This document shows positions 1 through 40,786 of a stretch of 40,786 nt of DNA, in pieces. The notes beneath the pieces are model-generated. The model made no database searches and was not told the origin of the DNA. It worked only from the letters and a program-made list of their open reading frames with translations. Positions within the stretch are counted from its first letter, which is position 1, and each line of letters begins with the position of its first letter. Origin of the DNA: Candidatus Thorarchaeota archaeon (GTDB taxonomy: Archaea; Asgardarchaeota; Thorarchaeia; Thorarchaeales; Thorarchaeaceae); NCBI GenBank assembly GCA_016840855.1, contig JAEORO010000061.1, positions 1 through 40,786 on the forward strand. Direction: 5' to 3'. The translations under genes and the position numbers were made by a program.

Positions 1-2
1 AA

Positions 3-124
3 GGTATCCTAAACTTGGACAGAAGACCACAGCAGTGGTCTTACGAGGTAGTCCTGCCCGATACCCGTCCAAATGATGTCTATGTGGAGCCTCAGCCAGA
101 GGCTTGAGGCTCACCACGTATTTT
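3..124 (+). ncRNA. Candidate structured RNA/terminator region (hairpins plus possible pseudoknot), family unknown
   Basis: Perfect stem AAGACCAC(23-30)/GTGGTCTT(35-42). Crossing pairings GGTATC(3-8)/GATACC(60-65) and TTGGAC(15-20)/GTCCAA(67-72). Long hairpin 81-120 (GAGCCTCA/TGAGGCTC core) followed by TTTT. G-U wobbles favour the + strand. Confidence 0.35.
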
Positions 125-161
125 CCTAAATGTATCAGTGAGTAGAGTATTGGCGAAGTTG

Positions 162-998
162 TTAAAGCAATTCAAGACCTTCTTTCCTTAGTTCTCTGTA
201 GTTTCTCAAATTTTCAGGAATATATGCATCAAGAAAGATATTCAGTATTTGCTCAGAGTCTCGTTCAATTCCATAGCTCTCAAAGTATCTGAGAACATTG
301 CAAATGTCACGTCGAAGGACTAGTTCCACCTTATTCATGTCTGACCACTTATTAACAGCCTCACTCTGAGGTACATCAATAATCCAAGGTTTATTTCTCC
401 ACCAGAGTATATTGTATGCACTAAGGTCTCCGTGTACATAGTGAGCATCTCGGTACATCAACAGGTACTGGTCGAAAATCTCATTCAATACAGCCTCAGG
501 ATCCTGCAACGCAACTTCTCTTAGCTGAGGAGCTGGAGTTTCTTCATCGCCTATGAACCTCATTGTAAGGTAATTAGCCACTCTAGAAATAGGAGTCGGA
601 ACTCTGACTCCCGCATTATAACAGTTCTGAAGAATGTCAAATTCAGCGACAGCGATATCCTCAATCAGTCCTAAAATCCATCGTGTCTTTTTTCCACTAG
701 ATTCTCTGATGTGGCCTTTTGTTGTTGATAGCTTATGCGGAGTAGCCCATAGTCTGTATGCTTTCAGTATGATGGGATGGGTGTTCCAGAGAGCAAGGAA
801 TATCGAAGCCTCTTTTCCAGCACTCATAGGATAGAGCACATCTGTGGCTAAGCCAAAGTTAATTGCATCTCGACGAATTTCATCAAACTGCGGCTCCGAC
901 ATCACTGCTTTTCCACTTGTGCCACCTCGAAGCGAGTCTCGTTTCTGGTCTATAGCACTACCCTTCGCGAGAGGGTTGAATTTATCTACTCGACTCAT
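162..998 (-). CDS. RIO-family atypical Ser/Thr protein kinase (RIO1-like)
   Basis: P-loop MSAGKEASIF, catalytic loop YVHGDLSAYNIL, metal-binding WIIDVPQ, RVPTP and RRDICN motifs typical of RIO kinases. Confidence 0.92.
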   Translation of the reverse strand: MSRVDKFNPLAKGSAIDQKRDSLRGGTSGKAVMSEPQFDEIRRDAINFGLATDVLYPMSAGKEASIFLALWNTHPIILKAYRLWATPHKLSTTKGHIRESSGKKTRWILGLIEDIAVAEFDILQNCYNAGVRVPTPISRVANYLTMRFIGDEETPAPQLREVALQDPEAVLNEIFDQYLLMYRDAHYVHGDLSAYNILWWRNKPWIIDVPQSEAVNKWSDMNKVELVLRRDICNVLRYFESYGIERDSEQILNIFLDAYIPENLRNYRELRKEGLELL

Positions 999-1798
999 TC
1001 ATAAACCCCCAAAATAGTGGACTCGTCGAAATTCCGCTGATTGTTAGGAACATACTCGGAAAGGAACACCTTCACAATCTCGTCCGGGTCGCGCTGGATT
1101 CCATATTTCTTGAAATATAGGAGTAGATTAACGATATCTCGACGTAAGAGATTTACAACACTACTCATATCAGACCAAGGACCAACCTGGGAGGCTTGAG
1201 GCATATCGATAATCCATGCTCGACCTTCCCACCAGAGGATGTTGTAAGCACTAAGGTCTCCATGAACATAGTTAACATCTCTATACATGATAAGGTAGTC
1301 ATCAAGGATTTCATCCAGGATAATGTCGGGTTCTTCAAGCTCAACATTCCTTAATTGAGGTGCAGCCTCTATCCCATCACCAATCAACCGCATAGAAACA
1401 TAGTTTCCTACTCTGCCAATAGGAGTGGGGACATTCATTCCTGCTTTGAAACATGCTAAGAGCAAATCATACTCCTTTGCGGCAATAGCTTGCATTCGTC
1501 CAGGAGCAAAAAAACCCTTACTCTTTCTTGCTTGTGCAGACTGCCAGAACCTATATGCCTTAAGGATGATTGGGAAATCTCTCCAGTACGCCAGATAGAT
1601 TGATGCTTCCTTTCCCGCATTCATCTGATAGAGGACCTTAGTAGCTAACCCAAAGCTTGTAGCATCATTCCTGACTTCGTCTAGAGTGATCTCATTAATC
1701 GCTACAGTCCAACCCCTATTATTTCCTCTTTGGGCATCTCTTTTGATAGAGAGCGCACTTGGTTTTCGAGGATTGAGCTTCTCAACTACGGGAGACAT
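995..1798 (-). CDS. RIO-family atypical Ser/Thr protein kinase (RIO1-like), tandem paralog
   Basis: MNAGKEASIY, YVHGDLSAYNIL, WIIDMPQ; SD GAGGTG 9 nt upstream; ATGA overlap with the downstream paralog. Confidence 0.92.
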   Translation of the reverse strand: MSPVVEKLNPRKPSALSIKRDAQRGNNRGWTVAINEITLDEVRNDATSFGLATKVLYQMNAGKEASIYLAYWRDFPIILKAYRFWQSAQARKSKGFFAPGRMQAIAAKEYDLLLACFKAGMNVPTPIGRVGNYVSMRLIGDGIEAAPQLRNVELEEPDIILDEILDDYLIMYRDVNYVHGDLSAYNILWWEGRAWIIDMPQASQVGPWSDMSSVVNLLRRDIVNLLLYFKKYGIQRDPDEIVKVFLSEYVPNNQRNFDESTILGVYE

Positions 1799-1801
1799 TT
1801 C

Positions 1802-1987
1802 TCATGCCACCTCTCTTTGAGAGAGCCGACATCCATGGTATATACCAGGGATGCTGTCCAATAAGGGAGCTCTGCGCTTCGATGGACTCTGCTTATCCAA
1901 ACGTTTGCGTTCTAGGTTCGCTTTACACGTAGTGGGCGAACCATTTTCTTTGTGGTTTTTTGTATACACTTTTTGTTTCACTCTCAT
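1802..1987 (-). CDS. Possible small basic protein (61 aa from ATG 1987; ORF track starts at GTG 2005)
   Basis: Lys/Arg-rich ORF in the same frame as the RIO kinase, separated by TGA-GAA-ATG. No recognisable family; may be non-coding leader. Confidence 0.3.
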   Translation of the reverse strand: MRVKQKVYTKNHKENGSPTTCKANLERKRLDKQSPSKRRAPLLDSIPGIYHGCRLSQREVA

Positions 1988-2074
1988 TGGCTGAGCGACA
2001 CGCACCTTACATTAGTAGCACAGCAATCCGCAAGAAGTTGAAACCCACAACAAACGTTGTGCTTCAATGACAAT

Positions 2075-2128
2075 TCATACACGATGCGTAGAATGAATGA
2101 ACAAGAACACAGAAGCAGCGACAGCCAT
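2075..2128 (-). CDS. Putative leader peptide/uORF MAVAASVFLFIHSTHRV
   Basis: ATG at 2128 about 40 nt downstream of a minus-strand TTTATA box; stop codon lies inside a hairpin (2073-2098); a second hairpin follows (2038-2067). Confidence 0.3.
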   Translation of the reverse strand: MAVAASVFLFIHSTHRV

Positions 2129-2164
2129 TTAGGCTATCTCAACGTCGGTGCAGGAATCTACTAC

Positions 2165-2180
2165 AGTATAAAGTATATTT
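2165..2180 (-). promoter_or_regulatory. Putative archaeal BRE/TATA promoter for the RIO operon
   Basis: Minus strand AAATATAC-TTTATA-CT in an AT-rich intergenic segment. Confidence 0.4.
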
Positions 2181-2380
2181 ACAATCATGAAATTTTGCAC
2201 CTCCGTTAACGCATTACTCGGGGCACAGAATCAAGAGTATATAGGCGTTATGGTCACAGCGAGAATTGCATAGGCCGGTAGGGAAGGATTTATTTCTGGA
2301 AAATTTGGCCGTTTCACGCTTTCCGTAAGCAGATGGGACAATGTTTCAAGTAATGTAACAAATCTGGAAGATGGAAAAAT

Positions 2381-4087
2381 ATGGCAAATCCGAGCAATCC
2401 TCTCATAGTGCAATCTGATAAATCAGTGCTTTTAGAAGTAGACAATCCGCTATACGAGGAAGCTCGTGATTCTCTAGCTCGTTTCGCTGAACTCGTGAAA
2501 AGCCCTGAGTATGTTCATACCTATCGAGTCACACCACTTAGTCTTTGGAATGCAGCTGCCATGGGGATGATGCCAGACGAAGTTATTGCTGCATTGGAAC
2601 AGTTTGCAAAATACCCCATTCCAGGAAATATAGCAAGAGAAATTGTTGACTATATGTCAAGATATGGCCAACTTTCTCTCTATAAGGAAGGACCAGATCT
2701 TCTCCTCTTATGCGAGGATGAAGATCTTGCTGAAGAACTATGGTCGAATAAGAAAATCAAAGACCTCCTCATCGACCGTGTTGATGCAGTGACTCTGCGA
2801 GTCGACCCAGGTCAGCGTGGGTTTCTAAAACATGCTCTTATTGAAATAGGACACCCAGTTGAAGACATAGCTGGATATGTAGAGGGAGAGCATCTGCCCT
2901 TTGAGATTCGAGATGTAACTCTTGAGGGCAAGAAATGGGGTCTCAGAGCCTATCAGGAAGATGCAGTGGCTATCTTTTATTCAGGAGGAGGTGTAAAGGG
3001 TGGTTCAGGCGTTGTTGTTCTTCCATGTGGAGCTGGGAAGACCATGGTTGGAATTGGTGCCATGTATAAACTCCAGACTTCTACAGTCATTCTCTGTCCG
3101 AACGTCGTAGCTGTGAGACAATGGATTGCAGAACTTCTTGACAAAACCACACTAAAACCAGAAGATATTGGTGAGTATACTGGTGATAACAAAGAGATTC
3201 GTCCTATCACAGTCGCAACCTATCAGATTCTGACTTGGCGAAAGTCAAGAGAAGATGTGTTCCCACACTTCAAGATCTTTGAAGCAAGAAACTGGGGTCT
3301 AATAATCTATGATGAAGTTCATCTACTTCCTGCGCCTGTTTTTCGAGTAACAGCAACAATCCAAGCAACAAGAAGATTGGGACTTACTGCAACTCTAGTT
3401 CGTGAGGATGAGAAAGAAGAAGATGTTTTCAGTCTAATTGGTCCAAAACGATTTGATATGCCATGGAAACAACTTGAGGATCAAGGTTGGATTGCTACTG
3501 CCATTTGTTATGAAATTAGACTTGACTTGCCTGATGATATGCGAAGGCCATACGCTTTGGCTGAAGACAGGAAGAAATACAGAATCGCTGCTGAGAACCC
3601 CTTGAAGATTGAACTGATTCACAAGCTACTGAAACATCATGTAAATGATAATGTCTTGGTAATAGGGATGTACCTTGATCAGTTGAAGTTGATTGCAGAT
3701 GAAGTTGGTGCTCCATTAATCACCGGAAAAACAAGCAATGATGAACGACAACGTCTCTATGAAGCCTTCAAGGAAGGAGAGGAGAAGATATTAATAGTAT
3801 CAAAAGTTGCAAACTTTGCTCTTGACTTGCCGGACGCAAATGTTGCGATTCAGGTTTCTGGAACCTTCGGATCTCGTCAAGAGGAAGCCCAAAGGTTGGG
3901 AAGGATTCTTCGACCAAAGATAGATGGCAGTTTTGCTCGTTTCTATTCGCTTGTCACAAAAGACACAAGAGACATGGATTTTGCTGCAAAACGTCAACTG
4001 TTTCTTACTGAGCAAGGTTACCAATATGTAATTGCATCAGCTGGTGAAAATATCTGGGAAACACCTCCAGAGAAATTCTTCAACTAG
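2381..4087 (+). CDS. xpb: DNA repair helicase XPB (Ssl2/Rad25 family) with N-terminal Helicase_C_3/XPB-NTD domain
   Basis: N-term PLIVQSDKSVLLE...FAELVKSPEYVHTYRVTPLSLWNA; Walker A VLPCGAGKT; DEVH; RED motif TATLVRED; motif VI QRLGRILR; KRQLFLTEQGY. Confidence 0.95.
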   Translation: MANPSNPLIVQSDKSVLLEVDNPLYEEARDSLARFAELVKSPEYVHTYRVTPLSLWNAAAMGMMPDEVIAALEQFAKYPIPGNIAREIVDYMSRYGQLSLYKEGPDLLLLCEDEDLAEELWSNKKIKDLLIDRVDAVTLRVDPGQRGFLKHALIEIGHPVEDIAGYVEGEHLPFEIRDVTLEGKKWGLRAYQEDAVAIFYSGGGVKGGSGVVVLPCGAGKTMVGIGAMYKLQTSTVILCPNVVAVRQWIAELLDKTTLKPEDIGEYTGDNKEIRPITVATYQILTWRKSREDVFPHFKIFEARNWGLIIYDEVHLLPAPVFRVTATIQATRRLGLTATLVREDEKEEDVFSLIGPKRFDMPWKQLEDQGWIATAICYEIRLDLPDDMRRPYALAEDRKKYRIAAENPLKIELIHKLLKHHVNDNVLVIGMYLDQLKLIADEVGAPLITGKTSNDERQRLYEAFKEGEEKILIVSKVANFALDLPDANVAIQVSGTFGSRQEEAQRLGRILRPKIDGSFARFYSLVTKDTRDMDFAAKRQLFLTEQGYQYVIASAGENIWETPPEKFFN

Positions 4088-5007
4088 GAGAGAAGAGCTT
4101 TCAATCGAGATAATTTCGAATCTGTATAATCCACGACTGCAGACCAGACTCTTGATGTAGGCAAACTCGGTTCTATAAGCCCAGACTCTGATGAAAGGAG
4201 TCGTTCTAGAGACCAGGCAATTAGGTAGATGAGGACGAGAGGTCTTAATGAATCTACATCTACAACTTCATTTGAGTAAAGCAATCCCGGTGGGGGGTAT
4301 TCATGAAAATCAGCAGATGCTTCAAGAAGGTAAGCAAAGTCATAGTACTGATTCCCATATGCACAAGCTTCGAAATCAAGGAGGATGACTTTTCCATCTT
4401 GGAAGATAATGTTAGGAACCCATAGATCACCATGCATCAATGAGCACTCCCATGCACCTAGAGTATCAGTGTAAGAGAGAGCTTCATAATAGAGATCATT
4501 AAACGAAGCAACCAACATATCTAGCTCTTGAGAACACATAGACAATCCTTCATGTTTTTCAACAAGTGTGTGAGCTGCAATAAGGAAGTCTGAAGGTGAT
4601 TTGTATTCTTTGAGGCCGGGAGGTTTCTGTGAGGAGAGGTTTAGTAGACACTCTTTCAAAGAAATTATCTCTGTAGTTGTAAATTCTGTGAGTGTGTTGT
4701 GAATCACTCCATCAATATATTCGAAAATAATGAATGGAGTTGCTTTTGAATCGTTGAGTCGCCCCATGTATAGAGGTAAGGGAGAAATGCCTCGACGGTT
4801 GAGGAACAAGCTTACATCGTAGAGTTTCTTGTACGGTTGTAATCCAAATGATGAAACAGAACACGGTAGTTTCAGAATAAAATCAATGCTATTGGATTGT
4901 CCACGGATGTTAATGTTTGACCAACCTCCTAGTGCCTTACCCTCTAGACTTACAGCTGTATCAAATAGGTCGCATGCATCTCGTAGTAAGGTTGCTAGCT
5001 CAACCAT
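4084..5007 (-). CDS. Aminoglycoside phosphotransferase/choline kinase-like (APH) family protein
   Basis: Brenner motif LMHGDLWVPNII, ILLDFE, YYDFAYL. Start uncertain: ATG 5007 preferred, ORF extends to 5064. Confidence 0.8.
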   Translation of the reverse strand: MVELATLLRDACDLFDTAVSLEGKALGGWSNINIRGQSNSIDFILKLPCSVSSFGLQPYKKLYDVSLFLNRRGISPLPLYMGRLNDSKATPFIIFEYIDGVIHNTLTEFTTTEIISLKECLLNLSSQKPPGLKEYKSPSDFLIAAHTLVEKHEGLSMCSQELDMLVASFNDLYYEALSYTDTLGAWECSLMHGDLWVPNIIFQDGKVILLDFEACAYGNQYYDFAYLLEASADFHEYPPPGLLYSNEVVDVDSLRPLVLIYLIAWSLERLLSSESGLIEPSLPTSRVWSAVVDYTDSKLSRLKALLS

Positions 5008-5101
5008 CGTATGTCCATGAACCGTTACCAGTGGACGATTTATCATCGCGAAGTTTCTAATCACGGCAACTTCTAAAAGGCTGTCGGGTGCAACTCAAAT
5101 C

Positions 5102-5389
5102 ATGAATGGAAGAGACCTACTTCTAATTCTTACACACCTTTTCCGAAAGAAAGGAAATCCTGTTTGCTTGGAAGATGCAGTAGAGTTCATCTCATTCAGA
5201 TGCAGGTACGGAAAACCAAGTCAAGTTAGACGAATGCTCACAATGGCAGTAAAAAATGAAATGATTACTAGAATCGAGGAATTAATACGAGCTGACTTTC
5301 TTTTTGATAATCAAAAGCTATCTCCCAATCTTGCAGCTGAATTATGTGAAAGACTCATGGTAAGTAGTGATATCAACCCAATGTTCTAG
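5102..5389 (+). CDS. DUF2240-like small archaeal protein (wHTH-like)
   Basis: Pattern LFRKKG...EFISFRCRYGKPSQVRRMLTMA..NEMI matches my recollection of the archaeal DUF2240 N-terminal region. Confidence 0.6.
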   Translation: MNGRDLLLILTHLFRKKGNPVCLEDAVEFISFRCRYGKPSQVRRMLTMAVKNEMITRIEELIRADFLFDNQKLSPNLAAELCERLMVSSDINPMF

Positions 5390-6498
5390 TTTTCTTCTGC
5401 GCCAATAGCTTGTAGAGATGCTAGAAGCGCAGCTATATGAATAAAGGCATTCTTTCCTTGTAGAAGACGATAGTCAATCTCAGCGACTCTATCGAGAACC
5501 TTTGTAAGTGTTTGAGGCGAAAATGGCCGTTTTACAAGATCTCGTTCTATCTCAAGACAAACCTCTTGAGGTGAGTAATCCTCAATTGCCATTAGATTAC
5601 GAACTTCTTTTCGAGCTTGTTCATATTGGCCATCTAGTGCAAGATTCACTATATTTCGAGCCCGCAGTGTTAACATAGTTTCAGAGTGCTCATATACGTT
5701 ATCTTCTGTTACAACATCACTAGCAACCGATGAAACTTGAAGTAGGTTAAGAGCACGTCTCAAGTCACCAGAAGACTCTCTTGCGATAGCTGCTAATGCT
5801 GATTCCTCAATAGTGACATTTTCTTTTGATGCCACCTCTGCGATAAAACTTTGAATTAGTTCATCCGGAAGTGTTGAAAAATTAAGGGCAAGTGACCTTG
5901 AGATAATTGCTGGACTCCAGCCTGAGAGGGAAGGAGTAATGAGAATGAAGCGGCAGACATTACTATATTGTTCCATAGTTCTGCGAAGTGCTTGTTGCAT
6001 TCCCCAAGTTAGTGCATCAGCTTCGTCTAGCATTAATATTTTGATTTTCTCATCAGCTACGGTAGCTGTTGATGCAAAAAACCGAATGGCTTCTAATAGT
6101 ATTTCACTTCTTGTTGGATCGCCGGAACGACCTCGTGCATTTCGAGCAGTTTTTGCCTCACGAAAGACTACAGAAATGTATTCATCCAATTCGGATCTCT
6201 GGTCACGTCCAAGCTTAGCCAGATCTTGAACAGAACGCTTAGCCTTTGTCACAGGAATGTCCCATATATCACGGATGTTTAGAAACTTGAAGTTGGCGCT
6301 AAAACTATCACCGAGAATCTCCTTTGAGAAGATTTCAGCAGCGGCTGTCTTACCTGTTCCTGAAGGTCCATAGAAGATCATATTTGGGAAAACATTGGAT
6401 TTTGCGAGAGATTTCAACTGATTGATTGTATTCGCTCTTCCAATAAAATCAGCCCATGTCTTAGGCCGATATTTTAAACTCCAAAGGACAGGCTCCAA
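5386..6498 (-). CDS. rfcS: Replication factor C small subunit-like AAA+ clamp-loader subunit with ~50-aa insertion
   Basis: WSLKYRP box, GPSGTGKT, LDEADAL, QQALRRTME, SRS (SRC motif), GDLRRALNLLQ, C-terminal collar domain; TTG start with GGTGA SD. Confidence 0.88.
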   Translation of the reverse strand: MEPVLWSLKYRPKTWADFIGRANTINQLKSLAKSNVFPNMIFYGPSGTGKTAAAEIFSKEILGDSFSANFKFLNIRDIWDIPVTKAKRSVQDLAKLGRDQRSELDEYISVVFREAKTARNARGRSGDPTRSEILLEAIRFFASTATVADEKIKILMLDEADALTWGMQQALRRTMEQYSNVCRFILITPSLSGWSPAIISRSLALNFSTLPDELIQSFIAEVASKENVTIEESALAAIARESSGDLRRALNLLQVSSVASDVVTEDNVYEHSETMLTLRARNIVNLALDGQYEQARKEVRNLMAIEDYSPQEVCLEIERDLVKRPFSPQTLTKVLDRVAEIDYRLLQGKNAFIHIAALLASLQAIGAEEN

Positions 6499-6663
6499 TA
6501 TTTCACCCAGAATCGGGTCATATCCATTGTAGATAAGCTTGTTTCTTTTTCTATCAGAGCTTTCTCTCTCCTTTAGTCAGAAATTTGTTAAAACCAAAAG
6601 CTCCTTAAATACTCAAAAGCTGGGCGCATGTTTGCAAGGATAACTCTGTGGTCGGAAAAAACA

Positions 6664-8382
6664 ATGCCAAAGGAATCTCTAGAAAAAGAACTCGAACATA
6701 TCCTTAGAGAGGACTTGCTTGTTGCATGTCAATATTGGTCGATTGATGTAACAGGAAAGGATAGTGGATCTTCTTTGATCAAGATGCTTGCTGAGAAGAT
6801 GAAAATGCCAGAAGAAAGGACACGAGTCTTTGCAACCTTTTCTCCACTCGAGCGCGACCTTCTTGGAATATTAACTCTTAGTGGAGGTGCTATGAGCTAT
6901 GACAGACTTAAACCTTTTAGAAAAATATATAGCTATGGCCAGCTAAATCAAACTGAAAGAGACCTTAGAAAGAAAGGTATAATCATCAGACGAATGATGT
7001 CACGTTTGACTGAATTCGGAAGGGAAGTTGCTGAATTCAAAGTATTAGATTTCTTCATCCCGCATCTGAGAGACCTTTTTGAATCAAAGCCAGAACCTAC
7101 ACCAGAGGAACCAAAGAGGGCAAAGAATATCGAAAATGAACGAGATTCCCTACTCATAGATATGCTCCTTCTTGTGTCGTACCTAGCTAAGAAAGAAGTC
7201 CATTTAACAAGTGCCTGGGAATTTCCAAGGAGAGAGATTGATAATATCAAGGCATCAATGTCTAAATCTACTGATGAGCGTTTTGAGTTAGTACAAAAGA
7301 TGGCTCGGAAGATGGGAGCCTACGTTGTGGGAGAAGGAGATAGGGTTCAACCATCTAAGGTTGATCTACTCTTTGCAGGGGGATACCATAATGTTGCTCG
7401 TCGACTCCTGTTATCTCAGCTTGGTAGAACAAGAGCTATTTGGGCTACACCGGACCAACCTACAGAATACACCCTCAACTTGGCGATTTGTAGACTTAGA
7501 GAGAGTTCACCTGATGACTGGGTAAGTGTAGAAGAACTAAGAGATTGGATAAGGAGTGAGTTATTCATAGAGAAGCAGGAGTTGAAATGGATTCAGGTTG
7601 ATGATGACAGGGTTCAACTCTCACTTGAAACACCAATTCTCTTAGGATTAGTTGACGCAGCTTACAGAGGGAAAAAGCTCCTTGCAGTTAGACTAACAGA
7701 TGTAGGAGATATTGTGCTCAAAGGAATACCGCATGATAAAACACTGGGAAGAGACTCGTTCTTTGTTTTGCCTAACTTCGAAGTCACTGTCTTTAGTACA
7801 GAAATGGAGTACCATAAAATGTATCGTCTCATGTTGATCACAGAACCGGTTAAAACAGATGTAGTGAGTACATTCAAAATTACAGACAAATCCGTTTTCG
7901 ATGCAATAGAGATAGGTCTGCGTGAAGATGATATACTTGGCTTCCTTGAAAAGGAGAGCAGTAAACCTATTCCACAGAATGTCGTTAGATCAATAACTGA
8001 TTGGACATCACAGACTACATTTACAACAATAGCGGATGTCACACTCTTTGAGACCCAAAACGAACAAGACCTTGAAGATTTGATGTTGATACCAGATTTC
8101 ACAAGACAGATCGTTAGAAAAGTGGGGCCCACAGCAGTGATAGTATCTGGTAACATCGAGGAACTAAGTGCCAATCTTCGAAAGCATAAGTGCATGGTGC
8201 GACGAAAAACCAAAGATGAAGAAATTGACTCTTCGAAAGATTCCTCTGTTGCAGAACAATTCTTGCTCTATGGTGAAGATCAGGGAGTTGAGGATGTTCC
8301 CAATCAATGTGAGGGGTGTCCTGCAGTTCCATCATGTAATAAAGTCATTCGAAGACGGAGTCAGACAAAAAGGGGGGGGTGA
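6664..8382 (+). CDS. XPB-partner 'helicase-associated domain' protein (Helicase_C_3 domain; p52/Tfb2-like)
   Basis: C-terminal VLPNFEV...VSTFKITDKSVFDAIEIGLREDDILGFLEKESSKPIPQNVVRSITDW is the Helicase_C_3 signature, also seen in the XPB N-terminus; N-terminal helical/wHTH-like segments. ORF extends to ATG 6628; 6664 preferred given TTAAATA at 6605. Confidence 0.8.
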   Translation: MPKESLEKELEHILREDLLVACQYWSIDVTGKDSGSSLIKMLAEKMKMPEERTRVFATFSPLERDLLGILTLSGGAMSYDRLKPFRKIYSYGQLNQTERDLRKKGIIIRRMMSRLTEFGREVAEFKVLDFFIPHLRDLFESKPEPTPEEPKRAKNIENERDSLLIDMLLLVSYLAKKEVHLTSAWEFPRREIDNIKASMSKSTDERFELVQKMARKMGAYVVGEGDRVQPSKVDLLFAGGYHNVARRLLLSQLGRTRAIWATPDQPTEYTLNLAICRLRESSPDDWVSVEELRDWIRSELFIEKQELKWIQVDDDRVQLSLETPILLGLVDAAYRGKKLLAVRLTDVGDIVLKGIPHDKTLGRDSFFVLPNFEVTVFSTEMEYHKMYRLMLITEPVKTDVVSTFKITDKSVFDAIEIGLREDDILGFLEKESSKPIPQNVVRSITDWTSQTTFTTIADVTLFETQNEQDLEDLMLIPDFTRQIVRKVGPTAVIVSGNIEELSANLRKHKCMVRRKTKDEEIDSSKDSSVAEQFLLYGEDQGVEDVPNQCEGCPAVPSCNKVIRRRSQTKRGG

Positions 8383-9416
8383 ACCTGGATAGTCTCTTAC
8401 CCAAGGAATTGGCAGGTCATTTCTTTGGTGTAGGGAGCCTTGGAGAAAAGGACCCCGTAGTGCCTTTAGATTATGTGAAGAAACTCAAACTTCCTTATGC
8501 CTATAGTATACCTGCAAGACAAGAGGAAGATATGATAAGGCAATTTGCAGTTTTAGTGGAAGACTTTGAACAGCTAGGAACTTTCATTCTTGATGTGGAC
8601 ATTCACAGCTATCGAGAAATGACAAGCACTGATGAACCCCTCATGTTTGACAAAGAGCATGGACATAGTTCCTATCTCATGATAGATGGCTCCAGCTACT
8701 CATTCTTCAAGACGCAACAAACAGCACCAGCTACAATGTGTTTTAGTATCAGAGATAGTAATGGAAAGCAACATGTTACAAGAAATATGTTTTATTTTTT
8801 CCAGAAACTTATGATAAGAATAGCAAGAGGACAGGTTGAACACTTTAGACACGCTTGTGATAATCTAATACTTTGTCAAGATGATCCAGGATTAGGACAT
8901 GTGTTTGAAGCGATTATACAAGGAAAAGTGCTGGGACTGAGTCTAAATGAGATTGTTCAAAAAACTGATGACATCTATCCGGATTCGGTAATTCCTGCAT
9001 ATCATTATTGTGATGACTGGCGTCAACTTGTACTCGATGGGTGGTATCCACTCTGGGAGGGTAAACCAAAGTTGGTCCATATCGACGTGATTCGATATCT
9101 CCCAGAGATTGGAGAAGAACAGGCTGAGAAGATCAATTTGTTCATGAAACAAGGAGGAGGTCTTGCGCTCGGAGCGCTGCCTAATACGGATGACTCATAC
9201 TCTAAGCCAATCCTTGAAACGCTTCAATTCAATCTCTCTCAAAGTTTTCACTGCTTAAAGGATAGTGGTGTCGATTTGGGACTTTTGAAAAGGAACGCCA
9301 TGGTTTCAACTCAATGTGGTCTTTCAGGAGCAAGCCCAGAATTGTCAAGAAGAATTCATGAGGAGAGCTCTAAATTCAAAGAGATGTTTCTTCAAACTAT
9401 TGAATCCTCGACCTAG
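8379..9416 (+). CDS. Cobalamin-independent methionine synthase catalytic-core-like (URO-D/CIMS) protein
   Basis: GVGSL N-terminal motif, LCQDDPGL (cf. QxDEP), HYC and STQCGLSGAS putative Zn ligands; single barrel length; GTGA overlap with upstream gene. Confidence 0.65.
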   Translation: MNLDSLLPKELAGHFFGVGSLGEKDPVVPLDYVKKLKLPYAYSIPARQEEDMIRQFAVLVEDFEQLGTFILDVDIHSYREMTSTDEPLMFDKEHGHSSYLMIDGSSYSFFKTQQTAPATMCFSIRDSNGKQHVTRNMFYFFQKLMIRIARGQVEHFRHACDNLILCQDDPGLGHVFEAIIQGKVLGLSLNEIVQKTDDIYPDSVIPAYHYCDDWRQLVLDGWYPLWEGKPKLVHIDVIRYLPEIGEEQAEKINLFMKQGGGLALGALPNTDDSYSKPILETLQFNLSQSFHCLKDSGVDLGLLKRNAMVSTQCGLSGASPELSRRIHEESSKFKEMFLQTIESST

Positions 9417-9439
9417 ATAGTATCTCTAGAACACTTTGA

Positions 9440-10288
9440 TTAGAATGGCCAAGGTGTTATTCTTGGAGGGATATGCGGCTGAATGAATCCAGGGAACCAG
9501 ATGTTCATCATAGGCAATAACGGAGTGAGTAAAACTGCGGCTGTAAACAGCAGAGCAAAGGTTAGCGTGTGGACTGAAGTTACATACGTGTAATATGGTC
9601 GAATGTATGAGTAGAATGCAAAAGCTGGAATCGATAGAGCAACCATCGCCATTATCTCAACAGAATCAAAGAAGAAAGGCATTGACATCGGCCAGAGAAA
9701 ATAGAAAATCCAAGTGATTTTCTCGCTTGATGTTTCATGATGTGCAATCTTATGAATACCATCCACGCCCTGTGCTAGGAAGAAAACTGGAATGAGGAGC
9801 CACCACTGGAGACCAACAAAAAACATTGGACCGGCATAGAAGAGAAGGTCACCTGCACTTTCAATTCGCTCCCAAAATGGATTCCTGCTGATAAATTCAG
9901 TCATCTCTGTCATATAGTATCCGAGCATTTGAAATGCAACTAGAATAGGCAATAGGACAAATGAAAATATGATCATAATCACTGCAGCTTTGGGGAGTTC
10001 GTTAATCTTACCTTCATGATAGTTATCTAATGGATAGATACCATGTAGAGTAAAAGCTGCAATGAATACCAACAACCCACTTGGAAGAAAATACAATGGC
10101 TGGAAGATATATTGGAAAATTCCAAACCCTTGATATACGTTCCCAACCAGAGGACTGAATGAAGAGTCCAAAATTGGAAGGAAATACCAAACTCCAAAAA
10201 CCACCAAGAGCTCAGGAATTAGCATCTTGAGCCTATAGTCTTGGATGAACTTCATTAATGCACTAGGTTCTGTGGCTTGTTCTCCCAT
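9440..10288 (-). CDS. Polytopic membrane protein (about 7-8 TM), unknown function
   Basis: Multiple long hydrophobic segments; GGTGA SD before ATG. Confidence 0.75.
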   Translation of the reverse strand: MGEQATEPSALMKFIQDYRLKMLIPELLVVFGVWYFLPILDSSFSPLVGNVYQGFGIFQYIFQPLYFLPSGLLVFIAAFTLHGIYPLDNYHEGKINELPKAAVIMIIFSFVLLPILVAFQMLGYYMTEMTEFISRNPFWERIESAGDLLFYAGPMFFVGLQWWLLIPVFFLAQGVDGIHKIAHHETSSEKITWIFYFLWPMSMPFFFDSVEIMAMVALSIPAFAFYSYIRPYYTYVTSVHTLTFALLFTAAVLLTPLLPMMNIWFPGFIQPHIPPRITPWPF

Positions 10289-10306
10289 TATTTCACCGAT
10301 CCTCTA

Positions 10307-10600
10307 TTAGTTGAAAGTTGGTTTTCGTGAAGCCAAGTCGTCGTCTTCCTCACGAAGCTTGTGTTGGAATGGTCTTCCCTGACTATAGATATCTGGGTCC
10401 ATATCCTTGGTCTTGTTCATAATTGTGAAGAATCCACCAACTTGAATGATAATGGATACAATTGATATTAGGAAAACATCAGGAAAGTACTCATGAGAAA
10501 AGAGCTGAAAAAACCAAACAGTCGGGTATAGTACCACTTGGATTAGGATTCCAAGTATCAGTGCCAAAACCCATTTGTTTGTCCAATTTGATAAAGTCAT
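10307..10600 (-). CDS. Small 2-TM membrane protein
   Basis: Two hydrophobic helices then a charged tail; co-oriented in the operon; start uncertain (10600/10594; ORF to 10627). Confidence 0.65.
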   Translation of the reverse strand: MTLSNWTNKWVLALILGILIQVVLYPTVWFFQLFSHEYFPDVFLISIVSIIIQVGGFFTIMNKTKDMDPDIYSQGRPFQHKLREEDDDLASRKPTFN

Positions 10601-10675
10601 CCAACGCCGACATCCTGGTGGGTTCAATTCAGTTCCTGAGCCTGAAAGTCCAATAATTAAAGGTGTCTATGTTAT

Positions 10676-11641
10676 CTACTCACCTACATACTTGTCCTCT
10701 AATTCGGTAACTAGGAGTCTTGCTAGGTTTCTGAAGTCGCTCATTGAGATATGGGGGACACTACTTGTTCGTTCAGGAATATTGAAACGAGCAACAATCA
10801 CCATGACATCCTTATCCATTGAGTATTCTAGAAGAGCAGGATATTTGGTGCCTATTCGAAATCCATCTTCATGAGGTTTCACTCGTCCGCCTTTGTAAAT
10901 GGTTCCAACCAAATATGGATATGCAAAACCACTGTGTGAAACCTGGACTTGGATTTGGACTGTTTCAGGAAGATTCTGGACGTACGCTTTCACTTCAGAA
11001 TCGAGAAGGGTCTGCACTCCACCTCGTACTCCAAGCTCTACGTTCATTCCTGCCCTGACTCCAGGTACAAGTGCTAGTTCGCGAGCAAAATTATAAACAT
11101 CTCCTTTCAACGGTCGTTTGAAGAATTCTTGGGCATCAATTGACGGTATTCTGAAACCCAAGACGAACCCAACGACTGAAACAATGCTGTTTTCAAGAGT
11201 GATGAACAGAATGGGATCTAGGTTTGGACTGAGAAGAACTGTGTTCCATGTCTGGGATAGTAGAATTAGACCACCAAGAATTAGGATAAAGAGGAGGGAG
11301 CAAAAACAACTCATCCAGTCACCCGGGTGTGAAAAGAACTCTCCATACGCATCCTCATACTCCTCAACCATATTCTCATAATCACCAAAACTTACCCATG
11401 TCTTTTTCTTCTCCCATTTACCAGGGATATAATCGATAGCCTTCTTCGAACCGCCACCAAATGTTAATGAAATAAGGAAAAGAACTGCAGGCATTCCCAC
11501 AAACACTGCAAGCTTGTAGAAGCTGTTAGGGTTCATATAGTTTACAACAATTCCAACGGCTGTGTACAGAACCGCGAAAATAACAAATGCTCGGTTCACA
11601 CTTCCTTGTCGACTATAATCAATGATTGTTTCTTCATTCAA
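10676..11641 (-). CDS. 4-TM membrane protein with C-terminal soluble domain (paralog C)
   Basis: 2+2 TM arrangement; shares motifs with the two upstream genes; TTG start. Confidence 0.8.
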   Translation of the reverse strand: MNEETIIDYSRQGSVNRAFVIFAVLYTAVGIVVNYMNPNSFYKLAVFVGMPAVLFLISLTFGGGSKKAIDYIPGKWEKKKTWVSFGDYENMVEEYEDAYGEFFSHPGDWMSCFCSLLFILILGGLILLSQTWNTVLLSPNLDPILFITLENSIVSVVGFVLGFRIPSIDAQEFFKRPLKGDVYNFARELALVPGVRAGMNVELGVRGGVQTLLDSEVKAYVQNLPETVQIQVQVSHSGFAYPYLVGTIYKGGRVKPHEDGFRIGTKYPALLEYSMDKDVMVIVARFNIPERTSSVPHISMSDFRNLARLLVTELEDKYVGE

Positions 11642-11687
11642 TCCAAACTATCCCTCATCAAATTCAAAGCTTGGGTAGTGATAAGCT

Positions 11688-12635
11688 CTACGATAATTTA
11701 TGATTGTGAGCGTTATCTTGACGTTTCAAATAGTATGCTACCTCTTCAAGGACCTCATTTAAGATTTCATCCGCACCCTTTGAGGAGATATATGTCTGAA
11801 GGGTTTTGTGGACTATTTGTGTAAGCTTTTTGAGAGATGGCACTCCAACATGTTCATCGATCACACGAGATCCATCAGAATCATCTAGAGTGATTGTTGC
11901 TAAAGTTTTCTGAGGATGACCAGATTCATCCAGGACACACTTTATCTTTGAAACACTCTCTATACCTTCAATTCGAGAAATTGGACATACATCGCGAATC
12001 GTGTAGTACCCTCCAGATTCGCCTAGTAACAAATTTACTCCACTCCATGAGATGCCAGGAGTCTTTTCCATTAATTCAATCCATGGGCGCAAGATCCCAC
12101 CAGAAACAATTGGAAAATAAGAAGTAGCTTCATTCGGAATAAGCTTGAACATTATTGATGAACATATGAGACCAAACATGAGAACAAGGAAACCAAAAAT
12201 AAGTGGAGAAGCAGCGATTAGAAAGATGTTCGCCCTCATTAGTGGAAAAGGAATGGCTATAGCTATTGCTGATAGAAGAATTGCTAGAAAAATTTGGTAG
12301 TAATCCACAATTGAGAGAAAACTCCGATATTGACTTCGATACTGCTTCATCATAGCTTCATATTCGGATAAGGACACATCTCTCTCTCTGAAACTCCATT
12401 CGGGCTCGCTAAATCTTATCCGAGTCTTCATTCTCCATGCAACTACTGTGATACAGGGAATAATACTGACTAGAGCAAACATAGCCCACGCAATCCATGC
12501 AAATGGCGTTTCATACAACGGAAGTAGCTGCACTTGAGCAATCTCAAAACTCATGAAAGACCATATAATGAGAATTATGAAAATCAGAATTTGGTAACTT
12601 AGAAGTGATCCAGTTGTAACGGGACCTTCATCCAA
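11688..12635 (-). CDS. 4-TM membrane protein with C-terminal soluble domain (paralog B)
   Basis: 2+2 TM; EPEW...VSLSEYEAMMKQY and EKTPGISW..V...GESGGY motifs; TTG start 2 nt after the upstream stop. Confidence 0.8.
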   Translation of the reverse strand: MDEGPVTTGSLLSYQILIFIILIIWSFMSFEIAQVQLLPLYETPFAWIAWAMFALVSIIPCITVVAWRMKTRIRFSEPEWSFRERDVSLSEYEAMMKQYRSQYRSFLSIVDYYQIFLAILLSAIAIAIPFPLMRANIFLIAASPLIFGFLVLMFGLICSSIMFKLIPNEATSYFPIVSGGILRPWIELMEKTPGISWSGVNLLLGESGGYYTIRDVCPISRIEGIESVSKIKCVLDESGHPQKTLATITLDDSDGSRVIDEHVGVPSLKKLTQIVHKTLQTYISSKGADEILNEVLEEVAYYLKRQDNAHNHKLS

Positions 12636-12637
12636 TT

Positions 12638-13651
12638 TTATCCCTCTGAATAGTTGACCTCAAGCGATTTCAGAATATCGAAAAGTTGTTCGTTCTTACC
12701 CCGAGTCTTTATCCACTCAAGGATAACGATAGCCACTGCATTTTGAAAAACTGCGGAAATGTCCTTCACGCCTGGATGTTTCACCTTGGATTCTACTGGT
12801 AGTCTAACATAGTATCCTTTTTCATCTGTGCCTATGAATTTCCTAAAATTACGATCTGTTGATACCCACCACCAAACAACTTGTGGATTGTTTTCGTATT
12901 CGTGAAGTCTGCAGAGTACGCGATTAACAGCATGAAGTTCTTCTGACCATGATTCGATATATGCATCCTTTTCAATTCCAGAGATTCGGGAAACTACCCT
13001 TGGACTCTCATATATCTCATAGCCATCTACTTCGCCTTTATCAAATACTACACGAATATAGGATAATCCCGGTACTTTTTCTTGAGATTTAGCTAAGGTA
13101 ATTGCTTCTCTTGCTAATAGAATGTCAAAATCAACAGATGCCTCATTTGATGCTGCAAGTAATGCACCGATTGATGCTACAATATATACTACTGAGAGTG
13201 CAAGCGCAAAGATCCAAACTTCAAGTCCACCCAAATTTGGACTTTCAATGAAGACAAAAACAGGTAAGCCGGCCATGAACAAGAGGAGCCCAATAGGGAT
13301 AAAGAACGTCCAGTAGCTACTCATCGACACTAATCGCCAGTATTTGCGGTTGTGAGTCTTGACAAGGGTTTTCGCATCATCAATTGTCATCTGAACAGGC
13401 TTTAGAGTCCAAGTGGGATCTGTGTACATAATTGCGGACTTCTTTCCATACCACCCAATATAGAATCCAAGAGCTGTGACTATTACCGGAAGGCAAATGA
13501 AAAATAACAGAATCGATCCCCAATCCCAGGTTGATGAAGGGAGGTATAGGTCTGCGACAAAGTAGCCTATAACGAATAGCAGAAGTGTACCAAGAAATAT
13601 GGATGCATAAATCTTTGTCAAAGACTTGTAGGTAATGATGCGCTCTGCCAT
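12638..13651 (-). CDS. 4-TM membrane protein with C-terminal soluble domain (paralog A)
   Basis: 2+2 TM; DPTW...MTIDDAKTLVKTH and EKVPGLSY..V...GEVDGY motifs; GGAG SD. Confidence 0.8.
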   Translation of the reverse strand: MAERIITYKSLTKIYASIFLGTLLLFVIGYFVADLYLPSSTWDWGSILLFFICLPVIVTALGFYIGWYGKKSAIMYTDPTWTLKPVQMTIDDAKTLVKTHNRKYWRLVSMSSYWTFFIPIGLLLFMAGLPVFVFIESPNLGGLEVWIFALALSVVYIVASIGALLAASNEASVDFDILLAREAITLAKSQEKVPGLSYIRVVFDKGEVDGYEIYESPRVVSRISGIEKDAYIESWSEELHAVNRVLCRLHEYENNPQVVWWWVSTDRNFRKFIGTDEKGYYVRLPVESKVKHPGVKDISAVFQNAVAIVILEWIKTRGKNEQLFDILKSLEVNYSEG

Positions 13652-13795
13652 CTTGACTCCGCCTAGAACAATTGGCTCTTTGTCATTTGCTCTTTAAGGA
13701 TTGCTGATGATTCAGGTGACATGCAAATATTTATAACACGAACCCCAATTGATGTATTAATTATTGTTAATTTTTCACAAGGAGATGAGAATTCA

Positions 13796-14278
13796 TTGAT
13801 TAAAATAGGTGACAAAGCACCAGATTTTACTACAACAACAGAAAGTGGGGAAAAATTCAAGCTAAGCAGTTACAAGGGAAAGAAAGTCTTTCTATACTTC
13901 TACCCAAAGGACAATACTCCTGGTTGTCAAGCTGAAGCGTGTTCTATTCGTGATAATTATCATGTATTTGAAAAATCAGACGTCCCCGTCTTTGGTGTTA
14001 GTGGTGGAACAGAGAAATCACATAAAAGCTTCAAAGAGAAGAACAATCTGCCATTCCCCCTACTTATGGATGAGGAATTTAAGATTGCCAAGCTATATGA
14101 TGTATACAAAAAGAAGAGCATGTATGGCAAAGAGTACATGGGTATTGAACGAACAACTTTCCTCATAGATGAGAAAGGAAAAATTGAGGGAATCTTTGGT
14201 GGCCCAGAAGGAATCGAGAAGGTCAAGACCAAGGACCATGCGGACCAGGTCATCAAGTTCTGGAACCTCAAGCTGTAG
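13796..14278 (+). CDS. bcp: Peroxiredoxin, BCP/PrxQ family
   Basis: IGDKAPDF, YFYPKDNTPGCQAEAC (PxxxTxxCxxxxC), ERTTFLID; probable TTG start at 13796 after GGAGA SD (ORF extends to 13721). Confidence 0.93.
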   Translation: MIKIGDKAPDFTTTTESGEKFKLSSYKGKKVFLYFYPKDNTPGCQAEACSIRDNYHVFEKSDVPVFGVSGGTEKSHKSFKEKNNLPFPLLMDEEFKIAKLYDVYKKKSMYGKEYMGIERTTFLIDEKGKIEGIFGGPEGIEKVKTKDHADQVIKFWNLKL

Positions 14279-14289
14279 AGGAATCTGCA

Positions 14290-14763
14290 ATGTTGGAGGT
14301 AGGCGACGAAGCTCCAGACTTCGAAACAGAAGACGACACAGGTAAGAAGTTCAAACTGAGTGACTTTAAAGGACAAAAACTAGTCCTCTATTTCTATCCT
14401 AAAGACTTCACACCCGGATGCACAGCAGAAGCTTGTTCGATTCGAGATAGCTATCAGCTCTTTGAAGGATCAGGAATACCTATTTTTGGAATCTCAGGTG
14501 GTTCAGCTGGGTTACATCGAAAGTTTAGAGAGAAGTATGAACTGCCTTTCAACATCCTAATGGATGAGGATCTTAGCATTGCAAGACTCTATGATGCCTA
14601 TAGTAGATTGGACATCCTTGGAATGGGAGTGAAACGGATTACATACTTAGTTGGTGAAGATGGTAAGATAGAAGCTATCTTTGGCGGTTCAGAAGGGTTA
14701 GAGAAAGTCAAATCAAGTCAACATGCAGATCAAATTGCAAACTATTGGGGTTTAAAGCTATAG
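14290..14763 (+). CDS. bcp: Peroxiredoxin, BCP/PrxQ family (tandem paralog)
   Basis: VGDEAPDF, YFYPKDFTPGCTAEAC, KRITYLV. Confidence 0.93.
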   Translation: MLEVGDEAPDFETEDDTGKKFKLSDFKGQKLVLYFYPKDFTPGCTAEACSIRDSYQLFEGSGIPIFGISGGSAGLHRKFREKYELPFNILMDEDLSIARLYDAYSRLDILGMGVKRITYLVGEDGKIEAIFGGSEGLEKVKSSQHADQIANYWGLKL

Positions 14764-14973
14764 GATTGTCATTCAGTCTTACTCGGTTTTCCAATGTATT
14801 TCTTATACACTGGCGGCTTTGTACTCTAGTCTAGTCTGTGCGCTCACAGTTTAACACGTTCATACTTGGTCGTACTATGAAATTCATCACTGACTCCGAG
14901 CCTACGGATCCATAGACTATTTATTTTATCAATGCAGTGATGTGGTTTCTCGTTTTCACCAGAAAGCATAGAC

Positions 14974-15048
14974 TTTAATCGGGGCTTTGAGCAGCCCCAA
15001 CTCGCTTGACGGGCAAATATAGCTCGTCTGTATGAGACAAAGGGGCTC
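14974..15048 (+). promoter_or_regulatory. Putative promoter, palindrome and structured 5' leader of malic enzyme
   Basis: TTTAAT at 14974; GGGGCT-N6-AGCCCC (14981-14998); hairpin GACGGGC/GCTCGTC (15008-15028); second GGGGCT at the SD position (15042-15047). Confidence 0.35.
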
Positions 15049-15053
15049 ACATA

Positions 15054-16412
15054 ATGTCAGAAGAAAAACTCTCTGTTGAAGAGTTGAAGAAAAAGGCTGA
15101 GAAGCCCGGGAAGGATGCAATGATCCTTCACCCATTTTACCAGGGCAAAATCATGAGCATTGGTAAAGCACCAGTACGGGACTTCTCAGACTTTGCTATT
15201 TGGTATACTCCTGGCGTGGCGAAGCCGTGCTTGGACATCAAAGATAATCCCGAAATGGCCTATGAGCACTTGAACAAGGGGAACATGGTGGCTGTCGTAA
15301 GCGATGGCACTCGTGTACTTGGCTTGGGTGATATCGGTGCACTTGCTGCGGGCCCAGTGATGGAAGGAAAGGCAATTCTTTTCAAGTACTTGGGTGGCGT
15401 GGATGCTTGGCCAATTTGCGTTGACACAAAAGATGCTGACAAAATCATTGAATTTGTAAAACTCCTTCAGCCATCATTTGGAGGTATCAACCTTGAGGAC
15501 ATTTCCAAACCAAAGTGTTACAAGGTTCTTGAGGAACTGAGAAACGACCCCGAAGTCAAGATACCGGTCTGGCACGATGACGCTCAAGGAACAGCGACTG
15601 TTGTGCTTGCAGGTGTGCTAGGGGGGTTGAACGTTGTCAAGAAAGATATTGATAATATTTCAGTGGCTCTTCTAGGTGTGGGATCAGCCAACACGCGTAC
15701 TGCATATCTAATGATAGCTGCTGGAGTCAATCCAAAGAATATCATCATGGTGGACAGCCAAGGCGCAATATATGCAGACCGAGAGGATATCGTGAAAGAA
15801 AAAGACTATGACACCTTCAAATATGACTTGGCTCAGAAAACTAATCCAGAACGGCATTCTGGTGACTTGGGTGAGGTTATTGATGGAATGGATGTGCTCA
15901 TCTCAGCATCAACACCAGTGCCAGGCACGGTAAAGAAGGAATGGGTTTCCAAAATGGCAAAGGACTCAATCGTTTATGCATGTGCTAATCCATTACCTGA
16001 AATCTGGCCATGGGATGCAAAAGATGCAGGTGCTCGAATTGTTGGAACTGGCCGAAGCGATTTTGAAAACCAGATCAATAACTCACTTGGATTCCCAGGA
16101 ATCTTTCGAGGAACCCTAGATGTGAGAGCAAGTACGATCACTGATGAGATGTGTATCGCTGCGGCTCAAGCATTAGCAGACCTTGGAGCAAAAGAGGCTA
16201 ATGTGCGGAAAGTCATTCCAACAATGGACCAATGGGAATTGTATCCCGCAGAAGCTACTGCTGTCGGTATGAAAGCTATCGAACAAGGTATTGCTAAGAA
16301 ACATTGGGAAGAGAAGGACCTTTACAAGCATGCAGAGAAAATCATCAAACAAGCACGTGGATCTTCTGAGCTTCTCTATGAGAAAGGCTTCATACCTAAA
16401 GCACCAATCTAG
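15054..16412 (+). CDS. maeB: NAD(P)-dependent malic enzyme (short form, no PTA domain)
   Basis: [79 protein letters not shown]. Confidence 0.95.
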
Positions 16413-16424
16413 TATTTGAAAAAT

Positions 16425-16462
16425 TGTCCTCCTGAATCTCACTGGGAGGACATCTTCTCTCC
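16425..16462 (+). terminator. Putative hairpin terminator after malic enzyme
   Basis: TGTCCTCC(16425-16432)/GGAGGACA(16445-16452) followed by a pyrimidine tract. Confidence 0.45.
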
Positions 16463-16607
16463 TTTGCCGCAATCAGCTTGTGTATTTTGTTTCAATAACA
16501 AAACTACATTGCGCTACATTATTAAGAATTGAAAATTCCACTCATCGAACCCGGTGAGCCCCCCTATATTATGTAACCGACTCATTGAAACCTCTGGAGA
16601 ATCAGAA

Positions 16608-17714
16608 ATGTCCTACGACAAATGCGTTCGATGCGGATCTTGTTTGCAGTTTTGTCCTATGTTTGATGCAACAGGTGAGGAGCAATACTCACCACGAGGA
16701 AAAGCGTATCTTTTACAGGTAATGGATCAAATTGAGGATGATAAGGAGCTTGCCAAGGAGTTTAGGCGACTCCTATTCGAATGTACCCTTTGTGGGCGTT
16801 GTGAAGAGACCTGCTCTTCAGGTGTAGACCTTCTGAGGATTTGGCATGAGCAGAGAGCTAAGGCAATAAAAACTGCACCTGAAGAGTTTGCATATCTTGA
16901 CCCGCTTAAGAATGCACTCTCAAATGTGAAGAACATCTATGGACTTGCGGCAGAGGATAGAGCAATCTACTGGCTTGACGAACTTGAGGACGAGATTCCA
17001 GGACTTGAGGATAGAGTCTACGAAAAGGGGAAGACTGCTGAAGTAATGGTATTTCTTGGATGTCTGATGTCATTTAGAGGCAGTCAGATTGATGTACTGA
17101 GGTCACTCTTCAAGACACTGGAAAAACTCGAAGTTGACTATCTAGTCATGGGTTCAGAGGAATTCTGTTGTGGACATCCCCTATATCTTATGGGAGATGA
17201 CGAAGGAGCGCAGAAGTTGAGAGACCACAACAAACAGGTAATTGAATCTGCAAAAGCAAAGAATGTCATCACTTGTTGTCCAGGCTGTCTGATTCAGCTC
17301 AGGGAACATCACAATCTTGAGAATACTGAAGCATTACACCATACACAATTCTTTGACAAGAACCTAGAGAAAATCCCACAGTATAACCAGACTGAAGAGT
17401 TCTCATATCATGACCCTTGTGAGCTTCATCGGATTCTTGAGATAAAAACAGAACCAAGATCAGTAATCAATAAGATGGGAATCAAGTTTCGCGAGATGGA
17501 CCTATCCTGCTGTGGAGGTGGGGGTCTCTTAAGGATGACAGATCCTGACCTTAGTGATAAGATCATCCAGTTAAGAGCAGCCCGAGAAGGTGTGAAGAAT
17601 ACAACTGTGATTACGGCTTGTCCTTCATGTCGGGAGCAACTTCTTGGACAAGACCTGAAGACCAAAGATATTGTTGAACTTCTATCAGATGCATTAGGAG
17701 GGAATGTTGAGTAA
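16608..17714 (+). CDS. Fe-S oxidoreductase, GlcF/GlpC/HdrD family (2x[4Fe-4S] plus 2 CCG domains)
   Basis: CVRCGSCLQFCP, CTLCGRCEETC, FCCG, TCCPGC, YHDPC, CCGGGG, TACPSC; ATG 16608 with GGAGA SD (ORF from 16554). Confidence 0.9.
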   Translation: MSYDKCVRCGSCLQFCPMFDATGEEQYSPRGKAYLLQVMDQIEDDKELAKEFRRLLFECTLCGRCEETCSSGVDLLRIWHEQRAKAIKTAPEEFAYLDPLKNALSNVKNIYGLAAEDRAIYWLDELEDEIPGLEDRVYEKGKTAEVMVFLGCLMSFRGSQIDVLRSLFKTLEKLEVDYLVMGSEEFCCGHPLYLMGDDEGAQKLRDHNKQVIESAKAKNVITCCPGCLIQLREHHNLENTEALHHTQFFDKNLEKIPQYNQTEEFSYHDPCELHRILEIKTEPRSVINKMGIKFREMDLSCCGGGGLLRMTDPDLSDKIIQLRAAREGVKNTTVITACPSCREQLLGQDLKTKDIVELLSDALGGNVE

Positions 17715-19052
17715 ATGAGAATCAGAGATGTCGTCATAGGTGCAAACGCAAGTATGTACTATAAGCTCAACTTCCGCAAAATCAAAGGAGTATACTATCC
17801 TCGTTCTGAGCAAGAGGTCATTGCTGCGATAAAACACGCAATTAGTAATGGACTGTCTGTGACTCCTAAAGGTGGTGGATCAGGTCTCAGTGGCGCATGC
17901 ACAGGTGGAAATGATGAACGATTAATGATTAGCAGTCTACAGATGAAAGAGGTACTGGCTGTATCAAAAGATCAAGGATACATAGATGTACAGCCAGGAA
18001 TCACACCTGATAAGATAAACGAATTCTTAGCACCTATGGGTATGCGGTTCTATGTAGCACCAAGTAGTAGAGACATTGCCACTGTTGGAGGGATTCTTTC
18101 AACAGATGGTGGAGGCAATGATACCTGGTTTAATGGAACAATGCGAGACAGCACCATCCGTGTTAAGATGGTGTTATACGATGGTAGGGTTCTCACAATC
18201 GATACTAAGGGAGTCAAGAGTAATGATCCAGAGTTGGAAACGGAGCTGAATAAGATCGGCATGTCAATACATGATGTTGCCAGCTCTCATGGAACTCTCG
18301 GATTCATCACCGAATTACGATTGTCAATTGGCCCTCAAATAAAAGAAACCCTAATTGGAGGCATTGCAGAGTTTGAGGAATGCAATGCACTTGGCCGTGC
18401 ACTCACAGAGATGATTAATAGAAAGAGTCCTGTGAGATATGGTGAAGCGATTACATCAGCGCATCTTGATGTCAGAGAGGATTTGAATCCACCCTTACTT
18501 ATCATTGACTTTCCAGCAAATTATGAATCCGAGATGAAAGACATCATAGACTACAAACCTCTCGACAAACAAGAACTGGCAAAAATGAAGGACATCAGGT
18601 TAAAGCTACCAAAGAGAAACCCGAAAATCGGTATTCAAGTCGCTTTATTTGAGGGCTATGGATTCCATGGTGATAGCCTACTCCATCTTCAAGATCGTCT
18701 AGACATGGTTAATGCACTCCTGGTAGACCATGGCATGACCCCCTTTGCGAAATATGGACATGGTCCAAGTAAATGGTACTTGGGAAACAACACTCCCACC
18801 TACGGACTCATTCTTCACTCTAGGGAAATTAAACCAGAAGATAAGAGTGGACAGGAAATGTTGGATACCGTGCTTGCCATAGTTAACCTTTGTGAAGCAA
18901 ATGGAATCACGCCAAAGCCTGAACACAAATGGCCTTATTCTGACGAACTCAAGAAGAAGCGGCTTGAGGAGATAAGAGGAATAATCGGTCAAGGATTTAA
19001 TCCATTCCTACTCTCGAAGGAGTGTAACGAAGTTCTGGGTTCAATGGTTTGA
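17715..19052 (+). CDS. FAD-binding (PCMH-type) oxidoreductase, GlcD/D-lactate dehydrogenase-like
   Basis: PKGGGSGLSGA, DVQPGI, PSSRDIATVGG, SSHGTLGFITE; starts immediately after the Fe-S gene stop. Confidence 0.85.
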   Translation: MRIRDVVIGANASMYYKLNFRKIKGVYYPRSEQEVIAAIKHAISNGLSVTPKGGGSGLSGACTGGNDERLMISSLQMKEVLAVSKDQGYIDVQPGITPDKINEFLAPMGMRFYVAPSSRDIATVGGILSTDGGGNDTWFNGTMRDSTIRVKMVLYDGRVLTIDTKGVKSNDPELETELNKIGMSIHDVASSHGTLGFITELRLSIGPQIKETLIGGIAEFEECNALGRALTEMINRKSPVRYGEAITSAHLDVREDLNPPLLIIDFPANYESEMKDIIDYKPLDKQELAKMKDIRLKLPKRNPKIGIQVALFEGYGFHGDSLLHLQDRLDMVNALLVDHGMTPFAKYGHGPSKWYLGNNTPTYGLILHSREIKPEDKSGQEMLDTVLAIVNLCEANGITPKPEHKWPYSDELKKKRLEEIRGIIGQGFNPFLLSKECNEVLGSMV

Positions 19053-19125
19053 AAGCTGCTCAACCAAGAATTTCGCAACTGCAGTCAATTCATTGTAGAA
19101 TACTTTCGGGCATCTCAGACAGGTG

Positions 19126-19133
19126 TTTATATA
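19126..19133 (+). promoter_or_regulatory. TATA box for a probably leaderless cdc6-like mRNA
   Basis: TTTATATA about 23 nt upstream of ATG 19156. Confidence 0.5.
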
Positions 19134-19155
19134 CTGTTTTCGAGACCAATTTGTG

Positions 19156-20298
19156 ATGAGAATGGTCAAGCCACATCGCAGCCCTAAGGGGTTATTTGAT
19201 CCATATTACGTACCTGAGAGACTTTTACACCGAGACCGTGAACTTGGGACTATCAATGGAGTATATCGAGATTCCTTTGAGGACGAGTATGGTGTCAACA
19301 CGCTGGTGCATGGGATTTCAGGAGTGGGAATGACTGTTTTCTCTCGGTACTTCCTTACCAAGCTTATACCTGAACAATTCAATTCCCACACTGTTTATGT
19401 TGATGCAAAACACAAGGACACCCTCGAGATTATTTCTGAACTGAATGACAAGATACACCTAGAAACGAGCAAACCTATTACTGTAGCTTTTGACCTCGAC
19501 ATTCTATGGATGCAGTTCAAGAGAACCGCTGCATCAACCGACAAAAGAACAGTGTTCGTCATTGATAATATTGATGAAACAAATGAGGATGTCTACTCAA
19601 AATTAGCAAGATTATCCAAGGAAATTCAAGCCAGTACAATTGGAGTTCTAAACAGTCACGACTATCGACTTCTGACAAAACTTCCAGCAACCCATATGTC
19701 ATACGATTTTGAGATTCCTCTGGACACATACACGCAATCACAGCTATATGACATCGTCAGGATGCGAGTAGAAGACACATTCCCCCACCAACTCACTGAA
19801 GAAATAGTACGATACATCACAGATCTCGTTGTTGAGTTTGATGCATCCAAACCGAAGACGACCGTCGAAGCACTGAAAGCTCTATGGCCCTTGGCATCAA
19901 GTGGTCAGGAGATTGATTCTGATGCAGTGCGAAGTGCAACTATGTCCATCACATCCTTTGCCCATGACAATGACTACATGGACCTTATTGAAACCATAAG
20001 CATGAATGATTACATGACACTTCTGGTTCTAGAAGCCATGAGTGAGCATCTGATGCGTTACAAGACAGAAACTTACATAGATCGCCAGACATTGAATGAG
20101 CTTGTTGAGGTCAAGTGTGAAGAGCTTGGTGTCAGATTTGCACGAAATGACATAGAGAGGAGCTTACAAACGCTCATTTTCCAGAGCATCGTATTCGAGT
20201 CAGGATATTCCAGGAATCTACTCTATGTACTTGCACCACCTGAGATAATATATGATGCGGCAATTGGTCTAAGACGTGAACTCGCTCGTAGAAAATAA
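19156..20298 (+). CDS. cdc6: Cdc6/Orc1-like protein with degenerate ATPase motifs
   Basis: FDPYYVPERLLHRDREL N-terminal motif, AAA+ fold layout, YTQSQLYDIVRMRV, C-terminal winged helix (CEELGV); Walker A GISGVGMT and Walker B VIDNID are degenerate. Confidence 0.8.
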   Translation: MRMVKPHRSPKGLFDPYYVPERLLHRDRELGTINGVYRDSFEDEYGVNTLVHGISGVGMTVFSRYFLTKLIPEQFNSHTVYVDAKHKDTLEIISELNDKIHLETSKPITVAFDLDILWMQFKRTAASTDKRTVFVIDNIDETNEDVYSKLARLSKEIQASTIGVLNSHDYRLLTKLPATHMSYDFEIPLDTYTQSQLYDIVRMRVEDTFPHQLTEEIVRYITDLVVEFDASKPKTTVEALKALWPLASSGQEIDSDAVRSATMSITSFAHDNDYMDLIETISMNDYMTLLVLEAMSEHLMRYKTETYIDRQTLNELVEVKCEELGVRFARNDIERSLQTLIFQSIVFESGYSRNLLYVLAPPEIIYDAAIGLRRELARRK

Positions 20299-20340
20299 AA
20301 GAAGAAAGGATGATGGCCGGAAACCCGGCCCTTCATTCCA
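20299..20340 (-). terminator. GC-rich hairpin terminator between convergent genes
   Basis: GGCCGG-AAAC-CCGGCC (20315-20330); followed on the minus strand by a T-rich tract (TCCTTTCTTCTTTT). Confidence 0.6.
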
Positions 20341-20344
20341 TTTG

Positions 20345-20770
20345 TTATGCAGCTTTCTTTTCTGCAAATTCCTTCTTGACCCAGGCATCTAGTCCAGCTG
20401 CGCCTTGAAGGTTTGCAAGATCTGCATCCAAGTTGTCAGGTTCAAGAACTGCGACCCAACCTGCACCATAGGGATCATCATTTAGAAGTCCAGGATTATC
20501 CTTGAGTGCTTCATTGATTTCGGTGATGGTCCCACCAACGGGAGCCTTTACCGGTCCAGTCCATTTTCCTGATTCCAGAGTGCCAATGCTTCGCCCTGCG
20601 GCGATAGCTTTGCCAGCTGGTCTCAGTCTGACGAACTTAATTTTGCCAGCTAGGTCCATTCCGAAGGTTGTAAAGCCAATTTTGACCTTACCTCCTTCCT
20701 TCTTGACCCAGATCTGATCCTCAGTGTAGTATAGATCATCAGGGAAATCAAAACCCTCGTAAGTTACCAT
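20345..20770 (-). CDS. gcvH: Glycine cleavage H-protein-like lipoyl carrier
   Basis: FPDDLYY, W.KKEG..VKIG, lipoyl-Lys motif TLESGKWTG, APVGGTITEINEAL, PGLLNDDPYGAGWV; ATG 20770 with AGGTGA SD. Confidence 0.9.
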   Translation of the reverse strand: MVTYEGFDFPDDLYYTEDQIWVKKEGGKVKIGFTTFGMDLAGKIKFVRLRPAGKAIAAGRSIGTLESGKWTGPVKAPVGGTITEINEALKDNPGLLNDDPYGAGWVAVLEPDNLDADLANLQGAAGLDAWVKKEFAEKKAA

Positions 20771-20854
20771 GGTATTGTCACCTTGCTTCATGTTTGTTTG
20801 ACGGCTACTTAAGACATTTACTCTTAGTAGATTTAGTGTGAATTTCTGATAATT

Positions 20855-21067
20855 TCAAGTGCTTTCGGTAGTATCACCGTTCATTGCACGCTTAAGTTGT
20901 TCAGCTTCCTCCACATCAATCTCGACATAGAGGGTTCCTGAATAACCACAATCCTTCTCTTCGCAGTAATAGTGATTAGGAACAAGCCACCCAGATACGG
21001 AAGTCTTGGCAGTTCTAATTTTATCAGAGCCACATTTGGGGCAGACTCGAATTTTCCTCACAGGCAC
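20855..21067 (-). CDS. Small Zn-ribbon protein
   Basis: CPKCGS...YYCEEKDCGY; GGAGG SD before GTG. Confidence 0.75.
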   Translation of the reverse strand: MPVRKIRVCPKCGSDKIRTAKTSVSGWLVPNHYYCEEKDCGYSGTLYVEIDVEEAEQLKRAMNGDTTEST

Positions 21068-21195
21068 ACTGCATCCTCCCGGCGTGGTTACTATAAATCA
21101 GAGGCCGTCCCTTAAAACAATTACCTGACGCTGAAACCCATATTTCGTCCTTCTAGGGGTGGTTATATTGGACTGGAGTATCATAAACCTATGAG

Positions 21196-21972
21196 ATGAG
21201 ATTGCCTGAAACACCACTCCGAACAGGGTTCCACACAGCTGATGAGTTTGTCAATGTGAAAACCAAGTCAGGAATAAAGGCACTTGATAGTCTTCTTGGA
21301 GGAGGCCTTGAGTCAGGATTAGTTCATCTCTTCTATGGCGAGCGCGCGCTACATGATGACTTCCATCGAATTGCTGTTAGGGTACAGACTTCAAAGGAAA
21401 GTGGGGGATTAAACAGTCCGACAATTATCATTGATAGTGCCAATATCATCAAATTAGAGAAGTTCACTCAACTCGCAGATGAGTATAATCTGGATCCTGA
21501 AACTGTCTTGGATAACATCTACATCTCACGTGCATTCAATTCTTCACAAACCTATGACCTTGTCATGAACCAGCTGGATGGATTTCTTGATATGATTCCC
21601 GCGAAGGTTCTCATGGTAACAGGACTTCCTCAGCTCTACCTTGAGGAAGGACTCAAGGGAGAAGGACTTCAGGAAATATCGCACATGGCTTCGAAGATAT
21701 CAACGCTAACGCTCAAGAGAGACACATTTACACTTGTATCCGCTTCAGTTTCTAAAAGAAGTGTCAGCCGTCCTGAAGGTGGACGAACTTTAGCAGGTAC
21801 CGCTCAAGTGCATATTCTTATTTCAGATTCAAAGTCAAGACGAACTTATACACTAGCAAAGCATCCGCAATATCCTGTTAGAAGAACCAACAGATCAATG
21901 ACAGCTCCTTCAGGATCAACACTTCCATTATCCTACTTTCTTGGAGGAGAAGAGGAGCTACGGGAAGATTAG
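21196..21972 (+). CDS. RadA/Rad51-like paralog, catalytically degenerate, no N-terminal HhH domain
   Basis: SGIKALDSLLGGGLESG, GGLNSPTIIIDS, LDPETVLDNIYISRAFNS match the RadA core; Walker A replaced by YGERALHDD; Walker B VLMVTG. Confidence 0.8.
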   Translation: MRLPETPLRTGFHTADEFVNVKTKSGIKALDSLLGGGLESGLVHLFYGERALHDDFHRIAVRVQTSKESGGLNSPTIIIDSANIIKLEKFTQLADEYNLDPETVLDNIYISRAFNSSQTYDLVMNQLDGFLDMIPAKVLMVTGLPQLYLEEGLKGEGLQEISHMASKISTLTLKRDTFTLVSASVSKRSVSRPEGGRTLAGTAQVHILISDSKSRRTYTLAKHPQYPVRRTNRSMTAPSGSTLPLSYFLGGEEELRED

Positions 21973-22159
21973 ATCTCCTAGCCTTGCTGCTTCTTTTTGA
22001 TTTTCGTTATATATCGAGAAAGAATATATCATCGAAAAAAAGTCATCAATAATTCTGAATTCTTTATCATTACTTGTCGTGTGGATTGAGTAATTTAGAT
22101 GTCAGATCTTTCTTTTTATTCGAAACAATCAGAAAAAAAGAGTAGAAACGTGGAATGAC

Positions 22160-25100
22160 CTACTCTTTCTTTCCTTCTAGGCTTTTAACAAGTTCATCGA
22201 CAAGGTCACGAGGTAACGCTTTTGCTTGTTCAATAATTGTTTCGATCTCATGCGGAGGCACCCCTTTTTGTTCAAGATCTCTTCGTAGCTCTTCAATTTC
22301 GTAGAGAGTCATTTTATCTTGCTCTATTTCCGGAGTTTCGTCAACTGGCTTTTCATGCTCAGGAGTGATGATCTCCTTGTGAACTACTTCATCTTTTTCT
22401 TCCTCTTCAAGAAAGACTCTCTCTTCATCTTCAGGCTCAATAGCTTCAACGGGTTCTTCCTTTTCCTCGCCTCCGAGCCGTCTTAGAGCTTCTTGTTGAA
22501 TATTCGCAAGGGTTTCTTCTATTGTCTTCCCTTCGCGACGAGCTGAACGGATTGCCTCTTGCATTATGACCTCTTTCACGAACGCTGCCTGCTCACTCAT
22601 CTTCATCTTTTTGATATCAGCTTGGAACTCATCAAGTTCCTCAGCACTTAGATGAGTGAGGATTGCTAGTTGCATGAGGAGTTCGCCCATTTCTGGAACC
22701 TCAATAGGTATGGCTTCTTCAGGCATTTGCGCTGCTGTTCGTGTAATCTTTAATTCCTCGAAGGTATCGTTAAAGAGCTCCGCAGTAAGCTGTTGTCTGC
22801 TTTTTACACCACTGACTGGTTTTGGTACCTTACCCTTCTTGAGAGATTTCAGCTGACCATTTATTTGACGAATTCTCTTTGGGACACTCCAAATTTTCAC
22901 ATAGGCTCCTAGCAATACGATGATGAATATGCTAATTGGTAGACCATAAAATGTGATGTTTATCAATAGCTTATCGAAATCATTGGCCTGTGGACGTATT
23001 TCAAAATTGATTATAGCGTCTTCATGAAATGCCAGACTCATTACTATTCTAATAGAAGAGAAGTCTCCATAACCTACAGCTCGAATTACTATTCGATAAT
23101 AACCATTTCCTAGAGACGAGTTGCTGCTAATGATAGCTGTTGTACCAGATTCAATGGTAAATGAAGCACCAGCAACACCCCAACCATGCCACGTGTCATT
23201 AAGATAGAAATCAAACGTTAAAGTTTCTCCATTAATCATTGTGTAGACTAGTTCAGTATCAATTACCTCACCTTCGTGAAGTATTTCTGTTGGCGTTTGA
23301 ATGAGTTTGATATTGAAATATACAACTTGGAGCTGCCGATGGTCATCAAAGATACCGATTTCAAATTGGAAGTATTTTCCTTCTATTATGATTGGTCCGG
23401 TATGACGGTCATATAATGATGCATTACTTGTATCAAATGTGAAATTATAGTAACCAAATCCTTGTTGAAAGACGATTGGCATAGTGCCTATGAAGTAATC
23501 ATTAGCTCTCATTTCGGTGTAATCGGTGAAGTTTGCATTAGTGATTCCACCAAATAATCCTCCCACTGTACTAATATCATTATAGAGTAGTGAGATGTCA
23601 ATTGTATCGCCCATTGGAAGTTGGAGGTAGTATATTCCTTGTTCAAATGATATAAAGTTCTGATCAGGAAAATCAACAATCAACTCAGTAGGTCGCTCCT
23701 CAACTCGAATATAGAAACTAAACGAACGTTCCTCATAATTGAGTAGGAAGAATGCAGTTGTTATTCGTTCACGCACATTGGAATCCAGTATGGTTGTATC
23801 GATAAAGAGGGAATATGTTCCATTTCCTAGGTCTGTTGCATTAAAATCAAGGTTACCATAGTTGTAAGTTACTAATGCGCCAGATACATATCTCGAGTTA
23901 TAGTCATCTGAGAAATTAAGTGAGATATATCCAGTCCAACCCCAATCTAATTCGATAATTTCAGTGGGTCCTTCGATGCTTGTTGGAATCTTCTTTATTG
24001 TTAAAGTCATGCTAGTTAAGGTATTGGCTAGAGTGGTATTAGTTGGGTATCCATAGAACGAAACTCCCACCGTACCAAATCCAAGGATAGAGGTATTGAA
24101 TGTGAGAGTCCAGATACCACCGCCAATCGATGTGAAGTTTAGATAAATGTCACGTGTTGAATCGATCCAACTAACATTGGCATCATCAATTAGCATACTA
24201 ATTGCATTAGCAGTGAAATTAAGCTGCAATGTGACATTCTGGAGATAATAGACCTCAAGTTTTGTCGGGTCTGGAATACCAATGACTTTAAGCTGCGTTG
24301 CGGTTTGTCGAATATAAATCTTGAATTGATTAACTGCTGGATCATAGTTTCTGAAACTAGCAAAAATCTGTATATCATAAGATAACAGTGCTTCTAGAAT
24401 AGTTGCGTTTCCTGGTATCGTAACATCCCATCGCCCTGAGAAAACATCATAGGACATATAATATTTCAATCCTTCCAGCATTGCGTAAACTTGGAGATAT
24501 CCAGACGCATTTCGAACTTGAGTGCTATCGATTGAAATGCTATCGGTGATGTCCCAAAGTTCGATTTCAATATAGACAGGGTCGCCCCTGTTTACCGGAG
24601 TTACTGTTTCTGTTGGATCATAGAGTATTATTTCACTTGGGAGAGTCATTACTACTAATGTTATGGTTGTAAGTGCTACTGTGTACTTGTCTTTCATTGC
24701 TGTAACTGTAATAACATATGTTCCGGCACCAAATCCAGTTGTATCTATAATTGTAGTATATCGACCTGTTGACCCAAACTCAACCAGTGGTCCACTATCA
24801 ATTGTAATCCCAGACACCTTGTATTCCCAGATAACACTCAACGCACTTGAGATTGACACATCATTAAGTAGATCTCGGTATTCCACCCAAACATCAGCAC
24901 CACTCTTCCAGTCTACTGTGACAGATGTTTCATCAGGTGTTAGAACTGTATTGATTGCGATCACATTGAATTGTGGTGTTACAGTCACTGATGCATACAC
25001 AGAAACAGCTGCAACAATTCTTAGTGTGTAAGGTCCTAGAGTTGTCAAATCTGAAGTGCTGAAACTAATGTTGTAGATACCTGATGAACCATACTCGTAG

Positions 25101-28100
25101 ACAACCAAGCTTGCAGGTGTTGTTCCACTAACGAGGTATTTTATGTTTGATGCGAGTATTGCAGAATATCCAGTAACTGGAAGTACATGGTCCAAATCAC
25201 TCCAAGTCACATTAAGCGAAACAGTGCCCGTATATTGGACTGATGATGGAACCAACGCATTGACCTGAAGTGATGTCCTAACTAAGTCAACTAAGCCAGT
25301 CAAAGTTACAACGGAACGATTTGAATAGAATGGTGGGAGACTAGGATTCCATTGCACCTCAATATCAAATAGAAATGTTCCAGTACCAATCAATGAGAGA
25401 GTATCAACATTGAACACATATATTCCAAGCCCTTCACTTGTAGTGTAGTCAATACCTTCCTGCAAGAAATGACCTTGGCAGCTGAATAGAATTATTGCAC
25501 CTTCAATAGGATTGCCAGTATCAAGGTCAGAAAGGTTGATTGTTATGTCTAGAACATCGCCTTTTGGTGTACGCTCGATTTGATCTGTTTCAACAAGAAT
25601 GGAGCGACCTGTTATTGTTATCTTGACAATCGTGTAATCATCACCATAGAACGGGTCTTGCGCAACAGGCCAATCCACAGCTACTCGAATCGATAACCCT
25701 GTTACAGGAATTGTAGTAAGCACTATCGATGAGATGGTAAGCTCGTAAGTGCCACTAGTTTCAATAATGCTATAATCAAGTTGATTAATTTCAGTCATGT
25801 TGGGCCAATATAGATGAATGATTGTTAGATCAGCAAGTGAAATGGATGTACCTGCGTCGAGATCATTGAACTCAAACTCGAAACTAACATCATCCAAAAA
25901 CAACGTCTGTGATGGAGGGACTGTCACTTCCAAATTAGTAGCTCTTGTTCTAACAAGTACAGAAACATCTCGTGAAGCATCATTATGATAAGGCGCTCCG
26001 GTCCAATCAGCCTGGATGTTCAGTACATGCGTGCCAGGGTTAGCTACGGAGGTTGTAAAGAATGTTACTTCATAATATCCTGGACTTCCTTCAGAAACTA
26101 CATAATCAGAAAATTCTGTGAATCCTGAAATCAAGATTACAGCACCTGCAATACCCAACCCATTAGCATCCTCATCGCTAAAGTAGACAGTGAATATCAC
26201 ATTATCAAGATAGGGAGTTGTTTCCGGTTCAGTAATGAGAGCAAGGGAAGATAATCTACTTCTTACCTTGAAGGTCACCTGTGTTTCTTTTTGAGCATAG
26301 AATGGCGCCTGAGGCGCATAACTCATTTGTATTGTGAATGTATGTGAAGTTCCAGGAAGCCAGGTTGCATCCCAACTCGGGTTCCATGAGATATTCAGGA
26401 GATAATTCTGCTCAACAGGTCTCCAAGTTGAAGTAAATGTCTGACCAAGCACCTCCACCGTCACAGGATAGCCGTGTGCAGCATCATTGGCAATTGGGAC
26501 TGAAGTGAATAAATCAACGTAACTAACGACAATTATGATAGGAGAGCCAAATGGTACATTAGCCACTGGGTTCGCAGCAACAATAGTAGCTCTTTCAAGA
26601 ACTGTAAAAAGCCTGTCGAGGAATTTTGGAACAACATAGTAAAACACTCCAATAGACATCTCAACTCTCAAAGTATCAGTACCTGGACCCATAGCATAAG
26701 TTGTATTCAATGTCACCTGGTATATGCCTGGTGAAATCTCAACATAGGTATATTTACCTGAGTCAATTGGCGTTGCACCTTCCTTCAACACAAGTGTAGC
26801 CGCAGTAATTGGAATAGAAGCACCTTCTGTTGTATCAGTCCAAGTCACATTGAAAATTACAAGGTCACCATACTGCGTGGGCGGTGGAGTAAGATATTCC
26901 AGTGTTGTAATTCGTTCTTTGACACTGATGTAGGTAATACGACCAGTTCTGTTTGCATAGAATGGAGAACCACTCCATGTCACATCAATGAGAATCGCTT
27001 TGATTCCTAAACTACCAAACTGTCCTGTATCGACTGTGATTGTGAAAGTCCCACCACTTTCGACATATGAGAAGGAAACATTCATTGATATTGTCAGTTT
27101 AGGATCATCGTTGATGAGCATACCACTAGTAATGTCTTCGAATCTGAGTGTGAATTCTGCATCCTCGTTGTAACTCGTCGATGGTGCAGGTGTGATTGAA
27201 AGAAGCGTGTTCCTTGGTAAAACTCTGATTGAAATTACATCTGTTCGGTTAGAGTAGAAGGGTGAAACACCTTTAGACCAATTGACGAAGACATTCATGT
27301 AGATTATGCCAGTCCGACTAAAGATACTCGTGTTAAACTCGACAGAATACTTCCCAGCTTCTGTTGATGAAAAGTCAGCGATTATGATATCAGATGGGTC
27401 GACGGTTTGATCTTGGAAACTGACATAGATGAAGACATTTCCGGTGAGATTATCGATTCCGATGCCACTGAACAGGTCACTATAGAAGAAGATGTATCCC
27501 ATGTCTTCATTATATGGAGTAGGCTCAGAACCTAGGAGAAGAGTAAGAGCAGACTCTCTGCCTACGACATTCGCAGATGTAACAAATGACTTGTCTTTAT
27601 ACTTAGCAACTACTCCAGTCCAGTCCGCATATACCGTGAATGTTTGAAGTCCAAGTCCGAATTGCCATGCAGGGACTTGAATTATATAGAATCCATCTCC
27701 AAGAACTAAGTCATAATCATAACTTGAAATAACAGGACCTGATAGATTGGATACTGAAAATATGACCAACGCAGACTTGATACCAACTGCATTATCTAGG
27801 TCCCCGTAATATACTGAAATATTGAATGTACCAATGGTGCTGGTAGGTTCAATTGAACTCACAATCCTAAAGTCTGTGTTATGAGTCCTAATTGTTACAG
27901 TAATCGAAAATTGCACTGTCTGATAGTTTTCTTTAAGGAACGTGAATGTGTAGACTTGATTCTGAGCTATAGTATCAGAGTCAGAGGTTCGAAATGTTAT
28001 CCTGTATTCTTGATTCAATGGCACGTAGACAACTGAGAAGTTGCCCCAAGTTGAAATGACTTGGGTATATGGGGATGTCAGATTATCGATTGGCAGAATC

Positions 28101-31100
28101 CGATCAAGGTCGGTGTAATCAACCGTGAAAACAACTGAATTTCCAATCGGTATATCCAAAGATCCAACTGATGGTGTAACCGATGTGTAAGCATCACGGA
28201 TGACAATTCTGAATTGCAGTGTTTTTGCATCATATCCCGATTTATATGCAGTGAGACTTATGTAATGAGTGCCTTTTGCTAGGGTAGAAACATCAATCCA
28301 AACACTGTAGACTCCACCTGTTTCGTCAGTTGAGTTAGCAATCCACGCTTGATGGTCTGGTGATGTAATTGTTGCACCTTCAATACCAGTTCCAAAATCA
28401 GCATCTGCATATTCGAGAATAATCTCTACATCTAATTGGTAGGGAGTTGTGACTTGAGGATAGTTGGGAGATGAGAGATAGCTAACAATTGGTCGATATG
28501 AGAACTGGATGATGAGATGAGCGTTGCTATATTCACTATCCCATGAGGTGAAGTAGACAGTAATTTCGTAACTACCCCCAGGTGATAATTGACCCCAGTC
28601 AATAGTCAGTTTATATAACCCAACTGCATTCTGAGATGTGTCAAGGGATATTGTGTAACCTGGAACGGAGAACTCTCCTGCGGCACGTCCAATGATGGGG
28701 TTTCCATAGTATTGCCCGGCTTCACTTATATTGAGATGAAGATCAACGACAAAGTCAGAACCAATTGTGAAGTTGAATGCTGATGGACCTGTGTACAGAG
28801 TTGAGATCATGCTTCGTATTGTAACTGTAAATTGATAGCTTGATGGAGCACTGTAGATGGTCCCACTCATTGCTACATTTACAGTCACCGTCCAAGACCC
28901 AACATCCCATGTGCTTGTGTCCAGAATGATAGCATAGCTTCCAAAATTGTCTGTGCCAAAGTTGTGTTGAAGTTGAATATTTGAAACTGAACCAATGGGT
29001 ACGGGTAGACCTGTTTCAAGATCTGTAAGGACAATTGTCAACTCAGTCTGATTGCCATATGGTTTTGTTATGGCACCTGTTACAGTCAAAGATGTTTTGT
29101 GAGCAAGTATTTGAATTGTGAAAAGGTATGGCGTAGGAGCTTGGATTTTAATATTAGACATTACGATGTTCAAAGTTGCAGTGACTGACCCCACATTCCA
29201 ATCAGCAGTCGTTAGGGTTGCAGAGTAGGTTCCAAATACATCTGAAAGATAACCGCCAGTGTAACTGAAAGTTAGTGTGCTCACATCAGAGATACCTACC
29301 TCAGACTCCGTGTCCAAATCAAATAAGAAGACATTGACCTGTGTATCGTTTCCATAAGGTGTTGTCATATCACCGGTGACGGTGACAGCAGTTCGATGAG
29401 CTCGAAGGGTGAATGTTACGTCGACTTGAGCTTCATGAAGGTATGCTCCAGATTTGGTTGCATTGAAAACGTATTGATGATTTCCAAGACTAAGGGAATT
29501 GGTTGGAATTGCTATGTCATAGGTGCCATCACCGTTGTCGGTGACATATTCAACTGGACTACCATCATCGTATGTGATCGTCGCACCTTGAATTGGTGCA
29601 CTTGTATATTGATCTCTAAATATCAGAGTCGCTGTGAAATTAAAGTCAGCAGGAGTGGTTGTAATGCCAGATGCTTGCAGTCTGGTGCTATGATACAGGT
29701 CTATGTCGAAATACTCTGTTGCATTATTATAGTACTGGTGATAGGACCAGACATTGATATGCCATTGTTTGTTATCACCAAGACTCGTTGTAGATAGCAC
29801 CTTTCCATATAGACCACCACCATAGTCATTCAAAGTGATTGTGGAGGGAGTGGTCCAGTTCATTTTGACAGTGGCACCTGTAACTCCCTGAGTGGTGATA
29901 TCATCAGTAAGCTCATACTCAATTATGAGTGAATCACCAGCAGTCTTCACTGATAGTCGGTCGCCAACAGCATCGAGTGGTTCGTTAAGTGTCAAAGTTG
30001 TAGGGTGACGTACGATGAACGTCCTCTCAAAGAGACCAGTCTTATTTGAAACTGAATTACCTGTGTCATTATAATATGCTACAGCCGTCCATTGACCAGC
30101 GGGTGCGGTAGAGTCAAATTGAGTTTCGAGAGTATGATCAGTAGAGGCTCGTTGTTGTTCAGTGCCACGACTAAGAAATGTCCCTGTGTTTAGTTGGTTT
30201 TGAGCCTCGGTTCTGAGCCATTCAAAGTCCCGGAAGGTGTTTGAGACTCGGAACTCATCAAGGGATCCTGGAAAATAGCCAGTACCGTAAATACCTGAAT
30301 CATACTCTCCACCTCCTAATCGCCATTCTTCAACGTATGATACATTAACATAGGTTGTTGAGAGTAGTTGATCAGTGCTTGCCCATCCGTTGTTCACCCA
30401 AATAGCATTATTTTCAGGTGCATCCTCATCAACATAACAAGCAATGAAAAACCATACATTTGCCGCCCATGATGTAATTGTGGAAGTCCATGTGTAGGCA
30501 GCCCCTTCCGATGAACTCTCGACCTTGAATACGAGTGACCCAGGAGCTACTGATCCACCATAATTTGTTCCTGCTAACGCTATAGCCATGTTATGCGTCA
30601 TATCTGCATACTTTTCCATGATTACTCTTGTATTAGGCGAGGTAGAACTATGAGAAGAAGAAAGTCTGAACCAGCCAGATATCAACACATCATTATTAGG
30701 AGTGAGTGTTTCGTCTATTGATATATAATCACCAATACCATCAAATGTTTGGCCATAACCAGCCCTTGCAAGTTGGGCTGTTTGCTCATTTCCATTGCGA
30801 ACACCATTATAGTTGTTACCTGATGAGTCATAATGGGTAGGGCCAGAAATAACAGACTCTCCTAGATGCCAGACAGCTTCAAAGTCATTAGACCATACTC
30901 CTGATGGATTCTCTAGATTATCAACTACAGGAGACCCATAGTACATCGTAATGTAGTTGTCAACTCCTGCTGTTAAATTCGTCTTGACCCATGCGACAAG
31001 AAGTGCGGTGTTGACTGGATAGTTTTGCTGGAAATTTTCAATCTCATGGTCTAGAATCGTGTCGCCTGATGCAAACAGGATATCTGATGCATCAGAACGA

Positions 31101-34100
31101 ACCTTACTTGGATTATGTAGATCAGTATCTGTGAATTGTACCAAAACTGGAAAATTAACAACAGTACCATAAATCTGAGAAGACGGAATTGTTATTACCT
31201 TACGATATCTGAATGATGGAAACTTATGAGCTGTAGATGCACTTGTCTGATTAAATGAGGAATACCATGTGTCTCCATTTGGTTTAAGAAGATCGAGACC
31301 AGCTCGGGCACCGTAAATCGTAGGTGTTGTAATTGTGAATTTGGCTGCTTCATCAATGTCAAAAGCCGTATTATTAATTTGAAGGTCTTGTAGGAAGTTC
31401 CAGCTTATGAACTTGAGAGTCCAGACACCCCAGAAATCAATCGATGCCGGGTTAAGCGTCAATGTTCCTCCTTGATACCACCAATCAGAACCTAGTGCTT
31501 TTGGTTTATCAAGGGGATTGAGAACCTTAGTAGCTTTCCACTCTGCTCTTGGATATTCCACAGAGAATCCAAGTGATGTTGCCCCAGCAGGAGGCGAAAC
31601 CATTACCTTTGCTGTCCAGTTGACGATATTTGAACCACTCTTAATGAAATAGCTGACACCATTATCGAAGTTTTCATCCATTGTTTCAACTATGCCGCCA
31701 ATGTCCATTACTAGATTGACATTTAATGTAACTATTCCAGCGGATGAAGTTGTGAAGACAACCTGAGTTTCGCCAGCTTCAACCCATGTGTCAGGAATTG
31801 TTTCTTCAGCACCAACAGAATAGAAGGCAGCTGTATTGTCTTGATTGTTGTACTCTGTTTCTATCCACTCTGGAGAAAGAATAGCATTAGAAACTCGGAT
31901 CTCATCGAACATCCCTAGAAACCGACTTGCTGCATCAAGCTGATGTCCGCCCCAGAGCCAAGTTCCAAGAGAGGCAAGTTGCGTCCACTGTGCTGGTACA
32001 TTTTCTATCGTTAGAACTAATGGCGCGCCATCAAGGTATATCACAACAGATTTGGTTGAATAGTCTAATGTCACTACTAGATGCTGCCATATGCTGTTCG
32101 TGAATGGATTTGTCGCCAGGTTATAATCAGAGCCACTTCCACCCCAAGGATAGAAGAAGTTATCACCATCAGGTTGTACTGCAAATTCAAAGCCATCAGT
32201 TTGGAGAAGTGTGGGAGGTGGAGTAGGATTCAATGCGAAGCGATCGCTTGTTGTCAGGATACGTTGGTATCCCCCATCCGAAGAATCCAACCAATTAATC
32301 CAAAGCGATATAGTACCCCCAGATTTTACTGAATCCAAACTTGGACTCTCAAGAACATTAATCATGTCATCAATCCCATCTAAATCGAATCCACTACCAA
32401 TATGACCTGTGACCAAATCTGAACTGCTCATGCTTCCCAAAGTTGTACCATGATTATTGTATTGGCTGCTATCATACACTGGTCCCGTTGGACTTTCATC
32501 TAAATGCCATACACCAACATAATCATCCCACACCGTTGCCCTTCCTACAAGCTCTGCTTCTGGATTTCCATACGCCATGGTGATGACAGTGTCAATTGAG
32601 CTTGACAAAAGAGGCACCTTCACCCATGCCACAAGATGCGCCTCTGTTGGACTATAATCTTGGTCAAAGAGCTCGATCTCATGGGCTAGAGGTGTTCCAT
32701 CAATTGTGAAAATAATATCGTTTCCATTTGCTTGTACATGATCTTTCAAATCAGAATCGACTAAATCAATTAGGACCGGAAAATCTGTTAGATCTGCAAC
32801 TACGCTAGTGTGGTCAATTGTGATGTCCTTTTGATACTCAAAGAAAAGAATGTTATCTTCGGGTTCCGGAAGTACATATTCAACAAATAAACGCGCTCTA
32901 TCTTCACCGGAGAAACCAGCTGTACCCTTTATACCATTCCAACGTGTATTGGATGTACCTGAATACATGTGCGTCAACATGAAACAGATATAGTTCCCTG
33001 TGGACCATCCAGACCTGCTTATTACACTCTGCACGAGTGGACCTATCTCTGGTGATCTATATCGAGTGTCAAAACTTGTTTCCCAAGAAGTGAAACTCCA
33101 ATCTATGCTTGTTTCAACCCAACTTTTAATCCAGTCCTCAAGATGGGTTCCATTTGCCCATGAATATGGCACACTGAAAGATTGTACAGTATCTTGATCT
33201 GCAACATAAACCCTCATTCCTAAAAGATATGGACTCGAGCTGTCAATAGCTTCCACTTCAACATAGGCGGAAGTGATGATTGCTCCTTGGGGGATATCCA
33301 ATGGAAACTGCATTCCCGTTTCGAAAAGACTTCCAGCAAGGAATGACCCATATATGCCAGTATCAAGTTCACCGATAGGCCCACCATCGTATCCATCAAG
33401 ATCAATACCGTTGAAGCCATCTAGAAAATCGCTATTGTCGTCGTAACAATCTCTACCATCATCGTCAGGCACATATGGATAAACACTATGTGTTGTAGAG
33501 CCCCAAACAATTGTGCCATTCGCCTTCAGGTCAACCTGTTCAGGAAATGGTCGAACTGTGAGATCCAATTGGACATCATCAATGTACGCATATGCATTGG
33601 ATGCTGATGTTTGAGTTACACTTTCATCCGTAGCAAGTCCAATATCAAAAAGGAGAGTATGAGTCGAGAGACCAGTCATCGAGGAAGCTGGTATGGTAAG
33701 TGGACTAGTCGTTAACCATGTGTCAGTCGTATCGCCTGACTCAAACACATGATATTTGTATGTGTATCCTGCAAGTCTGACGAAGATGTGTACTTTGTCG
33801 TTCATAGTGGAACTTGAACTTACCCGGTATCGAAAACTGATTTGAGCGGAATAGAGCTCTCGATAGGGCATTGACACCATTTGACCAATGTAAATCTCAT
33901 CATTAGGATTAGCATCATAACTAGTAGTCAGTTGTGCTTCAAGGTATACTCCCCAGGTCCCTCCAATCCCATTGGGATCGCTATCCAATTCGTAGAAACC
34001 ATGCTGTGGATGTTTATTATCATCAATAACGTTCTTTATGACAGTCCAACCATCAGGTACATACACAGCATCATCATTTTGAGTTGTGTCAGTGGTAACT

Positions 34101-34483
34101 ATAAACTGCTCATAGTGGCGATTATTCAAATCTCCATTCTGAAGAACATCTTTCGCAGTCCATGTTAGAGAGTCAATTTGAGCCTCAAGATTAGAGCCAG
34201 TCCATCCATCTGTGAGAGAAACGGAGGCGATTCCTGAAGAGGAGGAATCAATGTAGAAAGTGCCCTGGTCGATGTTCGTTATTTGCCCGCTGAGTTTAAC
34301 CGGAAGTGCAGGTCCGACTCCAGCACTTCGATCTATACTATCCGCAGCTAACCTAGTATCAGTTGCCTTTGGTAGATATGGATTGAAATCGCTAGTCGTG
34401 AGATTGCTGTCAGATGACAAGTTTAGCATTGGAAAAATAAATAGAACTGCAACTAGAATGCCTATGAGATTGTTTCTCCTCAA
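22160..34483 (-). CDS. Giant type-I membrane surface protein (~4100 aa): signal peptide, 2x DUF2341+LamG-like jellyroll, many ~100-aa Ig-like repeats, TM, ~240-aa cytoplasmic tail
   Basis: Probable TTG start at 34483 after GGAGG (ORF extends to 34546); signal LRRNNLIGILVAVLFIFP; FPVLIDL...HEIE...AWVK...YGNP followed by VWHL...DEIRVSN...EYNNQ twice; repeated TPY/GxYxI/DT motifs; many N-x-S/T sequons; TM FYGLPISIFIIVLLGAYV. Confidence 0.9.
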   Translation of the reverse strand: MRRNNLIGILVAVLFIFPMLNLSSDSNLTTSDFNPYLPKATDTRLAADSIDRSAGVGPALPVKLSGQITNIDQGTFYIDSSSSGIASVSLTDGWTGSNLEAQIDSLTWTAKDVLQNGDLNNRHYEQFIVTTDTTQNDDAVYVPDGWTVIKNVIDDNKHPQHGFYELDSDPNGIGGTWGVYLEAQLTTSYDANPNDEIYIGQMVSMPYRELYSAQISFRYRVSSSSTMNDKVHIFVRLAGYTYKYHVFESGDTTDTWLTTSPLTIPASSMTGLSTHTLLFDIGLATDESVTQTSASNAYAYIDDVQLDLTVRPFPEQVDLKANGTIVWGSTTHSVYPYVPDDDGRDCYDDNSDFLDGFNGIDLDGYDGGPIGELDTGIYGSFLAGSLFETGMQFPLDIPQGAIITSAYVEVEAIDSSSPYLLGMRVYVADQDTVQSFSVPYSWANGTHLEDWIKSWVETSIDWSFTSWETSFDTRYRSPEIGPLVQSVISRSGWSTGNYICFMLTHMYSGTSNTRWNGIKGTAGFSGEDRARLFVEYVLPEPEDNILFFEYQKDITIDHTSVVADLTDFPVLIDLVDSDLKDHVQANGNDIIFTIDGTPLAHEIELFDQDYSPTEAHLVAWVKVPLLSSSIDTVITMAYGNPEAELVGRATVWDDYVGVWHLDESPTGPVYDSSQYNNHGTTLGSMSSSDLVTGHIGSGFDLDGIDDMINVLESPSLDSVKSGGTISLWINWLDSSDGGYQRILTTSDRFALNPTPPPTLLQTDGFEFAVQPDGDNFFYPWGGSGSDYNLATNPFTNSIWQHLVVTLDYSTKSVVIYLDGAPLVLTIENVPAQWTQLASLGTWLWGGHQLDAASRFLGMFDEIRVSNAILSPEWIETEYNNQDNTAAFYSVGAEETIPDTWVEAGETQVVFTTSSAGIVTLNVNLVMDIGGIVETMDENFDNGVSYFIKSGSNIVNWTAKVMVSPPAGATSLGFSVEYPRAEWKATKVLNPLDKPKALGSDWWYQGGTLTLNPASIDFWGVWTLKFISWNFLQDLQINNTAFDIDEAAKFTITTPTIYGARAGLDLLKPNGDTWYSSFNQTSASTAHKFPSFRYRKVITIPSSQIYGTVVNFPVLVQFTDTDLHNPSKVRSDASDILFASGDTILDHEIENFQQNYPVNTALLVAWVKTNLTAGVDNYITMYYGSPVVDNLENPSGVWSNDFEAVWHLGESVISGPTHYDSSGNNYNGVRNGNEQTAQLARAGYGQTFDGIGDYISIDETLTPNNDVLISGWFRLSSSHSSTSPNTRVIMEKYADMTHNMAIALAGTNYGGSVAPGSLVFKVESSSEGAAYTWTSTITSWAANVWFFIACYVDEDAPENNAIWVNNGWASTDQLLSTTYVNVSYVEEWRLGGGEYDSGIYGTGYFPGSLDEFRVSNTFRDFEWLRTEAQNQLNTGTFLSRGTEQQRASTDHTLETQFDSTAPAGQWTAVAYYNDTGNSVSNKTGLFERTFIVRHPTTLTLNEPLDAVGDRLSVKTAGDSLIIEYELTDDITTQGVTGATVKMNWTTPSTITLNDYGGGLYGKVLSTTSLGDNKQWHINVWSYHQYYNNATEYFDIDLYHSTRLQASGITTTPADFNFTATLIFRDQYTSAPIQGATITYDDGSPVEYVTDNGDGTYDIAIPTNSLSLGNHQYVFNATKSGAYLHEAQVDVTFTLRAHRTAVTVTGDMTTPYGNDTQVNVFLFDLDTESEVGISDVSTLTFSYTGGYLSDVFGTYSATLTTADWNVGSVTATLNIVMSNIKIQAPTPYLFTIQILAHKTSLTVTGAITKPYGNQTELTIVLTDLETGLPVPIGSVSNIQLQHNFGTDNFGSYAIILDTSTWDVGSWTVTVNVAMSGTIYSAPSSYQFTVTIRSMISTLYTGPSAFNFTIGSDFVVDLHLNISEAGQYYGNPIIGRAAGEFSVPGYTISLDTSQNAVGLYKLTIDWGQLSPGGSYEITVYFTSWDSEYSNAHLIIQFSYRPIVSYLSSPNYPQVTTPYQLDVEIILEYADADFGTGIEGATITSPDHQAWIANSTDETGGVYSVWIDVSTLAKGTHYISLTAYKSGYDAKTLQFRIVIRDAYTSVTPSVGSLDIPIGNSVVFTVDYTDLDRILPIDNLTSPYTQVISTWGNFSVVYVPLNQEYRITFRTSDSDTIAQNQVYTFTFLKENYQTVQFSITVTIRTHNTDFRIVSSIEPTSTIGTFNISVYYGDLDNAVGIKSALVIFSVSNLSGPVISSYDYDLVLGDGFYIIQVPAWQFGLGLQTFTVYADWTGVVAKYKDKSFVTSANVVGRESALTLLLGSEPTPYNEDMGYIFFYSDLFSGIGIDNLTGNVFIYVSFQDQTVDPSDIIIADFSSTEAGKYSVEFNTSIFSRTGIIYMNVFVNWSKGVSPFYSNRTDVISIRVLPRNTLLSITPAPSTSYNEDAEFTLRFEDITSGMLINDDPKLTISMNVSFSYVESGGTFTITVDTGQFGSLGIKAILIDVTWSGSPFYANRTGRITYISVKERITTLEYLTPPPTQYGDLVIFNVTWTDTTEGASIPITAATLVLKEGATPIDSGKYTYVEISPGIYQVTLNTTYAMGPGTDTLRVEMSIGVFYYVVPKFLDRLFTVLERATIVAANPVANVPFGSPIIIVVSYVDLFTSVPIANDAAHGYPVTVEVLGQTFTSTWRPVEQNYLLNISWNPSWDATWLPGTSHTFTIQMSYAPQAPFYAQKETQVTFKVRSRLSSLALITEPETTPYLDNVIFTVYFSDEDANGLGIAGAVILISGFTEFSDYVVSEGSPGYYEVTFFTTSVANPGTHVLNIQADWTGAPYHNDASRDVSVLVRTRATNLEVTVPPSQTLFLDDVSFEFEFNDLDAGTSISLADLTIIHLYWPNMTEINQLDYSIIETSGTYELTISSIVLTTIPVTGLSIRVAVDWPVAQDPFYGDDYTIVKITITGRSILVETDQIERTPKGDVLDITINLSDLDTGNPIEGAIILFSCQGHFLQEGIDYTTSEGLGIYVFNVDTLSLIGTGTFLFDIEVQWNPSLPPFYSNRSVVTLTGLVDLVRTSLQVNALVPSSVQYTGTVSLNVTWSDLDHVLPVTGYSAILASNIKYLVSGTTPASLVVYEYGSSGIYNISFSTSDLTTLGPYTLRIVAAVSVYASVTVTPQFNVIAINTVLTPDETSVTVDWKSGADVWVEYRDLLNDVSISSALSVIWEYKVSGITIDSGPLVEFGSTGRYTTIIDTTGFGAGTYVITVTAMKDKYTVALTTITLVVMTLPSEIILYDPTETVTPVNRGDPVYIEIELWDITDSISIDSTQVRNASGYLQVYAMLEGLKYYMSYDVFSGRWDVTIPGNATILEALLSYDIQIFASFRNYDPAVNQFKIYIRQTATQLKVIGIPDPTKLEVYYLQNVTLQLNFTANAISMLIDDANVSWIDSTRDIYLNFTSIGGGIWTLTFNTSILGFGTVGVSFYGYPTNTTLANTLTSMTLTIKKIPTSIEGPTEIIELDWGWTGYISLNFSDDYNSRYVSGALVTYNYGNLDFNATDLGNGTYSLFIDTTILDSNVRERITTAFFLLNYEERSFSFYIRVEERPTELIVDFPDQNFISFEQGIYYLQLPMGDTIDISLLYNDISTVGGLFGGITNANFTDYTEMRANDYFIGTMPIVFQQGFGYYNFTFDTSNASLYDRHTGPIIIEGKYFQFEIGIFDDHRQLQVVYFNIKLIQTPTEILHEGEVIDTELVYTMINGETLTFDFYLNDTWHGWGVAGASFTIESGTTAIISSNSSLGNGYYRIVIRAVGYGDFSSIRIVMSLAFHEDAIINFEIRPQANDFDKLLINITFYGLPISIFIIVLLGAYVKIWSVPKRIRQINGQLKSLKKGKVPKPVSGVKSRQQLTAELFNDTFEELKITRTAAQMPEEAIPIEVPEMGELLMQLAILTHLSAEELDEFQADIKKMKMSEQAAFVKEVIMQEAIRSARREGKTIEETLANIQQEALRRLGGEEKEEPVEAIEPEDEERVFLEEEEKDEVVHKEIITPEHEKPVDETPEIEQDKMTLYEIEELRRDLEQKGVPPHEIETIIEQAKALPRDLVDELVKSLEGKKE

Positions 34484-34633
34484 AGAACGGCCTCCTCTTA
34501 TACTGTCAACCAAAAGCCCATACAACACATGTCTGCATTCTCTCAAGTATGGACTCTGAGCAACAGTTCCAGTATACTCTAATGTATAAGAAGTTGTTCA
34601 GGAGATATTACATTCTGTAGAAAGAAAACTCCG

Positions 34634-34693
34634 TCTTTTTTTCGAGAACTCTATGAGTCATTATTGATAGTAGAAATACAGACGAAAAAAAGA
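34634..34693. repeat. Inverted repeat in the divergent promoter region
   Basis: TCTTTTTTTCG (34634-34644) and CGAAAAAAAGA (34683-34693): perfect 11 bp, imperfectly extendable to ~20 bp, 38-bp spacer. Confidence 0.5.
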
Positions 34694-34781
34694 ACGAAGT
34701 TTCAATCCAGCGAATAAGTACACATGCCATGAATTGTTATATTGTTGAGCTTAGGAAAATGACAAGTTCTTAGTAGATAGC

Positions 34782-34813
34782 TTCTCAATTATGGTTAATT
34801 TGAGAATTATATG
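34782..34813 (+). promoter_or_regulatory. Palindromic operator candidate abutting a TATA box
   Basis: TTCTCAA-N11-TTGAGAA (34782-34806) immediately followed by TTATAT (34807-34812), 23 nt before ATG 34836. Confidence 0.45.
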
Positions 34814-34835
34814 AACTCGAGGAGACTCATCAGCA

Positions 34836-37800
34836 ATGAGGCACAAATACGCGTTAAGCTTAGTTTTGATTGTGATATTCATATCTCCGGCATTAAGCAA
34901 TACTGATACAATGTTAGCCCGTAATAGTGGCGGTACGAGTTTTCCAAACATGAATAACAGCTTCATGCAGAGTGCTGATTATCAATCTGGTACTGGTCCC
35001 TCACTTCCGATTATTCTGTCAGGTATAGCTACTGACAGATACAGTGGAACTCTGCAAATTGATGCCTCAACATCAGATATTCACACAATCACATTGGATG
35101 ATGGATGGTCAGGTTCCAATCTGCAAACAAGGATAGACTCATTGTCTATGGAAATATCTGACGCTTTAATTAATCCATCATGGAATGCATATCATCCAGA
35201 GAAATGGTTAGTTGGTACAACGTCATATTATGGAGAAGATGTGTATGTTCCAGATGGATGGACACTTGTGAAGAATGAAATGCACGAGAGTGCACACCCT
35301 CACTCAGGAGATTGGGAAAATAATTTTGCAAGTACAGGAGGATATGAAAATTCTCCGCGATATCGCTATGAAGCAATAATCGATTCAACAAGTGCAGCAA
35401 GTGATGAGTTATACTTCAGTCAGCTAGTTAATGCACCTTGGAGAGAAATATACTCCGCAGAGATTAGTTTCATGTATTATGTTATTCCGGGATATAATAC
35501 AAGTAGCTTGATGAATTTGTTCTTCCGTTTTGCAGGTATTGAAAGAACGTACACTGTATTCGAAGTTGGAGATCCGACAGGAGTATGGCTACAGGCTACA
35601 GCAATACTAACAGCAGCCGATTTGGCATCAGTAAGTCTACCTGACGCATTATTATTTGATATTGGGATGGGAACGGATTTGACTGGAGCCAGTCCGCAAA
35701 TTCAGTTCAGAGCTTATATTGATGAAATCAAATTGACAATGAACGTTAGACCATTTCCAGAGCAAATCGATCTCAAAGTAAATGGTACTGCAGTAATTGG
35801 TGCAACTCAAGGAAGCATCTATCCATACCTACCTGATGATAGTAATAGAGATGCTGAAGATAATACAGCAAATGGAATAGACCTAGATGGTTGGCCTTGG
35901 GGATCTGGCTCACCAGGTATTTTGTATGTTGGAGCATGGGGCTCAGCATGGACTGATGCATCCCCGTATCAAAGCGGATTCCAGTTCCCACTCTCAATAC
36001 CACAAGGAGCAGCAATTACGTCTGCTTATTTCGAAGTGGAACCAATTTCGGAAACTGCGATTACTTCAACGAGAATCTATGCAGCTGGTCAGAACTCATC
36101 TGGTCTTCCAATAGAAAATTTCACAACAGGCTTACCAAACTTGGAAGATCGATATAATTGGGTGGATACGAGCGTTGCTTGGGAAGTGACTGATTGGTTA
36201 GGACCAGTACGTATCCGTCAAAGGTCTCCTGATATCGCTCCCCTAATTCAAGCCATTGTATCCGATAGTAATTGGGACAGTAGCCAATACGCATGTTTGA
36301 TGTTGGATTACATGTGGTCAAGTAATTACCAAGCTGAGTGGGGAATTAAAGGGTCATCCGGAACTAATAATTATCTTCAAGACGAACTCGCAAGACTGTT
36401 TGTTGAGTACATGATACCACTACCTGAAGACACAGTATATTTCATGCAGCATGAGAAGGATATTACTATCGACCATAATCAAGTGTCAGGGACACTTTCA
36501 AACTTCCCAGTTTTAATCGATATTACTGATACAGATTTGAAGACAGATGTTCAGCCAGATGGCGATGATATCATCTTCAAGTTGGGAGATGAATCTCTTG
36601 ATTTCGAGATTGAGTTATTTGATCAAGATTATAGTCCTACACATGCGCGCTTGGTCGCTTGGGTGAAGATACCGATTCTTTCTGCGACCCAGGACACCGT
36701 CATCACAATGGCGTATGGAAATCCAAATGCGGGTCCGTCCAGCTCAACAAAGGTATGGGATGAGTATGAAACTGTGCATCATTTGGCAGATGACCCATCA
36801 GGAATTGTCTATGATAGTACCTCGAATAATTACGATGGTACTTCGTTTGGTGGAATGACCTCTGATGACCTTGTATCAGGCGTTGCAGGACAAGGCATTA
36901 ACTTCGACTATGATTCAGTAACCATCCCTAACTCAGATATGATCAATATCGGACAAATCTATACTGATGATTGGACCTCCTTTACTGTCAGTCTGTGGAT
37001 GTATGTTGACCTAAACAGAGATAGTCGAGTTTTTTCAAAATCTCCCTCAACGACCTCAACTGCACATATAATAACAACAAGATTTGCCTCTCTGACACCT
37101 ACTGCACGTTTACGGACGGATTATGGTGGGATTACGACGAATGCGAATACATCATTCTCTCTAGGTAGTTGGCAGTACATTTCATGGAGTTGGTATGCCT
37201 CTACCTCCACCTCCGACCTTAATGTTGTAGGCTATATGAATGCGTTACCAGTTATACAAGTTTCTCGGACAGGTACTAATCTCTATGATAGTAATGACGT
37301 CTTTGTGATAGCAAACAATAACATGGCAACTGATGCTTCGAATGAGAGATTCTTCGACGGAATGCTTGATGAGATTCGATTAACTCGGAGTATTCGGAGC
37401 TTTGCTTGGATTGAAACAGAATACAATAACCAAGCAAATCCAGCATCATTTGTGAGCGTGGGAACTGAAAGGTCAATACAGAGTACTTGGACAGATACTG
37501 AATCGACGACTGTTAGGTTCAGCACCACATCACCAATCCCTGTTTCGATATTCCCGATTGTAACTATGGATATTGTTGGTGGAGGACAAAGCCTCGATGA
37601 GAACATGGAGGAAGGAACCTCATTTTATGTAGCAAATGACACAGTTGTTGAATGGACTGCGAATGTTTTAGTTTCACCACCTGTGGATGCAGAATCGCTC
37701 AACGTCAGAATTGACTATCCGCTGACTGAGTGGAAACCGATTACAGTTACGAATCCAATTGGTCAAGTAAAAACATATGGAACTGATTGGACATTCCACG

Positions 37801-40786
37801 ATGGCAGGGTTGTAATCTATTCTGACGCTGTAGATATTTGGGGAGTCTGGACTATTGAGTTCAATAGTTGGAACTATGTCTATGATTTGAAACTTGGACC
37901 AAGTGGTCAATCAAACTATGAAACATACACATTCAATGTCAATGATAATGCTGAGTTTAAGGTTTCATCACCTTGGATAGAAAATGCGCGTACTGGCCTT
38001 GTGTTGACAGCTCCGGATGACAGCATCTGGTACACCAATTATGTAACAACCGGAACTCCTGGAACATCGTGGGACATTCCATCATTTGCTTATCGCATGC
38101 AACTCACAGTACCTGCTGCGCAGGTTGATTATACTGTCACATACTTCCCATTGTTGGTTAGTTTTGCAGATACTGATTTTCAAACAAAGGTACAAGCAGA
38201 TGGTGATGACTTTGTCTTTGTTCAAAATGACAAAGTTTTGGCGCATGAAATTGATCGATTCGATCAGAGCACAGGTAGACTTGTGGCTTGGGTTCGAGCA
38301 AATCTCTCAAGTACTTTCGATAACACGTTCTGGTTATATTATGGAAATCCAGTTATCGGGTCCACCGAATCTCCCGAAACCCTCTGGTCCGATGGGTATG
38401 AGGCGGTCTGGCTGCTAAATGAGTATGTGACAGATGAAGGTTCAGGTGGACTTCACTTTGACTCAACATCTAACGGATACGTCGGCAACCAGTTTGGCAA
38501 CTCCCGAACAACTGGCATTGTAAATGGATATGGTCAGAATTTTGATGGGAATGATTGGATAGCAATCAATTCTACTCAAAATCTTAAGCCTGTAGGCGAC
38601 GTTACAATTTCTGGCTGGTTCTATATTTCGAGCACTTGGAGTTCTACATCATCACCCTCCAGACTACTCGTAGCTAAATATCTTGATGGGAACAACAATT
38701 TCCACATAGCGTTAGCAGGATCAGATTATACCGAGTCAGGAGTACCTGCAGGCTGTCTCGTATTTGGTTTTGAAATTAATAATCAGGAATGGGCAAAATG
38801 GACAACTCGAGTAAGCTGGACTGCTGGTTGGTACCACTTTGCTTGCGTGATGGATGCGGATACACCCTCGAATAATAAGATCTATATCAACGGTGCAGAC
38901 AATACCGATGCAGGATCCATAGGAGGAGCAACATCATTAAGTTTAGCTTTTGATGCAGATTGGGGTATTGGTGGGAGGTATGTTGAAACATCCGAATTTC
39001 CAACTGGAGAGGCGTTCCATACTGGCATAATTGATGAATTGAGGATTGCTACGACTCAAAGACCTGTAGGATGGTACGCTGTTGAGTATGATAATGTAGT
39101 AAACATTGGCGCTTTTATTAGTAGAGGAAACGAGGAGTCAAGAACTTCACCTCAACATACCTTGTCAAAGATTATTGATTCTTCAGCTCCAGCTGGTCTT
39201 TGGACAGCTTCAGTATACTACAACGATACCGGATCAACAGTTTCCTACAAGACAGGACTCTATGAGAGAAACTTCATAGTTAAGCATGACACTTCACTCA
39301 CAATTATCAATCCAGCAGATGCAGTGAGTGACAAGACAGCCTATAGAGTGGCTGGAGAAATCTTGTACATTGAGATGGAATTGACTGACGATGTAAATAC
39401 AAACAAGATAGCAGGCGCTGTTGTCAAGATGAATTGGTCAGTATCAGGTACACCAACTGAACTGACTCTCAACGATATAGGTAATGGCAGGTATGGAAAG
39501 TCTGTCAACACTTCTGATTTAGGTGTTGCGGGAAAGTATAGAATCAACATCAACTCATATCATCAATACTACAACAACGCAACAGATTACTTCGACTTGG
39601 AATTATATCATACGACAGAACTTGATTTCACTGATGTAGATACCACACCAGTAGGTTTTGACTTTACAGCGACATTAATCTTCGAAGATAGCTACAATGG
39701 AGTACCAATTACAGATGCAACCATTGCATTTGAGAATGGTACCCTTGTTAATGTCGTTGAAGAAGGAGCAGGACGATATAACATCTCATTGAGTACTGGA
39801 GGATTAAGCTACGGGGACCATGTATATGTCTTCAAAGCCACAAAAGCAGGGTCGTATCTAGAAGAGAGTACTGTCACGATAACGTTCACACTTCGAAAAC
39901 ACTTTACATCAGTTTCAGTCGTCGGCGACCTAGTTACACCATATGGTGACCCAACTCCTGTGACTGTCATAATAGTTGACACGGACACAGGACTGGCATT
40001 AGCAACGACAAGCAATGTTAATTCATGGAGCTTCACTTCAAGCTACTCCCCAATAAGTGAAACAAATCCAATTGATTTTGCTGTATCACTTACAACTGGT
40101 GGATGGAATGTTGGGACAGAAACTGTGACACTAGCGGTTTCAATGAGTGGTATTTACTACAATCCACAAAATTACCAGTTTGACATTCAGATCAGGAAAC
40201 ACTACACATCTGCCACTGTAATTGGAGATTTGATCAGTCCCTACGGAACTACTACAACTCTAACAATAGTGATTGTTGACACAGATACAGGCACCACGCT
40301 CAGTGCGTCTGAAGTGTCGAGTTTCCTGCTTGACCCGGCGAGCTACTCGAACCATCCAGAGTCGAGCCCAATAGACCTCATCGTTGACCTTGATACCAGC
40401 GCATGGGCTGTAGGGACTGATACAGTCACCCTCTCAGTAGTGATGAGCGGGAACTATAACAATCCTGCCAACTACCAGTTTGACATTCAAATTCGGAATC
40501 ACTACACATCTGTCACTGTGATTGGTGACTTAATCACACCTTATGGTCAGTCCACATCTCTTACTCTTGTCATTATTGACTTGGACACAGGATTACCCCT
40601 AACTTCCTCATCTGTTTCAAGTTTCACTTTTACACCAAATTCCTATGGCTCGCAGAGCGATCCAAGTCCAAGTGATCTTGATTTCATACTTGATACTAGT
40701 TTATGGAGCGTTGCCACAGAAACTGTCACCCTCTCAGTGGTGATGAGTGGAAACTACAACAATCCAGCCAACTACCAGTTTGACAT
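34836..40786 (+). CDS. Giant surface protein paralog (partial, >1980 aa, runs off the window): signal peptide, 2x DUF2341+LamG, Ig-like repeats
   Basis: Not in the ORF track (no stop). Hand translation gives MRHKYALSLVLIVIFISPALS...GTGPSLPIILSG...LDDGWSGSNLQTRIDSL, collinear with the 4128-aa protein (GVGPALPVKLSG...LTDGWTGSNLEAQIDSL). The same frame reads HEKDITIDH...FPVLID internally and VMSGNYNNPANYQFD at the window end. Confidence 0.9.
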   Translation, partial: MRHKYALSLVLIVIFISPALSNTDTMLARNSGGTSFPNMNNSFMQSADYQSGTGPSLPIILSGIATDRYSGTLQIDASTSDIHTITLDDGWSGSNLQTRIDSLSMEISDALINPSWNAYHPEKWLVGTTSYYGEDVYVPDGWTLVKNEMHESAHPHSGDWENNFASTGGYENSPRYRYEAIIDSTSAASDELYFSQLVNAPWREIYSAEISFMYYVIPGYNTSSLMNLFFRFAGIERTYTVFEVGDPTGVWLQATAILTAADLASVSLPDALLFDIGMGTDLTGASPQIQFRAYIDEIKLTMNVRPFPEQIDLKVNGTAVIGATQGSIYPYLPDDSNRDAEDNTANGIDLDGWPWGSGSPGILYVGAWGSAWTDASPYQSGFQFPLSIPQGAAITSAYFEVEPISETAITSTRIYAAGQNSSGLPIENFTTGLPNLEDRYNWVDTSVAWEVTDWLGPVRIRQRSPDIAPLIQAIVSDSNWDSSQYACLMLDYMWSSNYQAEWGIKGSSGTNNYLQDELARLFVEYMIPLPEDTVYFMQHEKDITIDHNQVSGTLSNFPVLIDITDTDLKTDVQPDGDDIIFKLGDESLDFEIELFDQDYSPTHARLVAWVKIPILSATQDTVITMAYGNPNAGPSSSTKVWDEYETVHHLADDPSGIVYDSTSNNYDGTSFGGMTSDDLVSGVAGQGINFDYDSVTIPNSDMINIGQIYTDDWTSFTVSLWMYVDLNRDSRVFSKSPSTTSTAHIITTRFASLTPTARLRTDYGGITTNANTSFSLGSWQYISWSWYASTSTSDLNVVGYMNALPVIQVSRTGTNLYDSNDVFVIANNNMATDASNERFFDGMLDEIRLTRSIRSFAWIETEYNNQANPASFVSVGTERSIQSTWTDTESTTVRFSTTSPIPVSIFPIVTMDIVGGGQSLDENMEEGTSFYVANDTVVEWTANVLVSPPVDAESLNVRIDYPLTEWKPITVTNPIGQVKTYGTDWTFHDGRVVIYSDAVDIWGVWTIEFNSWNYVYDLKLGPSGQSNYETYTFNVNDNAEFKVSSPWIENARTGLVLTAPDDSIWYTNYVTTGTPGTSWDIPSFAYRMQLTVPAAQVDYTVTYFPLLVSFADTDFQTKVQADGDDFVFVQNDKVLAHEIDRFDQSTGRLVAWVRANLSSTFDNTFWLYYGNPVIGSTESPETLWSDGYEAVWLLNEYVTDEGSGGLHFDSTSNGYVGNQFGNSRTTGIVNGYGQNFDGNDWIAINSTQNLKPVGDVTISGWFYISSTWSSTSSPSRLLVAKYLDGNNNFHIALAGSDYTESGVPAGCLVFGFEINNQEWAKWTTRVSWTAGWYHFACVMDADTPSNNKIYINGADNTDAGSIGGATSLSLAFDADWGIGGRYVETSEFPTGEAFHTGIIDELRIATTQRPVGWYAVEYDNVVNIGAFISRGNEESRTSPQHTLSKIIDSSAPAGLWTASVYYNDTGSTVSYKTGLYERNFIVKHDTSLTIINPADAVSDKTAYRVAGEILYIEMELTDDVNTNKIAGAVVKMNWSVSGTPTELTLNDIGNGRYGKSVNTSDLGVAGKYRININSYHQYYNNATDYFDLELYHTTELDFTDVDTTPVGFDFTATLIFEDSYNGVPITDATIAFENGTLVNVVEEGAGRYNISLSTGGLSYGDHVYVFKATKAGSYLEESTVTITFTLRKHFTSVSVVGDLVTPYGDPTPVTVIIVDTDTGLALATTSNVNSWSFTSSYSPISETNPIDFAVSLTTGGWNVGTETVTLAVSMSGIYYNPQNYQFDIQIRKHYTSATVIGDLISPYGTTTTLTIVIVDTDTGTTLSASEVSSFLLDPASYSNHPESSPIDLIVDLDTSAWAVGTDTVTLSVVMSGNYNNPANYQFDIQIRNHYTSVTVIGDLITPYGQSTSLTLVIIDLDTGLPLTSSSVSSFTFTPNSYGSQSDPSPSDLDFILDTSLWSVATETVTLSVVMSGNYNNPANYQFD
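39891..40786 (+). repeat. Intragenic tandem repeat, exact 300-bp (100-aa) period, at least 3 units
   Basis: Units start at 39891, 40191 and 40491 (RKHFTSV.V.GDL.TPYG / RKHYTSATVIGDLISPYG / RNHYTSVTVIGDLITPYG) and end in NYQFD(IQ); DNA TACCAGTTTGACAT recurs at 40173, 40473, 40773. Confidence 0.9.

Follow-up and report, generated by a model that had tools for sequence, protein, structure and literature searches.

Does an Asgard archaeon carry a counterpart of the XPB-p52 part of eukaryotic TFIIH, and is such a pair particularly informative about whether TFIIH arose in Asgard archaea? The question is raised by two plus-strand genes in the window, which is the whole stretch of DNA analysed (40,786 nt). 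The original prediction, made from this sequence alone, took its source to be an archaeon, probably Asgard, and the names of related records bear this out, placing the organism in the Thorarchaeota. The assembly is 3.36 Mb and 92% complete. Among its other contents, a bacterial-type UvrB scores above its cut-off and an XPD-like gene sits on a different contig from the pair.

The Long-Form XPB

The first gene (P0001; 2381..4087, + strand) was identified from NCBIfam and PDB sequence matches as a 568-aa long-form XPB, an SF2 DNA translocase of the ERCC3/Rad25 type. Its N-terminal domain (residues 8-134; 2402..2782, +) matched Pfam Helicase_C_3 (PF13625; E 1e-34) ahead of both RecA domains, and hhalign placed a DRD-like alpha/beta domain after it on the same strand, up to about residue 161, with no match of P0001 to the Pfam XPB_DRD profile. 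The motor (2942..4054, +) was assigned by Pfam to RecA1 (ResIII; residues 188-340) and RecA2 (ERCC3_RAD25_C; residues 365-558). Walker A (GAGKT), DEVH, RED and motif VI are all intact, and G217, G219, K220, T221, D311, R341, E342, D343, Q504, R505, G507 and R508 occupy invariant columns in a 54-sequence alignment. An N-terminal Helicase_C_3 domain and eukaryote-like motifs had been predicted for this XPB, and every motif quoted was present in the translation (VLPCGAGKT, DEVH, TATLVRED, EAQRLGRILR, KRQLFLTEQGY). By its predicted domains and motifs, the gene encodes an intact long-form XPB ATPase/dsDNA translocase.

The protein scored 855.8 bits against NCBIfam NF045503 (repair_heli_XPB; cut-off 610) over profile positions 1-547 of 548, which supports the earlier assignment to the long type of bacteria and eukaryotes and not to the XPB-Bax1 type. 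Among PDB sequences it matched Rad25/Ssl2 of yeast (E 1.5e-92) and XPB of human (E ~1e-83) best. The eukaryotic N- and C-terminal extensions are missing (568 aa; of ten eukaryotic sequences compared, nine have 744-938 aa).

The gene for Bax1 (DUF790) is usually found next to archaeal XPB. Bax1/DUF790 (PF05626) gave no match at E <= 1 in the window, as originally noted, nor in the whole assembly, with matches obtained in control genomes. Archaeal XPB-Bax1 (PDB 6P66, 6P4F; PMC7672443) belongs to the same SF2 motor family, but the archaeal XPBs in the PDB matched the Thorarchaeota protein at E 1e-40 to 1e-34 only, through the RecA domains. Canonical archaeal XPB has a short, DRD-only N-terminus and a nuclease partner, in contrast to the Helicase_C_3 domain and non-nuclease partner described here.

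The Partner Gene

The second gene (P0002), a p52/Tfb2-like member of a family named 'helicase-associated domain-containing protein', can be read from an upstream ATG at 6628 (6628-8382, +; 584 aa) or from 6664 (6664..8382, +; 573 aa). Homologues align from residue 13 of the 584-aa ORF and the start at 6664 is therefore probably right. Depending on the start chosen, 2.54-2.58 kb separates the two genes, in agreement with a predicted partner about 2.5 kb downstream on the same strand that carries a second copy of the domain. Pfam Helicase_C_3 matched the partner at residues 399-462 (E 8.3e-12; 45.6 bits, cut-off 34.2), the stretch F.IT..S...A...G.....I..FL.......IPQNV...I.DW is present, and a scan of the 3.36-Mb assembly found Helicase_C_3 in these two genes only.

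Four regions were distinguished in the partner (residues numbered on the longer frame). An N-terminal winged-helix domain array (residues ~50-370; 6775..7737, +) is followed by a clutch-like domain paralogous to the N-terminal domain of XPB (residues 374-465; 7747..8022, +), and by a C-terminal alpha/beta domain predicted to be of the XPB-DRD/p8(Tfb5)/Tfb2C kind (residues 470-520; 8035..8187, +). The short alpha/beta segment first noticed at 8020-8195 (residues 465-522) was borne out in the AlphaFold2 model, where it forms a strand-helix-helix-strand-strand-helix. The hhalign comparison of partner residues 373-524 with XPB residues 3-161 gave a probability of 99.2 (E 9.9e-20); at the level of sequence, the last ~150 residues of the partner are a two-domain duplicate of the first ~160 of XPB. 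The partner is without a catalytic domain. The fourth region is a Thorarchaeota-specific tail (residues 530-584; 8215..8379, +; pLDDT 33-60), consisting of a low-confidence linker, a conserved C-x2-C-P-A-x3-C-N motif (30/30 Thorarchaeota tails inspected) and a basic end. This Cys-rich basic tail is not shared by TFIIH p52, and bacterial partners such as L047 and L048 stop about 17 residues past the C-terminal domain.

Likeness to p52/Tfb2

The AlphaFold2 model of the partner (pLDDT 88.2) was searched against the PDB with Foldseek, and the best 21 matches were all p52/Tfb2 chains (best E 9.5e-12; 481-567 alignment columns). Residues 50-520 of the model were colinear with p52 26-458, which supports the prediction of a p52/Tfb2-like protein beyond the shared domain. 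TM-scores to p52 were low (0.22-0.42) because the domain arrangement differs. The predicted fold is colinear with the entire p52/Tfb2, from winged-helix array through clutch to the small C-terminal alpha/beta domain. This last domain alone gave no Foldseek match with E <= 0.001. A profile built from 135 partner-family members found Chaetomium p52 (6trs_A; E 9.9e-8) as its best PDB sequence match, with human p52 at E 2e-6 and yeast Tfb2 at E 2.3e-6. No match to Pfam Tfb2 (PF03849) or Tfb2_C (PF18307) was obtained in P0002 at E <= 0.1, nor to Tfb2 anywhere in the genome at E <= 1. Fifteen of 38 distant relatives did match Pfam Tfb2 at E <= 0.001, around profile positions ~242-357, with one above the cut-off.

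When compared to TFIIH reference structures (such as PDB 6NMI, 7NVV, 8EBS, 6TRS, 3DOM), the Thorarchaeota pair resembles XPB-p52-p8 (Ssl2-Tfb2-Tfb5) in that its XPB is of the long form and begins with the N-terminal domain known from TFIIH, and in a catalytically inert partner predicted to have the domain order of p52, with a clutch paralogous to the XPB N-terminal domain. It differs in that no p8/Tfb5 (PF06331) matched at E <= 1 across the assembly, which is 92% complete, and in that P0002 has no Pfam Tfb2 match. The partner clutch is also nearer to the N-terminal domain of XPB itself than to the p52 clutch.

Distribution in Asgard Archaea and Bacteria

The co-occurrence survey covered 201 Asgard genomes, in which the pair was confined to the Thorarchaeota order (43 of the 44 genomes sampled besides the window's own). 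Helicase_C_3 was found in 0/157 genomes from 25 other Asgard families, which have XPB-like helicases without this domain; an XPB_DRD match was seen in one of these XPBs (L111). Two or more Helicase_C_3 matches, representing XPB and partner, were present in 40 of the 44 Asgard genomes having the domain, and in 33 of these 40 the two shared a contig and a strand, at a spacing of 4.4-8.5 kb. The partner was downstream of XPB at 32/42 Thorarchaeota loci; nine others end short of that position, and one (L044) extends about 6 kb downstream of XPB with no partner. Two opposite-strand genes, one kinase-like and one RFC-like, and one small ORF lie between the pair in Thorarchaeota, and housekeeping neighbours occur in fixed order with RIO kinases flanking the locus.

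The bacterial loci sampled were the 38 closest to Thorarchaeota XPB, with Actinobacteria and haloarchaea left out. A partner ORF, again of the 'helicase-associated domain-containing protein' family, was directly downstream of an XPB of the same subfamily at 23 of the 38, often with a 4-nt overlap; the other 15, all of one clade, had no partner within 8-kb flanks. XPB and partner were also fused in single proteins, in either order (P0292, P0294, P0285). In bacteria the two genes lie side by side, often overlap and are sometimes fused; in Thorarchaeota 2.5 kb and three ORFs separate them. Records from Planctomycetota and Bacillota, and one from Pseudomonadota, carried the pair, with partner relatives also in Chloroflexota and one euryarchaeote. 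The bacterial partners L047 and L048 (516-522 aa) gave full-length HMM matches to the partner family; some others exceed this length and bear a second repeat or a WYL domain. Partner identity between Thorarchaeota and bacteria was 22-31%, a far greater divergence than that of XPB.

Predicted Function of the Pair

We consider the pair to be, probably, a two-gene prokaryotic counterpart of the TFIIH XPB-p52 translocase sub-module in its predicted function, and most likely bacteria-derived. Within TFIIH, XPB and p52 meet through the homologous pair of domains (PMC6422496). With the solved structures of TFIIH as the analogy, the clutch and the XPB N-terminal domain would form a pseudo-symmetric heterodimer and the partner C-terminal domain would rest against XPB RecA2, and the partner would thereby hold XPB and tune its DNA-dependent ATPase/translocase activity. 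The winged-helix array and the Thorarchaeota-specific tail may, by the same kind of analogy, give DNA or protein contacts. As to the cellular role, DNA opening in repair may tentatively be put forward as the likeliest.

It is unlikely, on balance, that the partner acts without XPB, as a winged-helix DNA-binding protein or regulator in its own right that has no more than a duplicated domain in common with XPB, the Thorarchaeota linkage being inherited gene order. The Thorarchaeota genes are not co-transcribed because opposite-strand genes intervene, and the RIO kinases and other neighbours are just as conserved in order, so synteny within the Thorarchaeota order alone says little. The 15 bacterial loci with no neighbouring partner fit such independence, as do WYL domains, typical of regulators, in 7/38 distant relatives. 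The overlapping bacterial operons, the fusions in both orders, the co-occurrence with XPB in Asgard genomes and the use of the homologous domain pair at the interface within TFIIH argue, however, for a partner of XPB. A mobile or defence system, with a helicase and an accessory sensor against foreign DNA, is very improbable: its patchy distribution, apparent inter-domain transfer, the WYL domains of some bacterial relatives and the weak scores of XPB on the PbeA helicase models of PADLOC are of the kind expected, but the PbeA matches were limited to generic helicase parts, no PADLOC match at E <= 0.001 was obtained for the partner or neighbouring genes, and the Thorarchaeota locus lies among housekeeping genes in fixed order.

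Origin of the Pair

Thorarchaeota XPB shares 45-63% identity with bacterial XPBs and 32-34% with eukaryotic XPBs. In the XPB tree it grouped with bacteria (SH-aLRT 96), with eukaryotes sister to the whole group, and eukaryotic XPB joined this long-form clade to the exclusion of other Asgard XPB-like helicases (SH-aLRT 100). Nesting inside bacteria, named beforehand as the outcome that would count against TFIIH ancestry, appeared in the best tree, where the branches concerned had support of 84-92 only, in a quick search where long branches meet. An AU test on a 39-row subset did not reject a tree holding the sampled bacteria together (p-AU 0.58 vs 0.42).

There is accordingly some room for a vertical Asgard relic, in which the Asgard/eukaryote ancestor had a long-form XPB and a p52-like partner that Thorarchaeota kept, others lost or replaced and bacteria received by transfer from archaea. 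The full p52 architecture of the partner and the position of eukaryotic XPB within the long-form clade, with other Asgard helicases outside it, are in its favour. We nevertheless regard this history as improbable given the failure to find the domain in any of the 157 genomes of other Asgard families, the identities above, a Thorarchaeota stem of 0.12 compared to 2.3 for eukaryotes, a distance from Thorarchaeota XPB to bacterial phyla about equal to that between those phyla themselves, and the spread of the pair over at least three bacterial phyla, with partner relatives beyond them. Transfer of the pair from bacteria is the likeliest origin on these sequence comparisons, with both directions left standing by the AU test, since the pair is restricted to Thorarchaeota among the Asgard genomes surveyed, XPB is nearest to bacteria in identity and tree, pairs are frequent in bacteria and fusions occur. 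The bacterial-type UvrB of this genome also points to bacterial affinity. The ancestor of the Thorarchaeota order would most likely have acquired the pair from bacteria, and the kinase-like and RFC-like opposite-strand genes and the small ORF would have come to separate the two genes only later.

The particular relevance to an Asgard origin of TFIIH that was originally suggested finds no support in this distribution, in the bacterial grouping of XPB or in the frequent bacterial operon. Its frequency in bacteria marks the pair as a prokaryotic module of long standing. The Thorarchaeota pair is a cousin of TFIIH XPB-p52, not a demonstrated Asgard ancestor of it.

Significance

XPB of M. tuberculosis was characterised in a 2012 paper, which states that p52 has no bacterial homologue (PMC3353954). 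A 2026 paper says that Archaea lack TFIIH subunits except XPB and XPD (PMC13153155), and a 2026 review lists XPB-Bax1 alone for Asgard archaea (PMC12993045). A full-text literature search, with subscription journals outside its coverage, turned up no description of a p52 homologue from a prokaryote.

If the partner binds XPB, the XPB-p52 pairing would be older than eukaryotes and open to test in simple two-protein bacterial or Thorarchaeota systems, and would help to explain how an inert paralogue became a regulator of the TFIIH motor. The pair alone does not tie TFIIH to an Asgard host; distribution and tree indicate a bacterial-type module. We also raise, as a speculative possibility with the balance somewhat against it, that the TFIIH XPB-p52-p8 sub-module descended from the prokaryotic XPB and partner module and not from archaeal XPB-Bax1. 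The partner would then have arisen as a duplicate of the XPB N-terminal domain and DRD set on a winged-helix array, p8 and the C-terminal domain of p52 would each be an additional DRD-like copy, and the eukaryotic stem, like Thorarchaeota, would have taken a bacterial-type pair into an Asgard host. If this is true, Thorarchaeota would be a living example of the intermediate state.

XPB and the domain inventory of the genome

The XPB gene (P0001; 2381-4087, + strand) encodes a protein of 568 aa that matched the NCBIfam model repair_heli_XPB (NF045503) end to end, with 855.8 bits against a cut-off of 610. Its Pfam domains were an N-terminal Helicase_C_3 (residues 8-134; E 1e-34) followed by ResIII and ERCC3_RAD25_C, and the motifs quoted for it in the original prediction were all present in the translation. 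A sequence search of the PDB recovered yeast Ssl2 (E 1.5e-92) and human XPB (E ~1e-83), with the solved archaeal XPBs as weaker matches (1e-40 to 1e-34).

Across the whole assembly (3.36 Mb, 92% complete) Helicase_C_3 was detected in XPB and its partner only, and Pfam Tfb2 and Tfb5 (p8) each had zero matches. The absence of Bax1, first proposed for the window, extended to the assembly, in which a profile search returned no Bax1/DUF790. One XPB-type helicase was present, plus a single weak ERCC3_RAD25_C match elsewhere, and an XPD-like gene was located on a different contig from XPB.

The partner is predicted to resemble p52 along its length

The partner (P0002) lies on the + strand in an ORF of 584 aa (6628-8382) with a likely start at 6664; homologue alignments begin at residue 13 of the ORF, so this is probably the true start. 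The second Helicase_C_3 copy proposed for this protein was recovered at residues 399-462 (Pfam E 8.3e-12, over the cut-off), and P0002 itself gave no Pfam Tfb2 match. An exhaustive representative search produced 1139 matches at E <= 0.001 and, together with a near-relative search, supplied the 135 family members of alignment A1. The best PDB match of the A1 profile was Chaetomium p52 (E 9.9e-8; profile 222-469 against p52 91-328), followed by human p52 (2e-6), yeast Tfb2 (2.3e-6) and XPB N-terminal domains. Thirty-eight distant relatives, among 150 listed, were scanned with Pfam: all 38 contained Helicase_C_3, 15 matched Tfb2 at E <= 0.001 (profile ~242-357; one over the cut-off) and seven carried a C-terminal WYL domain.

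The AlphaFold2 model of the partner built on A1 had a pLDDT of 88.2 and a pTM of 0.81, with disorder confined to residues 1-9 and 530-555. A p52-like partner had been proposed, and the predicted structure bore out a likeness beyond the shared domain, as p52/Tfb2 chains alone occupied ranks 1-21 of a Foldseek search against the PDB (best E 9.5e-12), with XPB chains next at 6e-5. Alignments spanned 481-567 columns with full-length p52/Tfb2 chains and 334-396 columns with three partial p52 structures (6TRS A and B, 7NVV). Low TM-scores (0.22-0.42) were to be expected, the protein being elongated, multi-domain and different in domain arrangement. Full-length VIA-align placed the partner and p52 ranges colinearly across the whole protein, and residues 171-520 of the model aligned to 7nvv_2 over 263 of 289 residues. 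That the partner is p52-like well past the shared Helicase_C_3 domain is thus well supported by prediction.

The C-terminal half was examined separately by folding residues 462-528 alone on A3, an alignment of 31 Thorarchaeota and bacterial pieces, which gave a model with a pLDDT of 88.6. Among 350,542 chains this isolated domain had zero Foldseek matches at E <= 0.001; the top 14 were all p8/Tfb5 or the Tfb2 C-terminal domain (E 0.13-1.0), with TM-scores of up to 0.63-0.71. Comparison of the partner and XPB families by hhalign paired partner residues 373-524 with XPB residues 3-161 (probability 99.2, E 9.9e-20, 154 columns), indicating that the C-terminal half of the partner duplicates two XPB domains, the N-terminal domain and a DRD-like (small alpha/beta) one. 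The resemblance of the C-terminal domain to p8 and Tfb2C is best taken to reflect a shared small fold.

Beyond this domain the partner ends in a Thorarchaeota-specific tail (8215-8379, + strand) with a conserved C-x2-C-P-A-x3-C-N motif, a basic end and a low-confidence model. The motif was found in all 30 of the Thorarchaeota partner tails seen, whereas p52 has no counterpart of the tail, which may bind metal or DNA.

Gene neighbourhood and linkage of the pair

The window, from a Thorarchaeota (Asgard) metagenome-assembled genome, contains other archaeal genes, for example a paralogue of the replication factor C (RFC) small subunit and RIO kinases. Gene order in the 42 Thorarchaeota loci sampled was RIO-RIO-XPB(+)-kinase-like(-)-ORF95(+)-RFC-like(-)-partner(+). 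The RIO-domain kinase genes upstream of XPB (162-998 and 995-1798, both - strand) form a tandem pair, and an APH-family kinase-like gene (4084-5064, - strand) is convergent with XPB with a 4-nt end overlap; these kept the same order across Thorarchaeota loci. ORF95 (P0401; 5102-5389, + strand; 95 aa), which shares the strand of XPB and the partner and is flanked by the kinase-like and RFC-like genes, was conserved in 37 of the 42 loci (37-71% identity). When sought as a p8-like protein it gave a weak DUF2240 match only (E 0.15), and nothing in the PDB matched its sequence below E 0.17. The divergent RFC small-subunit paralogue (5386-6498, - strand), which also keeps its position between XPB and the partner, matched its model in two stretches around an insert (259 bits against a cut-off of 303), and the canonical RFC small subunit (454.7 bits) sits on another contig.

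A 345-aa ORF (P0003; 8379-9416, + strand) overlaps the partner stop codon by 4 nt. It followed the partner in 21 of 32 Thorarchaeota loci, was missing in seven, and four loci end too soon to show it; being missing in 7 of the 28 loci that reach its position, it was not counted as a module member. No Pfam, NCBIfam or PADLOC match was found for P0003, and the Atlas gave no more than a lead to MetE-like (Meth_synt_2) clusters. A reading of the pair as a defence system was rejected, the partner having no PADLOC matches. The window also contains two giant ORFs, one of 4128 aa (22160-34546, - strand) and one of >1983 aa that runs off the end (34836-40784, + strand).

Helicase_C_3 was found in 44 of 201 Asgard genomes, with at least two matches in 40 of the 44. 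In 33 of these 40 genomes the two matches shared a contig and a strand at a distance of 4.4-8.5 kb; in the other seven, whose assemblies are fragmented, they fell on separate contigs. The partner was located downstream of XPB in 32 of the 42 Thorarchaeota loci; nine stop short of its position and one (L044) continues for ~6 kb downstream of XPB without it. Synteny inside one order is weak evidence of linkage, since the flanking genes are equally kept in place, and the Thorarchaeota XPB and partner genes are not co-transcribed, which counts against a functional link.

Bacterial loci were sampled as the 38 closest XPB loci. A partner-family ORF lay directly downstream of XPB on the same strand in 23 of them, often with a 4-nt overlap, and the 15 without a partner all fell in one Pseudomonadota/Myxococcota clade. 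Three single predicted proteins joined a complete XPB to a partner part, with the partner part leading in P0292 and P0294 and XPB leading in P0285, although each is a single-member metagenome cluster and may be an artefact. Fusion calls need care, since XPB in Planctomycetota loci of high GC content is overlapped out of frame by long spurious ORF extensions. As a side observation, five bacterial metagenome proteins (P0292, P0294, P0285, P0299, P0304) appeared as XPB-partner fusions in either order, one with a WYL end.

Distribution and origin

Helicase_C_3 was present in 42 of 43 genomes of the family to which the window belongs and in the one genome sampled from another family of that order, but was not found in any of the 157 genomes from 25 other Asgard families. 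NF045503 scored over its cut-off in 43 of the 201 genomes and just under it in G185; the top scorers among the genomes listed came, with one exception, from the family of the window or from its sister family. The other Asgard families had XPB-like helicases without the Helicase_C_3 N-terminal domain, in a short group of 440-570 aa (one member with XPB_DRD) and a second group of 660-740 aa. The latter (loci L099-L106 and L114-L116; families f17, f20, f22 and f23) has an N-terminal extension of ~270 aa without a Pfam match, some members aligning to XPB from residue ~80, and its long branches fall outside the clade of long-form XPBs. In one Thorarchaeota genome XPB (G155:C3:670772-672407) is read as two pieces with one in-frame TGA, perhaps through sequencing error or because the gene is broken.

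The nearest XPBs from outside Thorarchaeota were bacterial, with 52-63% identity over the full length, and came from Pseudomonadota, Symbiobacteriaceae, Planctomycetota, Myxococcota and Bacillota; eukaryotic XPBs shared 32-34% identity with the Thorarchaeota protein. The partner has diverged far beyond XPB, with 22-31% identity to bacterial partners.

An XPB tree of 78 rows and 566 columns (IQ-TREE quick search, LG+C20+F+G4 PMSF, SH-aLRT) comprised 11 Thorarchaeota, 39 bacterial and 10 eukaryotic sequences (nine fungi or fungus-like organisms and one plant); the remaining rows were XPB-like helicases from other Asgard families, 11 of them long and 7 short, with the short ones as root. Bacteria, Thorarchaeota and eukaryotes grouped together (SH-aLRT 100), as did eukaryotes (100; stem length 2.3) and Thorarchaeota (98; stem length 0.12). 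The original prediction had looked to XPB phylogeny to separate TFIIH ancestry from a recent bacterial transfer. Thorarchaeota did group with bacteria (SH-aLRT 96), but their nesting inside bacteria, beside locus L047, was weaker (84-92), in a tree for which the program warns that long branches meet, quick-search stars being less reliable in such sets, and whose bacterial rows were picked as closest to Thorarchaeota, with Actinobacteria and haloarchaea missing. In an AU test on 39 of the 78 rows (IQ-TREE, LG+F+G4, fast search) a tree holding the sampled bacteria together was not rejected (p-AU 0.58 vs 0.42), so this test does not fix the nesting or, hence, the direction of transfer. The partner tree (29 rows, Thorarchaeota and bacteria only, LG+G4), with a long Thorarchaeota stem (1.46) and no supported bacterial sister, is uninformative on direction.

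An ancestry of TFIIH through Asgard archaea, as first suggested, was not supported, given the narrow Asgard spread, the wide bacterial spread and the grouping of bacteria with Thorarchaeota. The spread in both groups, the short Thorarchaeota stem and a bacterial-type UvrB in the same genome (G000:C107:7089-9038; 1011 bits, over the cut-off), which fits uptake of bacterial repair genes, lead us to infer that the ancestor of the Thorarchaeota order took up a bacterial-type module.

A possible XPB-p52-like complex

The XPB motor is intact, and the partner is p52-shaped and non-catalytic. In a TFIIH study (PMC6422496), p52 residues 306-399 fold like the N-terminal domain of XPB and pair with it as a pseudo-symmetric dimer, and RecA2 is cradled by p8 and the C-terminal domain of p52. 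By analogy with TFIIH structures, the partner would bind XPB through pairing of the XPB N-terminal domain with the homologous (clutch) domain of the partner and, once bound, could tune the XPB ATPase/translocase. More speculatively, the partner's winged-helix array and basic Cys-motif tail might serve as contacts for DNA or other proteins, with DNA opening in repair as a possible role of the complex.

Archaea are described in one source (PMC13153155) as lacking TFIIH subunits except XPB and XPD, and an excerpt of a 2026 Asgard review (PMC12993045) mentions XPB-Bax1 alone. The terms TFIIH, p52, Tfb2 and XPB were all absent from a 2026 preprint on Asgard-eukaryote structural homologues, and no description of a prokaryotic p52 homologue was found in a full-text library without most subscription journals. 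The pair is best viewed as a two-subunit, prokaryotic and probably bacterial-derived module related to the XPB-p52 part of TFIIH.

Follow-up and report, generated by a model that had tools for sequence, protein, structure and literature searches.

A candidate membrane-anchored binding platform formed by diverged four-helix paralogues in Thorarchaeaceae

Results

Genes at the locus

The window, meaning the whole 40,786-nt stretch of Thorarchaeota DNA that was analyzed, carries three co-oriented genes (A, B, and C) followed by two further membrane-protein genes (D and E; Table 1). All five are packed as in an operon, with gaps of 2 nt (A-B), 46 nt (B-C), 75 nt (C-D), and 18 nt (D-E), and the 2-nt separation of A and B in the window suggests coupled translation. 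The reading frames of A, B, and C lie on the minus strand exactly where an earlier note on this DNA had placed genes of 315–337 aa, and the six motifs quoted there occur letter for letter in the three translations. A GGAG can be read 7 nt ahead of the ATG of A, and the TATA-like box farther upstream is a possible candidate for the operon promoter. A protein identical to B across 315 residues, with the same TTG start, is present in the protein collection (P0121). For D, the starts of orthologues, taken as the start codon nearest the match, fall 5–19 residues inside the TTG reading frame of the window, mostly 9–10. The neighboring genes share no functional theme and encode two peroxiredoxins, malic enzyme, an RFC-like ATPase, a kinase-like protein, XPB, and a p52-like protein.

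Table 1. Positions of genes, domains, and a promoter-like element in the window
Feature	Position (nt)	Strand	Description
TATA-like box TTATAAATATTT	13725..13736	-	~80 nt upstream of A ATG; by-eye reading only
Gene A	12638..13651	-	337 aa ORF
Gene A four-TM anchor	13154-13618	-	Residues 12-166
Gene A cytoplasmic C-domain	12641-13153	-	Residues 167-337
Gene B	11688..12635	-	315 aa ORF; TTG start 2 nt past A stop codon
Gene B TM region	12144-12602	-	
Gene B C-domain	11691-12143	-	
Gene C	10676..11641	-	321 aa ORF
Gene C TM region	11150-11614	-	
Gene C C-domain	10679-11149	-	
Gene D	10307..10600	-	97 aa from ATG 10600; ORF list starts at TTG 10627
Gene E	9440..10288	-	282 aa orphan polytopic membrane protein

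Architecture and conservation

A, B, and C each have four transmembrane (TM) segments by hydropathy, a basic TM2-TM3 loop of 43–44 residues, and a C-terminal domain of 151–171 residues. The layout proposed previously (TM-TM, loop, TM-TM, soluble domain) thus holds by hydropathy for all three proteins and by AlphaFold2 for A and C. Both models are confident (pLDDT 93 and 86; for A, 93.3 with pTM 0.86), and they place the helix pairs of A at residues ~12–36/44–73 and 113–136/143–166, with those of C at equivalent places. The TM2-TM3 loop is predicted to form a beta-hairpin and an amphipathic helix, and the C-domain an alpha/beta fold.

Across all three families, lysine and arginine average 0.0–0.1 in the two short outer loops vs. 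5.2–7.6 in the TM2-TM3 loop, a distribution that assigns the two termini, this loop, and the C-domain to the cytoplasm. We predict, with good confidence, a four-helix anchor carrying a cytoplasmic domain. The outer loops are only 3–9 residues long, and nearly nothing of A, B, or C is predicted to protrude on the outer side of the membrane. Conservation in A and C is higher in the cytoplasmic loop and C-domain than in the TM helices, except that TM3 of A equals its loop. Five columns are invariant in all 60 sequences (P55, K70, W81, F175, and G195), four of them at or past the cytoplasmic membrane edge. The TM helices of A and B contain no invariant charged residue, and those of C contain only D142, at the outer end of TM4. 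A complex prediction for A, B, and C, based on their own alignments with C as the partner and run without controls, scored 0.00, a value that counts neither for nor against binding.

Paralogy

The similarity among A, B, and C is far above chance, and the three are deeply diverged paralogues. BLASTP gave E values of 1e-14 (A-B), 2e-6 (B-C), and 0.025 (A-C). All three pairs were significant by hhalign, as the earlier note's claim of mutual homology had implied: A-B at 99.5% probability (E 2.7e-22, 297 columns), A-C at 96.9% (E 1.3e-10, 220 columns), and B-C at 97.0% (E 9e-11, 170 columns). The loop and “PG” motifs fall in register in these alignments (BLASTP and hhalign for A-B and B-C; hhalign for A-C). 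Because the A-C and B-C alignments end about halfway into the soluble domain, the distal half of the domain of C is not alignable to A or B.

B is the nearest paralogue of A, and C is both the most diverged and the best conserved of the three, with mean column identities within the A, B, and C orthologue groups of 55%, 57%, and 68%. This separate conservation of each group indicates, at the level of the alignments, that these are real genes under selection. The single ancient triplication suggested before does not fit the tree, in which A and B form one clade, apart from a broader C-type clade that includes stand-alone copies as well.

Family novelty

A profile search of 1.84 billion proteins returned just 117 clusters, each of them of type A, B, or C. 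At 50% identity, 34 were A, 60 were B, and 23 were C, with no ambiguous case, and the groups have evolved at very different rates. Gene A had 122 homologues, all annotated “hypothetical,” and gene B had 40; the homologues carry the names Thorarchaeota or Sifarchaeia, which marks the host as an Asgard archaeon. A search of the protein Atlas with C returned only its own Thorarchaeota clusters.

None of Pfam, NCBIfam, PADLOC, or PHROGs matched A, B, or C over a family cut-off. The best Pfam matches were scattered and below threshold (DUF2607, 12.3 bits vs. 24; SPC12, 15.1 vs. 23.6), and Pfam scans of 60 and 20 family members gave scattered matches, not set against cut-offs, of which none occurred in more than 5 of the 60. 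NCBIfam and PHROGs yielded nothing, and the sole PADLOC match was Cmr5 at E 0.0075; these PADLOC and PHROGs searches lend no support to an origin in a defense system or phage. SPC12/SPCS1 (PF06645), considered for residues 7–58 of C with their “DY..Q” motif, was rejected as hydrophobic noise: C scored 15.1–16.5 bits against a cut-off of 23.6, just 4 of 20 C members matched, another ORF of the same genome scored higher, and sub-cut-off matches appeared in 13 of 14 control prokaryotes. We also set aside DUF2208 (PF09973, an archaeal predicted membrane protein), which matched 1 of 60 members at E 0.073 and nothing in the genome of origin at E ≤1.

Sequence-profile searches of the PDB (alignments A1, A4, and A6) found nothing under E 0.17, Foldseek found no PDB match for the A and C models at E 0.001 or better, and C had no match among the BFVD viral models. 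The earlier reader's failure to recognize a family was upheld by the family-library and PDB sequence searches. In the literature, we found no paper on Thorarchaeota hypothetical transmembrane paralogs, none naming any of four orthologue locus tags, and none joining an Asgard membrane protein with a type III secretion chaperone. Judged by these comparisons, A, B, and C are an orphan superfamily, and the novelty shown is one of family and architecture rather than of mechanism.

Distribution and gene order

The taxonomic range of the superfamily, which the earlier note had proposed to survey, is almost entirely a single GTDB family of Thorarchaeia, within the Asgard archaea. Gene A is present in 76 of the 86 genomes of this family, including 23/23 high-quality ones and 16/16 genera. 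Its presence in every high-quality genome suggests that it is probably part of the core cell biology of the group.

Among 37 loci with enough flank, all retrieved using C, 34 keep the order A-B-C-D. By contrast, all six loci examined from four genera (g5, g6, g8, and g9) read A-B-D-E without C, and one locus reads A-C-D-E without B. The earlier proposal that the trio is kept as an operon thus stands as far as the operon-like arrangement recurs and fails where a member is missing; since four genera do without C and one locus does without B, a fixed heterotrimer is ruled out. D follows two or more different paralogues in every full locus seen except L035, an extra C-D-E copy, which fits subunits that do not replace each other. 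Stand-alone C-type copies occur without A, B, D, or E nearby, also outside the family. The 14-kb neighborhood from XPB to malic enzyme retains its order across the family, so the paralogues may adjoin D and E simply because related genomes are broadly syntenic here.

Genes D and E

Beyond the three-gene range of the earlier note, D and E are steady neighbors of the paralogues. D has two TM helices in which Q21 and Q53 are invariant, and its tail, at about residues 68–97, carries the invariant sequence IYGQGRPF.HKLREED..A.RKPT (alignment A7). It was found by tblastn in 51 of 55 loci, always after the paralogues. D was rejected as a half-length relative of A, B, and C (hhalign probability 13.6%). 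Every locus with A and B has this invariant tail, and that holds for the five C-less loci in which the contig extends far enough; in the sixth, the contig ends within the motif. In the one sister-family genome that serves as outgroup, D and E are present, A, B, and C are absent, and the D tail differs.

E is invariant at H82, H179, H183, H184, H240, D88, and D176, carries the motifs LHGIYPLDNYHEGK and DGIHKIAHHE, and has a mean column identity of 69% (alignment A6). It had no match in Pfam, the PDB, or the protein Atlas (nothing at 0.8 or above in the latter). E is present in 77 of the 85 family genomes as well as in the sister-family genome, and always adjoins the cluster on either strand, the strand being switched in more than half of the loci.

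Discussion

Taken together, the sequence comparisons and structure models are best explained if A, B, and C form a hetero-oligomeric, membrane-anchored binding platform in the cytoplasm, to which we give a probability of roughly 0.4. The paralogues would sit next to one another in the membrane, A and B forming the core and C joining as an accessory subunit in most genera, and the cytoplasmic domains would pair into a membrane-tethered surface for a partner protein or peptide. We put the chance that A, B, and C hetero-oligomerize at all at about even; binding of a peptide or partner by their domains is a more tentative proposal. The best candidate for a client, itself an unlikely one, would be the invariant cytoplasmic tail of the two-TM protein D, and the platform would serve the histidine-rich membrane protein E.

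Somewhat unlikely, and the closest competitor, is that A, B, and C are independent paralogues that act alone or as homo-oligomers, as membrane-anchored adaptors or sensors for different partners, with a tandem position that reflects only their origin by duplication. This would fit the C-type proteins that occur alone elsewhere in genomes and outside the family, the loci that lack C or B, the very different rates of evolution, and the broad synteny of the region, which makes adjacency weak evidence. Still, A and B occur together in every sufficiently flanked cluster except the A-C-D-E locus and one metagenome-assembled genome with broken or duplicated clusters. The close spacing of A and B and the fact that no genome of the family was seen with just one type beside D also argue against independence.

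Less probable again is that the C-domains bind a lipid or hydrophobic small molecule in a START-, Bet v 1-, or lipocalin-like cup and pass it to or from E, which would then be a metal-dependent membrane enzyme acting on lipids. The START and Bet v 1 matches span only residues ~240–321 and score below the chaperone-like matches; Foldseek probabilities are ≤0.33. E matches no lipid-enzyme family in Pfam or the PDB and has only one of the three canonical histidine boxes, and lipid-synthesis genes are absent nearby.

The earlier note had favored a channel, translocon, or membrane-shaping scaffold. We regard a heteromeric channel, transporter, or translocon built from all twelve TM helices of the trio as very improbable given the minimal outer loops, the near absence of invariant charge within the membrane, and the stronger conservation of the cytoplasmic parts of A and C. 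Least probable of all is a reticulon- or tetraspan-like scaffold that would bend or organize the membrane through its paired hairpins and the amphipathic helix of the loop: the TM-TM/loop/TM-TM layout does recall reticulon-homology domains, the host is an Asgard archaeon, and every high-quality genome of the family encodes the proteins, but the helices of 23–27 residues are predicted to be ordinary spanning pairs with short outer loops rather than wedge hairpins, Pfam gives no match to reticulon or its relatives, conservation is strongest in the globular domain, and D and E are left unexplained.

The binding platform can be extended into a bolder proposal, a long shot in our view, in which A, B, often C, D, and E make up a Thorarchaeaceae-specific membrane machine so far undescribed. 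Paralogous four-helix anchors arranged in a ring or row would display secretion-chaperone-like domains on the inner side of the membrane, and these domains would clamp the D tail or other unfolded polypeptides and couple them to E, a putative new histidine-rich membrane metalloprotein. This would amount to a class I chaperone system tethered to the membrane of an archaeon presumed to lack a type III injectisome and, if true, would suggest that Asgard cells handle proteins or regulate enzymes at their membrane by a new route.

Asgard archaea are the nearest known relatives of eukaryotes, and to our knowledge most of their lineage-specific membrane proteins are unstudied. We found no link between A, B, or C and eukaryote-like traits. 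What the locus offers is an unnamed superfamily with confident structure models, present in all high-quality genomes of one Thorarchaeial family, that unites a four-helix anchor with a chaperone-like domain; both building blocks are known, but their combination has not been described previously. If D tails or other peptides are indeed held at the membrane, the secretion-chaperone fold would gain a new role in a new domain of life, and there would be a handle on the very conserved and equally uncharacterized protein E.

Comparison with known systems

With several TM helices, most of their mass in the cytoplasm, and a gene adjoining that of a small membrane protein (D), the paralogues resemble MotA, ExbB, and TolQ. 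However, a conserved acidic residue in a TM helix of the partner, combined with an ExbB/MotA fold match, was not found. A weak fold score without sequence relation was obtained for PDB 6t84, the mycobacterial trehalose monomycolate transport factor A (TtfA). This protein has just one anchor, at the N-terminus, and acts in cell-envelope lipid export, a role whose counterpart here is not known.

The closest likeness is to Pfam clan CL0097, the type III secretion class I chaperones and YbjN proteins (for example, SycT, SycN-YscB, SpcS, ExsC, and DR_1245). The modeled domain of C has the compact alpha/beta shape of this fold, in which a helix, an antiparallel strand meander, and a C-terminal helix span ~110–150 residues. 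This match was seen for C and not recovered for A, for which a wide structure search and a second look, both with the full-length model, brought up unspecific helical bundles in almost all rows and no chaperone. At the sequence level, CL0097 models (CesT, YbjN, SycN, and others) did not match A, B, or C at E ≤1; none appeared among the 25 of 53 families listed for the 60 members, or among the five families listed for 20 C members at E ≤0.1. Class I chaperones are described as dimers that bind extended client segments (PMC13466201). CL0097 proteins are small, soluble, acidic dimers, whereas in A, B, and C the domain is joined to a four-TM anchor, is extended by strands from the N-terminus and the loop, and comes from an archaeon.

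Mutual homology of the three membrane proteins

The neighboring genes A, B, and C, which encode paralogous membrane proteins with a soluble C-domain each, are ORFs that share one orientation, on the minus strand, at precisely the positions given in the earlier note, and every one of the six motifs quoted there was recovered. A Kyte-Doolittle scan gave four hydrophobic spans per protein, supporting the claim of four transmembrane (TM) helices in each. By BLASTP, A and B matched at E 1e-14 (25% identity over 274 columns), B and C at E 2e-6, and A and C at E 0.025. We then gathered homologues (A, 122; B, 40; C, 210) and thinned the full-length sequences with a greedy 72%-identity filter, keeping 28 of 114, 21 of 33, and 10 of 117, respectively; the C set was enlarged by the window protein and nine hand-picked sequences (resulting alignments A2, A3, and A4). 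Profile-profile comparison was significant for all three pairs (E 2.7e-22 to 1.3e-10), with probabilities of 99.5% for A–B (E 2.7e-22, 297 columns), 96.9% for A–C (E 1.3e-10, 220 columns), and 97.0% for B–C (E 9e-11, 170 columns). This confirms the common descent of the trio, as had been claimed. Profile alignments involving C stop about halfway into the soluble domain. Beyond these three, no further copy occurs in the window's own genome (3.36 Mb, 92% complete).

Positions of the clustered genes and of other ORFs in the window
Feature	Position	Strand	Description
A	12638-13651	-	ORF, 337 aa
B	11688-12635	-	ORF, 315 aa
C	10676-11641	-	ORF, 321 aa
D	10307-10600	-	97-aa two-TM protein downstream of C
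E	9440-10288	-	282-aa polytopic membrane protein downstream of D
Peroxiredoxins	13721-14763	+	two tandem AhpC/TSA genes, divergent from A; first start probably downstream of listed ATG, because Pfam match begins at residue 29
345-aa ORF	8379-9416	+	no Pfam match; convergent with E; conserved in 30 of 55 related loci
Giant ORF	22160-34546	-	4128 aa
Giant ORF	34836-40784	+	at least 1983 aa, runs past window end

Family searches and taxonomic range

The statement that no family is recognized stands: no Pfam or NCBIfam match to A, B, or C reached a curated cut-off, and PDB sequence-profile searches returned none. PHROGs gave no match, and the sole PADLOC match was Cmr5 at E 0.0075. Member-by-member scans (60 and 20 family members) produced scattered matches only, none common to more than 5 of 60. 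Two candidates were dropped, namely SPC12, which scored below its cut-off, scored higher in another ORF of the same genome, and also rang in 13 of 14 control prokaryotes, and DUF2208, matched by 1 of 60 members and absent from the window's own genome. Literature searches found no publication on these proteins.

Searching 1.84 billion cluster representatives with a profile of 60 sequences from the A, B, and C groups (A1) identified 117 proteins with E values up to 0.001, of which 82 reached 1e-30 or lower. Three sub-profiles assigned these as 34 A, 60 B, and 23 C, and because the smallest margin was 42 bits, there is no fourth type among them. Homologues named by their source are all "hypothetical protein," and apart from single labels of Odinarchaeota and Thermoplasmata, they come from MAGs of Thorarchaeota, Sifarchaeia, or "Promethearchaeota." Among GTDB genomes, the C profile matched 66 of the 85 that belong to the window's own family and, weakly, 1 of 314 other Asgard genomes searched. 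The A profile matched 76 of 86 family genomes (G000 included), 23 of 23 high-quality ones, and all 16 genera. The superfamily is genuinely unannotated, lineage-restricted, and new in architecture, and we see no link between it and eukaryote-like features.

Gene order across the family

Scanning species genomes with the C alignment yielded 55 loci, MAGs throughout, labeled Thorarchaeota (42), Promethearchaeota (7), Hermodarchaeota (1), or, for the rest, only "uncultured archaeon." Six-frame ORFs were scored with our profiles, and loci were kept if the sequence flanking C reached 2.1 kb or more upstream and 1.4 kb or more downstream. A-B-C-D with adjoining E was present in 34 of the 37 loci having enough flank, a sample biased towards having C because the loci were fished with it; E shared the strand of its neighbors in 14 and was inverted in the other 20. 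The exceptions were one A-C-D-E locus without B and two disrupted or incomplete copies in a single closed MAG (G368). There, the cluster is broken (L034, L035, L075): B is divided, its N-terminal half staying with A at 1.577 Mb and its C-terminal half with C-D-E at 0.69 Mb, and an extra C copy (residues 49-321) with D-E lies at 1.06 Mb, reflecting either rearrangement with duplication or misassembly.

Because the C search found little in four genera of the family (none in g5, g6, and g8; 2 of 7 genomes in g9), we fetched A loci from six of their genomes. All six carried A-B-D and no C, with E beside D in five; the sixth contig ends within D. Conservation of the trio as one operon-like cluster, as proposed earlier, holds for most C-fished loci and fails in these six and in the B-less one. 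In the sister family (one genome available), D and E occupy the same syntenic place with no A, B, or C.

By tblastn with the window's other proteins, order is kept family-wide for the whole block from XPB (2381) to malic enzyme (16412), with a p52-like gene, for example, in 24 of 24 long loci. Therefore, adjacency alone is weakly informative on function. Spacing in the window is operon-like (A-B, B-C, C-D, and D-E: 2, 46, 75, and 18 nt). A and E are preceded by Shine-Dalgarno-like GGAG or GGTGA and C by GAGGGA, and a TATA-like box lies upstream of A.

Evolutionary history

In contrast to the single triplication proposed in the earlier note, a maximum-likelihood tree of 41 selected rows (11 A, 11 B, 16 C-type, 3 extra) splits an (A,B) clade (support 100/99; within it, A 97/93 and B 99/99) from a broader C-type clade (100/99), with a midpoint root only and a tool warning of long branches meeting. 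The C-type clade contains cluster-borne C, several divergent stand-alone lineages, and one protein each from G123 and G127, which belong to other Asgard families. We read this as a probable first split between an older C-type and an A/B-type protein, with the A/B duplication later and the A, B, C set put together beside D within the window's family.

Each of the G123 and G127 singletons is flanked on one side by a 613-633-aa membrane protein and on the other by a PqqD-radical SAM-SPASM enzyme, a hallmark of peptide-modifying maturases, in identical three-gene order (L059 195-4616; L067 6352-10780). The L059 membrane protein has a weak sub-threshold Gpi16 match (E 0.0034). Another genome, with a normal cluster, also carries a divergent C-type paralogue (L060 468-1466; 106 bits to the C profile) alone beside CoA-transferase and HAD hydrolase genes.

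Structure, topology, and conservation

AlphaFold2 models from our own alignments reached pLDDT 93.3 and pTM 0.86 for A and 86.1 and 0.73 for C. Both begin with a short strand, TM1 and TM2, and then a beta-hairpin and amphipathic helix, followed by TM3 and TM4; next come a helix, six or seven strands in succession, and finally one or two helices at the C-terminus. The outer loops (3-9 residues) are nearly devoid of Lys and Arg (mean 0.0-0.1) and the TM2-TM3 loop is rich in them (5.2-7.6), so that both termini, this loop, and the C-domain are predicted to be cytoplasmic by the positive-inside rule.

Column identity in C is 0.82 in the loop and 0.79 in the C-domain vs. 0.50-0.72 in the TM helices. 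In A, no TM helix (0.49-0.62) exceeds the loop (0.62) or the C-domain (0.67), and in B identity is even along the whole protein. Within the TM helices of A and B, the invariant positions hold Pro, Gly, Leu, or aromatic residues, none charged; C additionally has Ser58 and Asp142, the latter at the outer end of TM4. Judged from these alignments, selection acts on the predicted cytoplasmic face, and the TM helices look like anchors.

Foldseek gave no significant match for the A or C models. A chaperone-like fold (type III secretion class I chaperone/YbjN shape, Pfam clan CL0097) is proposed with moderate confidence for the modeled C-domain of C. For A, both structure searches were filled by a helical bundle with no chaperone row, so the assignment is limited to C.

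The downstream partners and a possible function

Both TM helices of D carry an invariant Gln, its outer loop an invariant His, and its C-terminus an invariant tail, IYGQGRPF(Q/K/R)HKLREED..A.RKPT. Among C-less loci, the five with a contig long enough to include this tail all keep it intact; in the sister-family genome without A, B, and C (one outgroup only), it reads ...IYSRGRPPKEPKVE and the distal part is absent. At 67-94% identity across 21 aligned sequences, E exceeds A, B, and C in conservation, and it occurs in 77 of 85 genomes of the window's family and in the one sister-family genome. It had no match in Pfam, PDB, or Atlas. Its motifs include LHGIYPLDNYHEGK and DGIHKIAHHE, and its invariant His, Asp, and Glu (among them H82, H179, H183, H184, H240, D88, and D176) look like a candidate metal site in a membrane enzyme.

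In every full locus except the extra C-D-E copy, D is preceded by two or more non-redundant paralogues. Together with the cytoplasmic selection, the translational closeness of A and B, and one chaperone-like domain, this favors a hetero-oligomeric membrane-tethered binding platform, a reading to which we give an overall confidence of roughly 0.4. A and B would be its core subunits and C an accessory, assembled in the membrane; the D tail could, speculatively, be its client and E its likely beneficiary.

The loci lacking C or B also bear on A, B, and C acting as independent paralogues, which is unlikely and still the best placed of the alternatives. A lipid-handling role together with E, the putative membrane enzyme, is less probable again. 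The channel or translocon suggested in the earlier note is very improbable, and a membrane shaper even more so.

For the binding platform, the nearest known systems are those resembled by one paralogue's modeled domain, which looks like a dimeric peptide-binding fold. An extract of a 2026 review, PMC13466201, describes class I chaperones as small acidic homodimers, wrapped by their clients as extended chains, and places the widespread, poorly understood YbjN proteins in the same clan.
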